Of a stretch of 64,000 bases of DNA, positions 1 through 64,000 are shown piece by piece. Under the pieces are notes generated by a model, which was not told the origin of the DNA, ran no database searches, and was given only the letters and a program-made list of their open reading frames with translations. A program made the translations under genes and the position numbers. Origin of the DNA: Thermoplasmata archaeon (GTDB taxonomy: Archaea > Thermoplasmatota > Thermoplasmata > Lutacidiplasmatales > UBA184). Numbering within the stretch: position 1 is the first letter of the stretch; every line of letters starts with the position of its first letter. The stretch covers positions 17,681 to 81,680 of the forward strand of contig DATJNY010000019.1 in assembly GCA_035507575.1 (NCBI GenBank), written 5' to 3'.

Positions 1-519
1 TGGCCGTACTACGTGCGGCTGGTGCGCGGAGAGGTCCTGGCCGTGAAGCACCTCCCGTACGTCACCGCGGCCCGGGCCGCCGGCGTGACGGAGAACCGGA
101 TCCTGCTCCGCCACGTGCTCCGGAACGTCACGGAGCCGCTCGTCGTCTACTTCACGCTCGACATCGGCACCGTGCTCGTCACCTACTCGACGATCGCGTA
201 CATCGGCGTCGCGTCGAAGTACCCGGGACCCCAGCCCGAGTGGGGGGCGATGCTCGCGTTCTACCAGAACTCCGCGCCGATCAGCACGTACCCGTGGCTC
301 GTCCTCGCCCCCGGCGCGGCGGTGTTCGTCACGGTGATCGCGTTCAGCCTGCTCGGGGACGGGCTCCGGGACATCCTCGATCCGAGGACCCGGCGCGCGT
401 TCGTCCGGGGGACGTCGACCCACGACCCGCCGCCCGAGACGCCCGCGCCCGGACCCGCGGCGGTCGCCCCGGTCCCCGAGGGCGGGATCGGGAGTCCGGA
501 GCCCGGAGGGGGGGCGTGA
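1..519 (+). CDS. ABC transporter permease, OppC/DppC-like, C-terminal fragment (5' end lies outside the window)
   Basis: Frame 1 is open from base 1. The hydrophobic C-terminal region with a Pro-rich tail is typical of peptide/nickel ABC permeases. Its stop overlaps the next start as GTGA. Confidence 0.75.
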   Translation, partial: WPYYVRLVRGEVLAVKHLPYVTAARAAGVTENRILLRHVLRNVTEPLVVYFTLDIGTVLVTYSTIAYIGVASKYPGPQPEWGAMLAFYQNSAPISTYPWLVLAPGAAVFVTVIAFSLLGDGLRDILDPRTRRAFVRGTSTHDPPPETPAPGPAAVAPVPEGGIGSPEPGGGA

Positions 520-1673
520 CCGATCCCGTCCTCGTGGTGAAGGACCTCGCGGTGACGTACACCGTCGGCGCCGGGACGTTCTTCGCCGTCTCGGACGTTT
601 CCCTCGAGATCGAGCCCGGGAAGGTCATCGGCATCGTCGGGGAGACCGGCTGCGGGAAGAGCACGCTCGCGAAGGCGATCCCCCGCCTCCTCCCCGAGCC
701 CCCCGCGACGATCGGCTCCGGCACGATCGTCTTCCGCGGCACGGACCTCGTGCGGGTGCCGAAGCGCCAGCTCCCGATGGTCCGCGGGACGGGCATCGGG
801 ATGATCTTCCAGGAGCCGCTCAACTCCCTCAACCCGGCGTTCCGGGTCTTCGACCAGCTCGCGGAGGCGATCCGGATCCGCCACTATCGCGAGATGGGCT
901 GGGTGCGTTCGTTCCAGGGCGGCGCCCAGCCGTTCGACTACTCGAAGCCGCCGAACACGACGACCGTCGCGAGCGTGCTCTCGAAACCGATCGTGCCGGG
1001 CGGGGCCGCCGAGGAAGCGGTGCACGACCGCCTCGCGACCCGCTCGCAGTTCCGGGAGGAGGTCCTCTCCTACCTGCGGCTCGTCCGGATCAACGACCCC
1101 GAGACGATCCTGAACCTGTTCCCGCACGAGCTGTCCGGCGGGATGCGCCAGCGGGTGATGATCGCCATGGCCCTGAGCGAGAAGCCCTCGCTCCTGATCG
1201 CCGACGAACCGACGAGCGCGCTCGACGTGACGATCCAGGCGCAGGTCCTCACGCTGATGAAGGAGTTGATCGACGAGGTCCACGCCGCGATCCTGTTCAT
1301 CAGCCACGACCTCGGGGTGATCGCGGAGACCGCCGACGAGATCGGGGTGATGTACGCGGGCCGGATCGTCGAGTACGGCCCCGTCGCCGAGGTGTTCCGC
1401 GACCCGCGCCACCCGTACACCAAGGCGCTGCTCAAGGCCGCGCCCGCCCACTACAAGTCCGACGGGCCGCTCAGCTCGATCCCCGGCGCCGTCCCGAACC
1501 TCTCCCGACCGCCGTCCGGCTGCCGGTTCCACCCGCGCTGCACGCTCGCCCGCGACGTCTGCAAGGGCGTGTCGCCGCCCCTCGCGCCGGTCGACCCGGC
1601 GGCGCCGGCGGACTCGATGCACATCCACCGCAGCGCGTGCTACTTCCAAGCGGAGGTGCCAGGTCTGCCGTGA
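516..1673 (+). CDS. Oligopeptide/dipeptide ABC transporter ATP-binding protein (OppD/DppD-like)
   Basis: An in-frame GTG at 516 overlaps the upstream stop. Walker [10 protein letters not shown], signature LSGGMRQR, Walker [13 protein letters not shown] and the C-terminal oligopeptide-ABC motif RHPYTKALL are present. The N-terminal part of the 240..1673 ORF is Arg-rich junk. Confidence 0.85.
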
Positions 1674-2749
1674 GCGCCTCCGCCCCGCCGCTCCTGGAGA
1701 CCGAGCAGCTCGAGAAGTGGTTCCCGCTCACCCGCAGCCTCACCGACACGTTCCGACGCGCGAAGACGCGCTCGGTCCACGCGGTCGACGTCGTCTCCCT
1801 CTCCGTCGGCGCGGGCGAAACGCTCGGGTTGATCGGCGAGTCCGGCTCGGGGAAGACGACGTTCGGATGGTTGATCGCCCGGTTGCACGAACCGACGGGC
1901 GGGGCGATCCGGTTCGACGGCCGAGAGATCACCCACCTCCGGGGGGAGGCGCTGCGCGCCTGGCGCCGCAACGTCCAGATCGTCTTCCAGGACCCGGTCG
2001 GGTCGCTCGATCCGCGCCTCCGGGTCTGGCAGATCGTCGGCGAGCCGATCCGGGCCCAGACGGGCGTCGCCGGCGCGGCGCTCCGCGCCCGGGTGCGCGA
2101 TCTCCTCCCGGACGTCGGCCTCCCGCCGGACTGCATCGACCAGTATCCCCACGAGTTCTCGGGCGGCGGCCGCCAGCGCCTGTCGATGGCCCGGGCACTC
2201 TCGGTGAGCCCGCGGCTGATCGTCCTCGATGAGCCGACGAGCGCGCTCGACGTCGCGGTCCAGGCCCAGATCCTGAACCGGCTCGTCACCCTGCAGCGGG
2301 AGCGGGGCCTCTCCTACGTGCTGATCACGCACAACGTCGCGGCGGTCCGGTTCGTCGCGGACCGGGTCGCGGTGATGTACCTCGGGCGCCTCGTCGAGGT
2401 CGGCGGGGTCCACGAGGTGCTCGAGCACCCCGTCCACCCGTACACGAAGGCGCTGCTCGCCGCGGTGCCGTTCCCCGATCCGAGCCGCCGCCGCACCCGC
2501 TACCGGATCGGCGGGGACATCCCGTCGCTCGTCGACCCGAAGCCGGGGTGCCGGTTCGCCCCGCGCTGCCCGTTCGTGATCCCGCGGTGCCGCGTCGAGG
2601 ACCCGCCGCTCGCCCCGGTGGCGGGCGCCGGCGGGGTGCGCCTCGTCGCGTGCCACCGCGCGGAGGAGGTCAAGGAGATCGCTCCCGAGAGCCTCCTCGC
2701 CACCGCCCCCGCGACCCCGGCCGCCCCCCCCGAGCCCGTGACGGGCTAG
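1670..2749 (+). CDS. Oligopeptide/dipeptide ABC transporter ATP-binding protein (OppF/DppF-like)
   Basis: GTG at 1670 overlaps the upstream TGA (GTGA coupling). Walker A GESGSGKTT, signature FSGGGRQR, Walker [13 protein letters not shown] and C-terminal HPYTKALL are present. Confidence 0.85.
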   Translation: MSASAPPLLETEQLEKWFPLTRSLTDTFRRAKTRSVHAVDVVSLSVGAGETLGLIGESGSGKTTFGWLIARLHEPTGGAIRFDGREITHLRGEALRAWRRNVQIVFQDPVGSLDPRLRVWQIVGEPIRAQTGVAGAALRARVRDLLPDVGLPPDCIDQYPHEFSGGGRQRLSMARALSVSPRLIVLDEPTSALDVAVQAQILNRLVTLQRERGLSYVLITHNVAAVRFVADRVAVMYLGRLVEVGGVHEVLEHPVHPYTKALLAAVPFPDPSRRRTRYRIGGDIPSLVDPKPGCRFAPRCPFVIPRCRVEDPPLAPVAGAGGVRLVACHRAEEVKEIAPESLLATAPATPAAPPEPVTG

Positions 2750-2777
2750 CGCCGCGCGCCTCGGCGAAGGCGTCCCG

Positions 2778-4709
2778 TCAGCTCAACCACTGCGTGTTGA
2801 AGCCGATCGCGAACGGCTCGGCGCTCGCCATCGGATTGAAGATGTAGCCGTGGAGGTTCGTCGTGAAGACCGCGAACGACGTCGGCACCACGAGCCAGAT
2901 CTCGGTGTAGTTGTCGTAGAGCGTCTGGGTCATGTTCGTGTAGTATGCGGTGAGGTCGGCGGGGTTCGAGTCGCTCGCCGCATTGTACACCCAGTCGTCG
3001 TATGTCGCGTTGTACGCGGCGGAGGCGCCCGAGTTGAAACCGGCCATGCACTCGTTGGCGCTCCCGGTGCTCACGAAGTCGTTCTGGGTCCAGTCGTCCG
3101 GCGAGATGTAGTCGGACGTGTAGAACTCCTGACCCATGTAGAACGGCCCGCCGTTCGCGCTCGTCGACGAGACGCACGCCCCGTTCGAGTCGAGACCCTG
3201 CTCCTCGTAGAGCTCGTCGAGGCTCACGCCGACCGGGTTGATCGTGATCCCGATCTTCGCGAGGTCCTGCTCGAGGAACTGCGCCGTATCGGCCCAATCG
3301 GCCCCGACGTTGAGGTACATGTAATTGATCGAGGTGCCGGCGCACGCGTTCGCGGCGCACGGCGAGTCGGCGATCTCCTGCTGGGCGAGCGTCAGGTTGT
3401 AGCTGTAGTACGGCTCGTCCGCGGTGACGTTGTTGTTGTACGGATACGACGGGGGCACCGGCCCGACCCACTGGGAGGCGTAGCCGCCGAACGCCTGGGC
3501 GATGATCTGCTGGTAGTCGATCGCGTGCGTGATCGCCTCCCGGACGGAGAGATTGTTGAACGGATAGACGGACTGGTTCAGGAAGATCCACCAGGAGCCG
3601 CTCGTCGCGCCGTAGACGATCGGCAGGGGATCGACGACGACGTTCGAGAATCCCTGGAGCTGCTGGATCGTGGACGGTCCCACGTAGGCAAAGGAGGCGC
3701 CCTGGACCTGGCCGGTCTTCAGGTCGTTGACGGTGATGTCGATCGTGTCCTGGAAGATGATCTCGACCGAGGTGTTCGCTGGCGCGACGTTGTTGTTCCA
3801 CGGCTGGGTCGCGTACGCGCTCGCGCCCCAGTACTTCGGGTTCGGCGTGAGCGTGTAGCCGCCGCCGCCGACCCCGTTGTAGCCGTTCAGGACGTACGGC
3901 CCCGTACCCATCGTGTTGGTGGCCGCGTAGTCGTTCACGTTCCCTTCGACGACCCCTCCGTTCGCGTCGATCCAGACCGGATCGACCGCGTAGGAGTTCG
4001 GCGCGGAGATCGACGCGAGGAGGTACGTGTAGTTCGAATCCAGGTATCCGTATCCGAGGTTCAAGGCGATCGACTCGTTGGTGAGGACCTGGAACGACTG
4101 GTTCGGCTCGGACATCGCCTGGATCTCGGCGACGGTCGGCGTGTCGAAGTTCCAGCTGTTGAGGTCGTTCACGAGCGTCGCGTTCGCGCTCTGGATGTCC
4201 GTCAGGTTCGAGTAGTACGACAGCGGGTTCGACGGGTCGAAGTTCGTCGAGTAGAAGTTCTGCTCGAGGATGAACTGCGGACCCTGGGCGAGCAGCAGGC
4301 TGCGATAGAGGCTGTACCACTGGACGTAGGCGTTGTACGGGTCCCCGTTCGAGAAGACCACGCCCGGGCGGAGCTCGAAGGTGTACGTCTCAAAGCCCGT
4401 GTTCGGGTTGTACGAGATAGTGCCGTTGTTCGTCGCAAGGACGCCGGTGAAGCCCGTCACCTGCGACCCGTTGTAGTTCACGAGTCCCTGGTAGACCTGC
4501 TGGACCGCGGCCCACCCCGGCGTGGAGAACGTGACGGCGGGGTCGAGCGAGTCGGGGATCTCGGCCTGGTCGATGCAGATGTACGCGGTCTGGTTCGGAC
4601 CGCAGTTCGACGTCGTCGAATGCTTCAGCGCGAAGTACGCGCCGATCCCGGCCACGATGACGATCACCACGACCGCGATAACGATGATATTGCGCGTTTG
4701 CGGCTTCAT
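2778..4709 (-). CDS. ABC transporter substrate-binding protein, family 5 (peptide/nickel type), N-terminal membrane anchor
   Basis: 643 aa with an N-terminal TM helix (IIVIAVVVIVIVAGIGAYFAL) followed by a Ser/Thr/Asn-rich region with many N-X-S/T sequons. Overall composition is typical of archaeal extracellular family-5 binding proteins. It is convergent with the opp ATPases. Confidence 0.7.
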   Translation of the reverse strand: MKPQTRNIIVIAVVVIVIVAGIGAYFALKHSTTSNCGPNQTAYICIDQAEIPDSLDPAVTFSTPGWAAVQQVYQGLVNYNGSQVTGFTGVLATNNGTISYNPNTGFETYTFELRPGVVFSNGDPYNAYVQWYSLYRSLLLAQGPQFILEQNFYSTNFDPSNPLSYYSNLTDIQSANATLVNDLNSWNFDTPTVAEIQAMSEPNQSFQVLTNESIALNLGYGYLDSNYTYLLASISAPNSYAVDPVWIDANGGVVEGNVNDYAATNTMGTGPYVLNGYNGVGGGGYTLTPNPKYWGASAYATQPWNNNVAPANTSVEIIFQDTIDITVNDLKTGQVQGASFAYVGPSTIQQLQGFSNVVVDPLPIVYGATSGSWWIFLNQSVYPFNNLSVREAITHAIDYQQIIAQAFGGYASQWVGPVPPSYPYNNNVTADEPYYSYNLTLAQQEIADSPCAANACAGTSINYMYLNVGADWADTAQFLEQDLAKIGITINPVGVSLDELYEEQGLDSNGACVSSTSANGGPFYMGQEFYTSDYISPDDWTQNDFVSTGSANECMAGFNSGASAAYNATYDDWVYNAASDSNPADLTAYYTNMTQTLYDNYTEIWLVVPTSFAVFTTNLHGYIFNPMASAEPFAIGFNTQWLS

Positions 4710-4811
4710 AATCCGGGGCTCTTGCGGAGCCGGTCGCGGGACCGGCGACCCCCTTGATAAGGTATGCCATGGGGGGTTTTTCCGCCGAGAACTCTGGTCG
4801 GCGACGCCAGC

Positions 4812-4819
4812 CTATTTAG
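4812..4819 (+). promoter_or_regulatory. TATA-box-like element (CTATTTAG), about 30 bp upstream of the ALDH start
   Basis: An AT-rich octamer in an otherwise GC-rich spacer, centred about 30 nt before ATG 4853. This fits an archaeal leaderless promoter. Confidence 0.4.
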
Positions 4820-4852
4820 ACGCGCGGAACTCGCGGGTCGACGGGGCCGAGC

Positions 4853-6346
4853 ATGACGGTCAAGATGCTGATCGGGGGCGAGTGGGTCGCCGCGCACGGC
4901 GAGGCGACGACGCCCGTCGCGAGCCCGTTCGACGGGGCGAAGCTGGAGGAGGTCCCCCGCGGGACGCGGGAGGACGCCCGGCATGCGATCGACGCGGCGC
5001 GCGAGGCGTTCGACCGGGGCCCGTGGCCCCGGCTCCCCCCGCGGGCGCGCGGCGAGGTGTTCCTGAAGGCCGCGCAGATCCTGACCGCGCGGCTCCCGCA
5101 GCTCGCCGAGCTCGAGTCGCGCAACCAGGGCAAGACGATCAAGCAGGCGCTGGACGCCGACCTTCCCTTCTCCGTCGATAATCTGATCTTCTACGCCGGC
5201 GCCGGCCGCACCCTGGAGGCGAAGAGCCCGGGGGAGTTCACTGGCGAGGGCACGACGATCCTCCGTCGGGAACCGATCGGCGTCGTGGCGTCGATCACCC
5301 CGTGGAACTACCCGTTCATGATGGCCGTTTGGAAGATCGGGCCCGCGCTCATCACCGGTAACACGGTGGTCCTCAAGCCGGCGAGCTGGACCCCGCTCAC
5401 GACCCTCGAGCTCGGCCGGGCGTTCCAGGAAGCCGGCGTCCCGGCGGGAGCGCTCAACGTGGTCACGGGCCCCGGGGACGAGGTCGGGGACGAGCTCTCC
5501 CGCAATGCGAAGGTCGATCTCGTCTCGCTGACCGGCGACACCGCGACGGGGCGGAAGATCATGGAGGCGGCGAGCCACACCGTGAAGCGCGTCCAGCTCG
5601 AGCTCGGCGGCAAGGCCCCGTTCGTCGTCTTCGAGGACGCCGACCTCGCCGCGGCGGTCGAAGGGGCGATCGTCGCCGGCTTCGTGAACGGCGGCCAGGA
5701 CTGCACCGCGGCGACGCGCCTCATCGTCCACGAGAAGGTGCGCGACCCGTTCGTCCGACGGCTCCTCGAGCGCGTGGCGACGATCCGGATGGGGGATCCC
5801 CTCTCCCGATCGACCGATCTCGGCCCGCTCGTCCACGTGACGCACCAGCAGCGGGTCCTGCACTTCGTCGAGCAGGGCCAGGAGGAAGGCGCGAAGCTCG
5901 TCGCGGGCAGCCCCGAGGCGCCGAAGGAGCTCCCGCACGGCGCGTTCGTGCGCCCAACGATCTTCGACGCCGTCGCGCCCGACATGGCGATCGCGCAGAA
6001 GGAGGTGTTCGGGCCGGTGCTCGACGTCCTCACGTTCGGCTCGTTCGACGAGGCGATCCAGATCGCGAACGGGGTCGAGTACGGCCTCGCAGGGAGCGTC
6101 TGGACGAACGATCTCCGCACGGCGATCCGCGCGTCGAACGCGTTGCGGTTCGGGGACGTCTGGATCAACGATCACCTCCCGCTCGGCTCGGAGACGCCGC
6201 ACGGGGGATTCAAGCAGTCCGGCTTCGGCAAGGACCTCGGCACGGACTCGCTGCTCGACTACACCGCGATCAAGAACATCTACATCGACCTCACGGGGCA
6301 GGCCCGCAAGGGGTGGCACTACCTCACCTACGGCGATCCGGCCTGA
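4853..6346 (+). CDS. NAD(P)-dependent aldehyde dehydrogenase
   Basis: 497 aa. The ALDH family signature region (VTGPGDEVGDELS...ELGGKAPFVVFEDAD...) and the catalytic Cys region (GQDCTAATR) are present. Confidence 0.9.
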   Translation: MTVKMLIGGEWVAAHGEATTPVASPFDGAKLEEVPRGTREDARHAIDAAREAFDRGPWPRLPPRARGEVFLKAAQILTARLPQLAELESRNQGKTIKQALDADLPFSVDNLIFYAGAGRTLEAKSPGEFTGEGTTILRREPIGVVASITPWNYPFMMAVWKIGPALITGNTVVLKPASWTPLTTLELGRAFQEAGVPAGALNVVTGPGDEVGDELSRNAKVDLVSLTGDTATGRKIMEAASHTVKRVQLELGGKAPFVVFEDADLAAAVEGAIVAGFVNGGQDCTAATRLIVHEKVRDPFVRRLLERVATIRMGDPLSRSTDLGPLVHVTHQQRVLHFVEQGQEEGAKLVAGSPEAPKELPHGAFVRPTIFDAVAPDMAIAQKEVFGPVLDVLTFGSFDEAIQIANGVEYGLAGSVWTNDLRTAIRASNALRFGDVWINDHLPLGSETPHGGFKQSGFGKDLGTDSLLDYTAIKNIYIDLTGQARKGWHYLTYGDPA

Positions 6347-6354
6347 GGGGACCC

Positions 6355-7839
6355 GTGGCGGACGGCATCCCGGCGAGCGGCAAGGGCGCCCTCCTGATCG
6401 GAGGGGCGTGGCGGGCGCCGTCCGCGCAGCAGTACGCCTCGGTCCACGACCCGTCGACGGGGCGGGTGGTCGGCGAGGCGCCGATCGCCTCGGCGGACGA
6501 GGCGCGCGCCGCGGTCGACGCCGCCGCCGAGGCGGAGGAACGGTGGGCCGAGGTGCCGGGCCACGAACGGGCGCGGATCCTGCGCGCCGCCGCGGCGCGC
6601 CTCGAGGCCGACCGCGAGACGATGGCGCGACTGATCGCTGTCGAGGTCGGAAAGCCGATCACCGACGCCCGGATCGAGGCCGACCGAGCGGCCGGGGTGT
6701 TCCGCCTCGCCGCAGAGGAGATCCGGCATCTGGGCGGCGAGAGTTTCCCGGCCGACGCCTACGAGCGGCCCGCGGGCAACGAGCACCGGTTCCTGTTCAC
6801 GGTCCGGGACCCGATCGGGGTCGTGGTCGCGATCGGTCCGTTTAACTTTCCCCTGAACCTGCTCGCGCACAAGGTCGCGCCGGCGCTCGCGGCCGGCAAT
6901 CCCGTCGTCGCGAAGCCGACGTCGGCGGCGCCGTTCACGGCCCTGCGCCTGGCGGAGCATCTCGTCGCAGCCGGGGTGCTCCCCGGCGCGCTCAACGTCG
7001 TCGTGGGGCCCGGAGGCACGGTCGGCGACGCCCTCGTCGAACACCCGCGGACCCGGCTCGTAACGTTCACCGGGTCGACGGAGGTCGGCAAGGCGCTCGC
7101 GGGGAAGGCGGGGCGCCTCGCGAAACGGGTCATCCTGGAGATGGGGGGCCTCGACCCGTTCGTGGTCCTCGAGGACGCGCCGCTCGAGTCGACGGTCCAG
7201 GCGGCCGCGCGGGGGGTCTTCGCGTATTCCGGCCAGGTGTGCACCGCTTCGAAGCGGTTTCTCGTGCAGGACGGCATCGCGGACGCGTTCGCGGAGCGGC
7301 TCGCGGAACGGGCCCGCGCCCTGCGCGTCGGGCCGGCGCTCGAGGAGACGACCGAGGTCGGGCCCCTCATCGATGCGCAGGCCGTCGCGCGGATGGAGGA
7401 GCTCGTCGACGACGCCCGGGCGCGCTCCGCCCAGGTCCGGGCGGGCGGGCGCCGGCCGCCGGAGCGGACGGAGGGGAATTTCTACGCACCGACGGTCCTG
7501 GACGCTGTGCCCGAGTCGGCCCGGGTCCTCCACGAGGAGCCGTTCGGGCCGATCGCCCCGGTGGTCCGGTTCCACGACCTCGATGACGCGGTGCGGATCG
7601 CCAACGCGACGCCGTACGGATTGCAGGCCGCGGTCTACACGCGCGATCTCGCCCGCGGTTTCGCGCTGGCGAAGCGGATCCGCGCGGGCGGGGTGCACCT
7701 CAACGATCCGACGAACCTGCGTTGGGACGCCCTGCCGTTCGGGGGCGTCCGGGAGAGCGGCCTCGGCCGGGAAGGGCTGCGGTACGCGATGCGGGAGATG
7801 ACCGAGGTGAAGCTGATCTCGGTCAACTACGGCGGCTGA
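6355..7839 (+). CDS. Aldehyde dehydrogenase family protein (second paralog)
   Basis: ALDH motifs are present (GKPITDAR, ELGGKS-like EMGGLDPFVV, catalytic GQVCTASKR). I prefer the GTG at 6355, just after the upstream stop; the ORF track begins at 6313, inside the upstream gene. Confidence 0.85.
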   Translation: MADGIPASGKGALLIGGAWRAPSAQQYASVHDPSTGRVVGEAPIASADEARAAVDAAAEAEERWAEVPGHERARILRAAAARLEADRETMARLIAVEVGKPITDARIEADRAAGVFRLAAEEIRHLGGESFPADAYERPAGNEHRFLFTVRDPIGVVVAIGPFNFPLNLLAHKVAPALAAGNPVVAKPTSAAPFTALRLAEHLVAAGVLPGALNVVVGPGGTVGDALVEHPRTRLVTFTGSTEVGKALAGKAGRLAKRVILEMGGLDPFVVLEDAPLESTVQAAARGVFAYSGQVCTASKRFLVQDGIADAFAERLAERARALRVGPALEETTEVGPLIDAQAVARMEELVDDARARSAQVRAGGRRPPERTEGNFYAPTVLDAVPESARVLHEEPFGPIAPVVRFHDLDDAVRIANATPYGLQAAVYTRDLARGFALAKRIRAGGVHLNDPTNLRWDALPFGGVRESGLGREGLRYAMREMTEVKLISVNYGG

Positions 7840-7845
7840 GACGGC

Positions 7846-9347
7846 TCACGACGGCTCGGCGTCCGGGAACGTCCGGCCCGGCACGGGCGGGACGACGGGC
7901 CCGGGCAGACCGGGCGCCGGCAGGCGGGGTTCGGCGAGTCCGGTAAGCCCCGGCGCAGTCGGCCGGCTGCCGCGGGCGTGGGGGATCGGCTCGAGGCTAT
8001 CGAGCGCGTCCTCGAACGCGGCGAGCCCGCGCTCCAGGAGCTCGTCCTCGATGGTGAGCGGCGCCATGAACCGCAGCGCCTGGTCCCAGGCGCCGGCGGT
8101 GTGCATCAGCACCCCCCGGGCGAACAGCGCCGAGCGCATCGCCTTCGCGCGATCGCCCCACGGCGCGCGCGAGGCCGCGTCCCGGATGAACTCGACCCCG
8201 ATCATGAACCCCTTTCCCCGGACGTCGCCGATCGCGGGATGCGCCGACGCCATGCCGCGGAACCGCTCGACGAGCGCCGCGCCCCGATGGCGCGTCCGTT
8301 CCAGGAGGTCGCCCTCCCGGAGCACCTTCAGGACCTCGGTCCCGACGGCGAGGGCGAGCGGGTTGCCGCGATACGTTCCGATGTGGAACCCGCGCGGGAG
8401 CTCCTTCACGAGATCGGATCGGTAGGCGACCATCGAGACCGGGATCCCGCCCCCGATCGTCTTCGCGATGCAGAGCAGGTCCGGCGTCACCCCGGCGTGC
8501 TCGACCCCCCACATCCGGCCGGTCCGGCCGAGTCCCGTCTGGACCTCGTCCGCGATCAGGAGGATGCTGTGGCGGTCGCAGAACTCCCGGAGCGCCGGCA
8601 GGAAGTCGTCCGGGGGGACGACGTACCCCCCCTCGCCGAGGATCGGCTCGACGAGCACCGCGGAGACGGCGTCGATCCCCGACGCGGGATCGCTCACGAG
8701 GTGCTCCAGGTACGCGATCGTGCCGGCCGCCCCCTCCTCCGCCCCGAGAACGGGCCGGTAGGGGTCCGGGAACGGCACGCGCACGACACTCCCCCCGCCG
8801 AACGCGGACGTGGCGTGGTACCGTCGGGCGCTCGTCAGCCCCACGACGCCGCCGTGGACGCCGTGGTAGGCGCCCGAGAACGCCACCGTTCCGTGCTTCC
8901 CCTGGGCGAAGTCGGCGAGCGACACGGCGGTCTCGACCGCATCGCCGCCGGTGACGGTGAACAGGACCCGCGCGTGGTGGCGCAGGGAGCCGGGCAGCGC
9001 GTCCTGGAGCTCCTTGAGGAATGCGATCCGGACCTCGGTCGGGAGCTCGAGCGCGTGCCAAATCCGCTCCGATTGGGCCTGCATCGCCGCGACGAGGCGG
9101 GGATGGCGATGACCGAGATTGAGGACCGAGATGCCGGCGACCCAGTCGAGGTACCGGTTCCCGTCGACATCCTCGATCGTCGAGCCCTGCGCGCGGGCCG
9201 GCGCCATCGGAAAGTAGTGCGGATAGCCGATCGCGTCGGTCTCCCAGCGCCCCTGCGACTCGAGGAGCCGCCGCGAGTTCGGGCCGGGCGGAGGGACGAC
9301 GATCCGGGGCGCGTCCGGGTAGCTCAACCACGTGGAGCGATCCGTCA
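7846..9347 (-). CDS. Class III (omega) aminotransferase, PLP-dependent
   Basis: AT-III fold motifs are present (GNRYLDW..., DEVQTG, the PLP-lysine region CIAKTIGGG). I prefer the start at GTG 9347 (VTDRSTWLSYPDAPRIV...). The extension to 9618 is Arg-rich and overlaps the divergent amidohydrolase. Confidence 0.8.
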
Positions 9348-9443
9348 CGGCGCCCTCGCCCCGAGCACCGGCGTTCGCCCATATAACGGAGGACGCGGCG
9401 CCGGCCCGGGCAATTTTATCGACCCAAGTCGTCCCGTGCGACG

Positions 9444-10304
9444 ATGGCGGGTGCGAGCGAACCCCGGATCGACACCCACCTGCACCTGACGCGCTGGTGG
9501 CCGGACCTGGCCGGGACCGCCTATCGCGCGGACCTCGAGTACAACTCCGCGGGGCTGCTCGACGAGATGACCGCCGCCGGCATCGACTACGGGCTCGTGA
9601 TCCAGATCCACGAGGCACCGAGCGTCGAGGAAGCGCTCGAGGAGAGCCAGACGCTCGCGGCGGCGAGCGGAGGGCGGCTTCGCCCCGTCGTGACCGTCGA
9701 TCCGACCCGGGGCGAGGGCGCGGTCGCGGAAGCGCTCGCGCTCTGGGAGTCGGACCCCGCCATCGCCGGGGTCAAGCTGTTCCCGGGCTACCTGCCGTTC
9801 TACCCGCACGACCCTCGGGTCGACCCGATCTACGAGTTCGCGGGACGGCGCCGGCTCCCCGTCCTGATCCACCAAGGGGACACGCTCGACCGGAAGGGTC
9901 GGATCAAATTCGCCCGCCCGATCGAAGTGGACGAGGTCGCGGTCCGCTACCCGGACGTCCGCTTCGTGCTCTGCCACTTCGGCAACCCGTGGATCGACGA
10001 AGCGGCGGAACTCGTGTACAAGAACGAGAACGTCTACGCCGATACCTCGGGGCTGCTCGCGCATCCGTCCGCCCCCTACTTCGACCGGATGGTGGAGGAG
10101 TGCCGGGCGCGCATCGGACGCGCGATCCTGTCGATCGGCGCCGCCGACCGGATCCTGTACGGCTCGGACTGGCCGCTCGAGGAGCTGTGCCTCGCGGTCG
10201 ATCTCGTCGCTCGTCTCGATCTCCCGGCGGAGGACCGGGCGAAGATCCTCGGCGGGAACGCGGCCCGCCTGTTCGGCTTCCCGCGCCGGTCCGGGTCGTC
10301 ATAA
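9444..10304 (+). CDS. Amidohydrolase-2 family metal-dependent hydrolase (TIM barrel)
   Basis: N-terminal IDTHLHL metal-binding motif and a later HxH/D pattern (VLCHFGNPWIDEAAEL, YGSDWP). Confidence 0.8.
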   Translation: MAGASEPRIDTHLHLTRWWPDLAGTAYRADLEYNSAGLLDEMTAAGIDYGLVIQIHEAPSVEEALEESQTLAAASGGRLRPVVTVDPTRGEGAVAEALALWESDPAIAGVKLFPGYLPFYPHDPRVDPIYEFAGRRRLPVLIHQGDTLDRKGRIKFARPIEVDEVAVRYPDVRFVLCHFGNPWIDEAAELVYKNENVYADTSGLLAHPSAPYFDRMVEECRARIGRAILSIGAADRILYGSDWPLEELCLAVDLVARLDLPAEDRAKILGGNAARLFGFPRRSGSS

Positions 10305-10351
10305 CCCGGACGCCTCTCGGGGGGCGGTTCCGGACGGGGCCGGGGGACGTC

Positions 10352-11698
10352 GTGGACGGCGAGGAGATCCAGCGGATCGTCCGGGAGACGAACTACGTCA
10401 CCTGGCGCAAGCAGGCCGGCTGGAACCCGCTCGTCGTCGCGCGCGCCGAGGGTTCCCGGTTCTGGGACAGCGCCGGCAAGGAGTATCTCGACCTCTCCTC
10501 CCAGCTGATCGCGACCAACTTGGGCCACGCGAACCCGGCGGTCGTCCAGGCGATCGCGGACCAGGCGCGTACCCTGCCTTACGCCGTGCCGGGGTTCGCG
10601 ACGGAGCCCCGGGCGCGCCTCTCGCTCGCGCTCCAGGAGATCCTCCCGAAGGGGCTCGACCGGTTCTTCTTCAGCACCTCGGGGACCGAGGCGAACGAGG
10701 CGGCGCTGAAGATCGCCCGGGTCGCGACCGGGCGCACCAAGATCCTGGCGCGGTACCGCTCCTACCACGGGGCGACGGCCGCCTCGATCTCCGTGACGGG
10801 GGAGATGCGCCGCCGTCCGATCGAGCGGGTGCAGCGGGTCCCGGGGACCGTCTTCGCGCCGGACTGCTACTGCTACCGCTGCCCGTTCGGCCTCACGTAC
10901 CCGGACTGCGGGGTCGCGTGCGCCGAGTACGTGGACTACCAGCTCGAGCGGGAGGGCGACGTCGCGGCGATGATCGTCGAACCCGTCGTCGGGACGAACG
11001 GGGTCCTCGTGCCGGTGCCGGAGTACCTGCCCCGCCTCCGCGCGATCACGCGCAAGCACGACGTGCTGCTCCTCGCGGACGAGGTGATGAGCGCGTGGGG
11101 CCGCGTCGGCGAGTGGTTCGCCGTCGACCACTGGAACGTCGTCCCCGACCTCCTCACGACCGCGAAGGGGATCACCGGCGCCCACATCCCGCTCGGGCTG
11201 ACCGCGACGACCGCGAAGCTGCACGACGCGTTCCAGGACACATACTTCCCGCACGGCCACACCTACGAGGCCCATCCCCTGACGCTGGCCCCGGCGGTCG
11301 CGGCGATCGGGGAGTACCGCCGGCTGGGCCTGCTCGAGAAGTCCCGGAAGGACGGAGCGTACTTGCTGCAGCGCCTCCAGGAGCTCCAGGCGCGGCACCG
11401 GTCCGTGGGCGAGGTCCGGGGGCTCGGGCTGTTCGCCGCGGTCGAGCTCGTGAAGAACCGGGCGAAGCGCGTCCCGTTCAACACCGAGGACGACAAGCTC
11501 GCGGGCCGGCCGCTCGTCGTGGATCGGGTGACGGCGGCGATGCTGAAGGAGGGGGTCTACTGCATCGGATGGGTCTCCCACCTGATCATCGCGCCGCCGC
11601 TCATCATCGCGCGCGAGGAGCTCGACCGGGCGCTCGAGGTGCTCGATCGCGCCCTGCTCCTCGCCGACGCCGAGGCGGATCCGGCGCCCGCCGCGTAG
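10352..11698 (+). CDS. Class III aminotransferase (omega-amino acid:pyruvate-type)
   Basis: The in-frame GTG at 10352 lies just after the amidohydrolase stop. Motifs SSQLIATNLGHANP, DEVMSAWGRVG and the PLP-Lys region TTAKGITGA are present. The long 9332.. N-terminal extension is an artefact. Confidence 0.85.
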   Translation: MDGEEIQRIVRETNYVTWRKQAGWNPLVVARAEGSRFWDSAGKEYLDLSSQLIATNLGHANPAVVQAIADQARTLPYAVPGFATEPRARLSLALQEILPKGLDRFFFSTSGTEANEAALKIARVATGRTKILARYRSYHGATAASISVTGEMRRRPIERVQRVPGTVFAPDCYCYRCPFGLTYPDCGVACAEYVDYQLEREGDVAAMIVEPVVGTNGVLVPVPEYLPRLRAITRKHDVLLLADEVMSAWGRVGEWFAVDHWNVVPDLLTTAKGITGAHIPLGLTATTAKLHDAFQDTYFPHGHTYEAHPLTLAPAVAAIGEYRRLGLLEKSRKDGAYLLQRLQELQARHRSVGEVRGLGLFAAVELVKNRAKRVPFNTEDDKLAGRPLVVDRVTAAMLKEGVYCIGWVSHLIIAPPLIIAREELDRALEVLDRALLLADAEADPAPAA

Positions 11699-11705
11699 CC
11701 CGCGC

Positions 11706-13154
11706 TCAGAACCAGCGGGTCGTCACGACCTTCTTGCGGGTGTAGAACTCGATCGCGTCGCGGCCCGTCGCGTGGAGGTCGCCGTAGAAGGAGCCCTTCC
11801 AGCCGACGAACGGGAAGTAGGCCGCCGGAGCGGGGACACCGAGATTGATGCCGACCATCCCGGCCTCGATGCGGTGGGCGAACTCGCGGGCCGCGCGGCC
11901 GTCCCGGGTGAAGATCACCGCCGCATTGCCGTACCGGGACCGGTTCGCCACCTCGAGCGCGGCGTCGAGTGACGCCACCCGGATCACTGCGAGGACGGGA
12001 CCGAAGACCTCCTCCTGGGCGATCGCCATCTCGGGCGCGACCCGGTCGAACAGCACCGGCGCCACGTAGAACCCGTCCCCCGCGCTGGGGGCGGCCCCGC
12101 GGGCGGCGACGGTCGCCCCGCCGGCCTCGCCCTCCTCGATCCAGCGGAGCACGCGCTCGCGATGTTCCGCACGGATCACGGGTCCGACCGCCGTCGCGCG
12201 GTCGCCGGCGGGCCCGACCGCGAGGTGCCGTACCGCTTCCGCGAGCCGCGCGACGAGCGCGTCCCCGACGGGTTCGACCGCCAGCACGACGCTCCCCGCG
12301 AGGCAGCGCTCGCCGGACTGGCCGAACGCGCTCGAAAGGATGGCGGGGACCGACCGCTCGAGGTCGGCGTCCGGCATCACCACCATGTGGTTCTTCGCGC
12401 CCGCGAGCGCCTGGACGCGCTTTCCGTGCGCGGCGGCGGTCGTGTAGACGTGCCGGGCGGTCGGGGCCGAGCCGACGAACGACACCGCGTCGACGCCCGG
12501 ATGGGTGAGCAGCGCGTTGACCGCCGCGGCGTCCCCGTGGACGAGGTTGAACGTCCCCGGCGGGAACCCCGCCTCGTCGAACAGCCGGGCGAGCAGGCCG
12601 GCGGAGAGCGGCACCCGCTCCGACGGCTTCAGGACGAAGGCGTTGCCGCAGACGAGCGCGAGCGGCGCCATCCACAGCGGGATCATGACCGGGAAGTTGA
12701 ACGGGGTGATCCCGGCGACCACTCCGAGAGGCTGCCGCACGAGCGTCGTGTCGACGCCCGGGGAGACCTCCTCCAAGAACGCCCCCTGCATCGTGGTCGG
12801 CGCCGACGCCGCGAACTCGACGGCTTCGAGCCCGCGGCGGACCGAGCCGCGGGCCTCCTCGAGCGTCTTCCCGTTCTCGCGGACGACCGAGCTCACGAGC
12901 GCGTCGAAGTGCGCGTCGATCCCGGCCCGGAGTGCGAGGATCCGGCGCGCCCTCTCGGCGACCGGGACGTCCCGCCATCCGGGGAACGCGCGTCGCGCCG
13001 CGGCGACCGCGCCGTCGACGTCGGTCGGACCCGAGCGGGGGACCCGAGCGAGGAGCCGGCCGGTGGACGGGTCCGGCACATCGAGCGCCGCCTCGGCCGC
13101 AGCGCGGACCCAGCGACCGCCGACGAAGTTCTCGAGCACGTCGTCGCCGGACAT
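11706..13154 (-). CDS. Aldehyde dehydrogenase, methylmalonate-semialdehyde dehydrogenase-like (CoA-acylating ALDH subfamily)
   Basis: ALDH core plus the catalytic Cys (GERCLAG). The C-terminal ...KVVTTRWF ending is characteristic of MmsA-type enzymes. Confidence 0.8.
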   Translation of the reverse strand: MSGDDVLENFVGGRWVRAAAEAALDVPDPSTGRLLARVPRSGPTDVDGAVAAARRAFPGWRDVPVAERARRILALRAGIDAHFDALVSSVVRENGKTLEEARGSVRRGLEAVEFAASAPTTMQGAFLEEVSPGVDTTLVRQPLGVVAGITPFNFPVMIPLWMAPLALVCGNAFVLKPSERVPLSAGLLARLFDEAGFPPGTFNLVHGDAAAVNALLTHPGVDAVSFVGSAPTARHVYTTAAAHGKRVQALAGAKNHMVVMPDADLERSVPAILSSAFGQSGERCLAGSVVLAVEPVGDALVARLAEAVRHLAVGPAGDRATAVGPVIRAEHRERVLRWIEEGEAGGATVAARGAAPSAGDGFYVAPVLFDRVAPEMAIAQEEVFGPVLAVIRVASLDAALEVANRSRYGNAAVIFTRDGRAAREFAHRIEAGMVGINLGVPAPAAYFPFVGWKGSFYGDLHATGRDAIEFYTRKKVVTTRWF

Positions 13155-13188
13155 CCGACGGTCCGGGAGTCGTCCGGGGTCTTGAGGG

Positions 13189-14025
13189 TCACGGACGAGG
13201 CGCGTCGTCCGGGCGGCGACGGGCGGTGTAGATCGGGGTGACCGTCGTCAGCCGGACGGTGCCGCCGAACTCGACGCGAGCGACCCGTTCGATCGCGTCG
13301 AGGAAGCGCGTGCGGGCCCGGAGTGGCATCTTCCCGACCTCGCCGAACGTCCCGTAGAGCCCGCGGACCTCGTGCGCCGTGAGGTCGACCTCCGACCGGA
13401 TCGCTTCGTACGCGATCCGGTCGAAGCGGCCCGTGGCGCGAAGGTGGCGGAGCCGGCGGCGGACCTCCTCCCGCATCTGACGCCGGCTGTCCCGCACCCA
13501 CTGCTCGTACCGGCTCGGGCGGGAACCCCAGATCGCCATCGTCGCGCGCTGGAATTCGGTCGGGCGCTCCGGATCCCCGTGGCGGTTCCACCACATCGCC
13601 CACCAGCCGCCGGGCCGAAGCAGTCGCGCGATCTTCGGGAGCGCCCGGTGCTCGTTGACCCAGTGGAAGGAGGTCGCCGCCACGCCGAGGTCGAAGAGAC
13701 CCTCGGGGAGGACCGCCTCCTCGAACGGCGTGTTCACGATCAGGACCCGGGGTCGCGCCGCGCGGAGCGAGACGTCGAGGTAGCGGGCGAGTCGGGGGTC
13801 GGGTTCGATCGCGCAGAGCGGGTCCGCCCCCGCGCGGAGGAGGATCCGGCTCGCGACGCCGGGGCCCGGGCCGATCTCGAAGACGGCGGCGCCGGGGGCC
13901 AATCCGCACCGGCGCTCCAGGATCTCGCGGACCCGCCGGGGATACGGGAGCCGGTACCGGGCGTAGCCCGCGGGATCGCGGCCGAACGCCCGACGGCCCT
14001 CGCGACGCAGGAGCGACGGTGCCAT
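13189..14025 (-). CDS. Class I SAM-dependent methyltransferase
   Basis: Motif I glycine-rich loop (VFEIGPGPGVASR) and the overall Rossmann methyltransferase pattern are present. I prefer the start at internal Met 14025; the extension to 14124 is also possible. Confidence 0.65.
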   Translation of the reverse strand: MAPSLLRREGRRAFGRDPAGYARYRLPYPRRVREILERRCGLAPGAAVFEIGPGPGVASRILLRAGADPLCAIEPDPRLARYLDVSLRAARPRVLIVNTPFEEAVLPEGLFDLGVAATSFHWVNEHRALPKIARLLRPGGWWAMWWNRHGDPERPTEFQRATMAIWGSRPSRYEQWVRDSRRQMREEVRRRLRHLRATGRFDRIAYEAIRSEVDLTAHEVRGLYGTFGEVGKMPLRARTRFLDAIERVARVEFGGTVRLTTVTPIYTARRRPDDAPRP

Positions 14026-14148
14026 GCTCGAACGCCCCACAGCCCGGGCCGAGGAGATGAGCTGTCCCCTCGCGGGCCCCCGCCCGGGAGGGTTTTTGTA
14101 AGGGCAGGGGCTCCGAAGCTCCACGGTCCGACCGCCGGTCGGGCTGAC

Positions 14149-15531
14149 CTGGGAGATGGGACACTGGACCCCCGCTTTGCAACCGCGTTCGCGGAGTACC
14201 AGCGGCGCACGCCGCGCTCGAAGGAGCTGTGGGAGCGCGCCCGGCAGTCGAGCCCCCTAGGGGTCCACTCGAACTATCGATTCCTCGATCCGTACCCGTT
14301 CTACGTCCACCGCGCCTCGGGCGTCCACCTGTGGGACGCCGACGAGAACGAGTACCTGGACTTCAACATGGGATTCGGCTCGTTGCAGAGCGGCCACGCG
14401 CACCCGAAGCTGGTCGAGGCGCTCACCCGTCAGCTCCACGACGGGAGCGTGTACGGGTACGAGTGGGAGCGGACCCCCGAGGTCGCCGAGCGGATCTGCC
14501 GCCGGTACCGGATGGAGAAGGTCCGGTTCAGCACCACCGGCCTCGAGGCGACCCAGCACGCGGTCCGGTTCGCCCGGGCGTACACGAAGAAGCGCCACGT
14601 CCTCAAGTTCGAGGGCTGCTACCACGGCTCGCACGACACCCTCCTCGTCGGGGTGAAGCCCCGGGCGGAGGTCGCCGGACCCCCGCGTCACCCGAACTCC
14701 GCCCCGGCGTCGCCGGGGATCCTTCCCGAGGTCGCCGCCCACACGCTCGTCGCGCCGTTCAACGACCTCGAGGCGACGCGGGCGATCGCCCGGGAGCACG
14801 CGGACGACCTCGCGGCAATCATCGCGGAGCCGATCCCGATGAACATGGGGTTCATCCTGCCGGACGACGGCTTCTTTCCCGGGGTGCGCGAACTGTGCGA
14901 CGAGCTCGGGTCGCTCCTGATCCTGGACGAGATCAAGACCGGCGCGAAGTACCTGCACGGGGGCGCGGCCCGTCTCGGGGTCCGCGCGGACCTGATCACC
15001 CTCGGCAAGTCGATCGCCTGCGGCGTCCCGATGTCCGCGATCGCGGCCGGGCCGGGGATCCTGGATGAGGTCGGTCCCCGGAAGGTCGCCCACGCGGGGA
15101 CGTACAACTCGAACCCGCTCGGCATGGCCGCGTGCCTCGCCTCGCTCGACCACATCTTGACCGAGGAGGCGCTCGAGCGGTCCGCCGCACTCAACGCCCA
15201 GCTCTCGAAGGGATACGCCGAGGTGTTCGACGACGCGGGGGTGACGGCGCACGTCTCCTCGGACGGGGTCTCGGGCACCGTGTACTTCACGGACCACCCC
15301 GTCCGCAACTGGCGGGATTTCCTGACCGTCGACGGCGACCGGTCGATGCAGTACTACTACGAATCTCTGAACCGGGGGCTGATCCCCTCCGGCACCGGTC
15401 CTGATGAGCAGTGGACGATCTCGGTCCAGCACACGGCGCGGGACGTGGAGCGTCACCTCGAGATCCTGGGGGCCGTGGCGGAGCACCTCGTGGGGGCCCC
15501 CCAGGCCGGCGAGATCGAGGAGTCGGTCTGA
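14149..15531 (+). CDS. Class III aminotransferase, glutamate-1-semialdehyde aminomutase-like
   Basis: GSA-AT-like N-terminus (SKELWERARQSSPLGVHSNYR...), PLP region (DEIKTG, ITLGKSIACG). The 5' end is unresolved: no in-frame ATG/GTG/TTG exists between the divergent upstream gene and the conserved N-terminus, and CTG 14149 is the first candidate. Confidence 0.6.
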   Translation: MGDGTLDPRFATAFAEYQRRTPRSKELWERARQSSPLGVHSNYRFLDPYPFYVHRASGVHLWDADENEYLDFNMGFGSLQSGHAHPKLVEALTRQLHDGSVYGYEWERTPEVAERICRRYRMEKVRFSTTGLEATQHAVRFARAYTKKRHVLKFEGCYHGSHDTLLVGVKPRAEVAGPPRHPNSAPASPGILPEVAAHTLVAPFNDLEATRAIAREHADDLAAIIAEPIPMNMGFILPDDGFFPGVRELCDELGSLLILDEIKTGAKYLHGGAARLGVRADLITLGKSIACGVPMSAIAAGPGILDEVGPRKVAHAGTYNSNPLGMAACLASLDHILTEEALERSAALNAQLSKGYAEVFDDAGVTAHVSSDGVSGTVYFTDHPVRNWRDFLTVDGDRSMQYYYESLNRGLIPSGTGPDEQWTISVQHTARDVERHLEILGAVAEHLVGAPQAGEIEESV

Positions 15532-15572
15532 ACCGGTTCGCCCGTCGTCCCGGCCGCGGCCGGCGCGGGCGA

Positions 15573-15890
15573 TCAGGCCGCCGAGCCTTCGGGCGGCGCG
15601 AAGACGACGAGCAGCACGAGTTCCTCCGTGATCGAATGGAACCGATGCGCCTCGCGCGCCGGCACGAACAGCACGTCCCCGGGGTTCGCCGGCGACTCCT
15701 CGTTCCCGTGCCGCAGCGTCCCGTGCCCCCGGACGACGTAGTAGATCTCGTCCTCGGTGTGCGGCGATTGCCGGTCGACCCCCCCGGCCGGGAGGACGTA
15801 CACCCCGACGCTGAGGGTCGCGACGCGCAGGAACTCCGCGTAGCCGTCGCCGCGCTTCGCCTTCCCGGCTTCCACCTCGATCGCGCTCAT
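15573..15890 (-). CDS. Cupin domain protein
   Basis: 105 aa. Cupin motifs G(X)5HXH-like (PHTEDEIYYVVRGHGTL) and the second motif (GDVLFVPAREAHRF) are present. Confidence 0.7.
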   Translation of the reverse strand: MSAIEVEAGKAKRGDGYAEFLRVATLSVGVYVLPAGGVDRQSPHTEDEIYYVVRGHGTLRHGNEESPANPGDVLFVPAREAHRFHSITEELVLLVVFAPPEGSAA

Positions 15891-15944
15891 CGAACGCCCG
15901 TCCCGCGCGAGCCGGCTGAGGGTGATAGCCGCGTCGGGCCGTGC

Positions 15945-17315
15945 TCACGCCCCGCGCCCGGCCCGGCGCGCGCGGAACTCGTCGGCGGCCCGAGTCCCGG
16001 TGTCGATCGCCCCGGCGACGGTGCCGGATTGTCCGTCGAGGTCCGTCGCCTCGCCTCCAAAGAAGAGCCGTCCCGCGACGCTCGCGGCGAGATCGCGCCG
16101 GGCCGCGAGGCCCACCCCCGGGGGAAGGTAGGAGTAACCGCCCCGCACCCAGGGATCGTCCGGCCAGCGATGCACGGCCATCCCGTCGACCTCCCCGACG
16201 CGGACGCCCGAGGGCAGCATCGCCTCCCACTCGACGAGGGTCGCGTCGACCAGCTCCCGGTCGGTGAGGCCAGCACGCCGTCGCGCTTCGGGGCCCACCG
16301 TGAACGCGGTCAGCACCTCGACGCGCTCTCGCAGCCCGACCCGGGGGCGATAGAGCGACGACGGCGTGCCGCCGTACAGGAGGGAGAAGTCGCCCCAGTG
16401 CTCGGTGAGCGAGCTCCCGCGGACGCGGAGCTGGAGGGCGTAGGCGTCGCCGAAAGCGATCCGCTCGATCGCGCGGCGTTTCGCATCGGGGAGCGGCGGA
16501 TCGAACCGGATCGCCCCGGCCTTGAGCACACCGAGCGAGACCGTGACGATCGCCGCCGAGGACCGTACCTCGAAGGAGTCCCCGTTCGGACGGCGGCCCC
16601 GGACGAGCACTCCGTCGGGCTCGAGGAGGACGTCGGTGACCGCGTGCCCGAGACGAACGCGAGGCCCCAGGCGACTGGCGACGCGCTCGACGAGGGTGCT
16701 GTACCCCTCGACCAACTGGAAGTTCCGGAACCCGTACGGTTCGCGCGCCGCACGATACTCCTCCGCCGGACCGAGCAGCCCGATCACGGACGGCTCGGCG
16801 GCAGCAACGTGGGCGTAGAGCAACTCAACGATCCGGCGGGCCGCGGGCCGCCGGGGCCGCTCGTCCAGGAACTGCGCCAGCGAACGATCGGGAGCGGTCG
16901 CCGCGTCGATCTCGCGAGGAACCTCCACGAGTCCCTCGTAGAACGCCCGGGAGCCAACGAGGGGATGGAACGGCAGCGCGATCCACGGGAACCGACCGAC
17001 CCGCCGATCGAGCACGATGCGGCTGCGCTGCTGCACCGGCAAGCGCCGACGGTGGAGCTGTTCCCGTGCGACCCAGCGATGGGTCACAGCGGTGCGGCCG
17101 TGGATCATCTGGGCGCCGAGCTCGAGCGGTACCCCTTCGACGAGCCGGTAGTCGGTGTACGTCCGGCCGCCGAGCCGATCGCTCGCCTCGAGCACCACAC
17201 ACGTGTGGCCGGCCTCGATGAGCCGCAGCGCGGCGGAGAGGCCGGCGAAGCCCCCGCCGATCACGACGGCGTCGCTCCGTCCGTCCGTCGCGCCACCCCC
17301 TCCGCCGGGAGTCAA
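15945..17315 (-). CDS. Flavin-containing amine oxidase (polyamine/monoamine oxidase family)
   Basis: N-terminal FAD dinucleotide-binding motif (AVVIGGGFAGLSAALRL...E....GGR) and the C-terminal FAD region (FFGGEAT). Confidence 0.8.
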   Translation of the reverse strand: MTPGGGGGATDGRSDAVVIGGGFAGLSAALRLIEAGHTCVVLEASDRLGGRTYTDYRLVEGVPLELGAQMIHGRTAVTHRWVAREQLHRRRLPVQQRSRIVLDRRVGRFPWIALPFHPLVGSRAFYEGLVEVPREIDAATAPDRSLAQFLDERPRRPAARRIVELLYAHVAAAEPSVIGLLGPAEEYRAAREPYGFRNFQLVEGYSTLVERVASRLGPRVRLGHAVTDVLLEPDGVLVRGRRPNGDSFEVRSSAAIVTVSLGVLKAGAIRFDPPLPDAKRRAIERIAFGDAYALQLRVRGSSLTEHWGDFSLLYGGTPSSLYRPRVGLRERVEVLTAFTVGPEARRRAGLTDRELVDATLVEWEAMLPSGVRVGEVDGMAVHRWPDDPWVRGGYSYLPPGVGLAARRDLAASVAGRLFFGGEATDLDGQSGTVAGAIDTGTRAADEFRARRAGRGA

Positions 17316-17562
17316 GAGCTCGCGTCCCGTGCCGGGGGCGCGGCGATCGGCCGACGGCGTGGCGCCGGGGCGCGAGAACGTTTCGTGTACGACGCACGCC
17401 AGGCGGTCGGCTGCGTTCGGGGGGACACGCGGCTCGGGAGGGAGAGGGGCGGCTTAATCGCGAGCCCTCGCCGTCGGCCCGCGAGGAGCCGATGGGCGAG
17501 GACGCGGTCCGCCCTCGGCGGCAAACAACGCCTTTAACGCTCGCCCCCCCTCCCGGCGCTCG

Positions 17563-18762
17563 ATGCCGGCGCCCGCGCAGGCCGCGCGACGGGAGACCTC
17601 CTCGACGGGGCCGTCCGGGGCGAAGCCGGGGCCGGGCCGAACCCCGGACGGATCGGTCTACTGGGATCCCGCGGTGTGGACGACCGAGCTCGACCGGCTG
17701 TTCTACCGGCGATGGCTCTGCGTCGGCCGCGCGGAGCAGATCCCGGAAACCGGAGATTTCCTCACGCGCACGGTCGGCCGCGAACACCTGCTGTTCGTCC
17801 GCGCGCCGGCCGGGGACGTGCGGGGCTTCTACAACCTCTGCCGCCACCGCGGCACGCGCATCGTCCTCGCTCCCGAAGGGAAGGGAGCCCACTCGTTCAT
17901 CTGTCCGTACCACGCCTGGTCGTACGATCTCACCGGCCACCTCGTCGGCGCCCGGCACATGGACGGCGAGGAAGGGTTCGACCGCGCCCAGTTCGCCCTC
18001 CACCCGATCCGCGTCGCCACCTGGGGCGGGTTCCTCTGGGCGAACCTCGAGCCCGACGCGCCGCCCCTGGCGGGCGCGCTCGGCCCGTTCTTCGACCGGT
18101 TCGCCCGCTTTTCGCTGGCCGATCTGCGCCGCGGGGGCCACCGAGAGTACGAGGTCGAGGCGAACTGGAAGATCGTCGTCGAGAACTTCTCCGAGTGCTA
18201 CCACTGCGCGCCGGTGCATCCCAGCCTGAACCGGCTGACGCCGTACCTCTCGGGAGGGAACGATGCGACGTTCCGCCGGGCGGACGGCCCTCCCTCGCCG
18301 TGCGCCGGCGGCTTCATGGAGTTCGCCCGGGACTTCCAATCGATGACGCGGACCGGCTACACGCAGCGGCCGCGGCTGCCCGGCACCACGGACGAGGACG
18401 CCCGCCGGGTCTACTACTACGTGGTCTTCCCGAACCTGTTCTTCAGCCTGCACCCGGACTACCTCATGATCCACCGGGTCTGGCCGGTCTCGCCGACGCA
18501 CTCGCGCATCGAGAACGAGTTCTACTTCGCCCCCGAGGCGATGGCGGCGCCGGCGTTCGACCCGTCCGACGCGATCGATCTCTGGGACGAGATCAATCGC
18601 CAGGACTGGACCGTCTGCGAACTGGCGCAGGAAGGGATGGGCTCGCGCGCGTGGACGGGCGGGGTCTACAGCGACCGGGAGTCGCTCGTCCGCGACTTCG
18701 ATGAGTTCCTCGCGGACGAACTCCAGCGCGCCGACCCGGACCGTACGGCCGGGCCCGGCTGA
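17563..18762 (+). CDS. Rieske non-heme iron oxygenase, alpha subunit (GbcA/CntA/stachydrine-demethylase-like)
   Basis: Rieske [2Fe-2S] motif CRHRG...CPYHAW. The catalytic domain has mononuclear-iron His/Asp candidates (ECYHCAPVHPS). No beta subunit is adjacent. Confidence 0.8.
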   Translation: MPAPAQAARRETSSTGPSGAKPGPGRTPDGSVYWDPAVWTTELDRLFYRRWLCVGRAEQIPETGDFLTRTVGREHLLFVRAPAGDVRGFYNLCRHRGTRIVLAPEGKGAHSFICPYHAWSYDLTGHLVGARHMDGEEGFDRAQFALHPIRVATWGGFLWANLEPDAPPLAGALGPFFDRFARFSLADLRRGGHREYEVEANWKIVVENFSECYHCAPVHPSLNRLTPYLSGGNDATFRRADGPPSPCAGGFMEFARDFQSMTRTGYTQRPRLPGTTDEDARRVYYYVVFPNLFFSLHPDYLMIHRVWPVSPTHSRIENEFYFAPEAMAAPAFDPSDAIDLWDEINRQDWTVCELAQEGMGSRAWTGGVYSDRESLVRDFDEFLADELQRADPDRTAGPG

Positions 18763-18787
18763 CCGCGCGGACCGTTCGGACGCGCGG

Positions 18788-20365
18788 TCACCGGGGGAGC
18801 GAGCGAAGGTCCTCGCGGATCACTTCGGCCGCGTTGTGGCCCGGTGCGCCGGTGACGCCGCCGCCGGGATGCGCCGCGGATCCGCAGAGGTACATCCCTC
18901 GGATCGGGGTGCGGTACCCTGACCAGCCGAGGATCGGACGGAACGAGAAGATCTGGTCGGGCGCGAGGTTCCCCTGGAAGATGTTCCCGCCGGTCATGCC
19001 GAGCGTGCGCTCGATGTCGAGCGGCGAGACGATCTGCCACTCCTTCACGACCTTGCGGACGTTGGGGGCGTACTCCGCGTACGTGTCGAGGATCCGCTCG
19101 GCCGCTTCCGGCTTGAACTCGTCCCACGTGGTGTCCCGGAGCGCGTAGGGCGCGTACTGGACGAAGCACGTCATGACATGCTTGCCGGCCGGGGCCATCG
19201 ACGGGTCGACGACGCTCTGGATCTCGCAGTCCAGGAACGGGCGCTGCGAGAAGGCGCCGTACTTCGCGTCGTCGAACGCCCGCTCCAGGTACTCCATCGA
19301 CGGGCAGATCTCGATCGCTCCCGCGTGATGGGGGCCGGGGGTCTTCGGCGCCGCAGTGAACTTCGGCAGCCCGTCGAGCCGCGCGTGGAACTTGAGCGCC
19401 GCACCGCGGCTCCGGATGCGTCCGACCGCGCGCACGACCTCCGGAGGGACGGCATCCCGCGGAAGGAGCTCGAGGTACGTGTGCTGCGCGTCGAGGTTCG
19501 AGGCGACCGCCCGGGCCTCGATGAACTCCCCGTTCTCGAGCGTCACGCCCGTCGCCGCGCCGTCGCGGACGTTGACGGCGCGGACGGGGGCGCTGGTGCG
19601 GATCGTCGCGCCGAAGTGGGTGGCCGCCTTCGCCATCGCCTCCGTGAGGCGGCCCATCCCTCCCTTCGAGAACCCCCAGACCCGGCGGAGGCCGTTCAGC
19701 GTGCCGAGGCTGTGGTGGGCGAGCACGTAGGCGGTACCGGGCGTTCGAGGGCCGACCATCTCTCCGATCACGGCGTTCGTGGCGAGCGCGACCTTCAGCT
19801 CGTCCGATTCGAACCACTGGTCGAGGAAGTCCTGGGCGGAGAGGAGGAAGAGGCTCCGGACGAGTTCCTCGACCTCGGGGCCCGGGAACGCCGCGACGAG
19901 GTCGGCGAGCGGGACGGGCGGCGCCAGGAGGAGCGGCTCGACCAGATCGAGGACCCCATCCCAGAACGCCTCGTACTTCGGGTAGGCGCGGGCATCCTTC
20001 TTCGAGAACTTCGCGATCTCGGCCTGGCTCTTCTCGACGTCGTTCCAGAGCGAGAGGCTTCGACCGTCGGGGAACGGGCAGAACGCCTGCGGGTCGTACA
20101 GGATCGGCTCGTAGCCGAACCGGGCCAGCTCGAGCTCCTCCGCGATCTGGGGCCGCAGGAGGCCCGCGACATAGGAGAACGTGTTGACCCGGAAGCCGGG
20201 CCACGGCTCCTCGGTGATCACGGCGCCCCCCACGAACGGGCGCCGCTCCAGGACGACGACCTTCGCCCCCGCCTTCGCGAGATAGCCCGCGGCGACGAGC
20301 CCGTTGTGGCCCCCGCCCACGATCGCGACGTCGAAATCGGCCAACTTCGGCCCCGACCGCGCCAC
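18788..20365 (-). CDS. FAD/NAD(P)-binding oxidoreductase of the phytoene-desaturase (CrtI)-related family
   Basis: N-terminal Rossmann motif (DVAIVGGGHNGLVAAGYLAKAG...E) and a CrtI-like C-terminal region. Confidence 0.75.
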   Translation of the reverse strand: MARSGPKLADFDVAIVGGGHNGLVAAGYLAKAGAKVVVLERRPFVGGAVITEEPWPGFRVNTFSYVAGLLRPQIAEELELARFGYEPILYDPQAFCPFPDGRSLSLWNDVEKSQAEIAKFSKKDARAYPKYEAFWDGVLDLVEPLLLAPPVPLADLVAAFPGPEVEELVRSLFLLSAQDFLDQWFESDELKVALATNAVIGEMVGPRTPGTAYVLAHHSLGTLNGLRRVWGFSKGGMGRLTEAMAKAATHFGATIRTSAPVRAVNVRDGAATGVTLENGEFIEARAVASNLDAQHTYLELLPRDAVPPEVVRAVGRIRSRGAALKFHARLDGLPKFTAAPKTPGPHHAGAIEICPSMEYLERAFDDAKYGAFSQRPFLDCEIQSVVDPSMAPAGKHVMTCFVQYAPYALRDTTWDEFKPEAAERILDTYAEYAPNVRKVVKEWQIVSPLDIERTLGMTGGNIFQGNLAPDQIFSFRPILGWSGYRTPIRGMYLCGSAAHPGGGVTGAPGHNAAEVIREDLRSLPR

Positions 20366-20464
20366 GAAGGGGTGGGATTTAATGGATGGTCGATGCGGCG
20401 TGCCGTCGTCGAAATGGTTGGCCGGGGTCGGGCGATTCCCGACCCCGGCTCGAAGCGTGCCGCG

Positions 20465-20719
20465 CTAGGCCGAAGCCCGTTCGGCGCTCGCCTCGGGGTC
20501 CGTCTCGCTCTCCCCGGGGGTGCCGAACCGTCGCAGGATGCCGGCCAGACGCGCCCGGAGGCCTCCGCCCTTGCGGGCGGGGACCGGCGGCGCTAGCTGG
20601 GCCAGGACCCAGCGGTAGTCCTCGCGCGGGAACTCGCGGGCCGCGAGCTCCCTAGCGTGGAATCCCCCGAGGAACGAGTCCGAGCCCTGACGTGCTTGGA
20701 CGATCTGCCACGTCTGCAT
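20465..20719 (-). CDS. Hypothetical small protein (84 aa)
   Basis: An ORF with an ATG start, followed on the minus strand by an AT-rich promoter-like spacer. No recognisable motif. Confidence 0.35.
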   Translation of the reverse strand: MQTWQIVQARQGSDSFLGGFHARELAAREFPREDYRWVLAQLAPPVPARKGGGLRARLAGILRRFGTPGESETDPEASAERASA

Positions 20720-20917
20720 GCTCTCCCTCCTCGGTCATGGTCGAGGCTACGACCCGCGGCCGGTATATGAAGGAACCTTTAGCGAGGAAAGAGAAAATCC
20801 ACTATAGACTATGGAAAATTCGCCCGGCCAACGTCATATAATCGAAAATCGACCCGTGTAGCGACTCGGGCTACAACGGGCCGGTTTTCTGGGGAAGGGG
20901 TTGCGCTCCTGTCCGCG

Positions 20918-21592
20918 CTACGGCGGGCTCGCGAGGTGCGCCCAGGCCGCGGTGAAGCCGTAGGAGACCGCGGCGATCCCGGCCAACACGACCGCGACGA
21001 GGAACAGCCCGACCAGGATCCGCCAGAGCCACGGGTAGTCCGGCACGTCCTTCGAGGGGAGGGGGGACGCCTTGGCGTTCGTCGGACCGACGATGAACCA
21101 GTCGATGAACAACGTTGCCGGGAACGCCAGGATCGCCACGCCGCCGAAGGCGAGGTACAGGAGGAACGTCTCGAGGGGGTCGAGGGTCAGGCTGAGCTGG
21201 TAGGCACGGGCGCCGTAGTAGATGATCCCGGATCCCGAGACGGCCGCGACGATGCCGACCAGGTGGGTCGGCAGGCCCTTCCAGACCATCACGCCGAAGC
21301 CGATGAGGACCAGCGCGAGCAGGAACAACGGGTCGAAGAAGAACAGGTCGTACGAGCCGAACTGCGGGGGGATCGGCCAGGTGATCTCGCCCCAGAGGGC
21401 GATGGCGCCGATCGCCACTCCGAGGAGGGCGAGGAATCCGGCGCCGCCTTGGAGGTGGCTCGTCGCCCGCTCGTGGTCCTGCCGGCGGTATTCGTACCAC
21501 ACGCAGAAGGCCGTGTAGAAGATCACGACAGTCACGAGGATCATCAGGTCCAGGATCAGGGTCAGGTCGTCGACGAACACCATTTTTCTCAC
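20918..21592 (-). CDS. Integral membrane protein (about 6 TM), DUF981-like
   Basis: Hydrophobic periodicity throughout. Two ATG candidates exist (21592 and 21583). Confidence 0.6.
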   Translation of the reverse strand: MRKMVFVDDLTLILDLMILVTVVIFYTAFCVWYEYRRQDHERATSHLQGGAGFLALLGVAIGAIALWGEITWPIPPQFGSYDLFFFDPLFLLALVLIGFGVMVWKGLPTHLVGIVAAVSGSGIIYYGARAYQLSLTLDPLETFLLYLAFGGVAILAFPATLFIDWFIVGPTNAKASPLPSKDVPDYPWLWRILVGLFLVAVVLAGIAAVSYGFTAAWAHLASPP

Positions 21593-21695
21593 TCCGTTGC
21601 TGCGGCTTCCGCCGCCTTAGTCGCTCGACCGAGGACGGGGGGATGAACCTCCCGTCAGGTACAGTTGACGGAGCTCGACCTCGACGCGCGGCGGA

Positions 21696-21715
21696 GGGAG
21701 GAGTGCTCCCGGCGG
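21696..21715. repeat. Direct repeat (att-like), gggaggagtgctcccggcgg; this is the distal partial copy of the tRNA 3' end
   Basis: A 20/20 nt match to 27760..27779 in the same orientation. The repeat covers the last 12 nt of the tRNA plus 8 nt of its 3' flank. Confidence 0.8.
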
Positions 21716-22587
21716 TTTGGGGACGGCGGCCGGGTGAAAGACCGGGGAAGGCGCGAGCCCAAGTGTCTCGGACTGTCCGAGTCGCGGCCCCCCGCCGAGA
21801 TCCCAGGCGAGTGTGGACGTGATTGTTTTGGCGCCACGTCTCCGCGAGCTCGGCGGAGGGAAGTCAGACGAAGGGACCGAGGATCGGCTCGCGAAACTTA
21901 ACCGGGAATCGGTCGATGCTCATCGGAGACGGTGTTCGTTCGAGGGGAGATAGCCATCGCCGTGGGGATGGTCATAGCTCGTTCTGTAGAGATGATTTCG
22001 TCTGTAGCCCCAAATGCCGGATCGGGAATCTTCGAACACAGTGAGCGCGAGTTAGACAAAACGCACGGGAACGTCATCCGGGCCACGCTGCCCGCCCTAG
22101 AGAATCGGCCAGCAAATCCAGACGACGCGCAGGCGATCTCTCGCGTCGATCCGATGCTCGACCTTGTCCACGCCAGCGCAGTGGGGGTCATCTTCCAACA
22201 TGTCATTATGGCACCGGCCGAAGTCGGTTCCTCTCTCCACAGCGGGAGGGTGCTTGAGGCGTCCGGTCCAACACTAGGTGGGGTCCGCGGTCGGCGCGGG
22301 ACCCGCGTTCACGACGCCCGAGCAAGCGCTTCGCGCTCAAAACGACGACGGAACGGACGCCTGGGGTCCGAATCGGACCGTTGCGGGCTCCCCTCGCCCG
22401 CTCCGCTCGCGGGTCCCCTCGCGTTTATGGCCATTCCTGCCGGTAACTCCACGTGCCTTGTCCACCCGAAGCGCCCGAGCGGGAACGCGAGGAGACTGAC
22501 AAGCTCCCACTCGCGTTCGACCTGCACCGGCAATCCGCTGACCGTGTCCGAACCGTGCGGAGTCTTCGAAAGGTGGTAGCACTCCTG

Positions 22588-23079
22588 ATGGGTCTCGTGA
22601 TTGCCCTCCTACTCTCGTTCGTGGCCATCGGAGTAGCACAGGGAGTTTTGGGGTTTCAGTGGGTGGTACTCGTGGTTGTCCTATCTTGCCTCTCCTTCCT
22701 GATCGGGGAGTTCACTCTCGTCATGTGGAAAACCAACCAAGGGGCTGTGGGAGTCGCAATTCTGACTGATGGCTTGGAGTTCGCATGGGCTTCCGGGAAG
22801 ACGGAGGTTCTCCCTTGGAACGGTATCTTTCGAGGGTTCACCTTGTTTGACGACAGCGGAGTGGATCTGATTCGCGCTCACAGTCCCAATCTCTGGGAAC
22901 TGCGGCGGTGGAATCGACCGATCACTTGCCTGTCCAATGATGCGTTCGAGGCGATCATACGCGCCGCCTCGAACCGTGGGGTTGTGGTCCATGAACTCAA
23001 ACTGAGGGCCGGCCTGTTCAGATGGACCCCATCCCGAGCCATCCGATTCTCTTCGCCCGGACCAGCCCCACCGGCGTGA
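22588..23079 (+). CDS. Membrane protein with two N-terminal TM helices plus a bacterial-PH (DUF304/YdbS-like) domain
   Basis: A TM hairpin (LVIALLLSFVAIGV... WVVLVVVLSCLSFLIG) is followed by a soluble domain. It is a paralog of the 28012..28683 protein (shared AIL(W)DGxxE..., DAFxxxR motifs). The start is taken at the internal Met preceding the TM helix. Confidence 0.55.
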   Translation: MGLVIALLLSFVAIGVAQGVLGFQWVVLVVVLSCLSFLIGEFTLVMWKTNQGAVGVAILTDGLEFAWASGKTEVLPWNGIFRGFTLFDDSGVDLIRAHSPNLWELRRWNRPITCLSNDAFEAIIRAASNRGVVVHELKLRAGLFRWTPSRAIRFSSPGPAPPA

Positions 23080-23377
23080 CTGCAACGCGGGTCCCTCCCG
23101 CGGCACAGCGGATTGCATCCCCATCTTTCCACAAGAAGAACCCCGATGAATACCTTCGAAGCTTTGCTATGATTCCGCTCCGCGACTGCCGATTCAGCGA
23201 CGCTTAACTAGCGAGAGGCACGTCCCCCTTCGAATCCCAACACAGCATATGTTTGCGCACGAGGAGTGCTCAGTCCTAGTCGGACCGGGTACTCTCGTGG
23301 ACCGGTGCGACACGTGCGGTCCCAGGGCGGGGTTGCGTTCGATCGTTGTCGTGCCTCGCTCGCCAGCCGAGTTGAGG

Positions 23378-25381
23378 ATGGAGAGGAGGACATCGGAGTC
23401 CTCTTCACCCTCGGCGGCAGGTCCGACCGAATCGAGTGGAATTGGGTTAAGGCGCAGTCGTAAACGACATCGATCGACACTGTTTCCGATTCTTGTCGCC
23501 CTAGTTATGGTTCTCGGCGGTCTCCTTTACCAAGCTTCCTCTGCCCTGGAACACTTCGAACCATCGGTGCCAAGTGCCGTCCCGGAAGACACTCCGACGC
23601 TTAGTGTTGGTCAGGCGAACCTGGGGGCCGCTCCAATCGGATCCGGTTCGATTCCCGCTTCGACCGCCGCCAGTCGACCTCCTGCTCAGAACATGACCGC
23701 GCGCGACAATTATTGTGAGTACGACTATAGCTATCTCTGTCACGTCTACGTCGGAGATGACTACTCCGGCGAATCTACCACGGTCACGTCTGTCCAGTTC
23801 ACCATGACCATCCCTAACGGGACCCCCGTTGGGTTCGGTGATGAATACTATCTCGAGTTGATGTCAATCTGGGACCAAAAAGATTCCTACGATCAGATAG
23901 GTGTCGCCGACGCTCAAGGGGGCGATTATCCCGGTAACCCTTCTTCGTACTACGGAAGTTGGACAGTATTCTACTCTGCGGGCGAGCACTGCTTTAACGG
24001 AACGCCCGTGTGGAATCCTATCGCGACATCGCTGACACCCGATGACCAATACACGTTCCAAATGTCAGCTCAATCCAGCGGTTACGTGGACTTCGCCGTG
24101 TACTATGGGGCATCGACATCTTCGCTCGATTGGTCGACCTCGGTCGATACCGGTGCGACTTACTTCTACGAGTCCTCCGCGGCACCGAGCTGTTGGGGGG
24201 GATCAGACGAGGGTTTCACGGACTACGAAGAGATGTTGAGTGTTGGGGGAACTGCGCAGCCAGAATGGAACTTCTTCTTCGACAAAAACGAGGCCAACGG
24301 CGTGTCTGTCACCACCTGGAGCACGGTCGCGCCTGACTGCTCGTGGACCGGCGCCTCGCCTCCCGGATATAAACAGTGCATGTCATTGGGCCTGCCCGCG
24401 GTCTGGCCCAATCTAATGGCCTACTCTTCGAACTCGGGGAGCGTTGTCTCGATTTGGAATGAGTGGTTCGTGAACAACCCTGCTCCCACAGTCTGTGTCC
24501 CAAACGAGGGATGGTGTCAGGTTACGATAGCGCGTGGCTCTGACACGGTGCTTTCCGGGACTGTTACTGATGCTTCCCCCTGCAGTCCGGGACCGGGCGG
24601 TGAGTATTCCGCGTTGTGCTCGACCGACATCGACGAGTTCGAGATCATTCAGTTCCCGACGGCACCCACGACTGCCGCGGACTGTTTCGGTTGGGGAGAC
24701 GGTGAGGACTGCTTGTGCCCCACGTCATCGAGCGGCTGGACATGTAGTTTCACCGGGAGCCAGATTGAAAATCCTTCGACGTACCCTCCTCAAAGCGATG
24801 ACGTGGTTCCTGTCTCATACAGTCTCAAGATTAGCGTTCCGTCCTCTGCAGCTTGCGCTGAGAACCTGATTCGGTTGAACGTCACGGACGGAAGTGAACC
24901 CGGGGGATATGCTTGGGGCACCTTCGATTTTGATGTTTACGTCACGGGGTGTAGCGGCGGGGGCGGATGCGTCGCGTCGGGGACGCCGATACTGACGCCG
25001 GAGGGATACCGGCCGGTGCAGGATCTGACCGCTGGGGAGGAAATTGAGGAGTACGACTTCCTTACTCAGAGCCTGACTCGCGGAGCTTTCGTCTCAGGGA
25101 ACTCAACTGGAGTTTCGGAGCTGGTGGACATCAACCATGGCCGGCTCTTGCTGACTCCAACCGAGCAACCAATCTACATCGAGAACGAGACCTTCGTCGG
25201 ATGGCTGCACGATCCCCAAAATCTTACAGTCGGCGACAAGATTTTTGACCCAGTGAATGGCGGCTGGATACCGGTGACGAGCGTCGTCCTTGTTGATCAA
25301 AAGGCCACGGTCTACGATGTGGTAACGAGTGGTTTCAATAATTTCGTCGCTAACGGAGTGTTGCTGGACATCAAGGGCTAG
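23378..25381 (+). CDS. Membrane-anchored extracellular Ser/Thr/Cys-rich glycoprotein with a C-terminal Hint (hedgehog/intein-like) domain
   Basis: N-terminal signal-anchor (LFPILVALVMVLGGLLY), many N-X-S/T sequons and many Cys. The last 137 aa begin at Cys 24968 (GGGGCVASGTPILTPEGY...VYDVVTSGFNNFVANGVLL) and match the Hint fold pattern. The central beta-rich region may be thermopsin/eqolisin-like, but that is unconfirmed. Confidence 0.65.
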   Translation: MERRTSESSSPSAAGPTESSGIGLRRSRKRHRSTLFPILVALVMVLGGLLYQASSALEHFEPSVPSAVPEDTPTLSVGQANLGAAPIGSGSIPASTAASRPPAQNMTARDNYCEYDYSYLCHVYVGDDYSGESTTVTSVQFTMTIPNGTPVGFGDEYYLELMSIWDQKDSYDQIGVADAQGGDYPGNPSSYYGSWTVFYSAGEHCFNGTPVWNPIATSLTPDDQYTFQMSAQSSGYVDFAVYYGASTSSLDWSTSVDTGATYFYESSAAPSCWGGSDEGFTDYEEMLSVGGTAQPEWNFFFDKNEANGVSVTTWSTVAPDCSWTGASPPGYKQCMSLGLPAVWPNLMAYSSNSGSVVSIWNEWFVNNPAPTVCVPNEGWCQVTIARGSDTVLSGTVTDASPCSPGPGGEYSALCSTDIDEFEIIQFPTAPTTAADCFGWGDGEDCLCPTSSSGWTCSFTGSQIENPSTYPPQSDDVVPVSYSLKISVPSSAACAENLIRLNVTDGSEPGGYAWGTFDFDVYVTGCSGGGGCVASGTPILTPEGYRPVQDLTAGEEIEEYDFLTQSLTRGAFVSGNSTGVSELVDINHGRLLLTPTEQPIYIENETFVGWLHDPQNLTVGDKIFDPVNGGWIPVTSVVLVDQKATVYDVVTSGFNNFVANGVLLDIKG

Positions 25382-25630
25382 AGGCAGGTCGCGTTTTCAC
25401 CTCAAACCTACCATCTTAAGGCGAGTTGGCGACGAGGGTCTGACGCGTTGGGCGCTTAGGTAAAAATGAATCGCCTTCCGGCAGGCCCAGCAAGGCTGAA
25501 TCTTCGATAGACCTAGCGACACGCCAGACATGCGATGGTTACCTCACGCTTGGCAGACCCCGCGCCGAAGCCTATCCATTCATCTCAACCGTCGTCGCGA
25601 GTGATTAGTCGGGGTGAAGCCGACTAGAGG

Positions 25631-27088
25631 CTATCCCCCCGGAATATCTCGTCCTACCGGAGGACTCGCTCCGTCTATGCGACCACGTCGCCACTGAAGG
25701 AGAACCGCCACCCCCGCGATCACCACGCCCGTCGAGATTCCAGGAATCAGAACCAGTTCCAGATACCAAGAGGAAGGAGCTGACTCAGCTCCACTTCCAG
25801 GAAGACCACCCGCGATCACGCTCACGGTGTTCGCATTGAAATCGGGGACGTAGAGGTTCCCGTTCGAGGGGTCGAATGCAGGAGCCAGAGGACTGGAAAG
25901 GACCGAGATTGTCGAAGTCACAGTGTTGGTGTCCCCTGAGATTACGCTCACGGTACCCGAGCTTGAGTTGTCGTTCGAGATGTAGATGTTCCCGTTATCA
26001 GGGTCGTAGACGGGGGACTGCGGGAGCGTCCCTACCGTTACTACTGCGACAACTGAGTTGTTAGACCCAGAGATGACGGTAACGGTACCGCTGGCGAACC
26101 CCCCCGACTGGGACGCTACGTACAGGTCTCCATTGGAGGGATCATAGGTCGGGATACCCGGCGCGGTAGCTCCAAGCGGAATCGTCGCAATGACGGTGTT
26201 CGTCGCCCCAGAGATTACGCTCAAGTGGTTGGTCTGTCCCGAGGTTTCTGCAACCGCCGGAACATAAAGATCGCCATCCCCGCTGTCGTAGGCCGGGGTA
26301 TCGGGAGACCCGCCCACCGGAACTGTGGCGATGATCGTGTTCGATGTCGCCGAGATCACGCTGACGTCATCGTCGTCCATATTCGGCACGTAGAGGTCGC
26401 TGTTGGCGGCGTCATAGGTCGGAGTATCTGGGAAGGCGCCGACGGCGATGGTTGAGATCACCGTGTTCGATGATCCAGAGATCACGCTCAAGTGACCGTC
26501 CTCCTGCGGGGTAACGGCACTCACGGGAACATACAGGTCTTCGTTCCTGCTGACGTAGGTGGGTAGTAGAGGGTATCCACCAACCGGAATCGTGCCCGTG
26601 ACAAGTTCTGTTGTGCCGGAGACGACCGTGACGTTCTCCGAAACCGATAGGGGGGAGATTGCGTACAGATCACCGTTGCCGCCATCGTAAACGACTCCCC
26701 CGGGCGGCCGAAGCAGCGAGATTGTGGCGACAACAGTGTCCGTCGAGCCAGAAATCACGCTGAGGCGCATGGCCCCTACTGTAGGAACGTACACGTTCCC
26801 GTTCGCCCTGTCAAAGACAGGGGCCTCTGGATTAGCTCCCACCGTGACATTCGCGATTACGGTGTTGACACTCGTCGACTCAGAGACGTCCGATTCCATC
26901 GCCAACTTCCGAAAATCTGCGGCATGCCCTGGGGCGGTGTCGACTTGGCGCTGAGGTTGAAGGGGCGCAAGTGGCAGCTGGGCATCCGAGCCCACTCTCT
27001 GTACGTTGAATAGAGGCATGCCCCATGGAACAAGGCCGGCCAAGCATAGTATCGCGGCAACTACGGCGACCGGCAAGAACCGAGTCAT
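25631..27088 (-). CDS. YVTN-family beta-propeller repeat surface protein with signal peptide and C-terminal TM anchor
   Basis: About ten 40-residue repeats, each containing LYV(P/A) ... VSVISG..N.V..TI.VG. There is an N-terminal signal (MTRFLPVAVVAAILCLAG) and a C-terminal TM (GVVIAGVAVLL) with a basic tail. Confidence 0.75.
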   Translation of the reverse strand: MTRFLPVAVVAAILCLAGLVPWGMPLFNVQRVGSDAQLPLAPLQPQRQVDTAPGHAADFRKLAMESDVSESTSVNTVIANVTVGANPEAPVFDRANGNVYVPTVGAMRLSVISGSTDTVVATISLLRPPGGVVYDGGNGDLYAISPLSVSENVTVVSGTTELVTGTIPVGGYPLLPTYVSRNEDLYVPVSAVTPQEDGHLSVISGSSNTVISTIAVGAFPDTPTYDAANSDLYVPNMDDDDVSVISATSNTIIATVPVGGSPDTPAYDSGDGDLYVPAVAETSGQTNHLSVISGATNTVIATIPLGATAPGIPTYDPSNGDLYVASQSGGFASGTVTVISGSNNSVVAVVTVGTLPQSPVYDPDNGNIYISNDNSSSGTVSVISGDTNTVTSTISVLSSPLAPAFDPSNGNLYVPDFNANTVSVIAGGLPGSGAESAPSSWYLELVLIPGISTGVVIAGVAVLLQWRRGRIDGASPPVGRDIPGG

Positions 27089-27759
27089 GCGCGCGTTTAG
27101 GAAGAGCATAGAGCCACTTATCAACCATGAGTACCCGCCACATGCACCGTGCCAAAAAACCTGTGTTATGACCCGCGTCTATCGACAGCCGGACCGGCCG
27201 CTTCCGGCAGGAACCGTCATTTTCGCGGAGGGGTCCGCAAGTCCTGTCCTAATCATGAACCACCGTCGAAGGAGGTCTCGCAGCTAGGTCCCCTCTTGGA
27301 CCGGTTTCAATCGATGCTGGGCTAAGAGTGGAGTCGGTTCGGAAGTTCGATCCGGCACACTCGTGCGTATGCTTGTTCGGCGGTACGGGTACCATCGCGC
27401 GAAGGTCGTAGGCACGCGTCTTGAAGATCCCAGTCCCGACGCGTCAGCCCCTCACTTTCAGAGCGGTGAGGGCCATTCCGATTCGCCGCTCACTCTGGTA
27501 GTTGCTCCCCGCGTCCGGGGGCGGCGAGCAACTGGGCAGATGTGACCTGGTCTCGGCCGGAAACGGTAAGCACGAGGGCCTCTCCACGAACCGCCTCGAC
27601 TCTCGGCTCTGTCCCCGCGGAGTGATGAACCACGGACTTTGACACGGCGGACTCGATAGCACCTTGTGCGCTGTACTGCGCGCCGAGGAACAGCCAGACC
27701 GTGGGACCAGGAATCAAACATGGGCTGAATCTCACGAGATCGGCCCGTCGGGGCTGGAC

Positions 27760-27779
27760 GGGAGGAGTGCTCCCGGCGG
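27760..27779. repeat. Direct repeat (att-like), the proximal copy overlapping the tRNA 3' end
   Basis: Identical 20-mer to 21696..21715. Confidence 0.8.
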
Positions 27780-27867
27780 GATTCGAACCCACGTTGGAGG
27801 GTTTCCCCGGCCCCGTTCGGGGGGCCACGAAGGCCCTCTATCCTTGACCGGACTAGACTACGGGAGC
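27768..27867 (-). tRNA. tRNA gene with a predicted 25-nt intron in the anticodon loop; identity uncertain (hand fold suggests anticodon UUC, Glu); CCA not encoded
   Basis: Acceptor stem GCUCCCG/CGGGAGC, U8-A9, D-arm AGUCCGGUCAA loop and T-arm GUGGG-UUCGAAU-CCCGC are all recognisable. A 100-nt span instead of about 75 implies an intron. A BHB-like fold (CCUU/GGGG helix flanked by 3-nt bulges) gives a spliced loop of CCUUCGA. Confidence 0.8.
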
Positions 27868-28011
27868 ACCGACCGAGCGAGGCGCGGACTCCCTTGAAAG
27901 TTCCCCCAGTCGCGGGGCGCGGCCCGGCCCCCCGGCGAGGGGAGTTCCGCGCCCCATCCCCGATTACCTTCGAAGTCTACGGGAAGTTCAGGGGGAGGAC
28001 GGTTACCCCCG

Positions 28012-28683
28012 GTGCTCCATCGGGCACGGGGGGAACAGCGTATCCCGGCGTCGTCGTCGAAGCCGGACCCGGAGGAGGGGGGGATCTCCATCGCCCGGGA
28101 GGGGGCCGGTGCCGAGTTCCTTCGCCGACGGATCGAGCGGCCACCGAGGATCGGGCTCTACGTGCTGCTGGGACTCGGGGCGATGACGCTGGGAACCGGG
28201 GCGATCGCCTGGCTGCTCGCGCCGACCTCGCTCGCGATCGGTCTGGGCGCGTTGGGCACCGTGCTGATGACGCTCGGGTACGTGCAGCATCGGCTGTACC
28301 GTCGCGATCTCGCGCATTGGCCGGACCGGGCGGTCCTCTGGGACGGGGGAATCGAACTCGTGCTGCACAACGGGGAGGTTCGAGGGGTCTCCTGGACGGA
28401 CCCCGATCTCGCGATCGACCTGGTCGCGCGCCCGGCGCCCGCCCCGGCGGGGCGCGAATTCCTCCTCGTCTGGATGACGGAAGGGAAGATCCCCTCCGTG
28501 GAGATCACCGAGGATGCATTCGATCGTCTCCGCGGCGTCGCGGTGCGGCACGAGCTCGCCGTCACGTCGCGGCGGCACGGGCGGACCGGCACCGAACGTG
28601 AGACGGTGGAGATCCGCCAAAGCCCGGCCCGACAACTGGGCTCGCCCTCCGCGATCGAACGGACGGAGCCCAGCCCTCGGTGA
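28012..28683 (+). CDS. Membrane protein with two TM helices plus a bacterial-PH (DUF304-like) domain; paralog of the island gene 22588..23079
   Basis: TM hairpin (IGLYVLLGLGAMTLGTGAIAWLLA.../ LAIGLGALGTVLMTLGYV) followed by a soluble domain similar to the island copy. Start is ATG 28012, or possibly later. Confidence 0.55.
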   Translation: MLHRARGEQRIPASSSKPDPEEGGISIAREGAGAEFLRRRIERPPRIGLYVLLGLGAMTLGTGAIAWLLAPTSLAIGLGALGTVLMTLGYVQHRLYRRDLAHWPDRAVLWDGGIELVLHNGEVRGVSWTDPDLAIDLVARPAPAPAGREFLLVWMTEGKIPSVEITEDAFDRLRGVAVRHELAVTSRRHGRTGTERETVEIRQSPARQLGSPSAIERTEPSPR

Positions 28684-28697
28684 ACCCGGCGGGGACG

Positions 28698-29147
28698 CTA
28701 CGGGGCCGCGGGCGGGCCGACGACCAGGGTGATGTTCAACACGCCCGAGTAACCGCTCGTCGGAGCCTGGATCGTGAGGTTCGTGTACTGAACGGGCTCG
28801 TTCACGATCGTGACGGCGACCAGTGAGAACGGTGCGGCCACGCTCGCGCCCTTGAAATTGTAGCAGAACAGCTCGCACGTCTCGGTCAGCGCGAACTTCT
28901 GCCCCGCGTGCACGGTGAACCCCGCGCTCGTGGCGGCGAGCGATCCGGCGGCATACCAGGTGACGGACGTGATGTCGACGGTCGGCGGCGGGCTGGCGAT
29001 CGCGTAGGCGTCCGCCGCCACCAGAGCGAGGAGGACGACGGCCGCGACTCCGATCGCGAGCTGGATCCAGCGGATCCGGAGCCTGGGAAGACGACCGAGC
29101 CCGGCCTGGTCGTAGCCCCCGTAGAACGTCGCCACGGCATCGTGCAT
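28698..29147 (-). CDS. Hypothetical membrane-anchored extracellular protein (149 aa)
   Basis: N-terminal TM (IQLAIGVAAVVLLALVAADAY) then a beta-rich ectodomain with N-X-T sequons. Confidence 0.45.
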   Translation of the reverse strand: MHDAVATFYGGYDQAGLGRLPRLRIRWIQLAIGVAAVVLLALVAADAYAIASPPPTVDITSVTWYAAGSLAATSAGFTVHAGQKFALTETCELFCYNFKGASVAAPFSLVAVTIVNEPVQYTNLTIQAPTSGYSGVLNITLVVGPPAAP

Positions 29148-29570
29148 CGGTCGGGGTCACGCCGAAGCCAGTTCCGCTCGGACCGGGTCGAATGGCGTGG
29201 GATTCCTGCCCCCCTCAGGACGTGGTGGTCGCGGAATGGATCCCGCTCGATGAAAGACGGTCGCTCCTCGTACTTGAGGACGGCCTTCGACTACCGAAAA
29301 CACGGAAACTACGAAGGAGTCGGCGCCCCTTACGGATCTCGAGGTGGAGCACGCTCCGCCCCGGCTCCCCCGGTGACGCGATCGAGCGGGAATCCCCCCG
29401 CGAACGATTCTCGGATCGGGCCCCTTCCGCCGCAAAGGCTGTTCGGGCGAGACGGCCTCGAGGGACCGGAGTCCCCGGACGTCGACCGTCTCCTCGAACA
29501 CCGTCGCGGGAGTCCCAACGCCGGATGTCGAAGGGCGGGGGAGCCCCTACCTCGGCCGGTCGCAGCGGGG

Positions 29571-30113
29571 CTACATCCAGAGGGCCATCAGGACCTCGTC
29601 GTCGGGCCGCCCGTCGAGCAGGACCTCGCCCTTCAACCGGCCCTCTTCCGCGAATCCCATCTTCCGGTACAGGGCGATCGCCCGCTCGTTCGAGGCGAAG
29701 ACCCCGAGCTTGACCTTGCGGACCCCGAGGCTCCGGGCCCACTCGAGTCCGCTCTCCATCAGCATGCGCCCGATCCCGCTCCCCCGGTGCTCCGGGAGGA
29801 CGGCCATGCCGAGCTCGGCCGTGTGCGCGTTCTTCGACCATTTGCCCCGGGCGAAATTCGCTCCGGCGACGACCTGGCCGCCGACCTCGGCTACGAGCCA
29901 CAGGTTGAAGCGGGGATCGTTGTCCCGGAACTGGGTGCGGATCTCGTCAGCCGTCCGGGGGAATTTCTCGGTCATCAGGTAGATCTTCTCTGCGGCGACG
30001 CGGTCGAAGTTCGCCACCCACGCCTCCGCGTCGTCGGGCCGAGCCGCACGAACGACAACCACGGATCCGTTCCGCAACCGGGCCGTGACGGGGAGCGGCA
30101 TCCGTGGCCCCAC
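29571..30113 (-). CDS. GNAT family N-acetyltransferase
   Basis: Acetyl-CoA binding motif A (LPEHRGSGIGRMLM) and motif B region (ALYRKMGF). Confidence 0.8.
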   Translation of the reverse strand: MGPRMPLPVTARLRNGSVVVVRAARPDDAEAWVANFDRVAAEKIYLMTEKFPRTADEIRTQFRDNDPRFNLWLVAEVGGQVVAGANFARGKWSKNAHTAELGMAVLPEHRGSGIGRMLMESGLEWARSLGVRKVKLGVFASNERAIALYRKMGFAEEGRLKGEVLLDGRPDDEVLMALWM

Positions 30114-30148
30114 ACCGGCGCGCGGGGAAATCGTTTCGCGCGGAAGCG

Positions 30149-30805
30149 CTAGGCGCCCTTCGTGAGCCGTCGTACGAGGCGGGCCGGGGTGGCGTAGAGC
30201 ACCCTCTCCAGATCCGGCTCCCGAACGCCCGCCCCGAGCGCGATCCGCCGGGCCTGCTCGATCGGGATCAGATCGTGCACGCTGTGCGCGTCGGAGTCGA
30301 CCACGAGATCCGCTCCCGCCTCCAGGGCGAGCCGGGTGACGAGTCCGTTGCAGAGGCTGTGGCCCCGTCGTCCCGAGATTTCGAGCGCCACGCCGTTCGC
30401 TTTCGCGAGGTCGGCGTCCTTCGCGTCCAGCAGCCCCGGGTGCGCGAGGACATCGACCTCACCGGACTCGAGGGCGGCGTGGTTGGTCCCGCGGGGCACG
30501 TGCTCCACGATCGTTTCCCCGTGCACGATGACAATCTGAGCGCCCGCGCGACGGCAGGCGCGCGCGGTCTCGGCGATGCGGCGCGGCGGCACCTTGGTGA
30601 GCTCGACGCCGACCAGGGGAATAAACGAGGTGCCGTCCCAGGCCGCGGCTTCCTGGAACAATCGCGTCAGGAGCGGTCGGGGATCCTCGAGGGCGAGGTG
30701 GTCGGTCAACGCGAGCGCCCGGTGATCGAGCGCTTCCGCTTCGTTCCACATCTCGGTCGGCGAGGTCGTACCGTCGGTGAGAAAGGAGTGCGAGTGGAAG
30801 TCCAT
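30149..30805 (-). CDS. PHP-domain metal-dependent phosphoesterase (histidinol-phosphatase-like)
   Basis: Start at ATG 30805 (MDFHSHSFLTDG, the PHP motif I HxH). Later His/Asp motifs (VIVHGETIVEH, VVDSDAHS) are present. The upstream extension to 31603 is junk. Confidence 0.75.
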   Translation of the reverse strand: MDFHSHSFLTDGTTSPTEMWNEAEALDHRALALTDHLALEDPRPLLTRLFQEAAAWDGTSFIPLVGVELTKVPPRRIAETARACRRAGAQIVIVHGETIVEHVPRGTNHAALESGEVDVLAHPGLLDAKDADLAKANGVALEISGRRGHSLCNGLVTRLALEAGADLVVDSDAHSVHDLIPIEQARRIALGAGVREPDLERVLYATPARLVRRLTKGA

Positions 30806-30943
30806 CCGGCGCCGTATCGAGCGATTCGGACGCCGTTCGGACATCGGCGCCCGGTCAGCGGTCGCAGGGCTTAGGGTTTCGGGCCGACGGGCCCCCGTCG
30901 GGTCGGACCGGGACCGATTGCGGGGGAATCGTTGTAGCCTTCG

Positions 30944-31528
30944 ATGGTTCGCGGTCGTAGGTCCCCTCCGATGACCGCCCGCCGTCGACGCGCAAAGCCG
31001 CCCACCTACTCGGTCCGCCCGAGCCGTCGGGCCGACACCGAGGTGCTCGTCCGGCACCGCCAGGGCATGTGGAAGGACATCGGCATCCACACCCCCGACG
31101 AGATCCGGAAGGCCGGTCCCCGCTACCGCTGGTGGTTGGGCCGGGAGTCGCGGGCCCGCCGGTTCTTCGGCTTCGTCGCGGTCGGCACGAAGGGGGAGGT
31201 CGTGGGGAGTGGCGCCGTTTGGCTCCAGCCGAGCCAGCCGCGCCCTGGCGCACTCGCCCGGCTCGAAATGCCGTACATCATGTCGATGTACACCGAGCCG
31301 GCGTTCCGTCGCCGAGGCGTCGGGACCCTCCTTGTCGCCGAAATGATTCGTTGGGCTCGCCGGCGCGGATTCGCCCGGATCACCCTCCACGCGTCCGCCC
31401 AAGGTCGACCGATTTATCGAGATCTGGGATTCGAAGGGTCCAACGAGATGCGCCTCAGCTTGGTCGGTGGGACGTCGTCCCCTCCACGGGCGAAGACGGC
31501 GCCCGGCCGACGCCGTCGGCGGGTCTAG
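30944..31528 (+). CDS. GNAT family N-acetyltransferase
   Basis: Motif A (RRRGVGTLLVAEMIRWARRRGF). The start may be the internal Met 30971. Confidence 0.7.
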   Translation: MVRGRRSPPMTARRRRAKPPTYSVRPSRRADTEVLVRHRQGMWKDIGIHTPDEIRKAGPRYRWWLGRESRARRFFGFVAVGTKGEVVGSGAVWLQPSQPRPGALARLEMPYIMSMYTEPAFRRRGVGTLLVAEMIRWARRRGFARITLHASAQGRPIYRDLGFEGSNEMRLSLVGGTSSPPRAKTAPGRRRRRV

Positions 31529-31654
31529 AGCGGCCCTCGCGCACCGCGCAGAGGGAGCCACCCTCGTCAGTCGTACATGGGCAGGTTGCAAGCGCACTTG
31601 CACCCATCGGAAAAAGGGGAAGGAAGGGGTTAGTCACGGGGATCCGGGTTCCCC

Positions 31655-33154
31655 TTAGACGACCTGGTAGAGTCCGACCTCAGCCGTCGCCGACGCCAAC
31701 GCCGCGTTGTTCGCCGGGTCCGTCACGAAGGTGATGAACTCTTGCGCGACGCCGGTGAGGGGCTCCAAGGAGATCAGCTCGAACGGGCGTCCGCCCACAA
31801 ACTGATCCACAGTCTCGCTGGCCGTTAGGCCGGCAGAGATGGTGCCCGAGGTTCCGGTCGTCGGTACCACACCACCGTAGACAAAGCTCGAACTAGGCGT
31901 CGTAACCGGCAAGCCTGCTCCAGAGATGTTCTGTCCCAATCCTAGGAATGGCACGATTCCGATGTTCGCCGTCGTCCGAGCGAGCCCATCCGAGGCGTAG
32001 CCAATGGCGTTGGCGCTCGCAGCGACGTCGGACAGGACTCCGGGATTACCGTTTCCCTGCTGGCCAGTCGGGTAGCTGAACCCACAGTCTGAGAGGAGGT
32101 TGTTGCTCCCGCATCCGCCGTACCCAAGGTTGGAGAATCCCGTGCCAGTCTGGGTCGTCGCAAAGCTGGATGACGACGAGGATGGGCCGCTTCCGTACCC
32201 GAGGACCTTGGCCTCGAACGTCTGTGTGGTTCCGCTTGCGTCAGAGCGCTCGATCGGAACAATCGGGGCAAGTGGTCCAGCGCCCGCCGTCGGAGTCATG
32301 ACGTACGGACCCGCGCAGATTGTCCACCCGCACGGACTAGCGTCCGTCAACGGTGTCACAATGTCGTTCGCCGCTTGTCCAGTGCCGCCCACACTATCAG
32401 CGCCCATCGCTCCAGCGGTGGTGGCACCAACGCCCGTCGGCTCTTCGGTTACCTCTACCCCGCCGTTAGACACGATTGTGTTGTTTACCCCGGCCGGAAT
32501 CTGGTCCCACAGCAGTGGCGTCCCAATCGTCGCCGTCACACCAAGCGTCGCAAAGTGCTCTCCGTTGAAGGTCCCGAGCTGGTGAATCGTTGGCGAGCTC
32601 GAACTGCCAGCTTCATAGATCGCATTCAGAGTGTCTGCACTCATGCTTCGGATGCCGTGGGAGTTCCCGCTCTGGATGACCACATCGACTGCGTCGTAGG
32701 CGACCGTCGTAATTGTAATGGTCGACGCATACTGCGAAGCGCATCCATAGCTGGACTCCAGTGTGGCGACAGTCTGCGGCGTGGAAGAAGCGCCGAGGTT
32801 GATGTTCCCCTCGCAGAGAGCGATCATCCCCGCGCCAGTTCCGCCTTGGTTGTCGCTCACGACGACATCCGAATTGTTCTGCTCGAACCAGCTTACCGCT
32901 AGCGAGCTGAACGGATACACGGACGTGCTCCCGCCGATGGTCAGCGTCGGCTCCGCGTGTTGCGTGCCGATGCCTCCCGTGATGTTCCCTTGCCAAACGA
33001 CGAGCCAGAGATAGAGCGCCGCCGCCGCCGCGACCGCGATCAGGATCAGGATCAGCGTCGCCACGACCGGCGACACCGCCCGAGCCCGATTCTGGCCGCG
33101 CCACGCGCGTCGGAACCGCTGGCCGCGTTCGACTCTCTTCGTTTTCGCGCTCAT
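31655..33154 (-). CDS. PstS-like (phosphate-binding-protein fold) extracellular protein with an archaeal class III (prepilin-like) signal peptide
   Basis: The N-terminus ...RGQNRARA|VSPVVATLILILIAVAAAAALYLW matches the archaeal type IV pilin-like signal consensus (RG/RA then S-P-V-I-A-T-hydrophobic). PstS-like motifs follow (LTIGGSTSVYPF, NQGGTGAG). The C-terminal half is Ser/Thr/Gly-rich with N-glycosylation sequons. Confidence 0.7.
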   Translation of the reverse strand: MSAKTKRVERGQRFRRAWRGQNRARAVSPVVATLILILIAVAAAAALYLWLVVWQGNITGGIGTQHAEPTLTIGGSTSVYPFSSLAVSWFEQNNSDVVVSDNQGGTGAGMIALCEGNINLGASSTPQTVATLESSYGCASQYASTITITTVAYDAVDVVIQSGNSHGIRSMSADTLNAIYEAGSSSSPTIHQLGTFNGEHFATLGVTATIGTPLLWDQIPAGVNNTIVSNGGVEVTEEPTGVGATTAGAMGADSVGGTGQAANDIVTPLTDASPCGWTICAGPYVMTPTAGAGPLAPIVPIERSDASGTTQTFEAKVLGYGSGPSSSSSSFATTQTGTGFSNLGYGGCGSNNLLSDCGFSYPTGQQGNGNPGVLSDVAASANAIGYASDGLARTTANIGIVPFLGLGQNISGAGLPVTTPSSSFVYGGVVPTTGTSGTISAGLTASETVDQFVGGRPFELISLEPLTGVAQEFITFVTDPANNAALASATAEVGLYQVV

Positions 33155-33394
33155 TTCTCTTCGTTTCCCCTCTTTGTTTTCTTGCAGTTGCTGTCTCGCT
33201 GCCGCGGGACCCTCCCTGCACGCATCGAACCGGGGAGTGGGTTGATAGCCGCCCTCGAAGGAGAAGTCGTAGGAAGTCGAACCCTCCGGCTAACTCCGTA
33301 CGAGCGTGGTCCGTCGTGTCGTGAATGGTCACCTTCGAAGAATACGGAAACTCCGGGCGGCCCGTTCATCGCGCGACCTCGTCTTCCCGATTGG

Positions 33395-35176
33395 ATGCCG
33401 AGTCCCAGCGGGGAGTCCGTCGTCGTTCCCGGCCTGAGAGAGCAACTCCCCCTCCCCCTACGGAAGGGGATCCCGGCGGGTGCGAAGCCCAAGGATCGGG
33501 AGACGCTGCTTCGGGAAGGGAAGGATCTCGAGCGCGTACTCGTCCGTCGCGTGGCGGTTCCCGAGAAGGTTTTGATCCAGGCCGAGCTCGGCTACATGCG
33601 CCGCCAGCTCCAGGGAGATCGGCGGAAGGTCGACATCACCTACGGCGTGAACCCCCCGTTCGCGTTCGTTCACATTTCCTTCAATGCGCCGACCGGTGAG
33701 TTCGACTACGATGTCCTCGAGCCGAAGCTGACGGACTCGGAACGATCCCTCGGTTCGGAGATCCGGGCGAAGATGGAGACGATCATGGGGCAGGAGGAGA
33801 TCCCCATCACCGAGGGGGTGGCCCTCGGGGAGTCGCAAGAGCTCAAGGACTACCTCCAAGAAAAGTTCCTGACGGTGCTGGATCTCTACAATATCGACGT
33901 CGCCCCGAAGCGCCAGCCGGTGATGCTGTACTACCTCTTCCGGGAGTTTCTCGGATTCGGGCAGACCGACCCGATCCTCCGCGACCCCTTCCTCGAGGAC
34001 ATCAGCTGCCTCGGGCCGCGCGTCTACATGTACGTGTTCCACCGCGTGTTCGGCTCCCTGCGGACCAACGTGCTCTACTCGAGCGAGATGGAGCTCAACA
34101 AGTACGTTTTCCGGCTCGCGCAGATCGCCGGGAAGCACATCTCCGTCTACCAGCCGATCCTGGACGCCACCCTCCAGGACGGGAGCCGGATCAATCTCAC
34201 GCTCGGGACCGAAGTCACCCGGAAGGGCTCGACGTTCAGCATCCGAAAATTCTCGGCCGATCCGGTATCCCCCATCGACCTGCTGCAGTTCGGCTCGGTG
34301 TCTCCGCACGTGCTCGCCTATTTCTGGAGCCTGATCGAGCACCACCGGTCGATTCTCATCTCGGGCGGAACGGCGGCCGGGAAGACGACGTTCCTCAACG
34401 CGATCTCGATGTTCATCCGACCCGAGGACAAGATCGTCTCGATCGAGGACACACCCGAGATCCAGATCGACCACGAGAACTGGATCCAGTCCGTGGCACG
34501 AACCGGCTACGGCGCCGCTTCGGGAGTGTCGTCGGGGGCATCGGGAGTCTCGGGCCTCTCGTCAACGGCGGGCAAGACGGCCGGGAGCGTGACCCTCTTC
34601 GACTTGCTGGTGGCGGCGCTCCGCCAGAGACCAGAGTACGTGATTGTCGGGGAGGTGCGGGGCGTGGAGGCGTTCACGCTGTTCCAGGCGATTTCGGTCG
34701 GGCACGCCTCGATGTCCACGATTCACGCCGGATCCATCGCGGAGCTCGTCCACCGCGTGGAGAATGAGCCGATGAACATTCCGCGGGTGCTGTTTCAGGC
34801 GCTCGATGCGGTCGCCTTTCCGACGCAGGTCGTCGTGGGACGCAACCGGGTGCGTAGGGTCGTCGGCGTTACCGAGATTCTCGGGGTGGATCCATCCACC
34901 AACGAGCTCCTCACGAACGACGTCTTCCACTGGAGTCCCAGCACCGACTCCTTCCAATTCCTCGGCCGGAGCTTCGTCCTCGAAGAGGTAGGAGAGCGGA
35001 CTGGGAAGAGCATCGACGCCCTGACGGCGGAACTCCAACGCAAGGCGACGTATCTCGATCTGATGACCCGCCTTGGGCTCACGTACTTCCGAGACGTGAG
35101 CCGGGCGATCGGGTCGTATTACGTGGCGCCCGACGACGCGATCCGCGAATTGGAGCGACGGATCACCGCCCGCTGA
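33395..35176 (+). CDS. FlaI/TadA/VirB11-family secretion ATPase (type IV pilus assembly ATPase)
   Basis: Walker A ISGGTAAGKTTFLNAI, Asp/Walker B box IVSIEDTPEIQ and His box GHASMSTIHAGS are present. I prefer the ATG at 33395. A Gly/Ser-rich insertion sits at 34497..34590. Confidence 0.85.
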   Translation: MPSPSGESVVVPGLREQLPLPLRKGIPAGAKPKDRETLLREGKDLERVLVRRVAVPEKVLIQAELGYMRRQLQGDRRKVDITYGVNPPFAFVHISFNAPTGEFDYDVLEPKLTDSERSLGSEIRAKMETIMGQEEIPITEGVALGESQELKDYLQEKFLTVLDLYNIDVAPKRQPVMLYYLFREFLGFGQTDPILRDPFLEDISCLGPRVYMYVFHRVFGSLRTNVLYSSEMELNKYVFRLAQIAGKHISVYQPILDATLQDGSRINLTLGTEVTRKGSTFSIRKFSADPVSPIDLLQFGSVSPHVLAYFWSLIEHHRSILISGGTAAGKTTFLNAISMFIRPEDKIVSIEDTPEIQIDHENWIQSVARTGYGAASGVSSGASGVSGLSSTAGKTAGSVTLFDLLVAALRQRPEYVIVGEVRGVEAFTLFQAISVGHASMSTIHAGSIAELVHRVENEPMNIPRVLFQALDAVAFPTQVVVGRNRVRRVVGVTEILGVDPSTNELLTNDVFHWSPSTDSFQFLGRSFVLEEVGERTGKSIDALTAELQRKATYLDLMTRLGLTYFRDVSRAIGSYYVAPDDAIRELERRITAR

Positions 35177-35179
35177 GCC

Positions 35180-36130
35180 ATGTTCGAGCCAGCGCCCACC
35201 CCGACGCAGAGGACGCGCTCCCCCGGGACGTCGGCGGGGAAGAAGAGGGTCGGTTCGATCGCGGAGAGCTACCGTAGTTTCGCGTACGGCCTGTTTGGGG
35301 AACGGTTCGACCGAGGCGAGGGGGACCCACTTCTCTCCGAGAGGCTGAAGCGGGCGGGCTACGACGTGAGCCCGGGGATGTTTCGCGGGGTCACCATCCT
35401 GACGGCGATCATCGCGGTCGCGGTCACCTTGCCGTTCACGTTGATCCTGTTCCTGCTTCTGATCCACGTCGGGTTTTGGTACGGCTACGTGGTCCTGGTC
35501 CTCGCCGTGACCGTAGGGGCCGTGTTTCTCGGGTTCAGCTCCCTCGTCAGCACACGGATCGCCAACCGAAAGGACCAGCTCGACCGCGAGTTGCCCTTCA
35601 CCTTGAGCGAGCTCTCGGTGCTCGCCAGCACGGGCACGTCTCCCGTTCAGCTCGTCCGCAGGATGGCGGACCGCGATCACGACCTGGCGATGACCGGCGA
35701 GTTCAAGCGCGTCGTCTACAAGATCGATCTCGAGGGCAAGGATCTGATTTCGGCGCTCGCCGAGACCGGTAAGGCCTCCGCGTCGAGCTCGGTCCGGGAA
35801 GCGTTCTGGGATCTCGCGAACATGATCCACCAGGGCGGCAGCCTGGACGAGTACCTTCGGACGAAGGCCGACGACGTGCTGAAGCTAAAGCGGATGATTC
35901 AGAAGCAATTCATCGAGCGTCTCTCGACATTCCTCGACATGTACGTCTCGCTCGTGCTCGTCGGCGTACTGATGATCGCCGTGGGGGCGTTCTTGATCAA
36001 CGCCCTCGGCCAGACCGTGGCGGGGCTCGACGCGAACGAGCTGTTGCTCGTGCTCACGTTCGGGCTCGTTCCGCTCGCGGTCGTCATGACCGTGATCATG
36101 ATCTCGATCGCGTACGCGAGGGCCGAGTGA
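35180..36130 (+). CDS. T2SSF-domain membrane protein (TadB / FlaJ-half-like)
   Basis: The start is 4 nt after the ATPase stop. A cytoplasmic N-terminal domain is followed by 3 TM segments and a conserved cytoplasmic helical region, which is the T2SSF architecture. Confidence 0.75.
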   Translation: MFEPAPTPTQRTRSPGTSAGKKRVGSIAESYRSFAYGLFGERFDRGEGDPLLSERLKRAGYDVSPGMFRGVTILTAIIAVAVTLPFTLILFLLLIHVGFWYGYVVLVLAVTVGAVFLGFSSLVSTRIANRKDQLDRELPFTLSELSVLASTGTSPVQLVRRMADRDHDLAMTGEFKRVVYKIDLEGKDLISALAETGKASASSSVREAFWDLANMIHQGGSLDEYLRTKADDVLKLKRMIQKQFIERLSTFLDMYVSLVLVGVLMIAVGAFLINALGQTVAGLDANELLLVLTFGLVPLAVVMTVIMISIAYARAE

Positions 36131-36134
36131 CCCG

Positions 36135-37544
36135 ATGCGAAGCGCGCTGCTTCTCGCGATCGTGCTGGTCCTCGCCCTCGCACCCCTCTCCGCGGCGCTC
36201 GCTCCGGGTGCGGCCGGACAGCCCAGCCCGATCGGCGTGATCGATGTATCGCCGGCCCCCGGGAGCGTCACTCCGTCGACCACTCCTACGCTCTACGTGA
36301 CCTACTCCGATTCCGGCGGCGACATCAACTATGCCGCGGTATACATCAATCAGATCAATTTCACGGGATTCACCGGGTACGAGTTCACCTCGACCAGCGT
36401 CACGTGTCCCGTCCCTTCGATCCTCGCGCTCAAGCCCGGACTCCAAAATGCGAGCCTGGTCCTCGGCGATGGCTCGGGAAACTCGCTCAACTACACCTGG
36501 AATTTCACGGTGAACCCGAATGCTTCCATCTCGGGTCAGCCGATCTTCTCGATCAGTGCCGGGAAGCTTCTCCTCTACATCGGCATCGCGACCGCGGTCG
36601 CCGGCGCGACGTTCTTCGCGTACATCGCCTACCTGAAACAGACCACCCGATTTGCGTTTCGAAAGTACTTCGCCACGCACCCGATCCAACGGTCGTATCT
36701 CGTCCTCTACATCCCGTGCGCCGCCGCCTTTCTCTTCCTCCTCGTCGGCCTCTCGTACGTCACGGGGACCCCCAATCTTCCCGCGTACTCCCTCGATCTC
36801 GTCTTCATCGGTGCAATATTCATTGCGCTCACCGCGTTTGGCATCGACGCGCGCACTCAGTTGGCGCGCAACCGGGCGTACGAGCGGGCGTTCGCGCAAT
36901 TCCTATTCGAAATGTCCGACGCGATGCGGGGAGGGCTCGACCCCGCGAAAGCGATCACCGAACTCGCGAAGACCCAGACGAACATCCTTCAACGCCCCCT
37001 TCGCGTCGCCTCGGATGGCATCCGGATCGGCCGCCCGTTCGAAGCCGTCCTACGCGACATGGCGCGCGGCCTGAAGAGCCCCCTGATTTCTCGGTACGCC
37101 GACCTGATCGCCGAGGCGACGACGGTCGGCGGGGAGACCGCGGTCGTCATCCATCGGGCCGCCAAGGACATGGATGATTTTGTGAAGATCGAAGAGGAGC
37201 GATCCGCCCAGCTCACTCTTCCCGTCGCGGTCATTTACATTGCGTTCGCAGTGCTCGTGGCGGTCTTGGTCGCTCTGCTTTACATCGCGCCGGATCTCGG
37301 CACGCTCAACATCGGTTTCCTCACGTCGGCAGCCAATCCCTTGAAAGGCCCTACCGCGAGCTCGGTGCCAACCCTCGCCCTGAGCACACTCCATGAGCGC
37401 TTTTTCGAGCTTACCATCATCAACTCTCTTGGCACCGGTGCGATTATCGGAGCGTTTACCGAGGGTCGCGCCCGCTATGGAATCGTGCACTCACTAGGGC
37501 TGGTCGCGGCGACCACGGTGTTGTTTCTCTTCATCTTCCCCTGA
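36135..37544 (+). CDS. T2SSF-domain membrane protein (TadC / FlaJ-half-like) with N-terminal signal peptide and an extracellular beta-rich domain
   Basis: Signal peptide (MRSALLLAIVLVLALAPLSAALA), an extracellular domain of about 140 aa with N-X-T sequons, then a TM plus cytoplasmic helical T2SSF-like region plus two further TM segments. Confidence 0.7.
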   Translation: MRSALLLAIVLVLALAPLSAALAPGAAGQPSPIGVIDVSPAPGSVTPSTTPTLYVTYSDSGGDINYAAVYINQINFTGFTGYEFTSTSVTCPVPSILALKPGLQNASLVLGDGSGNSLNYTWNFTVNPNASISGQPIFSISAGKLLLYIGIATAVAGATFFAYIAYLKQTTRFAFRKYFATHPIQRSYLVLYIPCAAAFLFLLVGLSYVTGTPNLPAYSLDLVFIGAIFIALTAFGIDARTQLARNRAYERAFAQFLFEMSDAMRGGLDPAKAITELAKTQTNILQRPLRVASDGIRIGRPFEAVLRDMARGLKSPLISRYADLIAEATTVGGETAVVIHRAAKDMDDFVKIEEERSAQLTLPVAVIYIAFAVLVAVLVALLYIAPDLGTLNIGFLTSAANPLKGPTASSVPTLALSTLHERFFELTIINSLGTGAIIGAFTEGRARYGIVHSLGLVAATTVLFLFIFP

Positions 37545-37583
37545 CAAGGGGGGCTGAAGCTTCATCCGGGACGAGCCCGCAGA

Positions 37584-38411
37584 CTACGATGGAGCCATGT
37601 ACTGAATCGTTGCGGAACCGAGGAGTCCGTCGCTGCTTGTGACGACGAGTTGGATATTGTAGGTGTCCCCAGCGGTAAGGGTGCTAGTCAGTTCCGCTTC
37701 CTCCCCGTAGAGCGTAGCGATGACGGAGGAGCCCTGCGTCACCGTCCACGCCCAAGACACGATCGTCGCATTCCCTCCTGGCTGAAATGAGTCCGAACCG
37801 TCGAGGAGCGGGATTTGCTCCGGCTCGCCCCCGGAGTAGGTCGTCAGCACCGACACGAGCGCCACGGCGGTGGGTGGCAGGAATGATTGCTCGAACTGGT
37901 TTCCGAGGAAGGTGGAGATCGCGATCGTCGCGTAGCTGGTGGGAACCGGGGCTTGGTCGGGATTCACGAACGAGTAGGTGGGGCCAGAAGTCAGGATCAA
38001 CGAGATTGTCGCCTCTTCGTCGGGTGTCAAAATGAGCTGAGATCCCGCCGTCACGAGATACATGCTATGGTTGACGAGGTCGGTGACTTGATAGTACACG
38101 AGAGGGAAGCCGTTGATCGTAAGGTCGGTCACAGCGATCGAGTTCACGTCCGAACTCGCGATCGAGAACTCGAAGGTCGCGAATCCGGTTCCCGCTGTAT
38201 CGAGCGAGGATGCAATCCCGACAACGCGGATTGATTCGAGCTGGACGAGGTGAATGTGGGCCTGCTCGGCGTTGTATTGCTGCTCGTACGACGCGACGAA
38301 CGCGGCGAGGGTGACCGCGGCGGCGATGACGATGAGAATGAGCATCAGTGTCCCGACGATCTCGGCAAGACCCCGGGAGCCGCGTGTGAGTGAGGGCGAC
38401 CGGCGCCGCAC
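37584..38411 (-). CDS. Archaeal type IV pilin-like protein (class III signal peptide)
   Basis: N-terminus MRRRSPSLTRGSRG|LAEIVGTLMLILIVIAAAVTLAAFV (prepilin-type: basic leader, G at -1, hydrophobic core with GTLML). This is followed by a Ser/Thr-rich beta domain with N-X-S/T sequons. The apparent start is GTG 38411. Confidence 0.7.
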   Translation of the reverse strand: MRRRSPSLTRGSRGLAEIVGTLMLILIVIAAAVTLAAFVASYEQQYNAEQAHIHLVQLESIRVVGIASSLDTAGTGFATFEFSIASSDVNSIAVTDLTINGFPLVYYQVTDLVNHSMYLVTAGSQLILTPDEEATISLILTSGPTYSFVNPDQAPVPTSYATIAISTFLGNQFEQSFLPPTAVALVSVLTTYSGGEPEQIPLLDGSDSFQPGGNATIVSWAWTVTQGSSVIATLYGEEAELTSTLTAGDTYNIQLVVTSSDGLLGSATIQYMAPS

Positions 38412-38439
38412 GCCCGCGGGAGCCGGAAGGTCGCTGATA

Positions 38440-38464
38440 GGAGTTCCTTACGAAAATTGCGTAA
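38440..38464. promoter_or_regulatory. Intergenic palindrome TTACG-AAAATTG-CGTAA with an AT-rich core, between the pilin gene and the flaH-like gene
   Basis: Perfect 5-bp inverted arms with a 7-nt AT-rich spacer at 38448..38464. It lies about 30-50 bp from the pilin start on the minus strand and about 65 bp upstream of ATG 38529. Confidence 0.35.
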
Positions 38465-38528
38465 TCGACCGAAGTTCTTCGCACACTCCCAATGGCATCG
38501 TTAAGCGAATACCTCCGTAACGAGTACC

Positions 38529-39158
38529 ATGGGTATTCCGGTCGAGGTTCCGGGCCTCGACACGATCGTTCCTGTGATTCCGGACGGTCACATCGTGGTA
38601 ATCGAGAGCGGGGCGGACGGCGTCAAGAGCTTCCTCTCCCGACGACTCGCGAAGACGGCCCTGCGCGCTGGCCGTTCGGTAACTTTCATCGCGTCCCGGG
38701 ACGGGCCGGAACTTTCCCAATCGCTTCTGATCGGCAACGACCTGCCACCCACGCGGGGGGACGGGTTGCGTGTTGAGGAACGGGACTCGCTGGTCGGTTG
38801 GCAAGACGTCGACTCGCTGCGCGGGGTTCTCGTCGTCGATTCGTTCTCATTCCTTGCGCTGAATCTGCCGCCAAGCCAGCTCTCCGAGCTCCTGCGCCGA
38901 CTGCGGCGGTTGGGCCACGCCCAGGGGCTCACGGTGATCCTTGCCACCGACCGCGGGATGGCGGACGAGAGGTCGGAATCGATCCTCGGACACCTCTCCG
39001 ATGGCTGGATTCAATTCCTTTCGAAGGAAGGGCCCGAGGGCCTGATTCGCTATCTACGCGTACCGAAATGGTCGGACGGAACACTCGTCGACCGCAACAT
39101 CTACTACGAGTATGACGGTAAGCGCCTTGCCATTGACCTTCGGCGCCGAGTGTTGTAA
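38529..39158 (+). CDS. FlaH/ArlH-like KaiC/RecA-superfamily ATPase-fold protein (degenerate Walker A)
   Basis: 209 aa with a RecA-like core: IVVIESGADGVKSFLS (Walker A-like, with Lys-Ser retained) and a hydrophobic strand plus D (VLVVDSFS) as the Walker B position. Size and pattern are those of archaeal FlaH. Confidence 0.6.
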   Translation: MGIPVEVPGLDTIVPVIPDGHIVVIESGADGVKSFLSRRLAKTALRAGRSVTFIASRDGPELSQSLLIGNDLPPTRGDGLRVEERDSLVGWQDVDSLRGVLVVDSFSFLALNLPPSQLSELLRRLRRLGHAQGLTVILATDRGMADERSESILGHLSDGWIQFLSKEGPEGLIRYLRVPKWSDGTLVDRNIYYEYDGKRLAIDLRRRVL

Positions 39159-39170
39159 GGAGGCTCGCTC

Positions 39171-40289
39171 ATGCCCGGATCTTCCTACGATCGATTCGGT
39201 CTCACGAGCAATCCCTTCCGGGACCTCGCCAGCGAGAGCTTGGAGGATGTGGAGATCTACCACGTCAATCTCGACATCGACCGAACCCTCGATACGATCC
39301 GAGAGGAGATCTACGCGAAGGAAAATCGCGCGCTGATCGCGCTCGTGGGCCTGCACGGAGCCGGCAAGACGGAACGGCTCCTGATGGCTCAGGAAGAGGC
39401 GAGGGATCGAGGAGCCTTCAGCGTCTACTTCGACATCACCACCAAGACCACGTGGGTAACACGAGGGCTGGCCGCGTCGTTCCGCAAGTCGGCGAATCTC
39501 GGTGGATTCGCCCAGATCTTCAGCGCCCCGCGGTGGTACCGGGACATCGCTGCCCTCGAGCGGATGAAGGACCGAAACTACGATCCGTTGAAAGCCGGCC
39601 GCGCTCTCGCCGAGGCCCTGAACGCGCACGCGCCCGCGTTTCTACTGCTGAACGACCTGCACAACCTCGCCGCGTCGGATGAACTGGGAATCTTCGCGAA
39701 GGTCCTCCAAGAGATGGTCGACAAAATCAAGCCGGGGGTTCTCGTCATGTTCGGGTGCTTTCCGAGCTTCATGCTGCAACTCGCTACGCATCAGGCTCCC
39801 CTGTCGAGCCGGATCAACCGAACCCTAATTCTCCCCCGCCTGACCCCGGAGGAAGCTTCGTTGCTGCTGGCGAAGAAACTATTGGCCAAACGACTGGTCG
39901 AAGGACTGGATCCGCTCTACCCATTCGATCAAGAGTCCGTGTCGCGACTGAACCAATACGCGTACGGCAACCCCCGAAGGCTGCTCGAGCTCGCGGACGT
40001 TTGCATCGAATTCGCGGTAGCCCACCGCTCCTACCGCATCGACACGGAGATCGTGCGCAGTGCGCTCCTCGAACGTCAAGTCCAGGACCTGAAGTCGGAG
40101 GTCGAGGCGCGATCGGACGGGTGGAAGGAGGACCCCCCGGCGGGAGGGATCGAGCCCCTACCCAACGACACCGTTTACATTGAAGGGAGGGCGCCCGCCG
40201 GAGCAACGATCCCCACAGCGATCACCCCGACCGCTCAGCGCAGTTCCGACCGGACTACTAGTGGTGGGCCGGGGCCGGCTCCCCCATGA
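39171..40289 (+). CDS. AAA+ ATPase, ExeA/GspA-like
   Basis: The N-terminal FGLTSNPF motif is typical of ExeA-like ATPases. Walker A is LVGLHGAGKTERL and Walker B is LLLNDLHNL. The C-terminus is Pro-rich. Confidence 0.6.
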   Translation: MPGSSYDRFGLTSNPFRDLASESLEDVEIYHVNLDIDRTLDTIREEIYAKENRALIALVGLHGAGKTERLLMAQEEARDRGAFSVYFDITTKTTWVTRGLAASFRKSANLGGFAQIFSAPRWYRDIAALERMKDRNYDPLKAGRALAEALNAHAPAFLLLNDLHNLAASDELGIFAKVLQEMVDKIKPGVLVMFGCFPSFMLQLATHQAPLSSRINRTLILPRLTPEEASLLLAKKLLAKRLVEGLDPLYPFDQESVSRLNQYAYGNPRRLLELADVCIEFAVAHRSYRIDTEIVRSALLERQVQDLKSEVEARSDGWKEDPPAGGIEPLPNDTVYIEGRAPAGATIPTAITPTAQRSSDRTTSGGPGPAPP

Positions 40290-41289
40290 CGGCCAGATTG
40301 ATCGCCTGTTCGGCGATGTCGGCGGCGTAGCTCGCGATCCGTCCCAGGCTATCGACCACGACTCCGAGCGCGAGGAGCTCCTCGCCCTTGCGCGTCGCGA
40401 CGCGGTGGAACAGATCGTCGATGAGTCGCTGATGTTGCGGTCGTGCGTCGATCGCTGCGTTCGCCTCCTCGATGTCCCCGGCCATCAAGGCGTGGAAGGC
40501 CCGATCCAGCATCGCGATGGCCGAGGTCTTGGCGATCACAAGGTCCGCTGCGAGCTTCGGTTCGAGCGGTTTCTTGTCGGAGAGCGTGGCGTAGGCCCCC
40601 GCGATGCGGACTGCGTGGTAGCCGATCCGCTCCATGATCTTCGCGACGAGCCCATGGACGAGGATGGCTCCCATCCCCTGTCCGTTGGGGCCTGATGGGA
40701 ACTGGCCCGGGGTGAGGTATCTCTTCGCGACCATCCAGTAGAGGCGGTCGACATCCTGGCTGCGTTGCGTTACGTCATGAGCCAAAGTCGGGTTCCGGCT
40801 CTGCAACGCGAGGATCGAATCCTCGAGCATGGCGCGGGTGATGAGATGCATTCGGCGCAAGCACTTCTCCGCGCTCAGTTCCGACGGGTCGGAGAGGTCT
40901 TGGATGATGAGCTGGTTCCGGTTCTCCTCGATCACCTCAGGGCCGATCACGAGCCGGCAAAAGTCGCGTGCAGATCGCCGGACGAAGGGGCCGCGGTCAG
41001 CCGGAAAACGCACCTCGATGAGACCGTATCCTGAGATGTACGCCCCGATCAGTTTCCGCAGAAGGTGTTCTCGTGCCTCCTCACCCTTCTCCTCGAAGAC
41101 CTTCCGGCGGAGCGGGGGGCGCTCCTCGCGCTTATGGCGCACGGATACGGAGCCGTCAAGCTCGGAATCCACGAACAGCGTGTCACCGGCCTTCAGCCCG
41201 GCATCCAGCACCCAGCGCTTGGGCAAGGAAACGAGATACGTTGAGCCGCCGGCCAGCTGAAGCTTACGGCCCTCCATGCGCAGCACCAT
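40258..41289 (-). CDS. Phosphate-uptake regulator: N-terminal AbrB/SpoVT-type DNA-binding domain fused to tandem PhoU domains
   Basis: N-terminus MEGRKLQLAGGSTYLVSLPKRWV (AbrB swapped-hairpin-like). This is followed by two PhoU-like helical repeats (DxxxD motifs; ...MLEDSILAL..., ...ADIAEQAINLA). Confidence 0.75.
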   Translation of the reverse strand: MVLRMEGRKLQLAGGSTYLVSLPKRWVLDAGLKAGDTLFVDSELDGSVSVRHKREERPPLRRKVFEEKGEEAREHLLRKLIGAYISGYGLIEVRFPADRGPFVRRSARDFCRLVIGPEVIEENRNQLIIQDLSDPSELSAEKCLRRMHLITRAMLEDSILALQSRNPTLAHDVTQRSQDVDRLYWMVAKRYLTPGQFPSGPNGQGMGAILVHGLVAKIMERIGYHAVRIAGAYATLSDKKPLEPKLAADLVIAKTSAIAMLDRAFHALMAGDIEEANAAIDARPQHQRLIDDLFHRVATRKGEELLALGVVVDSLGRIASYAADIAEQAINLAVMGEPAPAHH

Positions 41290-41318
41290 CCCCCGAGGCT
41301 CTACGTAGGCTTAAGCGT

Positions 41319-41338
41319 GAAATAAATAGAAACAATAG
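41319..41338. promoter_or_regulatory. AT-rich TATA-like element (GAAATAAATAGAAACAATAG) in the divergent spacer
   Basis: It lies about 30-50 bp upstream of the regulator start (41289, minus strand). The spacer is otherwise GC-rich. Confidence 0.35.
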
Positions 41339-41454
41339 GGCTATGCTACGAAGTTTACGAGACCCGCGTAGCCTTCGAAGAAAGCCTGAGTGCTCCGAGG
41401 TAAAGTCCGCAGTTCGAAGCAACGTTGATTACTTGATTCGCGTCGATACGGAGC

Positions 41455-42015
41455 ATGCCTGAGGTACCGGCCGAGGGGCTTCGGTTCGAGGAAGTCGATC
41501 CCTCGTCCGCCGACCTCCCCCCCGTCGAGCACCGGCCACCTTCGACCGACGGACGCCGGCCCGGGGTTTATCTGATCGTTATCGTGCTGGTGATCGCGGT
41601 CGCGGTCGGTTCGGTGTATCTCGTGTCGATCACGTTCCACCGTGGGGCGGCGTCCTCCACGACGCATGTGCTCGTGCCGAACGGAACCGCCTACTCGATC
41701 CCGGCCGGCCAGTACGACGCCGTCGCCTTCATCGTCGACGGGAATGCGACGGTGAAGGGGACGATGTACACGGCGTTCGGAATGACGCTTTATCAGATGA
41801 CCCCCGCCCAGTACGAGCATCTCGTCAATACCCTGAATTTCTCGGCCGGCTACGAATGGACCTCCGGACCGATCGGTAACAACACCGTCTATCAACTGAA
41901 TCTCACCGTCCCCGCCGGGCAGTGGGAGTTGGTCTGGGCGAATCCGAACGATCCGTCCACCTTCATCACCACGCTGATCGGGTTCTACTCCGATTTGATC
42001 CTCGAGCCCTCGTGA
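41455..42015 (+). CDS. Hypothetical membrane-anchored extracellular protein (186 aa)
   Basis: N-terminal TM (VYLIVIVLVIAVAVGSVYLV) plus a beta-rich ectodomain with N-X-T sequons. It sits between two PhoU-type genes. Confidence 0.5.
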   Translation: MPEVPAEGLRFEEVDPSSADLPPVEHRPPSTDGRRPGVYLIVIVLVIAVAVGSVYLVSITFHRGAASSTTHVLVPNGTAYSIPAGQYDAVAFIVDGNATVKGTMYTAFGMTLYQMTPAQYEHLVNTLNFSAGYEWTSGPIGNNTVYQLNLTVPAGQWELVWANPNDPSTFITTLIGFYSDLILEPS

Positions 42016-42049
42016 GCCCGCTTCGTCGACCAGATCCCAAGCGGGCGTT

Positions 42050-42781
42050 CTACCGTTTCGGGCTGGGCGACCAGACGCCCGAGGTCGCCCGATGGGCGAG
42101 GGCTGGGAAATACTCAGGTCGGCGCTCGCCGGTGATCGCATAGATGGCCTTCTCGGCGATCTTGCAGGCGTTGTCCCCGACCCGCTCCAGGTGGCGGCCG
42201 GCCAGAAGAAAGCGGCCGAGACGTTCGGTGGAGGGTCCGCCCTTTTGCAAAAGCTCGAAGACCCGGTTCTGCAGTTGGTCGTACAGCTCATCGACATCGT
42301 CGTCCATGGCGAAGATGGCCCGCGCTTCATCGGCGTCCTCTTTGAGGAACGCCCGCACGGATCGCTGGACCATCAGGCGGGACTGCTCGTCCATCTTTCG
42401 CAACAGCTCGCTGGGGGTTTGGTCGGAGGTGTCGGGCGAGCTCGTCAGGTTCTTCGCGAGGTCGTAGCCGAGCCGCCCGACGCGGTCGACGCAGTTCGCG
42501 ATCTTGAGCACGGCGCCGATCGTCCGGAGATCCGGCCCTTCAGGCTGGAGGATCGCGATCAGGCGGATCGCCTCGGTCTCGATGGCGATGTCGAAGCGGT
42601 CGAGGGGCGAATCGCGGTCGGTCACGCTCTTCGCGAGGGCCGCGTCGCCGGTGATCAGCGCCCGGGTCCCGTCGGCGACCATGCCGACGGCGAGTTCGCT
42701 CATCGCGCCGACATGGGCTTTCAGGACCACGATCGGGTCGTCGGGGGGGTTCGGTTTCGGAGGTTCGGGGGTCGCGTTCAT
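42050..42781 (-). CDS. phoU: PhoU-family phosphate transport system regulator
   Basis: Start at ATG 42781 (MNATPEPP...), overlapping the pstB stop. Two PhoU repeats with conserved D/E residues are present (ETEAIRLIA..., DDVDELYDQL..., ERVGDNACKIAE). Confidence 0.8.
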   Translation of the reverse strand: MNATPEPPKPNPPDDPIVVLKAHVGAMSELAVGMVADGTRALITGDAALAKSVTDRDSPLDRFDIAIETEAIRLIAILQPEGPDLRTIGAVLKIANCVDRVGRLGYDLAKNLTSSPDTSDQTPSELLRKMDEQSRLMVQRSVRAFLKEDADEARAIFAMDDDVDELYDQLQNRVFELLQKGGPSTERLGRFLLAGRHLERVGDNACKIAEKAIYAITGERRPEYFPALAHRATSGVWSPSPKR

Positions 42782-43551
42782 GAGAACCGTCCAGTGATGA
42801 ACTCCGCCGTGAGCGGGTTCCGGGGCCGCTCGAGGACCTCGGCGGTCGGCCCGACCTCGATGAGGTGGCCGGTGTGGAGAACGGCGATGCGGTCGGAGAC
42901 CCGCGCCGCCTGGCTGACGTTGTGCGTGACGAGGACGAGCACGTAGTCCTCCTTGAGCCGTTGCATCGTCGCCTCGACGCGCTGCGTCGCCGCGGGATCG
43001 AGCGCCGACGTCGGCTCGTCCAGCAGCAGGACCCGGGGCTGGGTCGCGAGCGCGCGGGCGATGCACAGGCGCTGCTGTTGTCCTCCCGAGAGCGAGAGCG
43101 CGGGACGGTCCAGGTCATCCTTGACCTCGTCCCACAGGCCGGAGCGGCGGAGCCCCTCCTCGACCTGCCGCTCGATCTCACGGATCTCCTCGCCGACCAG
43201 GCGGAGGCCAAACGCCGCGTTCTCGAAGATCGACGTCGGGAAGACGGTCGGGCGCTGGAAGACCATCCCGATGCGGCGCCGGACCATCACCGGGTTGACG
43301 CGAGGATCGTAGATGTTCTGGCCGAGGTAGAGGATCGCCCCCTCCACCTTCAGACCGGGCGTGAGTTCCACCATGCGGTTCAGGCTGCGCACGAACGTGG
43401 TCTTCCCGCAGCCGGACGGGCCGACGACCGCGGTGAGGCTCGACGGCCCAAAGTCGAGGGAGAGGTCGTCGATGAGCTTCTTCTGCTTCGTGCGCACGGT
43501 CAGGTGCTGCACCGACACGACGGCGCTCCCGTCGTTCGCGGTCGCGTTCAC
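42778..43551 (-). CDS. pstB: Phosphate ABC transporter ATP-binding protein
   Basis: Start at GTG 43551. Walker A GPSGCGKTT, signature LSGGQQQRL, Walker [12 protein letters not shown] and H-loop VTHN are present. The 828-aa containing ORF is an artefact. Confidence 0.9.
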   Translation of the reverse strand: MNATANDGSAVVSVQHLTVRTKQKKLIDDLSLDFGPSSLTAVVGPSGCGKTTFVRSLNRMVELTPGLKVEGAILYLGQNIYDPRVNPVMVRRRIGMVFQRPTVFPTSIFENAAFGLRLVGEEIREIERQVEEGLRRSGLWDEVKDDLDRPALSLSGGQQQRLCIARALATQPRVLLLDEPTSALDPAATQRVEATMQRLKEDYVLVLVTHNVSQAARVSDRIAVLHTGHLIEVGPTAEVLERPRNPLTAEFITGRFS

Positions 43552-44462
43552 TGGTAGAGTCCCTCCAATCGCTTCTGGTATCGGGCCGAGATGACGCGCA
43601 CGAGGATGTTGAGGGCGACGACGACGACCATCAAGAGGAGCGCGGCCTGGAACGCGAGCGAGAGGCTCGGCGATCCCGCGGGCTGGGAGAAGTTCTCCCA
43701 GATCGTCCCGGTCAGGAACGTGACCGGGGAATAGATCGTGGGCGGGAAGATCACCGACTGGGTCGTCGTGAGGACGATCGGGGCCGTTTCGCCGACACCG
43801 ATGGCGAGCGCGAGGAAGACCCCGTTCAGGATCTGGGGGAAGGCGATCGGCGCGCCGACCCGGAGCACGTATTGGTACGGCCGGGCCCCCGAGCCGTAGG
43901 CGGCCTCCCGGATCGGGCGGGGGATCGACGAATAGGCGAGATCGGAGATCCGGAAGATGTAGGGGGTCATGAAGAACGCCAGCGTGACCGACCCCGCGAT
44001 GAACGAAAGCCCCCAGCCGAACGTGATGACGAAGAGGAAGTAGCCGAAGTACCCAAGGACGACCGACGGCGTTCCGACGAGCATGTTCGCCGCCATCCGG
44101 ACCCAGCCGGCGGCCCGCTCGGGCAGGAACTCGGCGGTCGCGACCCCGCCGAAGAGGCCGAGCAGCACCGCGAGGGCGATCGCGAACAGCATGATCGCGG
44201 CGGTCGTCTCGATCGGAACACCGAGCGCGTCCGGGTCGTAGGGGTTCGTGCTCGTGAGCACGGTCCAGGTGAACGTCGGAAGCGCCTGCGACGCGATGTA
44301 GTAGACGAGGTCGAGGATCGGGATGATCGCGACAAGGAAGAGCAGCGGCAGCACCCAGCCGATGGCCTTGTCGAAGCCGAGTCGCCAGCGCGTGCGGAAC
44401 GACCGGTCGAAGAGCAGCTCCTCGGCGGTCTCGGCCCGGAGGTGGTTCACCGCGCTCGCCAT
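43548..44462 (-). CDS. pstA: Phosphate ABC transporter permease
   Basis: 6 TM, with the EAA-like loop region (EAAYGSGARPYQ). The 4-nt start/stop overlap with pstB indicates operon coupling. Confidence 0.85.
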   Translation of the reverse strand: MASAVNHLRAETAEELLFDRSFRTRWRLGFDKAIGWVLPLLFLVAIIPILDLVYYIASQALPTFTWTVLTSTNPYDPDALGVPIETTAAIMLFAIALAVLLGLFGGVATAEFLPERAAGWVRMAANMLVGTPSVVLGYFGYFLFVITFGWGLSFIAGSVTLAFFMTPYIFRISDLAYSSIPRPIREAAYGSGARPYQYVLRVGAPIAFPQILNGVFLALAIGVGETAPIVLTTTQSVIFPPTIYSPVTFLTGTIWENFSQPAGSPSLSLAFQAALLLMVVVVALNILVRVISARYQKRLEGLYQ

Positions 44463-44468
44463 CGACCC

Positions 44469-45413
44469 TCACAACCCCGGGACTTCGTAGGTGACGATGC
44501 GGGCGACGAGCCGGCGGCCGATGATGTTGACCGCGAGCGAGATCGCGAGGAGCACGAGCGCCATCTCCGACAGCGCGGCGAGCCACTGGGTGTTGCCGAA
44601 GGCAGAGTCCAGCGAGAGGAACATCTCCGCGGCCATCGTGCCGGTCGATCCGTAGACGTTGGTGGGGTACGAGGCGACGACGTTCAGCACCATCGCGATC
44701 GCAACGGTCTCCCCGAACGCCCGGCCGAAACCGAGAAAGGCGGCGCTGAGGATCCCGCGGCTCCCATACGGGATCGCCACGTGGCGGACCGTCTCCCAGC
44801 GGGTCGCCCCGAGGCCGAGGCCGGCTTCCCAGAGGTCCCGGGGGACGCTCCGGAGCGCGTCCCGGATCAGGAGGGTCGTGATCGGGAGCGCCATCAGCGT
44901 GAGGATGAAGACCCCGACGGGCAGGCCGAGCCCATCCGCGCGGGGCGCGAGCCCACCGAACCCCGGGATGAACCCGATGTGGGCGTACAACGCGGGATTG
45001 ATCACGCTCCCGAAGAACGGGGCGACGAGCAGGTACCCCCAGATCCCGTAGACGATGCTCGGGATCCCGGCGAGGAGGTCGACGAACGGGTCGAGCCACC
45101 GGGTGATCCATCCCGGCAGGTACGTGGTCGAAGCGATCGCGATGCCGAGACCGATCGCCATGGCGAAGAAGAGCGCCGGGAGGGCGGTCAGGAACGATCC
45201 GGCGATGAACACCGCGATCCCCCACTGCGAGGGCGGATCCCAGATGCTCCCCCAAAAGCCCCAACCGAAATTCGTGAGCTTGCTCGAGATGAGCAGCTCG
45301 ACGACGATCCCCACGAGGATCGCCATCGGGATGAGCGCCGGGACGAACGGGACGATCCGTCCGATCGTCGCGCCGTAGGCCCGGTGTCGCGGAGCGGTCG
45401 GGGTTGCGTTCAT
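44469..45413 (-). CDS. pstC: Phosphate ABC transporter permease
   Basis: 6 TM, with the EAA loop (EAGLGLGATRWETVRHV). Confidence 0.85.
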   Translation of the reverse strand: MNATPTAPRHRAYGATIGRIVPFVPALIPMAILVGIVVELLISSKLTNFGWGFWGSIWDPPSQWGIAVFIAGSFLTALPALFFAMAIGLGIAIASTTYLPGWITRWLDPFVDLLAGIPSIVYGIWGYLLVAPFFGSVINPALYAHIGFIPGFGGLAPRADGLGLPVGVFILTLMALPITTLLIRDALRSVPRDLWEAGLGLGATRWETVRHVAIPYGSRGILSAAFLGFGRAFGETVAIAMVLNVVASYPTNVYGSTGTMAAEMFLSLDSAFGNTQWLAALSEMALVLLAISLAVNIIGRRLVARIVTYEVPGL

Positions 45414-45505
45414 GCTGGGGGAAGAAGGGAAGGAAGGGGTTCCCGGTCCGCGGACGCTACCGGGGCCGAGGGGTCACGCACGATACTCCCGGAACTTCGC
45501 CCGCC

Positions 45506-46804
45506 TCAGCTGATGCCCGAGACGCTCGCCAGCTCCACATTGTCGTAACCGATGACCTCGGGGGTCAGGGGCACGAAGTTGACCCCATTGATCCACGCCG
45601 AGGCCGACCCCGCGGAGTTGTAGTTCCCGTACGTCAGGGCCCAGTGCATGAACGCGACCGTGGCCGCGAGCGCGGCGGCCGTCACGACCGTGCCACCGGG
45701 CAGGGTCTTGATCAGCGCGTACTCGAGGTTGACGATCGGGTAGGCGTCCACGCCCGCCGCGGCGTTCGAGCCGCCGCCACCGTGCACGAGGGTGACCGCG
45801 CCCGCGTAGCTGCCGCCGAGGATCAGGCTGACCGCGAGTCCGTAGGTCGCGAAGTCGAGGCGGGTCAGACCCAGGTTCGCGTCGTTCGAGATCGTGGTGG
45901 TCGTGGGCAGGATGTAGTCGTCCGCCGCCGCTGCGTAGGTCCCGTTCGCGATCGTCGCGTTGTTCCCGACGGCCGCATACTCGAGTCCGGCCGCCGCGGC
46001 GCTCGCTTCGTAGCTGATCCCAATGTACGCGATCGAGCCGACCTGGCCCTGCGCGGTCGAGACCATGCCCGAGTTACCGGTGCCGGTCAGGACGTTCGTG
46101 CCGGTGAAGCCCGATAGGCCGCTCGTCGAAACCGGGTACGGGAACGCCGCATCGGACATGTAGCAAAGCGACGTGAACAGGAACGTATCCCCGCTCGAGT
46201 CGGATCGCTTGACCGGGTAGATCGTCTGGGCCGACATCGCGCTGAGCTCGCCCGCGACCGTCGACGACTGAGCCGCCAGGATCTCCGGGTTGTTCCACGT
46301 TGTGATCGATCCGCTGTAGATCCCCGCGAGGATCGAGCCGTTCAGGTTCAGGTGCACGGCGTTGAGCGGCGCCGGCAGGTTGTAGTAGATCAACTGCGCG
46401 GAGATCGCGACGGGGAAGTTGATCAGGTTCGTGGTGCTCGCGTTCGTCAGGTAGCCGTCCGAGGCCCCGATATTGACGAGACCCAGTTCGGCGCTGCTTT
46501 GGCCCGTACCACTGCCCGTGGACGCCGCGCTAAGGACGACGCCCGAGGCCGTGTAGTTCGGGAACCAGTAGTTCTTGAAGAGCGGGTAGAGCAGGCTCGA
46601 GCCCGTCTCCGTCAAGTTGATCGTGCTCGAGCTCGTGCTCGAGTTCGTGGACTTCCCGAGGAAGTATCCCCCGGCGATGCCCACGATCAAGAGGACGATC
46701 GCGATCGCGACCGCAACGCCCACCGACATGCCGCCGGAGCGGCGCTTCATGGGCGTCGAGAGTTGTTCGGTCTGTGTCGTTCCACCCGTGTTCTGCGCAC
46801 TCAT
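45506..46804 (-). CDS. pstS: Phosphate ABC transporter substrate-binding protein, N-terminal membrane anchor
   Basis: TM anchor (VGVAVAIAIVLLIVGIAGGYFL) and PstS motifs (TGSSLLYPL, ASTGSGTGQ, GASDGYL). It is first in the pstSCAB-phoU operon. Confidence 0.85.
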   Translation of the reverse strand: MSAQNTGGTTQTEQLSTPMKRRSGGMSVGVAVAIAIVLLIVGIAGGYFLGKSTNSSTSSSTINLTETGSSLLYPLFKNYWFPNYTASGVVLSAASTGSGTGQSSAELGLVNIGASDGYLTNASTTNLINFPVAISAQLIYYNLPAPLNAVHLNLNGSILAGIYSGSITTWNNPEILAAQSSTVAGELSAMSAQTIYPVKRSDSSGDTFLFTSLCYMSDAAFPYPVSTSGLSGFTGTNVLTGTGNSGMVSTAQGQVGSIAYIGISYEASAAAAGLEYAAVGNNATIANGTYAAAADDYILPTTTTISNDANLGLTRLDFATYGLAVSLILGGSYAGAVTLVHGGGGSNAAAGVDAYPIVNLEYALIKTLPGGTVVTAAALAATVAFMHWALTYGNYNSAGSASAWINGVNFVPLTPEVIGYDNVELASVSGIS

Positions 46805-46906
46805 TTTTTTCTCACCAGGTCCGTCAATCGCTTCGGCCCTCGCTCCCGCGGTACCAGTCCCGGCCGCCGGGAAGAGCCGACATCAATGCGAGGCACGACG
46901 GCGGGC

Positions 46907-46960
46907 CATATATAGGAATTCAATTTAGAATGTATATTCCACAATAGTTCGACATATGGT
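46907..46960. promoter_or_regulatory. AT-rich block with several TATA-like motifs (CATATATAGGAATTCAATTTAGAATGTATATTCC...) in the pstS/truA divergent spacer
   Basis: This is the only strongly AT-rich segment in the 240-bp spacer, about 100 bp from each flanking start. Confidence 0.35.
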
Positions 46961-47044
46961 ACGTCGTCACATCCATCTCCGGAGGGCTTCGAGGGTACCG
47001 ATAAGGGCGCCCGCTGCCTCGGCCGCGCCACGTCTCGCTGGCTG

Positions 47045-47860
47045 GTGCGCTTCGGATACGACGGGGCCGGGTTCCGAGGGTGGGCCCGTCAGCCGGGTCA
47101 GCGGACCGTCGAGGGCGAGATCCGCCGCGGTCTGGTGCAGCTCGACGCCATTCGCCCCGCCGATCTCGCAGCGGTGGAAGTCGCCAGCCGTACGGATCGG
47201 GGGGTCAGCGCGCGGGCGAACGCGCTCGTCGTTCCGTCGGAGCTGGACGCCGGGTCCCTGCTCGAGCGGATGAACGCGATCGACCCCGAGATTTTCTTCT
47301 CGGCCACGGTCGAGGTCGACTCGACCTTCCGCGTTCGCGCCGCCCGCCGCCGCATCTACCGGTACTTCGACCCCACTCCGGACCCGGATCTCGCCCGGCG
47401 ACGGGAAGTCGCCGCGTTCTTCGCAGGATCGATCGATGTCCGGTCTCTGGGCCGCGGGATCCCGGGCTCGTCGCCGGTGCGGCGGTGGGTCGAGTCCGTC
47501 ACGGTGCGACCGCTCGGCCGGGGAAGCATGTTCGAGGTCCGCGCCCCCTCGTTCGTCTGGGGGATGGTCCGGAAGATCGTAGGATCGGTGCGCGCGGCCG
47601 AAGCAGGCCGCCTCGACGTCGCGCAGTTGCGCGACGCCCTGGCGGGGCGGGTCCGGCTTTCCCTCCCGATGGCCGAGTCCGATCCGCTCGTCCTCTGGGA
47701 CGTCGAGTATCCGCTGCGCTGGACGGCCCAATGGTCCGGTCGACGTCCGGCACAACTCCGGCACTGGCGAGCGGTCCGGGCGGCCGAATGGGCGCGGGGA
47801 TACGTGCTGCGGTCCCTGGAGGGCGGGTCGCCCCCGCCCCCTCGGGTCAGGGGGCGGTGA
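47045..47860 (+). CDS. truA: tRNA pseudouridine(38-40) synthase
   Basis: GTG start. Conserved motifs FGYDGAGFRGWARQ and catalytic RTDRGVSA are present. Confidence 0.8.
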   Translation: MRFGYDGAGFRGWARQPGQRTVEGEIRRGLVQLDAIRPADLAAVEVASRTDRGVSARANALVVPSELDAGSLLERMNAIDPEIFFSATVEVDSTFRVRAARRRIYRYFDPTPDPDLARRREVAAFFAGSIDVRSLGRGIPGSSPVRRWVESVTVRPLGRGSMFEVRAPSFVWGMVRKIVGSVRAAEAGRLDVAQLRDALAGRVRLSLPMAESDPLVLWDVEYPLRWTAQWSGRRPAQLRHWRAVRAAEWARGYVLRSLEGGSPPPPRVRGR

Positions 47861-49214
47861 GGTTGCCGGCGACGCCCCACACGATGGGATCTCCGTTGAA
47901 AGCCGTGGAGAGCACGTCGCTCGTCGAGAGCCCCGCCGCCCCGACGAAGACCACGCGATCCCCCGCCCCGATGGGCACGTCCGCCACCGTCCATGCCGTC
48001 CCGTTCGCGACGGACGGGTAGCTGTCGAGCCAGACCCCCGTGGAGCTGAGCAGGACCGCGTACCAACCCTGGGGCGGGGCGGGGCAGTTCGAGAGCTCCG
48101 GGTCGGCGGGGCCGCATCCGGCCGCCGCGGGCGCGATCGGCGGCTCGTAGAGCGAGCCGTTCTGGAGCTGCCACCGGACCCAGGACGTTGTCAACGAGGT
48201 CAGGGACACATTGGCCGGCACCGCGGACGTGTAGAAGGATGGTTGGACGGACCACTCCCGATACAATCCGGGAGACGTGGAGTTCCCGGAGAGCGGGGTG
48301 GGCAGAAGCCCTAACTGGTACTCCGAATTATAGCACGAGATCGAACCCTCGAACCACGAATCGCCGTAGCCGCTCGTCGCATTGAGCAGCCAGGTCGTGA
48401 AGTTGAACAAGGGACCATAGTCGCCGGGGAATCCGCAGGACCCGTACGCGACGCTCCACTCCGGGGCTCCGAAGATCTCGGCGGGCAGGAACTCCTGGCC
48501 CGGGAAATAGAGCGCGAAGACGGCGGCCGGGGGGGTGGGCATCTCGATCGGTTGGAGCTCGCCGGGGAACGGCGGTATCGCATTCCAGTTCGCGATCTGC
48601 TGCTGAAGGTGGTGCACCGCGTCGTTCGAGTCGATCTCCTGCCACGGCTGGATGGCGCTGTACGGGTAGGCGTAGAACGGGGAGAGTTGCCGGCAGGGGC
48701 TGTCCGACCCGAGTACGCCGTTCAAGGTGATATTGCCGGCCACCCAGCTCGCGACGAACGTGGGGGTGTACGTCCCGTTGAAGACGAACGTCCACAACGG
48801 TGCCGATCCGCTCGTGTAGACGTCGGACGCCGTCGAATACGGGTACTCGCTTGCGTTCCAGAACGTGAGCGTGCTGACCCCGTTCAGCTGTTGCTCGCAC
48901 GGCGTCCAGTCGTTCGGGGTGAAGAGGGCCCACAGGGCGAGGGGGGGCGACCACGGAGAGTCCGCGGCGGCGCCTTCCGCGAAATCCACGGTCCACGGGT
49001 GCCCGCCGAGGTACGCAAGGTCGCTCGCCACGGCAGTCCACGCGGTGTCGAACGTCGCCCAGCCGGACGGGGGTGGCGGATACGGCGAACCGTTCTGAAA
49101 CAGGCCCACGTTCCCGTACAGGGAAAATCCCGCGACCACCACTACGATCCCGATCGCCACCACGATTCCCAGGATCAGCCCGCGAGGTCGCGGGCGCGGC
49201 AGAGAGGCGGTCAC
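47847..49214 (-). CDS. Hypothetical membrane-anchored extracellular glycoprotein (455 aa)
   Basis: N-terminal TM (LILGIVVAIGIVVVVAGFSL). The ectodomain is Trp/Tyr/Pro-rich with more than 15 N-X-S/T sequons. No enzymatic motif recognised. Confidence 0.5.
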   Translation of the reverse strand: MTASLPRPRPRGLILGIVVAIGIVVVVAGFSLYGNVGLFQNGSPYPPPPSGWATFDTAWTAVASDLAYLGGHPWTVDFAEGAAADSPWSPPLALWALFTPNDWTPCEQQLNGVSTLTFWNASEYPYSTASDVYTSGSAPLWTFVFNGTYTPTFVASWVAGNITLNGVLGSDSPCRQLSPFYAYPYSAIQPWQEIDSNDAVHHLQQQIANWNAIPPFPGELQPIEMPTPPAAVFALYFPGQEFLPAEIFGAPEWSVAYGSCGFPGDYGPLFNFTTWLLNATSGYGDSWFEGSISCYNSEYQLGLLPTPLSGNSTSPGLYREWSVQPSFYTSAVPANVSLTSLTTSWVRWQLQNGSLYEPPIAPAAAGCGPADPELSNCPAPPQGWYAVLLSSTGVWLDSYPSVANGTAWTVADVPIGAGDRVVFVGAAGLSTSDVLSTAFNGDPIVWGVAGNLTAP

Positions 49215-49308
49215 GCGCTTCCTCCGGCGCCGGGTCGAGTCCCAGCGCGCGTATCTCTCCTCGGGTCAGCGCGCACCGGACGCGGCGGGAGCTGCCGGCG
49301 TGCCGGGA

Positions 49309-49755
49309 TCACCCGGGCTTCGGATAGCTGGGAGGCTGCACGAGGGAGAAGAGGTTCCCGTCGGGGTCCTCGAACGTGGCGGCCGTGCCCCACGGCAGGT
49401 CGGCCGGAGGCTGGAAGAACGGCACCCCGCGGCCGTGGAGCTCCGCATAGACCTTCCGGCAGTCCGCGACGCGCACGACGATCGGCGGCATCCGGGCCGG
49501 GGCCCAGTCTTTCGCGCGCGCCTGCTGCTGCGGGTCGACCGGCCCCCCGATCGGGAACAGCGCGAGTTCGAGCTCCTGCCCCTTCGGGCCGACCGAGACC
49601 CAGCGATGGCCCCCGGGGAGGGCGACGTCGGTCTTCGTCTCGAATCCGACCTGGTCCAGGTAGAACGCGAGCGACTTCGCCTGGTCCTTCACGACGAGCG
49701 TCACCTGGGTGATCTTCCCTTCCATCTCCGTTCCCTCGCGCGGAGCCGGCTCCAC
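49309..49755 (-). CDS. VOC (glyoxalase/bleomycin-resistance/dioxygenase) family protein
   Basis: Paired beta-alpha-beta-beta-beta modules (ITQVTLVVKD..., GNLFSLVQ). The start may be the internal Met 49725. Confidence 0.7.
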   Translation of the reverse strand: MEPAPREGTEMEGKITQVTLVVKDQAKSLAFYLDQVGFETKTDVALPGGHRWVSVGPKGQELELALFPIGGPVDPQQQARAKDWAPARMPPIVVRVADCRKVYAELHGRGVPFFQPPADLPWGTAATFEDPDGNLFSLVQPPSYPKPG

Positions 49756-49792
49756 GCCCGGGGGCCGGATATCGGGTCGGATATGTAACGGG

Positions 49793-51376
49793 TCAGACCG
49801 CCCCGAGGGCCCGCTCGACGAGACCTCTCGGGAAATCGACCCCGGGCCGGTCGGCGCGCAGGCGCGCGAAGAGCTCCGCCCGCGCTTCGAAGCACGGGTT
49901 CTCGGGAGCGCGGTGCGAGCGCTCCACCAGGAGCGTGAGCTGGCGGAGGCTTCCCCACGTGCGCGCGACGTGCTTCGCGTCGATCTCCTCGGACTGGGCG
50001 CCGGTCAGGGCGACCCGGGTCGCGATGAAGCGACGGACCTCGGCCGAACCCGAGTGGCCGGCCGCGCGGCCGGCGGCGGCCTCCCAGGCCTTGTGGGACC
50101 GATGGCGCCGCATCACCTCGCGCGCGTCGAGCGCCTGGAGATTGGCGCCCCCCTCCCAGATCGGGGTCACGAGCGCGTCGCGGGCGAGCTTCGCGAGCGG
50201 CTCCTCCTCGAGGTATCCCATCCCGCCTCGGACCTCCATCGCGAGCGCGGTCCCGCGCACCGCCTGCTCGGCGGTGACGAGCTTCGCGATGTGCGTGGTG
50301 AAGCGCATCACCTGGGCGTCGGGCGAGTACGGCGGCATCTCGCCGGCGCTCTTCGCGAGCGAGAAGACCGCATCGAAGGCGAGGAGCGACGCCGCATCCG
50401 ACTCGGTGGCGAGGGTCGCGACGTCGAGGGCGAGGAGCGGGTGCTCGATCAACGGCTTCCCGAACGCCTGCCGCCGCCGCGCGAAGGCGATCGACCATTC
50501 GGACGCCCGCTGGAGCACTCCCGCGGACCCGACGGCGTTCGCGACGCGCGAGACGTTGAGCATCTCCATCGCCGGCAGGACGCCCGCACTCTCGGGGCCG
50601 AGGGCGTACGCCTCCGCCCGATCGAACCCGACCTCGCCGGTCGGGACCGCGATCGTGCCCAGTTTCTCCTTCAGGCGTCGCACGCGCCAGTTCGGCGTCC
50701 CGTCGGCGCGCCGCGCCGGGACGAAGAAGAGACGGATCCCGTGGATCCCCTCGGAGGCGCCGTCCGGGCGCGCGGTGACGACCGCACACGAGGCGCCGAC
50801 GTTGCTGCAGAAGAACTTCTCCCCGCTGAGCGCCCATCGCCCCTGGGCGATCGGCGTGGCGTGCGTCGCGTTCGCGCCGAGGTCCGAGCCCCCCTGCTCC
50901 TCGGTCGCCCACGTGGCCCCCTGCGCCCGGCCCCGCGTCGCGACGAGCTCGGTCAGGTACCGCTCCCGCAGGTCCGACGAGCCCCATTTCGCGAGGGCGT
51001 AGACCGTGGCCAGCGTGACGGTAGACGAGCAGAGGAACCCGATCTCCGCCGCCTCGTGCATCAGGGCGAACGCCACCGGCCAGTCGCGCGCCGAGCGCGT
51101 CGGCCCGAGCGCGAGCCCGCTCGCGTAGAGGCGGTCGAGCATCCGCCGGTGGGACGCCGAGAGCCGGACCTCGGGGACGCCGGACGCCCCCCGCGAGGGG
51201 GCCCGGAGCCCCGGCCGGGCGGACCGGTCGATCTCGACCGCGGCCGGCTCGAGCTCCTCCCGGCAGAATCGGCCGAACTCCGCGATCGCGCGACCTTCCT
51301 CCGCGCTGAGCGGGCGATCGGCGATCCGGAACGCCTCCCGCACGATGCTCGGTGGCAGCGCCCCCGGGACGGCCAT
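49793..51376 (-). CDS. Acyl-CoA dehydrogenase family protein (AidB-like)
   Basis: ACAD middle and C-terminal domain patterns (WATEEQGGSDLGA, EVRGGMGYLEE). Confidence 0.75.
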   Translation of the reverse strand: MAVPGALPPSIVREAFRIADRPLSAEEGRAIAEFGRFCREELEPAAVEIDRSARPGLRAPSRGASGVPEVRLSASHRRMLDRLYASGLALGPTRSARDWPVAFALMHEAAEIGFLCSSTVTLATVYALAKWGSSDLRERYLTELVATRGRAQGATWATEEQGGSDLGANATHATPIAQGRWALSGEKFFCSNVGASCAVVTARPDGASEGIHGIRLFFVPARRADGTPNWRVRRLKEKLGTIAVPTGEVGFDRAEAYALGPESAGVLPAMEMLNVSRVANAVGSAGVLQRASEWSIAFARRRQAFGKPLIEHPLLALDVATLATESDAASLLAFDAVFSLAKSAGEMPPYSPDAQVMRFTTHIAKLVTAEQAVRGTALAMEVRGGMGYLEEEPLAKLARDALVTPIWEGGANLQALDAREVMRRHRSHKAWEAAAGRAAGHSGSAEVRRFIATRVALTGAQSEEIDAKHVARTWGSLRQLTLLVERSHRAPENPCFEARAELFARLRADRPGVDFPRGLVERALGAV

Positions 51377-51452
51377 CCCGGAGGTCGAGGAGGGGTCCCC
51401 TATCTATCGTGTGCGAGACCGGCCTTAAGGGGCGCCCCGGGATTCGCGGGAC

Positions 51453-52004
51453 GTGGTATCGATCGACCCGGTGACCTTCGCCGCCCTGGTCGGCACCTGG
51501 GTCCTCGTTGTCGGGACGCTCGGGTTCGCCTACTGGCAGCTCCGGCAGACCCAACGGCTCCATTCGGCGTCGACGGTCCTCGACCTGAGAGAGCGGTTCT
51601 TCGGTCCCCGTATGCAGGAGGCCCGGCGCGAGCTGAGCACCTGGCTGCTCCGGACGGACCGGGGCGAGGAGGTCGACAACTGGGAGGTCGGGATCTTCTT
51701 CGAGCTGCTCGGGTCGCTGACGCGGGAGGGGGTGCTCGAGCGCCGGATGGTCTGGGAGGCGTTCGGCACCTGGGTCACCGCGTACTACGTCTTCTCCCGG
51801 GAGCCGGTGAACCTCTTCGAGCGGTGGCGGCAGGAGAGTCGCGACCCGCTGATCTTTGCCAACTTCGAGTGGCTGGCGCAGCAATGCCAGGAGCTCGACC
51901 GACGGGCCACGCACGGCGCGATCCCGCCGCGCGCCGCGACGGAGGATGCGCGGGACGTGCTGAGCGGCGAGGCCCGTCTCGCCCCGGCGCCGCGGCCTGC
52001 GTGA
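51453..52004 (+). CDS. Hypothetical protein with N-terminal TM helix (183 aa)
   Basis: An ORF with an ATG start, a single N-terminal TM and a Trp-rich soluble domain. Confidence 0.45.
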   Translation: MVSIDPVTFAALVGTWVLVVGTLGFAYWQLRQTQRLHSASTVLDLRERFFGPRMQEARRELSTWLLRTDRGEEVDNWEVGIFFELLGSLTREGVLERRMVWEAFGTWVTAYYVFSREPVNLFERWRQESRDPLIFANFEWLAQQCQELDRRATHGAIPPRAATEDARDVLSGEARLAPAPRPA

Positions 52005-52017
52005 GCCCCGCGGGCGG

Positions 52018-52617
52018 CTACGCCGTCTTCTCCGAGGCGAGCGGCGCAGGCGGCGCGGCGAGCTTCTGCTGCCAGAGGTGGTAGACCGCGGCGCTGCGTC
52101 CGACCAGGAGGCCCGTCGAGAAACCCCACAGCGCGTCGACCGAGAACAGGAGCGCGAGGGCGACGGTCGAGACGCCGAGGAACATCGACGCCGTCGGGAA
52201 GGAGAACGGCGACTCGTTCAGGATCGCGGTCTCGATGCCCGTCCGCACGAAGAACAGGACGACGTAGATCACCGGCAGGAGCGGGCTCAGCCGGTAGCTC
52301 CACTGCGACTCCCCGTCGGCCTGGTAGAGGTGGACGTTCCGGGCCGTGTACCGGTAGGCGACCACAAATCCGACCGCGACGAGCGCCGCGTCGGCGGCGA
52401 ACGAGGCGAACGTGAGCGTCGCGAGGCTCGTGCCGACCGCCGTGACGCCGATCGTGGCGAGCGTGATCCCGTAGAGCAGCACGTACAGGATCGGGATCGC
52501 GACGAGCCGCCCCGTCGTGACGGGAGCGCCGTGCGTCAACCGCCACGAACGGCGAAGGATGATCAGCCCGAGGATGACGACGAAGAGATACCCCGCCACC
52601 TCCGACTGCGAGATCAT
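52018..52617 (-). CDS. Integral membrane protein (about 6 TM), function unknown
   Basis: Strong hydrophobic periodicity, and stop-start spacing consistent with neighbouring genes. Confidence 0.55.
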   Translation of the reverse strand: MISQSEVAGYLFVVILGLIILRRSWRLTHGAPVTTGRLVAIPILYVLLYGITLATIGVTAVGTSLATLTFASFAADAALVAVGFVVAYRYTARNVHLYQADGESQWSYRLSPLLPVIYVVLFFVRTGIETAILNESPFSFPTASMFLGVSTVALALLFSVDALWGFSTGLLVGRSAAVYHLWQQKLAAPPAPLASEKTA

Positions 52618-52674
52618 GAGAGTCCTCGGACGCCGCTCCGATCGCGACGGACGCCCCGTTCGGTCGGGGGTATT

Positions 52675-53979
52675 TCAGCCCACCCGTTCCCACCGCTCGA
52701 GCTTCTGAACGGTGCCGAGCGTCGAGCCCCGCTGGATCTCCTCGCGGACCCGGTTCTCGTGTTCGAGGACGTCGAGCGCCCGGTTCGCGATCTCTTGCGC
52801 CCGCTCGCGGGGGACGACGACGACGCCCGAGAGATCCCCGACGATCCAATCCCCCGGCCGGACGCGCTGCCCGCCGACGGTCACCTCGACGCCGATCTCG
52901 CCGTGCCCCTTTGGCTCGCCGGCGTCGGAACTGACGTGGCGGCTGAACACCGGGAAGCCGAGCTCGAGGATCGCGTCGAGGTCGCGGGCGGCCCCGTCGA
53001 TGACGACCGCCGCGACGCCCCGGCCGTGGGCGCTCCAGCTCGCGAGCTCGCCCCAGAGGCCGGTCGGTCCCCCGCCGGCGTCGACCACGATGACGTCCCC
53101 CGAGCCGGCCCGGTCGATCGCCTCGACGGGCTTCGCCCAATCGCCGTCGCGGGTCAGCACCGTGACCGCGGGGCCGGCGACGCGCACGGTCCGGTCCTTC
53201 AAGTGCGGGACGATCCCGTGCATCGCGCCCTTCCGCTGGAGGGCGTCCGTGACGTTCGGGCTCGAGACCCGGAGGAACGCCGCCCGGATCTCGTCCCCGC
53301 CGTACCGGCGGAAATGCTCCGTGGCGACCCCCCGCCGGGTCGCGATCGCCTCGCGGATCCGCCGGGTCGCCTCCGCGATCTGCGGGCTCTTCGTGATCGC
53401 GCCGCCGACGATCAGGATCTGGGCTCCGGCTTCCACCGCTTCCGCGACGGTCTCCGAGTTCAGCCCGCCCGCCACCGCGACCGGGACCGGGGACGCCTTC
53501 GCGATCTCGGCGAGCACGGCGAACGGCGTCTTCGCCTGCATCTGCATGTCGATCCCGACGTGCCAGCAGACCGCCGCCGCCCCGAGTTCGGCGGCGCGCC
53601 GGGCCCGGGCGACCGGATCGGGGACCCCAAGGAGATCGACGACGATCTCCGCCCCGTAGAGCTCGCCGCCGCGAACGCCGTCGGCGATCGTATCGTCGTC
53701 CGCCGCCCCGAGGATCGTGACGAGGTCGGCGCCCGCCTTCGCCGCGATCTCGACCTCGAAGGCACCGGTGTCCATCACCTTCATGTCGGCGACGATCCGC
53801 TTGTCCGGGAACGCCTTCTTCAACTCCCGCACCGCGTCGAGCCCCTCGGACTTGATCAGGGGGGTCCCGGCTTCGACCCAGTCCGCGCCGCCCTCCACGG
53901 CCTCCCGGGCCGCGGGGAGCGCGCGGGAGAGGTTTTCGAAGTCGAGGGCGACCTGCAGGACCGGCCGCTCGAGGCGCAT
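52675..53979 (-). CDS. Bifunctional 3-hexulose-6-phosphate synthase (OMPDC-fold) / RraA-like (MenG/RraA family) fusion protein
   Basis: N-terminal HPS motifs (VLQVALDF, DWVEAGTPLI, IVADMKVMD, AGADLVT), then an RraA-like domain (GDVIVVDAGGG, AAVVIDGAARD). Start is ATG 53979. Confidence 0.75.
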   Translation of the reverse strand: MRLERPVLQVALDFENLSRALPAAREAVEGGADWVEAGTPLIKSEGLDAVRELKKAFPDKRIVADMKVMDTGAFEVEIAAKAGADLVTILGAADDDTIADGVRGGELYGAEIVVDLLGVPDPVARARRAAELGAAAVCWHVGIDMQMQAKTPFAVLAEIAKASPVPVAVAGGLNSETVAEAVEAGAQILIVGGAITKSPQIAEATRRIREAIATRRGVATEHFRRYGGDEIRAAFLRVSSPNVTDALQRKGAMHGIVPHLKDRTVRVAGPAVTVLTRDGDWAKPVEAIDRAGSGDVIVVDAGGGPTGLWGELASWSAHGRGVAAVVIDGAARDLDAILELGFPVFSRHVSSDAGEPKGHGEIGVEVTVGGQRVRPGDWIVGDLSGVVVVPRERAQEIANRALDVLEHENRVREEIQRGSTLGTVQKLERWERVG

Positions 53980-54009
53980 GCCGCGCCGAGCGGGCCGGCC
54001 GTAATAACC

Positions 54010-54924
54010 ATGCCACACGGCGGCTCACCGAACGGGATGCCGGCGCCCGCCACGGGAGGGGTTCGGCTGATCCACGGCGACGCGCGCCGCCTCGCGGGGG
54101 TCGATGACGCGTCGGTCCACCTCGTCGTCACCTCCCCGCCGTACCCGATGATCCCTCAGTGGGATGGCCTGTTCCGGACGCTCGGCGCGACGCGCTACGC
54201 CGGCATGCTCCGCGTCCTCTCCGACGCCTGGCGGGCCTGCTACCGCGCACTCGTCCCGGGCGGGATCCTGGCGGTGAACATCGGGGATGCCCTGCGCACC
54301 CGTGCGGGAGAGTTCCGTCTCTGGCCGAACGCCGCCCACACGCTCGCCGACGCGGAACGGATCGGGTTCCGGCCGCTGCCGTACGTGCTATGGAAGAAGC
54401 CGACCAACAAGCCGAACGCCTTCCTCGGCTCGGGATTCGTCCCGCCGAACGCCTACGTCACGCTCGATTGCGAGTACGTGCTCCTGTTCCGGAAGGGCGC
54501 CCTGCGGCGCCTGCCGCCCCACGATCCGGCGCGCGCGGCGAGCCGGTTCTCCCGCGCGGAGCGCGACCGGTGGTTCAGCCAGATCTGGACGGACGTGCGC
54601 GGGGTGCGACAGGCGACGTCCCGAGGCCGCAGCGCCGCGTTCCCGCCGGAGATCCCGGAGCGACTCATCCGGATGTTCTCGCTCGTGGGGGAGACGGTGC
54701 TCGACCCGTTCGCCGGAACGGGCACCACACTCGCCGCCGCCGCGCGCTGGGGCCGGAACGCGATCGGGGTCGAATGGGACCTCCCGACGTTCCGCGCGCT
54801 CGCGTCGGCGGGCCGCGCCCGGGGCTGGACGGTGATCACTCCGCGGGCGGGAGCGGCGGACGGGCCCGGTGCGCCACCTCGTCGTCGACGGCCTGCTTCA
54901 GGTACTGGAGCGCGGACGGGCTGA
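54010..54924 (+). CDS. DNA methyltransferase (N6-adenine/N4-cytosine, beta-class) with no restriction endonuclease recognised beside it
   Basis: Catalytic motif IV SPPY (HLVVTSPPYP) precedes the SAM-binding motif I (DPFAGTGTT). Start is ATG 54010; the upstream portion of ORF 52078.. is antisense junk. Confidence 0.75.
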   Translation: MPHGGSPNGMPAPATGGVRLIHGDARRLAGVDDASVHLVVTSPPYPMIPQWDGLFRTLGATRYAGMLRVLSDAWRACYRALVPGGILAVNIGDALRTRAGEFRLWPNAAHTLADAERIGFRPLPYVLWKKPTNKPNAFLGSGFVPPNAYVTLDCEYVLLFRKGALRRLPPHDPARAASRFSRAERDRWFSQIWTDVRGVRQATSRGRSAAFPPEIPERLIRMFSLVGETVLDPFAGTGTTLAAAARWGRNAIGVEWDLPTFRALASAGRARGWTVITPRAGAADGPGAPPRRRRPASGTGARTG

Positions 54925-55399
54925 GCCGATCCAGGTGCAGCAGGAGATAGTGCAGGTACAGGCGCTCCGGCCGGTGGGAGGGTCCGGGCGCGCGCGGGGG
55001 GTTTCCCGGTGCCGACTCGACCTCGGCCCGGTGGCGTTCGAGCGTCTCCGCGTGGTGCTCGTGCTCCGTGCCGTGGTACGAACGGCCGACCGGTCCGACG
55101 AGCGGAGGATACACGTGCCCCACGGGATCGTACGGGGCCGGTTCGACGACCGCGCGGCGCGGCGGCGACGCCCACGGGGGGCGCTCCCGTTCGGGGGCGG
55201 ACGGGAGCTTGCCTTCGAGGTACGGGTGGACGGGCCGGTCGGGGTCCTGGAGCTCGCCGATCGGGCGTCCCGCCACGTCCTCGACGATCGACTTCAGGTT
55301 CCAGCTGGTCTTGCGTCGCGGAGGGCGGTCGGAGCTCGCTTCGGCCTCCACGTCCGACGCTCCCGACGGGGACTCATAAACCTGTGTTTGGAGCGGCAC
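54836..55399 (-). CDS. Hypothetical protein (187 aa), His/Pro-rich
   Basis: It overlaps both the ATPase stop (26 nt) and the convergent methyltransferase 3' end (89 nt), so its reality is uncertain. Confidence 0.3.
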   Translation of the reverse strand: MPLQTQVYESPSGASDVEAEASSDRPPRRKTSWNLKSIVEDVAGRPIGELQDPDRPVHPYLEGKLPSAPERERPPWASPPRRAVVEPAPYDPVGHVYPPLVGPVGRSYHGTEHEHHAETLERHRAEVESAPGNPPRAPGPSHRPERLYLHYLLLHLDRLSPSALQYLKQAVDDEVAHRARPPLPPAE

Positions 55400-57056
55400 C
55401 CGGCGCCCCGCCGGACGCCCCGAGCCGTTCGGTCAGGAAGGCGACTTCCTCCGACGCCGCGACGATCGCGAGCGGGAGGTGGAGCTCCCCGATGCGCCAG
55501 AGGGATTCCGAGTACCCCGTCTCTCGCGGCAGGCGCGCCTTCGGGAGCCAATCGGCCTCCGCCGCCGTGAGCCCGAAGAACTCCCGGGTCGCCCGCGAGA
55601 CCTCGGGAAGGCGGAGGAACGCCGTCGCCCGAAGGTTCCGCAGGGTCGCCCGGCCCTCCTCGGTGGCGAGGAAGTCGTCGGGCGCCTGACTCAGCAGCAG
55701 GATTCCCGCATCGAAGTGGCGCACGTGCCGGACGATCCGGTCCAGGAACTCGGCGATCGCCGGGGAGCGCACGAGGAGGTGCGCCTCGTCGAGGACGAGG
55801 AGCTTCGCTCCGGGCCGCGCCCGCATTCGGCCGTACGCCCAGTCGAGGAGGTACGCGAGATGGAACGCGAGCTGGTCCGCGGGCACTCCGCGAAAGTCGA
55901 CCGCCACCGGTCCGGCGGCCGTGGAGAGGGTTGTGGGGCCGTTGACGCTGGAGAGCGAGCCCGAGCGAAACACGTCCAGCAGCGTCGGGAGTCGCCCCGC
56001 GCCCGCCCTTCCGTCGTCCACCTCGGTCAGCAGGTCCTCGAACGTCGGGACCTCGGGGCCTCGGGTGTAGAGCCGGGAGATCGCGGCGTCGAGGGTCGCC
56101 GCTTCCCCGTCGTCCAGGCTCGGGAAGAGCGCGCGCAGCATCGACGCGACGCGCGCCGCCTTCTCCCGTCGGTCGCCGCCCGTCGTGATCGGGTCGAGCG
56201 GATTCAGCCGCCCCGTCCCTCCGTCCCCGACCGTCACCACGGACCCTCCCAGAGACCGCACGAGCGGGCCGAACTCTCCCAGCGGATCGAGGATCGTCAT
56301 CTCGACGTTCGGTCGGGTCCATCGGGTGCGCAGGAGGTACAGCGCCGCCGCGAACGTCTTGCCCGCCCCGGTCGTGCCGAAGATCCCCCAGGAGTAGCTC
56401 GGGTGCTCCCACCGATTGAGGAACACCGGGCTCGCGTCGGAGAGCGCCAGCCCGACCAGGATGCCGCCCGGCTCGACCACGCTCTCGTCGCCGAAGGGGT
56501 AGAGCGCCGCGACGCCATCGGTCGGCAGCGTGTGCCAGTACCCGACGGGCCGGGGCTCGGTGCCGGTGAGATCGGGCGGAGCCAGGGCGGCCCGGACCTC
56601 GTAGCGCGGGATCCGCGGACGAAAACCGAAGCCCGAGAGTCGCTCGGCGAGGCGGGCCCGGACCGCCTCGACCCGTGGGCGGGAGGCCGCCGTCGCGACG
56701 AACCGCACCCCGACGCGCCAGAGCTCCTGGGTCCGTCGCGCCACGGCCCGTCCGAAATCCTCGGCCGAGGTCCGCTCGACCTCGAGCTCTGAGGTACGGA
56801 CGCCACCCCCCGACGCGATCTCCGCCTCGGCCACCGTTCGGGCGCCGTGGAGGATCTCGAGCGCCCGCTCCGGCGGGAGGCGATGGAATTCGAGGAACAG
56901 GTCGACCGGCTCGGTCGTCGGCACGGCCCGACCGAGGAATCCGAACGGGAGCTCGGGCGGGAACTGGGCGACGAGCAACGGCGCCGAGTACGCTCCTCCC
57001 GACCGGCGCCACGTCGCCCCCTCTTCCACGCCGGCCCGGGGCGCTTGGCCGGTCAT
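55374..57056 (-). CDS. VirB4/TrbE/HerA-FtsK-like (DUF87-type) DNA-transfer ATPase
   Basis: Walker A GIFGTTGAGKTFAA, Walker B KLLVLDEAHLL and a downstream LLLSQAP motif. Start is ATG 57056, with an ATGA overlap to the upstream gene. Confidence 0.75.
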   Translation of the reverse strand: MTGQAPRAGVEEGATWRRSGGAYSAPLLVAQFPPELPFGFLGRAVPTTEPVDLFLEFHRLPPERALEILHGARTVAEAEIASGGGVRTSELEVERTSAEDFGRAVARRTQELWRVGVRFVATAASRPRVEAVRARLAERLSGFGFRPRIPRYEVRAALAPPDLTGTEPRPVGYWHTLPTDGVAALYPFGDESVVEPGGILVGLALSDASPVFLNRWEHPSYSWGIFGTTGAGKTFAAALYLLRTRWTRPNVEMTILDPLGEFGPLVRSLGGSVVTVGDGGTGRLNPLDPITTGGDRREKAARVASMLRALFPSLDDGEAATLDAAISRLYTRGPEVPTFEDLLTEVDDGRAGAGRLPTLLDVFRSGSLSSVNGPTTLSTAAGPVAVDFRGVPADQLAFHLAYLLDWAYGRMRARPGAKLLVLDEAHLLVRSPAIAEFLDRIVRHVRHFDAGILLLSQAPDDFLATEEGRATLRNLRATAFLRLPEVSRATREFFGLTAAEADWLPKARLPRETGYSESLWRIGELHLPLAIVAASEEVAFLTERLGASGGAPGAAPNTGL

Positions 57057-57448
57057 GGCGCCGCCGTCCCCGAAGCGTGGCGTGCACGGCGCGGGGAGAA
57101 CTCGGCCCATCCAAGCGGGAGCAGCGACGCCGCCAGGCCCAGCGCCCGGACCGGAGTCCACGGCGACGGAGCGAGCGCGAACGCCACCGCTCCCGCGCCG
57201 ACCGACAACCACGCCACCATCGTTCCGACGCCGAGTGGGGCCGGCGCGGCCGCGCCGGGCCGGTGACGCGACGCCCAGCCGGCGATCGCGAGCGCGACGA
57301 GCGCCACGACGAGGGAGTCCAGATACGGCAGGAGGATCGCGAGAGCGCCGACGACGAGCCCCAGCGCGAGGGCGGTCCGAAACGGGTCGAGTTCGATCGG
57401 CACCCCGCGTCCGCCGGTCGGGGGAACGGGCCGCGGCGTCACGTCCAC
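57053..57448 (-). CDS. Small membrane protein (about 3 TM)
   Basis: GTG start overlapping the upstream stop. The protein is hydrophobic throughout. Confidence 0.5.
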   Translation of the reverse strand: MDVTPRPVPPTGGRGVPIELDPFRTALALGLVVGALAILLPYLDSLVVALVALAIAGWASRHRPGAAAPAPLGVGTMVAWLSVGAGAVAFALAPSPWTPVRALGLAASLLPLGWAEFSPRRARHASGTAAP

Positions 57449-58203
57449 CCCACGCGACGCGCCGCGTCGAACAGCCGGCCGTCTCGCAGGCGCGTCGCCG
57501 CGATGCCGCATTCCCCGAGTCGATCCGCGAGGCCCTCGGACCGGCGGTCGAGGTCGTCGCGTCCGTCCCGGCCCGCCCCGGCGGCGACGAGCGTGAGGTA
57601 GACCTGTCGCACCCGGCGGCGTCGGCAGATCATCTCCACGAGCTCGGCGTACGTCGCGCGGGCGGCCGCGTCGGGACCCGGCGCACCGGGCGGGGGCAGC
57701 CGCACGAGCGCGACGGCCATCGGGGTCGTGGTGATCCAGAGGCCAAGGTCGCCGTCGAACGACCGGAGGACGGTGCGAAACGTATCGAAGCGTCGGGCGA
57801 GGTCGGAGGGCGGGAGGTACGTGATCGGCGTGCCGCCGGCCCGGACGATCGCACCGGGACGGCCGTCCGGCGCAGGAACGAATCCCAGTCGAAGTCCCGC
57901 ACGCAGGGTCGGGGGGATCACCATGCGCACCCCCGGATCGCGCCCCAAGCGCCAATGCAGGTACGCGAACGCGCGCTCGTCCAGCGCCTGTCCGTCCGTC
58001 CGCACGACGCAGGCCGCGAACGCCGTCGCGACCGCGACGAGCCAAAGGCCGGCGCCGGTGAACGGGACGACCGCCGCGCTGACCGCGGCGTAGGTAACGA
58101 AGCGCAGGGCGTCCCGCGCCGACGAGAACGGCCCGAGCCGGAGCCGCCGGTCGACCCGCTCCGGGATCGCGGCCACGGGGGGACCGTCTCCGGGGTCGTC
58201 CAT
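57439..58203 (-). CDS. Hypothetical membrane protein (N-terminal TM hairpin plus soluble domain)
   Basis: ATG start 1 nt after the upstream stop. TM hairpin: FVTYAAVSAAVVPFTGAGLWLVAVATAFAACVV. Confidence 0.55.
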   Translation of the reverse strand: MDDPGDGPPVAAIPERVDRRLRLGPFSSARDALRFVTYAAVSAAVVPFTGAGLWLVAVATAFAACVVRTDGQALDERAFAYLHWRLGRDPGVRMVIPPTLRAGLRLGFVPAPDGRPGAIVRAGGTPITYLPPSDLARRFDTFRTVLRSFDGDLGLWITTTPMAVALVRLPPPGAPGPDAAARATYAELVEMICRRRRVRQVYLTLVAAGAGRDGRDDLDRRSEGLADRLGECGIAATRLRDGRLFDAARRVGWT

Positions 58204-58204
58204 C

Positions 58205-59344
58205 TCATCCTCGCCCTCCGTAGCCCGTGTCGACCGCCGGCCACCGTCCGGGTCCGTTGGGGTGCTTCGCGCGGCTCTGCAGGTGCCGCACGAGGTGCGC
58301 CGCGCCGTGCCCGGCGACCTGTGCCGCCGCGAGCGGGAGCGCGACCGGTGCCGAGGCCGACCCGGCCACCCGCAGCGCCCCGCTCGCCGCCTGGCGCCCC
58401 GCCGAGCCGGTGGACGGGGGCGCCGCGGACGGCGCTGCGTACCCGGAGACCCCGGTGGGGGCGGCGGCGAGGCCGCGTTGCGCCCCGCCCCCGATGGCGC
58501 TAGCGCTCCCGGGGAAGCCGAACGCGGTGAGATGCGTGCCGGCGAGCGAGAGGAGATACGGGGACGCGAGCGCGCAGCCGAGGTAGCCGACGAGGAGCAC
58601 GATCGTCGGGCTCCCGACGGCGAGTTCGAGCGGGACGATCAGCACGCACGGCAGGAAGACGAGCTCGACGAACAGGAACCAGGCCCGCCGCGCGAGCGGC
58701 GCGAGCGGCCGGAACGGCCAGAGCAGCGTGAAGATCGGCAGGAGCACGAGCAGCACCGCGAGGAGGGCGTCGCGCAGGCCGACGGCCAGCACGAGCCCGA
58801 AGACGAGGAAGAACTCGACGAGGGAGAGGACGAACGCCAGCGCCCCGTTGTCCCAGGAGAACTTCCCCTGGCCGATCCCGGCGAGGTTCACCCAGTGCTG
58901 CCACGCGCCACCGTCCCAGCCCGCGAGGACCGGATACAGCCCGGCGCCGACCGCGAGGATCGCCCCGGCGATCGGCACGGTGAAGTTCGCGGCGACGACG
59001 GCGATCACGAGCCGCGGGAGGAGGGCGTCGAGCTCGTTGGCCCAGCGGGCGATCGACGCACGAGCGAGGTAGCAGATCGCGACCCCGAGCGCGACGAGCG
59101 CGATCGCCGGATCGACGATGTTCGCGAGCGTGTACGTCGAGAAGCTCGTGGCTCCGGCGAGGTAGTTCGACGGGTCGGAGGTGCTCGCGACGAGCGGGGG
59201 GTAGAGCGCCGCCGGGGAGAGCTCCGGGACCAGCAGCTGGTCGTACGTCGGGCCGACGACCGCCGAGACGAGCGCGGTCAGCCCGGCGAAGAGGAAGAAC
59301 AGGATCGCCTGGATGATGCTGGCCCAATCGATCCCGAGCGGCAT
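58205..59344 (-). CDS. Polytopic membrane protein (at least 7 TM), VirB6/TrbL/CedA-like candidate
   Basis: Hydrophobic throughout, with a Gly/Ala/Ser-rich C-terminal tail. Confidence 0.55.
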   Translation of the reverse strand: MPLGIDWASIIQAILFFLFAGLTALVSAVVGPTYDQLLVPELSPAALYPPLVASTSDPSNYLAGATSFSTYTLANIVDPAIALVALGVAICYLARASIARWANELDALLPRLVIAVVAANFTVPIAGAILAVGAGLYPVLAGWDGGAWQHWVNLAGIGQGKFSWDNGALAFVLSLVEFFLVFGLVLAVGLRDALLAVLLVLLPIFTLLWPFRPLAPLARRAWFLFVELVFLPCVLIVPLELAVGSPTIVLLVGYLGCALASPYLLSLAGTHLTAFGFPGSASAIGGGAQRGLAAAPTGVSGYAAPSAAPPSTGSAGRQAASGALRVAGSASAPVALPLAAAQVAGHGAAHLVRHLQSRAKHPNGPGRWPAVDTGYGGRG

Positions 59345-59359
59345 CGTCCCGGTCCCGGG

Positions 59360-59749
59360 TCAGCTGCCCGTGAGCACCCAGTGCGCGAGCCCCCAGACGA
59401 GGCCGGTGATCGCGGCGACGAACAGCAGGCTCCCGATGAGCGCGTCCCGCGCGCGCTCCTTCGCCTGGATCTTCTTCGTGACGTCGTGGGAGAACCAGCT
59501 GAGCGCCACCCGCGCCCAGACGAGGGCCAGCAACCCGCTCCCCGCGACCCCGACGAGTTCGACCAGGCGGTTGATCGACGCGGTGAAGTTCGAGACGGGG
59601 GTCGACGAGGCGGACGGGACGACGGTCGCCGTGCCGAGGGGGTGGGTCGGGATCGACGCCGTCGTGGCCGGCCCCAGGCTCGCGCCGAGCACGAGCGCGA
59701 GGCCGAACAGCGCGGTCGCGCGGGGGCCGATCATCGCTCGCTCGACCAT
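59360..59749 (-). CDS. Small membrane protein with signal peptide plus two TM helices (VirB2/TrbC-pilin-like topology)
   Basis: 129 aa: signal-like N-terminus, a hydrophilic Ser/Thr stretch, then a TM hairpin (LVELVGVAGSGLLALVWARVALSWF / LIGSLLFVAAITGLVWGLAHWVL). Confidence 0.5.
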   Translation of the reverse strand: MVERAMIGPRATALFGLALVLGASLGPATTASIPTHPLGTATVVPSASSTPVSNFTASINRLVELVGVAGSGLLALVWARVALSWFSHDVTKKIQAKERARDALIGSLLFVAAITGLVWGLAHWVLTGS

Positions 59750-61920
59750 GCGAGGATCTCCCCTCCCTCGGAGTCGATCTCGGATCGGAGCGTACCGTCC
59801 GCCTTCAGTCGGTCGATCGTCGCGGCGGCGAGCTCGATCGGCACGCCGGCCTCGTCGGCGAGGAGTTCCACGGTCGCACGGTCGGCCCCTTCGGCCGGTT
59901 CGATGATCCCGCGCAGGACCTCCCGGGCGTCGACCGGCGGAGGAGGGGGCGAACGGGATCGGAGGTGCCGTCGCCAGAGGGAGAACGCTCCCATCGCGAC
60001 CCCGACGGCGACGACCAGGCCCGTGACGAGGAGGGGCTCCGCCTCACTGGCGCCGGCACCGGCACGGGAGGCGTTGGGGGGGGTCGGGGCCGGTGGCGGG
60101 ACGACGGGGGCGCGCGCGGTCGAGTTCGCGACGACCCCGAGCGCGTCGACGACCGTGATGCGAAGATCCAAGAGACCACCGATCCCGGTCGTGAACGCCT
60201 CGATGAACGCCCCGTCCGACGAGATCGTCCGGTTCCATTCGAGGCCGGCCGTCGCGCTCACGTTCACCTGGAACGGGGGGACCCCCCCCGCGACGCGGAG
60301 GCCGAGCGCGAAATCGCCGGCCGGCGGCAATCCCGACGGGTCCACGGAGACCTGCACGGCGAGCGGCGGAACGACGACCAGCGCGGCGAGGGCGGTTGCC
60401 ACGCCCCCGGCCGCGTCGGCCACGACGACCGTCAAATTGACGGACCCCTCGACCGAGTAGTTCGCGCTCCAGCCGAAGGCACCCACCGTCGAGAGGTTTC
60501 CGGCGGCGGGGGAGCCGTTCGTCGCAGCGCACGACGGGACGACGGCCCAATCGAACGGGGGCGTGCCCGCGAGGACGCTCCCGGTGACCTGCAGTGCGGC
60601 GCCGTCGGACGTGGGGGTCCGCGCCGAGATCGCGGTGACCACGAGCGCCGGATCGACCACGAGCGGCGTCGTCGCGTTCGTCGCGGCGACTCCGTCGGCG
60701 TCGGTGAGACGTGCTGCGAGCGAGAGGTCGCCGGCGACCGAAGGCACGATCGGAAGGAACACCCGCCCGTCGGCCGCGGCCGTCTCGGTTCCCTGCTCGG
60801 AGGTACCGATCTCGGACCACGTGAGCTGGAACGGGGGAACGCCGCCCGCGATCTCGAACGGCACCGCGCTCGGGAGGCCGACCTCCGCGGTGACGTTCCC
60901 CCCGACCGGGGTCAGCGTCGGGAGGGGCTCGACGTCCTCGGAGAATCCCGCGGTGACCCCGACCCCCGGGACCGGAGGGAAGACCTCGAACAGGACCGAG
61001 CCGGCTCCGACGTCCGAGAAGGCGCAGGAGAGGTTCGTGATCGACGCGTTGCCGAAATCCTCGGGCCGGGCCGGGTTCGTGCACGACCATCCCCAACTGG
61101 AGCCGTTCGGCAGATCGAGCGTCGTCGCTCGGAACTCGAGGGAGGTACCGACGTCGACGGACGTCGCCGGGGCGGCGAGCCCCGCCGCGAGCCCGTCGGA
61201 GACGGTCAGGTCCGCGTCGACCGTGCCGCGGGTCGATTGTCCGGCGGCATCGACCACGACGACGAGCGGTCGGTAGCTCCCGCTCGCGAAGCGATGGGAG
61301 GTCACGAACGATCCCGGGCGCTCTACGGTGAGGTTCGTCGAGCGCCCGTCCCCCCACGCGACCGAGACGAGATACGGCGGGAGTCCGCCGTCGATCTCTC
61401 CGGTGACGTTCGCGGTCCCGTTCTCGCGAAGGGGATTCGGGCTCGCCACGAGGTTCGTCACGCGCACGGGCGCGACGACGGTCACGTTCGCCTCCGCGAA
61501 CCCGAGCAGGACCCGGGCGGTCGCACCGCAGGTCATCCCGCTCGCGGATCGCACCGCGATCGCGGTCGTCCCCGTCTCGGCCGAGGTCCCGAAGAACGTC
61601 GCGTTCTCGGAGGTGGTCGTCCCGAGCACCCCTTCGGCCGTCGCGCCCACCAGCCCCCAGCGGAACCAGAGCGGGGCGAGCGAGCAGCGCGGTGGGAGGC
61701 CGACCCACGCGGCGGAGAGGGACGTGGAGTTCCCCGCGGCGAGTCGCCAGGTGCTCGGATCGACGATCAGCTCCGGCTCGGGCTCGACGGCGGTCCCGAT
61801 CGGGCCGCTCCGCGACGCCTCCCTGGGGAGGGGAGCCGGGAGGAGCAGCAGGGCGACGATCGCCCCGCCCGCCAGCGCGAACCACGGACAGACCCGCACA
61901 CCGGAATTCGCGCGTCCCAC
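59731..61920 (-). CDS. Large cell-surface protein with PKD-like repeats, C-terminal TM anchor and a short cytoplasmic tail
   Basis: Signal peptide, then repeated modules of about 90 aa carrying GG(L/V)PP(F/Y) signatures (PKD-like), a TM near the C-terminus (LLVTGLVVAVGVAMGAFSLW) and a cytoplasmic tail of about 70 aa. Its stop overlaps the next gene. Confidence 0.65.
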   Translation of the reverse strand: MGRANSGVRVCPWFALAGGAIVALLLLPAPLPREASRSGPIGTAVEPEPELIVDPSTWRLAAGNSTSLSAAWVGLPPRCSLAPLWFRWGLVGATAEGVLGTTTSENATFFGTSAETGTTAIAVRSASGMTCGATARVLLGFAEANVTVVAPVRVTNLVASPNPLRENGTANVTGEIDGGLPPYLVSVAWGDGRSTNLTVERPGSFVTSHRFASGSYRPLVVVVDAAGQSTRGTVDADLTVSDGLAAGLAAPATSVDVGTSLEFRATTLDLPNGSSWGWSCTNPARPEDFGNASITNLSCAFSDVGAGSVLFEVFPPVPGVGVTAGFSEDVEPLPTLTPVGGNVTAEVGLPSAVPFEIAGGVPPFQLTWSEIGTSEQGTETAAADGRVFLPIVPSVAGDLSLAARLTDADGVAATNATTPLVVDPALVVTAISARTPTSDGAALQVTGSVLAGTPPFDWAVVPSCAATNGSPAAGNLSTVGAFGWSANYSVEGSVNLTVVVADAAGGVATALAALVVVPPLAVQVSVDPSGLPPAGDFALGLRVAGGVPPFQVNVSATAGLEWNRTISSDGAFIEAFTTGIGGLLDLRITVVDALGVVANSTARAPVVPPPAPTPPNASRAGAGASEAEPLLVTGLVVAVGVAMGAFSLWRRHLRSRSPPPPPVDAREVLRGIIEPAEGADRATVELLADEAGVPIELAAATIDRLKADGTLRSEIDSEGGEILAWSSER

Positions 61921-61969
61921 GGTCGCACCGGCCGTGGGAACGGACGGGGGATACTTCCTCGGCCGTCGC

Positions 61970-62647
61970 TCAGCGGTGGGTGGAAGGTGGCGGTGGAGCG
62001 AGAACCAGCGCGACGTGCTCCTTCGAGAACGGGGCGAGCTCGGCTTCGGCGCGCACCGAGAACCCGGCGCGATGGAGTTCGGCGCGCGCCTCCCGCACCA
62101 CCGCCGGGACCGGTCGGCGTTGCGTGACGGATCGCACCTTCAGCATGAGCACTCCCGTCCCGGTCGGCCCGAGCGCGGTCCGGGCGTTCTCCACGAAGAT
62201 CCCCACCTGGTTCCGCTGGGCGACGTCCTGATAGACGAGGTCGACGAGCCCCACGTCGGCGGCGTACCGTTCGGGGAGCTGCGCGTCCGCGAGGATGGGG
62301 AGCAGGTTCTCTCTCCGGCGCGCGAGCGCGAGGAGGGGCGCGAACGACGCCGGACTCTTCTCCACCGCGAAGACCGTGCCGCCGGGATCGAGCTCGGCGA
62401 GGTGGCTGACCGTGGTCCCGTGCGCCGCGCCGAGGTAGAGGATGCGCCGGACCCCGGTGAGAAGGTCCGGGGGCGCCCCCTTCCGCAGGAACGCCGCGAG
62501 CTTCGAGCGGAACGGGTCCCACTGACGGTACTCGATCTCGCCGGATCGGCGCAGCTCCTCTCCGTAGACCCGCTCCCCCGGGCGGGCGTTCCGAGTGTAC
62601 AGCTCGCGCCCCTCGCGGAAGACGCCGGGCCACGCGGTCGGTTCCAT
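61970..62647 (-). CDS. flpA: Fibrillarin-like rRNA/tRNA 2'-O-methyltransferase
   Basis: Fibrillarin motifs (RILYLGAAHGTTVSHLAEL, VFAVEKSP, the DV..P.Q region). Confidence 0.8.
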   Translation of the reverse strand: MEPTAWPGVFREGRELYTRNARPGERVYGEELRRSGEIEYRQWDPFRSKLAAFLRKGAPPDLLTGVRRILYLGAAHGTTVSHLAELDPGGTVFAVEKSPASFAPLLALARRRENLLPILADAQLPERYAADVGLVDLVYQDVAQRNQVGIFVENARTALGPTGTGVLMLKVRSVTQRRPVPAVVREARAELHRAGFSVRAEAELAPFSKEHVALVLAPPPPSTHR

Positions 62648-62657
62648 GGGGGCCCCG

Positions 62658-63122
62658 CTACTTCACGGCGAGGAAGTACTCGACCTCGACCGCGCCGTGG
62701 AGCGGAAGGTCGGCGACGCCGACTGCGATCCGGGCGGGCCGGCCGGCCTCGCCGAACAGCTCGATGAGCAGCTCCGTCGCCCCGTTGGCGACCTCGTGGG
62801 GCCGGTCGAACCCGGGAGAGGTCGCGACGTAGACCGCGACGCGCAGGAACCGCTCGATCCGATCCAGCGAGCCGAGGGTGTGGGCCAGCGCACTGAGCGC
62901 CTGGAGTGTCGCGCGACGGGCGAGCCCTTTCGCGACGTCGACCGGCACCTCCTGGTCAACTCGGCCCGGGTTGAGCACCCGTCCACTCTCCATGGCGATC
63001 TGCCCGGCGACCCAGGCGAAGCCCCCGTGGACGACGACGGGCGCGTACGCGCCCGCCGGGGGAGGCGGAGGAGGGAGCTCGAGGCCGAGGCTCTTGAGCC
63101 GCTCGGTCGGCGACGGAGACAT
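62658..63122 (-). CDS. RidA/YjgF family reactive-intermediate deaminase
   Basis: 154 aa with the conserved RidA C-terminal region (PARIAVGVADLPLHGAVEVEYFLAV). Confidence 0.8.
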   Translation of the reverse strand: MSPSPTERLKSLGLELPPPPPPAGAYAPVVVHGGFAWVAGQIAMESGRVLNPGRVDQEVPVDVAKGLARRATLQALSALAHTLGSLDRIERFLRVAVYVATSPGFDRPHEVANGATELLIELFGEAGRPARIAVGVADLPLHGAVEVEYFLAVK

Positions 63123-63206
63123 GCGTCAGGGAAACGGTCGTGGGAAAAAGCGCTGCGGTGCGTCCCGCCCGACACGCTCAAGGCTTCCGGCCGGCTTTCC
63201 GCCGTG

Positions 63207-63605
63207 ATGTCGTTCTTCCGCCGGCGGCGCAAGGAGAACGAGGAACCGGAGAAGAAACCGGCGGCGACCCCGCCCCCGAAGGTCGCCGCGCCGAAAGGCG
63301 CGTCCGGGCCGCGCTCCCCCTCGAAGGACGGGGATCCCGCTCCGTCGGCGCTCGGCGCCACCCCGCCCGCATCGACCCCGCCGACGGAGCCGTCGGCCCC
63401 GGCCGAGCCGACGGGCGTCGCCGCGCCGGTGCCGGCGCCGGAATCCCCCCGGGCCCCGGCCCCGCCTCCGCCGCTTCCGGACCGTCCCACGATCGTCGCC
63501 GGGCCCGCCCCGATCGTCGCGCGCCCGCTCTCGCAGTGCTTCGTCTGCGGTTCCCCGCTCGACGGCGGGAAGTGTCCGACCTGCCGGATGACCTGGATCG
63601 AGTGA
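63207..63605 (+). CDS. Pro/Ala-rich protein with a C-terminal zinc ribbon (CxxC-x9-CxxC)
   Basis: A basic N-terminus, a long PAPS low-complexity region and a C-terminal CFVCGSPLDGGKCPTC. Confidence 0.45.
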   Translation: MSFFRRRRKENEEPEKKPAATPPPKVAAPKGASGPRSPSKDGDPAPSALGATPPASTPPTEPSAPAEPTGVAAPVPAPESPRAPAPPPPLPDRPTIVAGPAPIVARPLSQCFVCGSPLDGGKCPTCRMTWIE

Positions 63606-63669
63606 GCGCCCCCCGGGGTGTCGTGGACGACTAGCGTTTTGAACCCCTCCCGCTCCGAAGCACGAACAT

Positions 63670-64000
63670 CATGCCGGATGGGAGAGCCGTGGCCGCGGAG
63701 CTCGACGCGCTGGAACGCCGCATCGTGGATCATCTTTTCGAGCTCGAGCCATCGTACGCGGTGGGGCTCGGTCTCCACCGCTACGACGGCCTCGTCCCGG
63801 ATCTCTCCCGGGCGGCGACGGAGTCCTGGGCGACGCGTGCCGACGCCCTCCTCGCCCAGCTCAGTCGCATTGACGACGCCTCGCTCTCCGACGCCCGGCG
63901 CGTCGACCGCTTCCTCCTTCGCCTCTTGCTCGAGAGCCCGCTGTTCGATCTGCGGGAGGCGCAGGACCTCGACCGGAACCCGATGTCGTACGTCGGGAGC
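63670..64000 (+). CDS. DUF885-like protein, N-terminal fragment (continues past the window end)
   Basis: An open frame from ATG 63670 to the window edge. The N-terminal pattern (LFELEPSYAVGLGLHRYDGLVPDLS) resembles DUF885-family proteins. Confidence 0.5.

Follow-up and report, generated by a model that had tools for sequence, protein, structure and literature searches.

A PstS-type protein with an archaeal type IV pilin N-terminus, encoded beside putative assembly genes: a candidate phosphate bindosome in uncultured soil Thermoplasmata

Background

For two decades it has been known that Sulfolobus has binding proteins bearing pilin-type signal peptides. The Saccharolobus/Sulfolobus bindosome comprises the BasEF ATPase and platform, the BasABC pilins and the class III sugar-binding proteins GlcS, AraS and TreS. 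To our knowledge, nobody has seen how these proteins are arranged at the cell surface, one reason being that many cargoes share one distant machine. Sivabalasarma & Albers (bioRxiv 2026, 10.64898/2026.04.22.720090) suggested that class III substrate-binding proteins "functionalise" type IV filaments. According to the main text of that survey they are widespread in archaea, including euryarchaeal lineages, may be inserted into pili, and are mostly encoded beside ABC transporters rather than in filament loci. The same main text mentions neither phosphate nor PstS, and in our full-text literature searches no report of an archaeal PstS with a class III signal came up. In multidrug-resistant Pseudomonas aeruginosa, PstS is present on extracellular filamentous structures under phosphate limitation (PMC2242829, PMC3949141).

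Here we analyze a gene encoding a pilin-PstS fusion in a 64-kb stretch of DNA from an uncultured archaeon (the window, meaning the whole stretch analyzed). Here, as in the Sulfolobus bindosome, a class III signal peptide and a pilin-like helix are found on an ABC-transporter substrate-binding protein, which a T4P-type ATPase and its platform would bring to the cell surface. The systems differ in ligand class (phosphate, as far as can be predicted, versus sugars), in lineage (Thermoplasmatota versus Sulfolobales) and in gene order, since the binding-protein gene lies beside its own machine here, whereas in Sulfolobus it lies with the transporter, far from bas. The machine is also non-orthologous to Bas (BasE 165.9 against a cutoff of 1000; BasF 29.9 against 1300). 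The pilin-PstS locus has no small BasABC-type pilins but one 275-aa PKD pilin, and its cassette includes FlaH-like and AAA_22 NTPases and a PhoU-AbrB regulator. In contrast to the proteins of the 2026 survey, pilin-PstS belongs to a one-cargo, one-machine cassette with strong synteny. Surface filaments displaying PstS, as in P. aeruginosa, are proposed here too, although the P. aeruginosa appendages are bacterial, involve no pilin fusion and an unrelated assembly route, and were assigned functions in adhesion and virulence.

Results and Discussion

Pilin-PstS has an archaeal pilin N-terminus

The features of the locus are listed in Table 1. The pilin-PstS ORF is real, an identical protein being present in two independent metagenome assemblies, and homology searches returned more than 300 homologues. 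Signal peptides were considered class III when K/R at -2 and G/A at -1 were followed by a hydrophobic helix of at least 20 residues; in pilin-PstS the basic pre-sequence leads directly into such a helix (RARA↓VSPVVATLILILIAVAAAAALYLWLVVW). Conservation was determined in 116 homologues with an overall identity of about 50%. The positions around the cleavage site are near-invariant (-2 K/R, -1 A/G, +1 V, +2 S, +3 P), with A/G at -1 in 114/116 and K/R at -2 in 108/116 sequences. Column conservation was 97% in the helix (aa 27-56), 72% in the PBP core and 42-50% in the insertions.

The TIGR02537 model (arch_flag_Nterm) scored 29.1 bits against a cutoff of 20, and residues 27-51 aligned from residue 1 of the mature Iho670 pilin and likewise with the 3j1r filament core. 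On these matches, and on the conservation of the helix, the signal peptide is classed from its sequence as class III (prepilin-type), in agreement with the original prediction. The first 25 mature residues are nearly identical in character to those of the Iho670 adhesion filament of Ignicoccus hospitalis (5kyh/3j1r; VSPVIATLLLILIAVAAAVLLYTWV versus VSPVVATLILILIAVAAAAALYLWL), in which the matching helix forms the filament core, whereas the outer domains are unrelated, that of Iho670 being beta-rich and that of pilin-PstS having a PstS fold. In the AF2 model the helix spans residues 29-61 and pLDDT falls below 50 at residues 61-64.

Table 1. Positions of the features of the pilin-PstS locus in the window
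Feature	Position	Strand	Description
pilin-PstS gene	31655..33154	-	499 aa; predicted class III signal peptide, pilin helix and PstS-type phosphate-binding domain
pilin-PstS aa 1-26	33077..33154	-	basic pre-sequence ending R-A; predicted class III cleavage RARA↓VSPV
pilin-PstS aa 27-61	32972..33076	-	hydrophobic N-terminal pilin helix, followed by low-confidence linker aa 61-66
pilin-PstS aa 67-499	31658..32956	-	predicted two-lobe PstS fold; three insertions within the fold, three Cys pairs conserved
pilin-PstS aa 303-309, RSDASGT	32228..32248	-	equivalent of E. coli PstS R135-x-D137-x-S139-G140-T141
divergent promoter region	33155..33394	.	TATA-like box; GGGGAAA motif before the pilin ATG
conserved 27-nt repeat/palindrome block	33332..33358 (window copy)		within the divergent promoter region
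assembly ATPase, T2SSE family	33395..35176	+	593 aa, closest to archaellum FlaI; Pfam T2SSE 111 bits
platform half 1	35180..36130	+	one T2SSF domain; FlaJ/TadC-like
platform half 2	36135..37544	+	one T2SSF domain, Sec-type signal, extracellular Ig-like N-terminal domain
second pilin	37584..38411	-	275 aa from GTG start; class III-type N-terminus SRG↓LAEIVGTLMLILIV and PKD-like domain
KaiC/RecA-superfamily protein	38529..39158	+	209 aa, FlaH(ArlH)-like
P-loop NTPase, AAA_22/ATPase_2 type	39171..40289	+	372 aa; Walker A and B motifs invariant
AbrB/MazE-type DNA-binding domain fused to PhoU domains	40258..41289	-	candidate phosphate-responsive regulator
single-TM glycoprotein-like protein	41455..42015	+	186 aa; cassette-linked in 22/62 loci
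phoU	42050..42781	-	TIGR02135 135 bits, above cutoff
pstB	42778..43551	-	TIGR00972 329 bits
pstA	43548..44462	-	part of pstSCAB-phoU
pstC	44469..45413	-	TIGR02138 224 bits, above cutoff
canonical pstS	45506..46804	-	TM-anchored, E. coli-type subfamily

The pilin helix carries a divergent PstS-type domain

The gene had been described as being of the phosphate-binding type, and domain and fold searches confirmed this. Pfam PBP_like_2 scored 42.5 (gathering score 27), and the best 49 Foldseek matches of the AF2 model (pLDDT 88.5, pTM 0.83) in the PDB were all PstS/DING proteins (E down to 5e-13, TM up to 0.81), among them 4gd5 with phosphate bound (TM 0.80), so that the domain as modelled has a PstS-type fold. 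The scores were well under the cutoffs of the curated PstS models (TIGR02136 67.1 against 206.6; TIGR00975 37.3 against 205) and these matches covered the N-lobe only, indicating that pilin-PstS is, by sequence, a divergent PstS relative and not an equivalog. The two-lobe fold and the motifs GSTSV, GS/T-x-AG, G-x-A-S and R-x-D-x-SGT are common to pilin-PstS and the short "PstS-2" subfamily (Clostridium perfringens PBP-1, 4gd5/4q8r). Linkage to pstCAB-phoU is a further likeness to PstS. On the other hand, a pilin N-terminus replaces the lipoprotein, Sec or TM anchor, about 160 extra residues are accommodated in three internal insertions (approximately +105, +24 and +28 aa when compared with 4q8r), and three Cys pairs are conserved (C114/C138, C275/C280 and C348/C357).

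Loss of the anion-binding residues would argue against a phosphate ligand; these residues were found to be conserved, which makes the alternative of a repurposed binding fold, raised in the original prediction, unlikely. The ligand residues of E. coli PstS, which we take to be T10/F11, S38, D56, R135, S139, G140 and T141 plus D137, follow a self-consistent numbering, and conserved residues of pilin-PstS map to S38, D56, R135, D137, S139, G140 and T141. The phosphate-coordinating set that is kept consists of S76-T77-S78, T106, R303, D305, S307, G308 and T309. Within the pilin-PstS subfamily S76, S78, G104, G105, R303 and G308 are invariant, and conservation is 90% or more at T77, S124, D305, S307, T309 and T310. 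The counterpart of D56 is Ser124, a position that is also Ser in phosphate-bound 4gd5, and the Arg that follows the D56 equivalent in Clostridium-type PstS is variable among the homologues. In three sister proteins (P0130, P0134 and P0138) a TM-plus-stalk anchor replaces the pilin helix and the Arg and SGT residues are lost.

The protein had been estimated to be about 130 aa longer than a typical PstS, and an excess of about 130-150 aa was found. The extra length, however, is accounted for by a 66-aa N-terminal pilin module and three insertions within the fold, and not by the Ser/Thr/Gly-rich C-terminal extension that had been proposed: the profile is colinear with PstS structures to the C-terminus and the fold alignment covers about 426-460 query columns. 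What had been taken for poly-Ser/Gly linkers are brief runs in loops (GSSSS at 183, SSSSSS at 325). In Ser/Thr/Gly content pilin-PstS does not differ from the canonical PstS, and it has four N-glycosylation sequons, against seven in the canonical protein. The original prediction is thus upheld in part, namely for the ORF, the class III signal, the PstS domain and the canonical pstS; the C-terminal extension and the linkers fall away, and the argument built on them was wrong.

A putative assembly cassette lies between pilin-PstS and the pst operon

Pilin-PstS and the FlaI-like ATPase are divergent and adjoining. The ATPase scored 385 bits with the NCBIfam FlaI model (cutoff 550) and 166 bits with BasE, and is 65-81% identical between loci. 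The cassette resembles the archaellum core FlaH-FlaI-FlaJ in that its ATPase is nearest to FlaI, a gene for a FlaH-like RecA/KaiC protein lies close by and the platform is of the T2SSF type, but it differs from the archaellum in having the platform split over two genes and in having no FlaF, FlaG, FlaX, FlaCDE or archaellin domain. The second pilin is the only other class III protein within the 64 kb. Its N-terminus is conserved in 37 loci and its size is highly variable (264-918 aa), with PKD or larger adhesin-like domains. The 372-aa protein is assigned as a putative P-loop NTPase from its Pfam AAA_22/ATPase_2 match; single-sequence and profile searches against the PDB gave no useful match. 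A Pfam scan of the multi-TM ORFs of the window detected no Peptidase_A24, and the G-x-G/A-D-x-K motif was found in no multi-TM ORF in about 1 Mb of related loci, suggesting that a prepilin peptidase is encoded elsewhere or is very divergent. This genomic context was absent from the original prediction.

The pstSCAB-phoU operon begins 9 kb from pilin-PstS, with the cassette genes alone in between. As had been stated, its canonical pstS stands at the head of pstC, pstA, pstB and phoU and encodes a protein with a plain TM anchor. An ordinary PstS for the transporter is already encoded in the window by this gene, an observation to be set against a bindosome reading of pilin-PstS. The term "paralog" used for the pair holds only loosely, since BLAST aligned just two short segments (E 0.009) and the proteins belong to different PstS subfamilies; recent paralogy was rejected.

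Linkage was counted in 62 species-level Thermoplasmata loci. The ATPase is divergently adjacent to pilin-PstS in 42/47 loci, the complete set of six machinery genes is present in 33/37 loci with sufficient flanking sequence and PhoU-AbrB lies next to the cassette in 34/36; the five loci with a copy lacking an adjacent machine are L020, L023, L042, L056 and L067. The same cassette surrounds short forms of pilin-PstS with 30-37% identity, one of them from Methanomassiliicoccales, so that the machine pairing is kept in another order as well. The pst genes lie beside the cassette in 14 of 36 loci, and in 22 of the 36 there are none within 10 kb. In L025, L026, L032 and L036 pstS-pstC-pstA follow directly downstream, and in L070 pilin-PstS directly adjoins the start of pstC. 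In L071 it directly precedes a fused PstC-PstA that scores above both cutoffs (427 and 398 bits); PstB lies on the flank of the machinery, and pilin-PstS is the sole binding-protein gene at the locus. The adjoining machine, its retention across loci and the L071 arrangement support the earlier suggestion of a pilus- or bindosome-tethered phosphate scavenger. Many of the homologues are labelled "flagellin-like protein" by JGI, and the organisms carrying the cassette are uncultured.

A phosphate-specific bindosome is the best reading

The combination of a pilin N-terminus on a PstS fold, an adjoining dedicated machine and phosphate transporter genes leads us to propose, with a probability of roughly 0.6, that pilin-PstS is a phosphate-binding protein on an archaeal type IV pilin chassis, displayed at the surface as a phosphate bindosome. 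The protein is most likely such a bindosome, conserved among uncultured soil Thermoplasmata, and the best interpretation is a self-contained form of the archaeal bindosome that is specific for phosphate.

From the observed domain architecture, fold, residue conservation and gene linkage of pilin-PstS we infer its cleavage, polymerisation, ligand and hand-over to Pst as follows. A PibD-type prepilin peptidase, presumably encoded outside the window, would remove the basic 26-aa class III signal peptide and uncover the near-invariant hydrophobic helix (VSPVVATLILILIAV...). The neighbouring divergent machine, consisting of the FlaI-like ATPase, the two-piece FlaJ/TadC-like platform, the FlaH/KaiC-like ATPase and the AAA_22 NTPase, would then extract the subunit from the membrane. 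Alone or together with the PKD-bearing second pilin, pilin-PstS could form a surface filament or a short pseudopilus presenting many PstS domains extracellularly. These domains would bind orthophosphate via the conserved Ser/Thr residues and the R-x-D-x-S-G-T site, and the phosphate may pass to the adjacent PstCAB importer either directly or through the membrane-anchored canonical PstS. Expression is probably coupled to phosphate status via the linked PhoU-AbrB regulator and PhoU.

Several findings count against the bindosome reading. The prepilin peptidase search of the window and the related loci came up empty, five of the 47 loci have a copy with no machine beside it, and pilin-PstS scores far under the cutoffs of the curated PstS models. 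About 160 residues are inserted around the fold, D56 is replaced by Ser and the Arg after it is variable, so that the ligand or its protonation state could differ; moreover, a head of 430 aa is large for a helical pilus. A more tentative proposal, which we hold to be possible but doubtful, is that pilin-PstS is no accessory cargo but the chief subunit of a genuine extracellular filament. In these non-motile Thermoplasmatota, a FlaHIJ-like motor derived from the archaellum would polymerise it into a "phosphate antenna". Such an antenna would be the first type IV filament with a solute-binding protein as its principal building block and, with one cargo, one machine and one regulator, a compact model for the never-visualised archaeal bindosome.

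In this locus a single phosphate-binding cargo appears to be encoded alongside an ATPase, a platform, a second pilin and a phosphate-type regulator of its own, the entire cassette sometimes lying inside a pst operon. If the bindosome reading is right, the cassette is direct genomic evidence of a type IV filament machine serving nutrient capture and carries the bindosome idea beyond sugars to phosphate and beyond Sulfolobales to Thermoplasmatota. Heterologous expression or imaging of a defined set of eight genes could then settle what a bindosome looks like. The cassette also suggests a way for abundant uncultured archaea of acidic soil and peat to compete for scarce, mineral-sorbed phosphate.

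Alternative explanations

The same genes could encode an adhesion pilus whose PstS-fold head grips surface phosphate groups, on Fe/Al-phosphate minerals, phosphorylated polymers or other cells, and delivers no free phosphate to a transporter. The PKD or larger adhesin-like domains of the second pilin (264-918 aa), the extracellular Ig-like domain of the platform protein and the lack of pst genes within 10 kb in 22/36 loci are in line with this, as are the adhesive PstS-containing appendages reported for P. aeruginosa (PMC2242829, PMC3949141). We nevertheless consider it unlikely: the closed-cleft residues that would hold a free tetrahedral anion have been retained, a PhoU-type regulator is linked in 34/36 loci, and pstCA or pstSCA directly adjoins pilin-PstS in L071, L070 (start of pstC), L025, L026, L032 and L036. 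It is similarly improbable that the pilin-like N-terminus is a mere (cleaved) membrane anchor of an ordinary binding protein, the neighbouring machine polymerising the second pilin and the adjacency reflecting co-regulation and not assembly. Conservation of 97% across 30 residues, together with invariant -2, -1 and +1 to +3 positions, exceeds what a simple anchor would require, the canonical PstS of the same window gets by with an unrelated plain TM segment, and the pairing of pilin-PstS with the ATPase persists to about 30% identity and across orders. These points weigh against the flexible low-confidence linker (aa 61-66) between helix and head in the model, the extra machine-free copies in L020, L023, L042, L056 and L067, and the fact that, according to the main text of the 2026 survey, no filament has ever been visualised for the Sulfolobus class III binding proteins (10.64898/2026.04.22.720090).

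A PstS fold repurposed for arsenate, sulfate, phosphite, polyphosphate ends or a phosphoester would agree with the scores below the curated PstS cutoffs, the large lineage-specific insertions and the replacement by Ser of D56, which in E. coli selects protonated phosphate over sulfate; the loss of the Arg and SGT in P0130, P0134 and P0138 indicates, in addition, that the fold is able to drift. However, Ser also occupies the D56 position in C. perfringens PBP-1, which was crystallised with phosphate (4gd5), the pilin-type subfamily keeps R-x-D-x-S-G-T and the two Ser/Thr loops with little or no variation, and the genomic partners are PstC, PstA, PstB and PhoU, so we regard a different ligand as quite improbable. 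That FlaI is the best family match of the ATPase (385 bits), that the cassette has a FlaH-like gene and that JGI labels call many homologues flagellin-like could be taken to mean that the FlaH/I/J-like genes make a rotating motility filament, a divergent archaellum whose archaellin has an incidental PstS-like head. This has very little to recommend it, as all archaellum models were under cutoff (FlaI 385 against 550, ArlH 30.5 against 215, FlaJ 51 against 550), the FlaJ-like gene is split in two, the cassette proteins include no FlaF, FlaG, FlaCDE, FlaX or archaellin domain, and Lutacidiplasmatales are described as non-motile and without archaellum genes (PMC9287336).

Regulatory region

No tRNA or island markers were detected for the low-GC stretch. 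When the repeat/palindrome block of the divergent promoter region was searched for elsewhere, a weaker copy and an exact 11-mer upstream of the PhoU-AbrB gene were the only further occurrences, a distribution suggestive of an operator shared by the pilin-PstS promoter and the PhoU-AbrB gene.

A PstS-type protein with a pilin N-terminus

The 499-aa protein under study (pilin-PstS) consists of a PstS head that a flexible linker joins to a pilin helix, which is preceded by a class III signal. Its ORF was found where the original prediction had placed it, and an identical protein is encoded on two independent metagenome contigs (JGI 3300032895 and ENA ERZ27256528). More than 300 homologues were listed by a word-indexed search; among the best 120, length ranged from 437 to 605 aa and identity was nearly always at least 45%. 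An exhaustive phmmer search of 1.84 billion cluster representatives returned only 300 relatives at E<=1e-3, 47 of them at E<=1e-30. These results indicate that the gene is real and belongs to a small, well-defined family.

The N-terminus reads MSAKTKRVERGQRFRRAWRGQNRARA/VSPVVATLILILIAVAAAAALYLWLVVWQGN (the slash marks the predicted cleavage site). The class III signal peptide claimed originally was confirmed by TIGR02537, the curated archaellin/type IV pilin N-terminal model (29.1 bits, above the cutoff of 20), by a PDB sequence search in which residues 27-85 aligned with residues 1-56 of mature Iho670, the adhesion-filament pilin of Ignicoccus, and by conservation of the site among 116 family members. 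In this alignment 114 members have A or G at position -1 and 108 have K or R at -2; positions +1 to +3 are occupied by V (113 members), S (all 116) and P (115), respectively. Residues 27-51 also aligned with the 3j1r filament core in a PDB sequence/profile search. Conservation was 97% over residues 27-56, 72% in the binding-protein core and 42-50% in the insertions. Such a constraint on residues 27-56 would be expected of a helix recognised by peptidase and platform and packed in a filament core, but not of one that only anchors the protein. The canonical PstS of the window has an ordinary TM segment unrelated to the pilin helix, and class III-type N-termini were found in the 64 kb only in pilin-PstS and in a second, PKD-containing pilin. 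No prepilin peptidase was found among the multi-TM ORFs of the window or in the related loci.

Fold and ligand site of the PstS domain

Pfam PBP_like_2 covered only residues 66-183 of pilin-PstS, and the NCBIfam PstS models matched its N-lobe only, with scores far under their cutoffs. The family profile was colinear with Clostridium-type PstS structures in four blocks reaching the C-terminus (profile 68-127, 285-305, 343-386 and 415-456 with 4q8r residues 4-63, 116-136, 150-193 and 189-232, respectively). A confident AlphaFold2 model built on the 116-member alignment (mean pLDDT 88.5, pTM 0.83) had a helix spanning residues 29-61, which a short linker of low confidence (61-64) connected to a two-lobe fold reaching residue 499. 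In a Foldseek search of the PDB all top 49 matches were phosphate-binding proteins (PstS, PhoX and DING), the best being phosphate-bound 4gd5 (E 4.8e-13, target TM 0.80), with alignments spanning 426-460 query columns. The predicted PstS type was thus upheld by both fold and profile.

Since the profile and fold alignments run to the C-terminus, the protein has no C-terminal extension, contrary to the original prediction. Its extra length over typical PstS, correctly noted there, is due to three insertions within the fold (approximately +105, +24 and +28 residues as compared with 4q8r) and to the pilin module of 66 residues. The supposed poly-Ser/Gly linkers proved to be short loop segments, and the weight given to sequons and Ser/Thr/Gly bias was misplaced: mature pilin-PstS contains 10% S, 11% T and 13% G versus 12%, 10% and 12% in the canonical PstS, which has more N-X-S/T sequons (7 versus 4). 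Three Cys pairs are kept across the family.

The phosphate-coordinating positions of E. coli PstS are T10/F11, S38, D56, R135, S139, G140 and T141, with D137 buttressing R135; the E. coli sequence used for the comparison has the right length and the named residues at their published numbers. The family alignment and its comparison with PstS showed that the coordinating residues are retained, the sole chemical change being D56 to Ser; Ser also stands at this position in PBP-1 of C. perfringens, a protein crystallised with phosphate. The ligand site is conserved, and the loss of anion-binding residues, named originally as an observation that would refute the prediction, was therefore not seen.

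Ligand positions of E. coli PstS and their counterparts in pilin-PstS
E. coli PstS	Pilin-PstS	Conservation in 116 members
T10/F11	S76-T77-S78 (GGSTSVYP)	S76 and S78 invariant; T77 at least 90%
S38	T106	variable, neither invariant nor at least 90%; flanking G104/G105 invariant
D56	S124	at least 90%
R135	R303	invariant
D137	D305	at least 90%
S139	S307	at least 90%
G140	G308	invariant
T141	T309	at least 90%

Pilin-PstS agrees with PstS in fold, ligand residues and neighbourhood and not in the curated scores, and is best regarded as a divergent relative of PstS and not as an equivalog.

Four close relatives of the long-form PstS domain (P0123, P0130, P0134 and P0138) have an ordinary TM segment in place of the pilin helix, and after it a beta domain of about 90 aa (YPVTF.ESGLP..T.W.V) that is repeated one to five times. 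Three of the four lack the Arg and SGT phosphate-site residues, suggesting a repurposed sister group.

Gene neighbourhood and its conservation

Pilin-PstS is separated by 240 bp from divergently transcribed machinery genes. The ATPase scored 385 bits with FlaI, below the cutoff of 550, and 166 bits with BasE. The public gene call of the second pilin (253 aa, start M23) removes its class III signal peptide; a GTG start at 38411 restores the motif RG/LAEIVGT, conserved in 37 loci. Its N-terminus, [KR][GA]/[LI][AS]E[IV]VGTLMLVLIVVAAATAF, is kept in these 37 loci while length varies from 264 to 918 aa. The second, canonical pstS claimed originally is indeed present and closes the pst run. A single contiguous phosphate neighbourhood of 15 kb thus runs from one binding-protein gene to the other.

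Features of the window
Feature	Coordinates	Strand	Remarks
710-aa Ser/Thr/Cys-rich secreted protein	23249..25381	+
497-aa repeat protein	25631..27124	-
Pilin-PstS	31655..33154	-	499 aa
27-nt block	33332..33358	-	candidate operator
T2SSE ATPase	33395..35176	+	593 aa; best family match archaellum FlaI
Platform gene 1	35180..36130	+	one T2SSF domain
Platform gene 2	36135..37544	+	one T2SSF domain; Sec signal and extracellular Ig-like N-terminal domain
Second class III pilin	37584..38411	-	PKD-like domain; SRG/LAEIVGTLMLILIV
KaiC/RecA-type protein			209 aa; weakly FlaH/ArlH-like
P-loop NTPase (AAA_22/ATPase_2 kind)			372 aa; Walker A and B motifs invariant
PhoU-AbrB regulator	40258..41289	-	AbrB/MazE DNA-binding domain fused to PhoU domains
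Region sharing the 11-mer	41345..41382	-	upstream of PhoU-AbrB gene
186-aa membrane protein	41455..42015	+	directly beyond PhoU-AbrB gene
phoU, pstB, pstA, pstC, canonical pstS (this order)	42050..46804		beyond the 186-aa protein gene

The Ig-like domain of the second platform protein is about 110 aa long and sequon-rich, and its homologues give weak Big_5, Big_7 or Big_13 matches. A Sec signal with such a domain is unusual among FlaJ/TadC-type platform proteins. The 186-aa protein has a single TM, a sequon-rich ectodomain and no family match; homologues travel with the cassette in 22 of 62 loci, either beside phoU or immediately 3' of pilin-PstS and encoded on the other strand.

A survey in which each GTDB species was represented by one genome gave 63 loci. 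Sixty were titled Thermoplasmata MAGs, one of them named Candidatus Lutacidiplasmatales; of the other three, one was in a MAG titled Methanobacteriota and two were on contigs of 2.7-3 kb that had been binned as bacteria. The Thermoplasmata MAG names include SPRUCE, AcS/SubAcS, MFD and UBA184, which we take to denote peat and acidic-soil datasets. When the proteins of the window were compared with these loci by tblastn, the ATPase was divergently adjacent in 42 of the 47 loci whose upstream flank measured 2.5 kb or more, and all six machinery genes were present in 33 of the 37 in which it measured 7.5 kb or more. PhoU-AbrB was at the cassette in 34 of 36 loci and pst genes lay just past it in 14 of 36; at L025, L026, L032 and L036 pstS-pstC-pstA is directly 3' of pilin-PstS. 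Gene calls and Pfam gave the same order on four long contigs. The machinery is the more conserved part (ATPase 65-81% identity versus 40-60% for pilin-PstS). Several MAGs have two pilin-PstS copies on separate contigs (L023, L050, L052 and L069 versus L017, L031, L012 and L013); the L050, L052 and L069 copies each adjoin a machine, the L023 copy has none within 10 kb, and the L013 contig has no upstream flank.

The exhaustive search also revealed a shorter tier (about 330-420 aa, 30-37% identity) without most of the insertions, one member being annotated as from a Methanomassiliicoccales MAG. Since their matches start at query residue 22-26, these forms also carry the pilin N-terminus (for example, K-x-A-x-A/VSPVIATLMLVLV). 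Two lie in the same cassette, with the ATPase, two T2SSF genes, the KaiC-like gene and a Pilin_N/PKD pilin. At L071 a 1122-aa fused PstC-PstA (TIGR02138 427 bits, TIGR00974 398 bits, both over cutoff) is immediately 3' of pilin-PstS, PstB (418 bits, over cutoff) is encoded at the opposite edge of the machinery, and the locus has no second binding-protein gene. At L070 the gene after pilin-PstS begins PstC-like before the contig ends. These short-form loci provide the strongest argument for pilin-PstS as a working partner of a Pst importer and for its deployment as the purpose of the filament machine. The linkage of pilin-PstS to a type IV pilus-type machine, a PhoU-type regulator and pst genes is tight and ancient.

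Comparison with known systems and proposed mechanism

The ATPase resembles that of the archaellum most closely. An archaellum was nevertheless rejected: every archaellum model scored below cutoff, the platform is split and no FlaF/G/X/CDE was found among the cassette proteins; the host order is described as without archaellum genes (PMC9287336). Membership of the Bas system was likewise rejected, the BasE and BasF cutoffs being missed by far and the small BasABC pilins being absent from the locus; moreover, Bas places the cargo gene with the transporter, whereas here it is with the machine. In its predicted working the cassette most resembles the Sulfolobus bindosome, and it fits the idea, put forward in 2026, that type IV filaments are functionalised by class III binding proteins (10.64898/2026.04.22.720090). 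The main text of that preprint mentions neither phosphate nor PstS. A census of type IV pili in archaea, published in 2016, makes no mention of phosphate and reports no secretion ATPase at all in Methanomassiliicoccus (PMC4858521). Full-text literature searches found no description of a pilin-type PstS; the PstS-bearing appendages of P. aeruginosa (PMC2242829) are a functional analogy only.

The cassette is a self-contained, bindosome-like system of predicted phosphate specificity, conserved across Thermoplasmatota orders, and the reading of pilin-PstS as a pilus- or bindosome-tethered phosphate scavenger is now supported on much stronger grounds than those given originally. In the mechanism we propose, a PibD-type peptidase encoded elsewhere would cleave the class III signal, and the FlaI-like ATPase on the split platform would drive extraction and polymerisation of pilin-PstS at the expense of ATP, with the FlaH-like and AAA_22 proteins as putative cytoplasmic accessory or regulatory parts. 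Many phosphate-binding heads would be displayed past the membrane, the second pilin perhaps priming or capping the filament, and captured Pi would be handed to PstCA directly or via the TM-anchored PstS. The cassette would be under phosphate-dependent control. Our confidence in the mechanism as a whole is about 0.58, since its steps of processing, polymerisation and hand-over, as well as the ligand, are inferred.

Candidate operator and other features of the window

A conserved TATA-like box lies in the divergent promoter, some 27 nt from the ATG of the ATPase gene; in 44 loci it is adjoined by a 27-nt block, GCACGGAGATnCCGTAGTCTCCGTAGG, with the palindrome ACGGAGA-N9-TCTCCGT. The window copy of this block contains the 11-mer TTCTTCGAAGG, whose only other exact occurrence in the 64 kb is in the region upstream of PhoU-AbrB; this hints at a common operator and is only a lead. 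Weaker PWM matches were found at 29290 (-) and 27967 (-), upstream of genes 28698..29147 and 28012..28683.

The G+C content of the window, about 70%, falls to 57-63% at 22000..42000, a stretch that holds the pilus cassette along with several genes for secreted or membrane proteins; no tRNA gene was found anywhere in the 64 kb. The C-terminus of the 710-aa protein, from about aa 574 (GCVASGTPILTPEG...), gave weak Hint_2 and intein-splicing matches, and this protein may be a Hint-domain autoprocessing protein. The 497-aa protein has about eight YVTN beta-propeller-like repeats (SVISG.tntViaTI.VG..P..p.YD..nGdLYV), a C-terminal TM anchor and no Pfam match.

Follow-up and report, generated by a model that had tools for sequence, protein, structure and literature searches.

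The usual description of an archaeal type IV pilus machine names three parts, an ATPase, a platform and pilins, and we know of little that explains how their assembly is controlled outside the archaellum. The locus analysed here, which lies in a 64,000-nucleotide stretch of Thermoplasmata DNA (the window), raises the question of what a KaiC-like protein and an AAA+ protein contribute beside such a machine. An initial annotation had read the two as a FlaH-like and an ExeA/GspA-like protein, coupled to the pilus ATPase operon, which together suggested a regulated or energised assembly step.

Both ORFs are present on the plus strand, and the pair comprises the following elements (positions are those of the window):

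38412-38528: divergent intergenic region of 117 nt, separating the pilin-PKD and KaiC-like genes
38529-39158, plus strand: KaiC-like gene, 209 aa, single-domain KaiC/RecA fold
39159-39170, plus strand: intercistronic spacer of 12 nt, carrying a GGAGG ribosome-binding site upstream of the AAA+ gene
39171-40289, plus strand: AAA+ gene, 372 aa

The TAA of the KaiC-like ORF (39156-39158) is followed by GGAGGCTCGCTC and then by the ATG of the AAA+ ORF. Because the stop, the 12-nt spacer with its GGAGG and the next ATG adjoin, the arrangement indicates one bicistronic unit, and the pair is preceded by its own promoter region in the divergent intergenic sequence. The codon-position GC of both ORFs fits coding (GC3 0.75-0.77 vs. 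GC2 0.45, in a genome of 61-70% GC), and homologues at E<=1e-3 number 318 for the KaiC-like protein and 290 for the AAA+ protein, mostly from Thermoplasmata MAGs. The 100% matches for the pair are the NCBI proteins VMC82_01700/01705, which have adjacent tags in a Thermoplasmata MAG. Both ORFs are conserved protein families rather than chance ORFs.

The pair is surrounded by genes of a filament machine and a membrane protein, as follows:

33395-35176, plus strand: FlaI/PilB-type secretion ATPase of 593 aa, with its ATG at 33395; Pfam T2SSE 111 bits
35180-36130, plus strand: N-terminal half of the platform protein (FlaJ/TadC-like, T2SSF); Pfam T2SSF 47 bits
36135-37544, plus strand: C-terminal half of the platform protein (T2SSF), with an N-terminal extracellular extension; Pfam T2SSF 50.8 bits
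37584-38411, minus strand: pilin-like protein with a class III signal, RGLAEIVGTLMLILIV, and a PKD/Ig-like domain, divergent from the KaiC-like gene
41455-42015, plus strand: membrane-anchored protein of 186 aa, with no Pfam or NCBIfam match, found in 16 of 37 loci

The ATPase scores 384 bits against the NCBIfam FlaI model (cut-off 550) and 164.8 bits against BasE (cut-off 1000), and in the PDB it is closest to A. fulgidus GspE2 (2oap, 2.7e-116), with FlaI next (8e-82). The N-terminal platform half gives weak NCBIfam matches to ArlJ, UpsF and BasF, the BasF score at the locus being 29.9 bits against a cut-off of 1300. A split platform likewise occurs in the Thermoplasmatales CdiP pilus (PMC12448462). 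The pilin-PKD protein matches Pfam K319L-like_PKD (26.7 bits) and Pilin_N (18.1 bits) as well as arch_flag_Nterm (19.4 bits), and its N-terminal class III motif is present in 50 of 71 orthologues. No archaellin, ArlF or ArlG was matched among the nine locus proteins by Pfam or NCBIfam. Judged from this gene content, the surroundings of the pair are a type IV pilus-like locus of a non-archaellum kind. Since the opposite-strand pilin gene intervenes, the pair lies outside the ATPase transcription unit, and its coupling to the ATPase genes is one of conserved synteny, not co-transcription; only in the former sense does the proposed coupling to the ATPase operon stand.

Phosphate genes occupy both sides of this locus:

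31655-33154, minus strand: PstS-like substrate-binding protein of 499 aa with a pilin-type (class III) signal peptide, RAVSPVVATLILILIAVAAAAALYLW; Pfam PBP_like_2 42.5 bits
40258-41289, minus strand: AbrB/SpoVT-type DNA-binding domain fused to PhoU domains; Pfam PhoU 72 bits, MazE_antitoxin/AbrB-type 25.9 bits
42050-46804, minus strand: canonical pstS-pstC-pstA-pstB-phoU operon
45506-46804, minus strand: pstS
44469-45413, minus strand: pstC
43548-44462, minus strand: pstA
42778-43551, minus strand: pstB
42050-42781, minus strand: phoU

The pilin-type PstS-like protein reaches 29.1 bits with arch_flag_Nterm (cut-off 20) and 67 bits with NCBIfam PstS, below the cut-off of 206; its context suggests that the ligand would be phosphate. 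The class III motif was found in 37 of 48 orthologous ORF pieces of this protein vs. 0 of 26 operon-type PstS, and the pilin-type signal is also kept on the binding protein of a low-GC locus (L086). The AbrB-PhoU gene is convergent with the AAA+ gene, which it overlaps by 32 nt, and its product is a putative phosphate-responsive regulator. The Pst operon itself is recognised by Pfam (PhoU 123 bits, PBP_like_2 57 bits). The hard linkage to Pst and to the PstS with a pilin signal peptide, missed by the initial annotation, is the most distinctive part of the context. Literature searches turned up no report of a PstS carrying a pilin signal, of a bindosome for phosphate, or of Pst-linked pili in Thermoplasmatota.

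Conservation of gene order was assessed in 79 species-level genomes, with 75 loci for the order of the pair and 37 loci with full flanks. In 73 of 75 loci, the gene immediately upstream of the AAA+ gene, and on its strand, is the KaiC-like one; the spacer has a median of ~14 nt across the 73. All 37 full-flank loci contain the FlaI/PilB-type ATPase and both FlaJ/TadC halves (TadC1 and TadC2), nearly all the PKD-pilin (36/37) and the pilin-type PstS (33/37), and most AbrB-PhoU (31/37), with Pst transporter genes <=10 kb away in 22. Some loci have the rearranged order PilinPKD(-) KaiCl AAA(+) TadC2 TadC1 ATPase(-) PstS-pilin PstCA(+), in which a fused PstCA follows the pilin-type PstS; the divergent adjacency of the pilin-PKD and KaiC-like genes is retained in both gene-order types. 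The linkage is also present in deep low-GC branches (L086, L091, L092 and L093; profile E 1e-41 to 1e-63). In locus L090, the gene next after the pair encodes a Peptidase_A24 prepilin peptidase and no pst genes are in view, and some MAGs contain two complete modules, each having its own pst genes. Out-of-clade relatives (P0321, and P0334 from Korarchaeota) have no KaiC or pilus neighbours. It appears that the pair belongs to the fixed parts of a type IV pilus-like machine whose genes uncultured Thermoplasmata archaea consistently maintain next to those for phosphate uptake; the lineage would comprise Thermoplasmata, Methanomassiliicoccales-type and related low-GC Thermoplasmatota. The initial annotation, which had tied the pair to non-archaellum pilus machinery, was borne out in this respect, and the contrary outcome that it had named, unrelated replication proteins with no pilus association, did not emerge in its decisive part, the pilus association being very strong. 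In the Methanomassiliicoccus genomes available at the time of an earlier survey, no secretion ATPase was reported (PMC4858521).

PDB sequence searches with both proteins and their family profiles gave marginal matches only, so fold comparison was used. Residues 25-34 of the KaiC-like ORF read IESGADGVKS, and Pfam KaiC gives the protein 29.4 bits (cut-off 26.6). Among named HMMs, ArlH matches the family best and most often (26 of 38 members, best E 2.9e-8); the window protein scores 30.5 bits against the ArlH model NF052589 (cut-off 215), 19.2 bits against PRK06067 (cut-off 194) and 17.9 bits against PRK08533 (cut-off 215). Its AF2 model, of moderate confidence (pLDDT 74, pTM 0.78), matched RecA, PH0284, FlaH 4wia, SSO2452 and KaiC in Foldseek at E 1e-9 to 5e-11, with FlaH 4wia at E 1.8e-9 and TM 0.68/0.64, and with RecA and PH0284 equal or better. 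The predicted fold is a single RecA/KaiC/FlaH domain that is no nearer to FlaH than to RecA or PH0284. Membership of ArlH/FlaH is not supported, because the ArlH score reaches 30 bits where 215 are required, and in Foldseek RecA and PH0284 rank as high as FlaH or higher. The earlier description of a FlaH-sized RecA-fold protein with an altered Walker A (209 aa, ESGADGVKS) proved correct, whereas FlaH-like in the sense of family membership did not.

The P-loop of the window protein, E-S-G-A-D-G-V-K-S, is non-canonical, and that of the family follows E-[SG]-G-x-D-x-[AVIP]-K-x, with Gly before Lys in 0 of 73 orthologues. Lys and Ser are retained in most members, and the Lys is missing in the deep-branch loci L084 and L086 ('DPITT'). 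The catalytic Glu pair of KaiC is replaced by SRD in the window protein and by SR[DVA] across the family; the Walker B VVDS is retained. PADLOC returned a single noise match of 13.5 bits for this protein. Precomputed annotations of homologues list DUF7125 (PF23442), for which the scans here were below cut-off (19.7 vs. 29.1 bits) and no literature was found.

With regard to the AAA+ protein, the ORF begins MPGSSYDRFGLTSNPFRDL and carries an intact Walker A, GLHGAGKT, at residues 60-67. The family has an invariant N-terminal peptide, Y-x-R-[YF]-G-L-x-x-N-P-F-R-x-L-x-S-E, whose G-L-x-x-N-P-F we take to resemble a motif of ExeA-type proteins. Walker B is LLLND in the window protein, with N-D in place of D-E; it is ND in 119 of 119 close members, ND or DD in pilus-linked representatives, and DE only in relatives beyond ~E 1e-35, two of which were checked and both had no pilus neighbours. 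An hhhhDD/ND Walker B is presumably of the kind found in STAND switches. The motifs SRINR and GNPRR are invariant in the family, and presumably the SRxxR box and the sensor-2-like GNPRR resemble motifs of Cdc6.

The AF2 model of the AAA+ protein (pLDDT 78.5) has a four-helix lid followed by a disordered Pro/Ala-rich tail (~residues 320-372). Its top Foldseek match is S. solfataricus Orc1/Cdc6 (2qby_A, E 3.5e-10, TM 0.49), with 2v1u, 1fnn and 1w5t as other Orc1/Cdc6-type top matches, and by predicted fold the protein is nearest to archaeal Orc1/Cdc6, sharing the AAA+ base and the helical lid. Unlike Orc1/Cdc6, it has no winged-helix DNA-binding domain: neither Pfam nor the model revealed a winged helix, another DNA-binding domain or a membrane segment, and Pfam gave no match to WHD_Cdc6 or Cdc6_lid, both of which are carried by a true Cdc6 in locus L081. 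It also differs from STAND proteins in having no sensor repeats. The family, with 296 matches among 1.84 billion representatives, is small, distinct and sharply delimited. Its weak Pfam matches are to AAA_22, ATPase_2, nSTAND5, NACHT and BrxC_BrxD; AAA_22 gives 22.3 bits for the window protein, under the cut-off of 27, and is matched by 39 of 41 members at E<=0.01. Distant relatives show C-terminal HTH domains and matches to BrxC_BrxD, and deep-branch members carry a C-terminal Zn-ribbon.

These observations show what the genes are, the folds of their products, the degeneration of the motifs, the operon and its conserved synteny. The explanation that we favour on this basis, with somewhat better than even confidence in it as a whole, is that the pair gates or scaffolds a lineage-specific pilus-like machine tied to Pst. 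Briefly, the products of the bicistronic operon would be accessory subunits, located in the cytoplasm, of a type IV pilus-like machine consisting of the FlaI/PilB-type ATPase, the split FlaJ/TadC platform, the PKD-pilin and the pilin-type PstS, and inherited together with the Pst phosphate ABC transporter. The machine would most likely insert or display the pilin-type PstS at the surface of the cell, either by itself or carried on a stalk of PKD-pilin, as in the Sulfolobus bindosome. The KaiC-like protein would have an ArlH-like role as a partner to which we infer binding of the hexameric assembly ATPase, its catalytic competence being lost and, in some lineages, the P-loop lysine too. The AAA+ protein may be an ORC/STAND-like nucleotide-binding switch, with Walker A intact, the Walker B glutamate lost and the arginine motifs kept, which probably oligomerises in the ATP state and probably docks a partner through the invariant YGLxxNPFRxLxSE peptide. 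The energy for assembly would not be supplied by the pair. Of the 'regulated or energised' step suggested earlier, the regulated half is the better reading and the energised half is disfavoured, because the catalytic motifs are degenerate family-wide in both proteins; most likely, the pair regulates or scaffolds the assembly of a surface-displayed phosphate-binding protein and does not power it. Some nucleotide turnover may persist, since the P-loop Lys and Ser are mostly kept and the AAA+ Walker A is intact.

Several features of the KaiC-like protein recall ArlH/FlaH, which is also a single-domain RecA/KaiC-fold protein of ~210-230 aa beside a FlaI-type ATPase and a FlaJ-type platform. In work from 2016 attributed to Chaudhury, ArlH reportedly requires its Walker A, canonically GxxxxGK[ST], for nucleotide-dependent binding to the motor ATPase. 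Both ArlH and the KaiC-like protein are without the classical catalytic set-up, and binding to the hexameric ATPase is the supposed action (PMC12448462). In contrast to archaellum loci, the locus here has no archaellins, ArlF/G or ArlCDE/X, and its ATPase is nearer to A. fulgidus GspE2 than to FlaI; the KaiC-like P-loop has no Gly before Lys, contains an invariant Asp and has lost the Lys in deep branches, and the protein is always paired with the AAA+ protein, whereas ArlH is not. Makarova, Koonin & Albers (2016, PMC4858521) reported KaiC-family proteins in or near archaeal non-archaellum pilus operons and proposed them as regulators, in some cases together with a second component, so a FlaH-like protein at such a locus is less unusual than the initial annotation held. 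However, that survey makes no mention of an AAA+/ExeA-like partner, phosphate, PstS or Thermoplasmata systems, and its arCOGs are larger canonical KaiC forms (PMC4858521). The association of KaiC with pili is therefore known in general, whereas the KaiC-like/AAA+ pair and the Pst link appear undescribed.

The second precedent is the bindosome of Sulfolobus/Saccharolobus (BasEF with BasABC), in which a pilus-type ATPase and platform serve ABC-transporter binding proteins with class III signals (PMC3047682). Here too, a binding protein with a pilin-type signal is encoded beside a pilus-type ATPase and platform. The two systems differ in that BasE and BasF orthology is absent (165 bits vs. a cut-off of 1000 and 30 bits vs. 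1300), the binder is of PstS phosphate type rather than for sugars, the phylum is another, Bas lacks a counterpart of the KaiC-like/AAA+ pair, and only the present system has its transporter genes in physical linkage. Together with the ArlH-ArlI interaction, the bindosome provides the precedents for the accessory and display model (PMC4858521, PMC3047682, PMC12448462). A more specific version, which we put forward tentatively and regard as doubtful, is a surface structure dedicated to scavenging phosphate, which might be called a 'PstS pilus' or a phosphate bindosome. Two proteins would gate its assembly, a KaiC-like protein that is catalytically dead and an AAA+ switch of ORC/STAND type, and they would read nucleotide or phosphate status, possibly via PhoU-domain partners, and relay it to the pilus ATPase.

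A different reading, which we consider unlikely, places the pair physically outside the pilus machine, as a signal-transduction or transcription-control module of the phosphate regulon in which a KaiC-like hub and an AAA+ output work with AbrB-PhoU and PhoU to control pst and pilus expression. The adjacency of AbrB-PhoU to the AAA+ gene in 31 of 37 loci, the nearby pst genes in 22 of 37, the pair's own promoter region, and the HTH and Zn-ribbon domains of distant and deep-branch AAA+ relatives fit such a module, and KaiC-family ATPases with a second component have been proposed as regulators of archaeal pilus loci (PMC4858521). However, in rearranged loci AbrB-PhoU moves off and the pair stays next to the pilin and platform genes, pilus genes (37/37) are steadier neighbours than PhoU or Pst genes, the window AAA+ protein has no DNA-binding domain, and in L090 the pair is linked with a prepilin peptidase although pst genes are out of view. 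A purely regulatory role off the machine is possible, because the pair is transcribed apart from the ATPase operon and AbrB-PhoU is adjacent in most loci.

Far less probable is the initial annotation in its strong form, in which pilus assembly gains a step that consumes energy from a genuine FlaH/ArlH acting jointly with a genuine ExeA/GspA. In its favour, ArlH leads the named HMMs, the fold matches include FlaH 4wia, the G-L-x-x-N-P-F motif is presumably ExeA-type, and the JGI COG-based annotation labels many AAA+ homologues 'ExeA'. Against this, the ArlH score is far below its cut-off, archaellin, ArlF and ArlG are missing, the KaiC-like Walker A is degenerate with its Lys sometimes gone, and the Walker B glutamate is absent in the pilus-linked AAA+ clade. 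The AAA+ family has no ExeA-type NCBIfam match (pepcterm_ATPase only in 2 of 41 members, E 0.003), and the probability from hhalign with E. coli K-12 GspA was 3%; this test is weak, the template being a divergent homologue of ExeA that has no FGL motif at its N terminus. In contrast to ExeA, Pfam detected no membrane anchor or peptidoglycan-binding domain in the protein, and the loci have no ExeB/GspB-like partner or secretin. Scores, motifs and missing domains thus largely refute membership in these families; what is left of the ExeA/GspA-like assignment is a probable place in the AAA_22 assemblage (39/41), the P-loop domain type of ExeA/GspA (COG3267), and the JGI labels.

Least probable of all is an unrelated DNA-metabolism or defence module merely near pilus genes, for which an ATPase of Orc1/Cdc6 or BrxD type and a partner resembling RecA/RadB would be candidates: Orc1/Cdc6 and RecA are the top fold matches and distant relatives match BrxC_BrxD, but the winged helix is absent and the pilus synteny is near-universal over very divergent genomes and rearrangements, unlike that of a passenger module. 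Candidate defence functions were rejected, as PADLOC gave no match for the AAA+ protein and the synteny contradicts them; the protein differs from BrxD (DUF2791) in having no defence context, and BrxC_BrxD is matched by only 4 of 41 members at E ~1e-3. The only plasmid tblastn matches are haloarchaeal 'BREX system ATP-binding domain' proteins, which are marginal (E 0.03-1, 33% coverage) and lie in unrelated contexts; the one whose context was inspected adjoins tRNA-guanine transglycosylase and restriction-endonuclease genes.

Two extra cytoplasmic P-loop proteins are here as constant as the core pilus parts across a whole archaeal lineage, and the coordinated loss of catalytic residues in both points to a nucleotide-sensing, non-motor role that is biochemically testable. 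The fixed linkage to Pst and the pilin-type PstS suggests that abundant Thermoplasmata of soil, peat and sediment acquire phosphate via a pilus-like machine, which would carry the bindosome concept of Sulfolobus over to a different nutrient in a different phylum. If the phosphate bindosome were true, the pair would form a cytoplasmic control module of a new class among type IV filament machines, and the system would be the first of bindosome type beyond Sulfolobales in which transporter and machine are hard-wired together. In addition, the small, sharply delimited AAA+ family offers a clean metagenome marker for the phosphate-linked pilus system.

A k-mer comparison over 34-68 orthologous regions found no convincing shared operator in the divergent promoter regions, the best 8-mer occurring in 12 of 68. 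Within the window, an 11-mer, CCTTCGAAGAA, is common to two intergenic regions.

The two genes lie in high-GC archaeal DNA (57-75% GC in the window). A 209-aa ORF (38529-39158, +) containing 'IESGADGVKS' ends in TAA, and 'GGAGGCTCGCTC' directly precedes the ATG of a 372-aa ORF (39171-40289, +), which has the N-terminus 'MPGSSYDRFGLTSNPFRDL' and 'GLHGAGKT' inside. Both show the codon-position GC pattern of real genes, their products are 100% identical to NCBI proteins of a Thermoplasmata MAG (adjacent tags VMC82_01700/01705), and each has ~300 homologues, all related sequences coming from MAGs; the presence of both ORFs at this place is thereby confirmed.

Genes of the locus (called with Pfam and NCBIfam, start codons checked)
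31655-33154, -, PstS-like binding protein with an N-terminal archaeal class III (pilin-type) signal peptide
33395-35176, +, T2SSE/FlaI-type ATPase
35180-36130, +, first T2SSF half-platform protein
36135-37544, +, second T2SSF half-platform protein
37584-38411, -, pilin-N + PKD protein (PKD-pilin)
38529-39158, +, KaiC-like protein
39171-40289, +, AAA+ protein
40258-41289, -, AbrB-PhoU fusion
41455-42015, +, 186-aa membrane-anchored protein without family assignment
42050-46804, -, canonical phoU-pstBACS operon

Pfam and NCBIfam gave no archaellin or ArlF/G match among the locus proteins, and the ATPase is nearest to A. fulgidus GspE2 (2.7e-116), then to S. acidocaldarius FlaI (8e-82). The locus is therefore of a non-archaellum, type IV pilus-like type, as the initial annotation had it. 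In the window, the KaiC-like and AAA+ genes form their own transcription unit, which diverges from the pilin-PKD gene.

Scanning a single genome for each GTDB species yielded 79 loci in MAGs of Thermoplasmata, Thermoplasmatota, and Methanomassiliicoccales, whose ORFs were searched with the window proteins; 37 loci whose flanks both reach 6.5 kb or more served as the full-flank set. The KaiC-like gene is directly upstream of the AAA+ gene, on the same strand, in 73 of the 75 loci with enough upstream DNA (median spacer ~14 nt). All full-flank loci (37/37) encode the pilus ATPase and the platform halves TadC1 and TadC2, so that pilus association was found rather than the unrelated families without it that would have spoken against the proposed coupling. 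The PKD-pilin (36/37), the PstS with the pilin-type signal (33/37), AbrB-PhoU (31/37), and Pst transporter genes (22/37) are also frequent in this set. In the Methanomassiliicoccales-type order (PilinPKD(-), KaiC-like + AAA+(+), TadC2-TadC1-ATPase(-), PstS-pilin + fused PstCA(+)), the parts are still linked. Deep-branch members (profile E 1e-41 to 1e-63) have a 201-205-aa KaiC-like gene directly upstream of AAA+ and, where the contig permits, T2SSE, two T2SSF, a PBP_like_2 protein carrying a class III signal, and a fused PstCA; GC is 32-34% in the two such loci computed (L084, L086). In L090, the next gene after the pair encodes a Peptidase_A24 prepilin peptidase. Beside AAA+ relatives beyond ~E 1e-35 (P0321; P0334 from Korarchaeota), no KaiC-like or pilus neighbours were detected. 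Since the synteny is near-constant and is kept in rearranged and deep-branch loci, the pair is a core part of this pilus machine and no passenger. That it is instead a phosphate-regulon signalling pair, acting off the machine with AbrB-PhoU, is a plausible but less probable reading, as the linkage to the pilus genes is the stronger one and is kept in rearranged loci.

Two separate loci of this pilus-linked module occur in several MAGs, namely SMAG_U12189 (L012 + L031), AcS1-45 (L008 + L038), MFD09222.bin.2.161 (L050 + L078), AcS4-93 (L052 + L071), and JOPF058 (L010 + L070). Each copy in SMAG_U12189 has its own pst operon, own pst genes are visible at at least one copy in AcS1-45, and the module seems to duplicate as a whole unit.

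The KaiC-like protein scores 29.4 bits against the Pfam KaiC family, barely over the cut-off. ArlH is its top curated NCBI family (30 bits, cut-off 215) and the commonest named family match across its relatives (26/38 members). Its AF2 model, of moderate confidence (pLDDT 74, pTM 0.78), is about equally like RecA, PH0284 (KaiC-like), FlaH 4wia (TM 0.68/0.64), SSO2452, and KaiC. Because of the low ArlH score and a FlaH match no better than the others, the protein is, as judged from profiles and model, a single-domain RecA/KaiC-fold protein outside the ArlH family, and 'FlaH-like' holds for its size and fold, not for membership. The altered Walker A noted initially extends to 73 orthologues, which read E-[SG]-G-x-D-x-[AVIP]-K-[STGNA], with a near-invariant Asp and never a Gly before the Lys (0 of 73). 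'S-R-[DVA]' stands at the position of the KaiC catalytic Glu pair, Walker B 'hhhhDS' is retained, and the P-loop lysine itself is lost in deep low-GC branches ('GSIDPITT'). By these motifs, the nucleotide site is degenerate family-wide.

With regard to the AAA+ protein, AAA_22 is the best Pfam family (22.3 bits, under the cut-off; matched by 39/41 family members), followed by weaker family matches to ATPase_2, nSTAND5, AAA_16, and BrxC_BrxD, and no ExeA-type NCBIfam model matches. The AF2 model (pLDDT 78.5) has an AAA+ base with a lid of four helices and ends in a disordered tail rich in Pro and Ala; the closest structures are archaeal Orc1/Cdc6 (2qby_A, 3.5e-10, TM 0.49), then other ORC/Cdc6, HslU, RuvB, and TnsC. 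Pfam and the model revealed no winged helix, membrane segment, or peptidoglycan-binding domain, and the protein is therefore neither Orc1/Cdc6 nor ExeA. A G-L-x-x-N-P-F start like that of this protein is putatively typical of ExeA-type proteins, and 'ExeA-like' is valid only at the level of this peptide and the AAA_22 assemblage. A true ArlH and ExeA pair energising assembly is very improbable, since neither protein passes as a member of its family. A DNA-metabolism or defence module is also very improbable, given the missing winged helix, the absence of a PADLOC match, and the only marginal similarity of haloarchaeal BrxD-domain proteins, which occur in unrelated contexts.

The AAA+ family is small: when 1.84 billion representative proteins were searched with its profile, 296 matched at E<=1e-3, and 86 of these reached E<=1e-30. 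Its invariants are L11, N14, P15, F16, R17, L19, S21, and E22 of the N-terminal peptide, Walker A, N161-D162 at Walker B, R214/R217, and R269 of 'GNPRR', with R270 nearly so. The peptide is retained even in very distant relatives and is structurally unconstrained (low pLDDT at residues 19-31). All 119 close members have N-D at Walker B, the pilus-linked representatives have either N-D or D-D, and canonical D-E appears only beyond ~E 1e-35.

In low-GC deep branches, the AAA+ proteins (L086 8001-10094; P0284, P0294, P0298) reach 640-785 aa; they contain a long, acidic linker of low complexity and, at the C-terminus, a Zn-ribbon of TFIIB type ('RCPDCGKDF...CPFCGFQ'), and the neighbour divergent from the pair is a giant PKD/CLIPPER surface protein, not the small PKD-pilin. 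Non-pilus relatives (L081 5654-9137, L087 5650-7207) keep a G-L-x-x-N-P-F-type peptide and the D-E Walker B; in L081, where the AAA+ clusters with a Korarchaeota protein, it adjoins Orc1/Cdc6 and RFC genes, and in L087 a DUF4443 gene. They may belong to an archaeal AAA+ family, so far uncharacterised, whose members carry HTH domains at the C-terminus.

Since the fold and numerous invariant surface residues are conserved in each of the two proteins, yet both lose catalytic residues specifically in the pilus-linked clade, sequence comparison favours a pair that regulates or scaffolds assembly; of the 'regulated or energised' step first proposed, the energised half is thus disfavoured. The AAA+ protein combines an intact Walker A, a Walker B without Glu, and conserved arginines, as expected of an ORC- or STAND-type switch, a kind of protein that binds ATP and forms oligomers, with slow hydrolysis or none. 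It may be such a switch, its N-terminal peptide looking like a docking motif. The PKD-pilin would probably be a filament or stalk subunit, and the pilin-type PstS is probably the cargo of the machine. ArlH is a binding partner of the hexameric motor ATPase (PMC4858521, PMC12448462); by analogy, the KaiC-like protein would most likely dock on the FlaI/PilB-type ATPase.

The pilin-type PstS gene (31655-33154, -) is divergent from the pilus ATPase operon, and the class III signal of its product is 'RAVSPVVATLILILIAVAAAAALYLW'. Such signals were found in 37/48 ORF pieces of locus-associated PstS versus 0/26 operon PstS, and the operon PstS of the window (45506-46804) also has none. The signal on one PstS and not on the other suggests a phosphate 'bindosome' or PstS-bearing filament, phosphate being the putative ligand from family and context. 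A class III signal on a substrate-binding protein is paralleled in the Sulfolobus bindosome (PMC3047682).

KaiC-family ATPases near archaeal pilus loci are already known and were proposed as regulators by Makarova, Koonin and Albers (2016, PMC4858521), who mention no AAA+/ExeA-like partner, phosphate, PstS, or Thermoplasmata systems. Neither a pilin-signal PstS nor a Pst-linked pilus system turned up in full-text literature searches. What appears new in this archaeal type IV pilus or bindosome-like system is the accessory pair of KaiC-like and AAA+ proteins with degenerate catalytic sites, together with the hard-wired connection to phosphate uptake.

The 11-mer CCTTCGAAGAA, which includes the palindrome TTCGAA, is shared by two intergenic regions, the one between the divergent PstS-pilin and ATPase genes (33155-33394) and the one between AbrB-PhoU and the 186-aa gene (41290-41454), and akin CGAAG..CTTCG repeats lie upstream of the KaiC-like gene; a promoter-motif search in orthologous loci gave no convincing conservation of either. 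The 186-aa membrane-anchored protein, found near the module in 16/37 loci, could be a further extracellular component, and a second such protein without family assignment (455 aa) is encoded at 47847-49214 (-).

Elsewhere in the window, GC falls to 57-61% in the stretch 22000-28000, compared with ~70% on either side, and a 100-nt tRNA match (27768-27867, -), its length allowing an intron, borders this stretch. By eye, its 710-aa secreted protein (23249-25381) has a C-terminus resembling a Hint/intein-type domain, and its 497-aa protein (25631-27124, -) has repeats resembling a YVTN-type beta-propeller. The stretch may be a horizontally acquired island.

Follow-up and report, generated by a model that had tools for sequence, protein, structure and literature searches.

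The question raised by this locus is whether a compact series of genes in an archaeal chromosome encodes a T4SS derivative that serves the cell, a conjugative element that arrived recently, or a housekeeping ATPase surrounded by unrelated membrane proteins. The locus lies in a window of 64,000 nucleotides (positions 17,681 to 81,680 of contig DATJNY010000019.1), and its host belongs to the uncultured, high-GC soil/peat lineage of Thermoplasmata that holds UBA184 (Ca. Lutacidiplasmatales, that is, TMEG). A preliminary description of the region recognised six minus-strand genes; all six open reading frames are present where they had been placed, and a seventh, g7, has to be added to them. The resulting module (54836-61920, minus strand) consists of co-directional, compact and partly overlapping genes (Table 1). 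The identical seven-gene order was found in 80 fetched loci, each from a distinct species-level genome, and because the same seven genes recur in the same order in all of them, a chance arrangement is unlikely.

Table 1. Genes of the module and the TATA-like box upstream of it, in coordinates of the window
Feature	Coordinates	Strand	Description
g1	59731..61920	-	729 aa; N-terminal signal/TM, ectodomain, TM helix, winged-helix-like tail
g2	59360..59749	-	129 aa; VirB2/TrbC-like candidate pilin
g3	58205..59344	-	379 aa; polytopic membrane protein
g4	57439..58203	-	254 aa; PrgI/VirB3-like TM hairpin and cytoplasmic alpha/beta domain
g5	57053..57442	-	129 aa; small membrane protein with 2-3 TM
g6	55374..57056	-	560 aa; VirB4-family ATPase
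g7	54836..55351	-	171 aa; soluble, no predicted TM
TATA-like box GAAGTA	61953..61958	-	In the 49-nt spacer from fibrillarin stop to g1 start

The six genes first recognised had been described as joined by overlaps of 4-19 nt, which is the case for three of their five junctions: g1 and g2 overlap by 19 nt (or by 4 nt if the start is the ATG at 59734), and 4-nt overlaps connect g4 to g5 (GTGA) and g5 to g6 (ATGA), whereas g2 and g3, and g3 and g4, are separated by gaps of 15 nt and 1 nt, respectively. The start of g7 is located 22 nt past the stop of the ATPase gene g6. Both overlaps flanking g5 are kept in 72 of 74 related loci, which are the loci that carry g5, and this gene is predicted to be translationally coupled to its two neighbours. 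Boxes matching [AG]A[AT][AG]TA occur in the fibrillarin-g1 spacer of 24 of the 54 distinct orthologous loci, against an expectation of 0.035 per 110 nt, and the GAAGTA box is probably the module's own promoter. The GC content of the module (72-75%) equals that of its flanks, in agreement with the earlier statement that it matches the chromosome. Elsewhere in the window, a low-GC block encodes type IV pilus genes, and a tRNA gene was reported by Rfam, while ARAGORN found none.

The ATPase g6 contains the two motifs that had been reported for it, a Walker A motif GTTGAGKT (aa 227-234, 56355-56378) and a Walker B motif LLVLDEAHLL (aa 419-428, 55773-55802). In the NCBIfam scan it matched the models conju_CD1110 (CD1110 VirB4; E=1.8e-29) and Mbov_0397 (VirB4_plasma; E=1.6e-24), and further matches were obtained with TIGR00929 (E=9.6e-14) and the TraC model (E=6e-11); its best PDB match is VirB4 (4AG5, E=1e-12), and its Pfam matches are DUF87, AAA_10 and P-loop_TraG. 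All scores are below the equivalog cut-offs, which makes g6 a distant member of the VirB4 family. Its start was placed at 57056, and the first GTG of the open reading frame (57212) was set aside, because the homologues are 554-564 aa long. With the CD1110 model, the alignment of g6 begins only at profile position 286, and compared with a full-length VirB4, about 200-285 residues are missing from its N-terminus. Among plasmids, the nearest ATPases come from haloarchaeal plasmids and from pT33-3, a conjugative plasmid of Thermococcus; they share 22-27% identity with g6 over 85-97% of its length. A viral reading was dropped, since the sole match in the PHROG scan was a weak one to a terminase P-loop.

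The preliminary description had called g6 VirB4/HerA-like. A housekeeping DNA translocase of the HerA/FtsK type, acting in repair or division and having the membrane proteins as mere unrelated neighbours, would account for the match to DUF87, which is the HerA central domain, and for a weak local match to CedD, a HerA-clade protein, in the NCBIfam scan (about 50 residues around Walker B, E=2.9e-8). However, the VirB4-specific models match far better (E 1e-29 to 1e-11) and cover about 390 residues, the top PDB match is VirB4, and the Pfam and NCBIfam scans gave no match to FtsK_SpoIIIE. Neither do the surroundings fit such a role: NurA, Mre11 and Rad50 are not among the neighbours, 4-nt overlaps connect the ATPase with g5 and g4 in the whole lineage, and the neighbouring proteins match T4SS_pilin and PrgI. 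We therefore reject the housekeeping identity as very improbable, contradicted as it is by the VirB4 models and 4AG5; judged by these profiles, g6 is a true VirB4-family conjugation ATPase, and neither FtsK nor HerA.

The membrane proteins of the module show T4SS profile similarity as well, in particular g2 and g4, and it should be noted that all family assignments of g1 to g5 score below curated thresholds. The topology of g2 had been likened to that of VirB2/TrbC, and its topology and basic loop do fit such a pilin. An alignment of 38 orthologues revealed a variable signal peptide followed by a nearly invariant mature domain of about 80 aa, in which two hydrophobic helices are linked by a basic loop (SHDVTKKIQAKERARD). 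Among Pfam families, T4SS_pilin (PF18895) alone recurred in these orthologues; it was matched by 17 of the 38 with a best E value of 4.8e-4, all under the gathering score, and the protein of the window itself gave a sub-threshold E=0.025. These features suggest that g2 may be a signal-peptide-processed VirB2-type pilin.

For g4, a TM hairpin (aa ~29-66) and a cytoplasmic alpha/beta domain (aa ~100-254) are predicted. Twelve of 46 homologues match PrgI (PF12666, PrgI/VirB3) with a best E value of 6e-4, under the gathering score, and a match to SCO6880_fam was obtained at E=8e-4. The alpha/beta domain resembles part of the VirB4 N-terminal domain, and because g6 aligns to CD1110 only from position 286, g4 may be a VirB3/PrgI-like hairpin that bears the piece missing from g6, i.e., a split VirB3-VirB4. 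A split VirB4 N-terminal domain has a precedent in CedB/CedD of the Ced system (PMC11868833). Searches of g4 or its domain against PDB sequences gave nothing significant, and neither did hhalign comparisons of g4 with the single PrgI sequence and with the VirB4 of plasmid pTZC1. The profiles of g2, g3 and g4 matched no PDB chain at E<=1, in a set that contains TedC (8dft) and that we assume to include the archaeal pilus entries; by sequence, g2 matched no PDB pilin.

Position and topology make g3 a candidate VirB6/TrbL/CedA-like channel subunit. Its roughly 6-7 TM helices are accompanied by a disordered C-terminus rich in Ala and Pro, and the AF2 model is of low quality (pLDDT 62). Similarity to VirB6 could not be demonstrated: hmmscan of 39 orthologues and 10 distant representatives gave no family match, the PDB profile search was negative, hhalign against the polytopic protein of pTZC1 was not significant, and comparisons with VirB6, TrbL, CedA and TedA gave no significant sequence or structural match. 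A duplicated pilin within g3, of the kind reported for CedA/CedA1, was rejected, since hhalign of g2 against g3 was negative. For the small protein g5, no consistent Pfam or hhalign match was found, and the comparisons with g3 and g2 that would have made it a VirB6 fragment or a second pilin were negative.

The two genes at the ends of the module are of a different kind. The surface protein g1 had been described as containing PKD repeats, a label that is weakly supported: it contains three GG[LV]PP[YF] motifs, and a possible fourth one (AGTPPF, at about aa 452) was spotted by eye; the protein gave a sub-threshold match to Big_13 and a partial match to the PamR Ig-domain, and PKD matches in the orthologues are faint. 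The ectodomain of about 600 aa, with 19 N-glycosylation sequons in the protein, is followed by a predicted TM helix (aa 630-649) and a tail (aa ~660-729) with many weak wHTH matches, including HTH_24, MarR, Rrf2, GntR and DprA_WH. The ectodomain is just 26-45% identical between loci and the tail is conserved; g1 is lost in five loci, in one of which a stand-alone winged-helix protein remains. It is therefore probable that g1 is an accessory part of the module, a contact or recognition adhesin with a predicted glycosylated Ig/PKD-like ectodomain, and its cytoplasmic tail has the look of a winged helix of the nucleic-acid-binding kind. At the other end, g7 is 42-82% identical in about 78 loci and contains three conserved motifs (RRxSWxLKxIVEDVAGRPI, YDPVxxxYPPLVGxxGRxYHG..HEHH and PERLYLHYLLLHxDRLS) around a central linker or low-complexity region that varies in length and sequence. 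It has no match in Pfam, NCBIfam or PHROG, is missing in L088, a distant MGE-like relative, and is lineage-specific.

Whether the module belongs to the chromosome or to a mobile element can be judged from its surroundings. The order RidA, fibrillarin, module, DNA methylase (MTase), Hps/RraA is fixed in every sufficiently long locus of the 80 fetched from species-level Thermoplasmata genomes, among them UBA184, which belongs to Ca. Lutacidiplasmatales; the long loci comprise, among others, a 2.18-Mb chromosome and contigs of up to 2.3 Mb. At least 96 related species-level genomes carry the module, and the same site is occupied in a deeper sister group, in which g4 is only about 33% identical. 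The median identity of g6 (66%) is close to that of fibrillarin (67%) and RidA (66%), the identity of g6 correlates with that of its neighbours (Spearman 0.56-0.66), and the module diverges at the rate of fibrillarin. Thus, the module is chromosomally fixed and vertically inherited, co-diverging with its housekeeping neighbours. No relaxase, VirD4 coupling protein, integrase or replication gene was found in the neighbourhood searched (within +/-10 kb, in the annotated orthologous loci); for the window, the lack of relaxase, integrase and plasmid replication genes had already been noted. The hallmarks of a conjugative element are therefore missing at this location, which is fixed and not variable, and the earlier suggestion of a chromosomal system rather than a recent mobile element is strongly supported.

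We give hardly any credence to the view that a conjugative element integrated here recently, or that the locus is what remains of a decaying one, with no function for the host. It is true that the nearest ATPase relatives outside the lineage are plasmid-borne, that a distant homologous g3-g4-g5-VirB4 module is found amid genes for ParA, MazE, AbiEii and PDDEXK on a contig with 41% GC, and that the window also holds the low-GC block and the tRNA gene. However, one site between fibrillarin and Hps/RraA is occupied in all sufficiently long loci and in the sister group, the open reading frames are intact throughout, the ATPase evolves as slowly as fibrillarin, the mature domain of the pilin is nearly invariant, and the GC content is identical to that of the flanks. 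In addition, no integrase or att-like features adjoin the module, and the low-GC block lies about 12 kb or more away and carries type IV pilus genes. Taken together, the fixed site, the intact open reading frames, the slow ATPase and the flank-like GC effectively refute a recent mobile element. A more remote origin is another matter: the distant module in its MGE-like context and the nearest plasmid ATPases, with that of the conjugative pT33-3 among them, suggest that the module descends from mobile conjugation machinery.

The component list had been said to match the core of Ced and conjugation systems. This is so for VirB4, and T4SS_pilin and PrgI are matched below threshold; sequence membership in Ced or Ted did not hold, and a VirB6/CedA similarity of the polytopic protein was not demonstrated. 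The Ced system of Sulfolobales (CedA, CedA1, CedA2, CedB, CedD and CedE) is likewise a T4SS derivative encoded by the chromosome (PMC9905601, PMC11868833). Its VirB2-like pilin, polytopic membrane protein, additional small membrane protein(s) and VirB4-related ATPase have counterparts in the module, where the pilin is the candidate g2, and both are without a relaxase or coupling protein. Both also distribute the VirB4 N-terminal domain over two polypeptides, CedB/CedD in one case and apparently g4/g6 in the other, and a type IV pilus locus occurs in the same genome region here, as Ups does in Sulfolobales. However, homologues of CedA, CedA1, CedA2 and CedB were not found in the NCBIfam scan and the PDB profile searches, and sequence similarity is confined to the CedD match near Walker B. 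The two systems differ further in that the ATPase is a bona fide VirB4 here while CedB belongs to the HerA clade, that the signal peptide of the pilin is apparently cleaved here but CedA1 is not processed, and that a putative VirB3/PrgI-like protein, g1 (a probable adhesin with a winged-helix-like tail) and g7 are present here, with all genes in one operon and in a mesophilic soil euryarchaeon.

The Ted system of Thermoproteales is also chromosomal, and it consists of TedB, which is a true VirB4, the VirB2-like pilin TedC, from which a signal peptide is removed, and the VirB6-like TedA. No sequence homology to these three proteins was found, the g2 profile did not match TedC in the PDB, and Ted belongs to a different phylum; moreover, the Ted genes are dispersed and accompanied by those for a ParA/VirC1-like protein, Rad50 and HerA, whereas the module is a tight seven-gene operon without them. 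In bacteria, the T4SS of Patescibacteria (CPR) resembles the module in its MPF-FATA-related VirB4, in its PrgI/VirB3, VirB6 and T4SS_pilin-type VirB2, for which g4, g3 and g2 are the candidates here, and in being chromosomal, lineage-wide and usually without a relaxase (PMC12102498). It differs in having no reported VirB3-VirB4 fusions and in being thought to serve an epibiotic lifestyle, in contrast to the free-living archaeon studied here, with its putative VirB3 fused to a VirB4-NTD-like domain and its different accessory genes. Conjugative plasmids of archaea (pT33-3 of Thermococcus, megaplasmids of haloarchaea) and Gram-positive MPF-FATA systems (pCF10 Prg, CD1110/TrsE) carry the nearest ATPase relatives outside the lineage, and the bacterial plasmid pTZC1 shares the order polytopic protein, PrgI, VirB4. 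Unlike the module, plasmid and ICE conjugation systems have a linked VirD4, a relaxase as well in bacteria, and a full-length VirB4; when the haloarchaeal and pT33-3 plasmid loci were searched with lineage HMMs of g1 to g5 and g7, none was detected, and only the ATPase was found.

With moderate confidence, we propose that the module is a chromosomally fixed, vertically inherited T4SS derivative of the monoderm (MPF-FATA-like) type, left over from conjugation machinery of the bacterial type, that would form a pilus or channel for chromosomal DNA exchange, functionally closest to Ced and Ted and a sequence member of neither. In such an apparatus, g4, g5 and g3 would hold a g6 hexamer at the membrane, and g3 might act as the VirB6-like channel subunit. 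The ATPase would pull g2 out of the membrane, to be polymerised into a conjugative-type pilus or a short conduit, and g1, as a fast-diverging glycosylated adhesin whose cytoplasmic winged-helix tail is conserved, could mediate contact with, or recognition of, the partner. Chromosomal DNA would then pass from cell to cell within the lineage, with import as the probable route, as for Ced in Sulfolobales. Chromosomal DNA is the suggested cargo because there is no relaxase or coupling protein nearby, and a DNA substrate is proposed purely by analogy with Ced and Ted (PMC9905601). It speaks against DNA exchange that HerA, Rad50 and ParA, which are found beside Ted, do not accompany the module.

The same gene content might instead serve a T4SS-derived pilus or translocon with a non-DNA use, such as adhesion or aggregation, biofilm formation, delivery of proteins or toxins, or the acquisition of other macromolecules or nutrients from adjacent cells, a role suggested for the relaxase-less T4SS in the chromosomes of Patescibacteria (PMC12102498). 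We consider this rather unlikely. It would fit the neighbourhood, which lacks a relaxase, a coupling protein and a DNA-repair gene, and the large adhesin-like g1; furthermore, the chromosomal VirB4, PrgI, VirB6 and T4SS_pilin of Patescibacteria are thought to be co-opted for non-conjugative roles, and T4SS_pilin, the weak match of g2, is among the pilin profiles used in that survey (PMC12102498). However, Ced and Ted, the only two chromosomal archaeal T4SS derivatives studied experimentally, exchange DNA (PMC9905601, PMC11868833), and published work portrays these archaea as free-living organoheterotrophs whose genomes measure about 2.1 Mb, not as reduced epibionts (PMC9287336). Moreover, no effector-like or toxin/immunity genes are conserved beside the module, and the cytoplasmic tail of g1 resembles a nucleic-acid-binding winged helix.

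In summary, DNA exchange is the reading that we prefer, and we tentatively suggest that the module may represent a third independent archaeal domestication, the first in Thermoplasmatota/Euryarchaeota, which would serve the widespread soil order Lutacidiplasmatales (TMEG) as a core, vertically inherited apparatus for DNA exchange. Its architecture would be one not described before, comprising a VirB3 fused to a detached VirB4-NTD piece, a VirB2 pilin that is processed, an adhesin that is hypervariable and whose conserved cytoplasmic winged-helix tail (a free protein where the adhesin is lost) couples partner recognition to DNA handling, and a conserved g7 with a variable low-complexity centre. 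To our knowledge, domesticated chromosomal conjugation machines are known only from two orders of hyperthermophilic crenarchaea, which have Ced and Ted, and, among bacteria, from Patescibacteria. If our view is correct, a third domesticated archaeal system, unrelated in sequence to Ced and Ted, exists in a globally distributed, uncultured soil/peat order, and the repeated recruitment of T4SS parts for cellular DNA exchange may be a general archaeal strategy that extends beyond hot, DNA-damaging habitats. The split VirB3-VirB4 would offer a natural experiment in which the VirB4 N-terminal domain is partitioned between polypeptides and, together with the nearly invariant pilin and the hypervariable adhesin, would provide handles for testing how genes flow among soil archaea and how their species cohere.

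The module consists of seven minus-strand genes, g1 to g7. Six of these, together with the ATPase motifs, had been proposed in the preliminary description and are borne out by the ORF listing and start-codon analysis from which the genes were called; the seventh co-directional gene, g7, enlarges the module beyond the six genes claimed. These six were said to be joined by overlaps, which holds at three of their five junctions, g2/g3 and g3/g4 being separated by gaps. In the case of g6, the start giving 560 aa was preferred over the 612-aa maximal ORF because homologues measure 554-564 aa. The GC content of the window is 72%, and the composition of the 54-62 kb region is that of its flanks. As called, the 3' ends of g7 and the convergent methyltransferase gene share 89 nt (54836-54924), an overlap that recurs in the related locus L001 (12129-12217); no restriction partner is visible for the methyltransferase, whose synteny with the module holds in nearly all loci.

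Coordinates of the module, its neighbours and other features in the window
Feature	Position	Strand	Length	Remarks
RidA-like gene				upstream of module, beside fibrillarin
Fibrillarin	61970-62647			directly upstream of module; Pfam E=2e-55
g1, surface protein	59731-61920	-	729 aa	overlaps g2 by 19 nt (4 nt with ATG at 59734 as start)
g2, candidate pilin	59360-59749	-	129 aa	15-nt gap to g3
g3, polytopic	58205-59344	-	379 aa	1-nt gap to g4
g4, VirB3/PrgI-like	57439-58203	-	254 aa	overlaps g5 at GTGA
g5, small TM protein	57053-57442	-	129 aa	overlaps g6 at ATGA
g6, VirB4-type ATPase	55374-57056	-	560 aa	22-nt gap to g7
g7, soluble	54836-55351	-	171 aa	
N6/N4 DNA methyltransferase	54010-54924	+		downstream of module
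Hps/RraA fusion gene				downstream, beyond methyltransferase; opposite strand
Type IV pilus-like locus	31655-40289			archaeal type
T2SSE ATPase	32957-35176			pilus-like locus; E=6e-32
T2SSF membrane protein	35180-36130			pilus-like locus
T2SSF membrane protein	36135-37544			pilus-like locus
KaiC/FlaH-like protein	38529-39158			pilus-like locus
Class-III-signal-peptide-like N-terminus	31655-33154			
Class-III-signal-peptide-like N-terminus	37584-38411			
Secreted or membrane-anchored protein	23249-25381	+	710 aa	no Pfam match at E<=0.001
Secreted or membrane-anchored protein	25631-27124	-	497 aa	no Pfam match at E<=0.001
tRNA	27768-27867	-	100 nt	Rfam 46.7 bits

By its sequence, g6 is a VirB4-family ATPase of the conjugation type. 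It matches the NCBIfam models conju_CD1110 (E=1.8e-29, ~390 residues covered), Mycoplasma ICE VirB4 (E=1.6e-24), TIGR00929 VirB4_CagE (E=9.6e-14) and TraC (E=6e-11); all scores are under the equivalog cut-offs, and g6 is therefore a distant member of the family. It is not an FtsK or HerA protein, and its sole significant PDB match is Thermoanaerobacter VirB4 4AG5 (E=1e-12). The best plasmid relatives include proteins of haloarchaeal plasmids (22-27% identity, with 92-97% of the protein covered) and of the experimentally conjugative Thermococcus plasmid pT33-3 (22%, with 91% covered), and the Gram-positive TrsE and CD1110 VirB4s.

PrgI, the Gram-positive VirB3, is matched by 12 of 46 g4 homologues (best E=6e-4), and g4 itself matches the actinobacterial SCO6880 family (E=8e-4). 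In its AF2 model (pLDDT 77.7) a beta-alpha-beta domain comes after a TM hairpin; the highest-probability Foldseek matches were TrwK chains, none of them significant. These data give weak support to g4 being a VirB3-like hairpin that bears a VirB4-NTD-like domain. As the alignment of g6 to the CD1110 model begins only at profile position 286, the simplest reading of both proteins is that the VirB4 N-terminal domain has been split, one part being fused to VirB3. A similar partition has been reported between CedB and CedD (PMC11868833).

In an alignment of 38 orthologues, the N-terminus of g2 is variable and resembles a signal peptide, and the ~80 residues that follow form a nearly invariant domain, in which two hydrophobic helices flank a basic loop (consensus SNDVTKKVQAKDRARD; window protein SHDVTKKIQAKERARD), the layout of the VirB2/TrbC design. 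The only Pfam family matched repeatedly is T4SS_pilin (PF18895; 17/38 members, best E 4.8e-4, always under the gathering score), which weakly suggests a VirB2 pilin. The position of g3 is that of VirB6, and plasmid pTZC1 shows the same order of polytopic protein, PrgI and VirB4. Precomputed TrbL_3 flags occur on 15 among 120 listed g3 homologues, weak or faint in the orthologues for which strength is given, and no test run linked g3 to VirB6, TrbL or CedA. Neither g5 nor g7 matched any known family. The fastest-evolving part of the module (26-45% identity) is g1, which has a signal anchor and many potential N-glycosylation sites; its Ig/PKD-like repeats are of the GG[LV]PP[YF] type, and besides a C-terminal TM helix it has a cytoplasmic tail that is conserved and gives many winged-helix matches, all weak. 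Five loci, forming a sublineage without the large adhesin (L064, L065, L068, L075 and L083), have lost g1; L064 keeps a free 104-aa protein resembling the winged-helix tail (7050-7364), and in L083 the position of g1 is taken by a short secreted TM protein.

The module is operonically coupled, chromosomally fixed and under purifying selection. Homologues of g6 number in the hundreds (65-75% identity, contigs up to 1.8 Mb), and all those with a source name come from 'Thermoplasmata archaeon' MAGs. Scanning the GTDB species representatives identified 96 relatives, from which 80 loci were fetched, including UBA184, a member of Ca. Lutacidiplasmatales/TMEG. These are high-GC soil archaea with ~2.1-Mb genomes, whose description leaves secretion, pili and conjugation unmentioned (PMC9287336). 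In every sufficiently long locus the order RidA, fibrillarin, g1-g7, methyltransferase (opposite strand), Hps/RraA is kept, as it is in a sister group with g4 at only ~33% identity. The median identity to the window is 66% for both g6 and RidA and 67% for fibrillarin, and g6 identity tracks that of its neighbours (Spearman 0.56-0.66). Both 4-nt overlaps of g5 are kept across the 72/74 loci with g5. In 24/54 distinct loci the spacer between fibrillarin and g1 contains a TATA-like box, against 0.035 expected, and the module is probably transcribed from a promoter of its own.

Only 40 clusters out of 1.84 billion representatives make up the very small g3 family, whose distant members still stand in g3-g4-(g5)-VirB4 order. 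In L088 (8179-14084; GCA_027081835.1, 41% GC) such a module lies amid ParA, MazE, SLFN/AlbA, AbiEii and PDDEXK genes, a context that looks like a mobile element. Together, the fixed synteny, the co-divergence and these relatives fit machinery that was taken over from a mobile element long ago and has since been inherited vertically. L088 also encodes a 605-aa protein with a weak pilin-like segment; in L090 (111-3638), like L088 an unrelated low-GC archaeal contig, the distant module adjoins tRNA methyltransferase, UbiA, PcrB and PurL genes. Small insertions are tolerated: three species (L006, L034, L048) carry ~1.1-1.3 kb between the ATPase gene and g7, and L003/L004 (12364-13172) a nucleotidyltransferase/HepT toxin-antitoxin pair between g7 and the methylase. 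MAG WH2.bin150 has two different copies of the region on separate contigs (L047 and L071; ATPases 65% and 59% identical to that of the window), which could reflect either a genuine duplication or a bin of mixed origin.

Elsewhere in the window, a low-GC block (~21-43 kb; 57-64% GC, versus 72% elsewhere) holds the type IV pilus-like locus, which includes the two proteins with class-III-signal-peptide-like N-termini and recalls the Ups pili, the partners of Ced. The tRNA lies within this block, where GC starts climbing back toward genome level; it presumably contains an intron, and ARAGORN reported no tRNA in the entire window. On visual inspection, the 710-aa protein has a Hint/intein-like end segment (CVASGTPILTPEGY...); in the 497-aa protein, beta-propeller repeats of YVTN-like type are accompanied by a TM helix at the C-terminus.

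The NCBIfam scan and PDB profile searches placed no module protein in the Ced or Ted families, the CedD resemblance of g6 being confined to a 50-residue Walker-B segment. Unlike Ced and Ted, the module combines a true VirB4 with a VirB3-like protein, has all its genes in a single operon and carries g7 and an adhesin with a winged-helix tail; host phylum and habitat also differ. In the literature on such systems we found only an annotation-level mention, in Cuniculiplasma, of a VirB4 alongside genes for membrane proteins (PMC5155288), and nothing on this lineage.

In its mode of action the module would resemble Ced and Ted. We infer that g4, g5 and g3, the putative channel subunit, would bring a g6 hexamer to the membrane, that g6 would pull out processed g2 and so build a pilus or conduit of the conjugative type, and that g1 would contact the partner. 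That the module is a domesticated T4SS derivative we consider highly probable. Its role is less certain. The main rival is that the same machine serves a non-DNA role, as has been argued for a comparable T4SS in Patescibacteria (PMC12102498). Annotated orthologous loci contain neither a relaxase nor a coupling protein or integrase within +/-10 kb, and the studied chromosomal archaeal T4SS derivatives all exchange cellular DNA (PMC9905601); on these two grounds, Ced/Ted-like intercellular DNA exchange is, tentatively, the most likely single role. Taken as one statement, a domesticated T4SS derivative that may serve DNA exchange among these archaea is the view we lean slightly towards.
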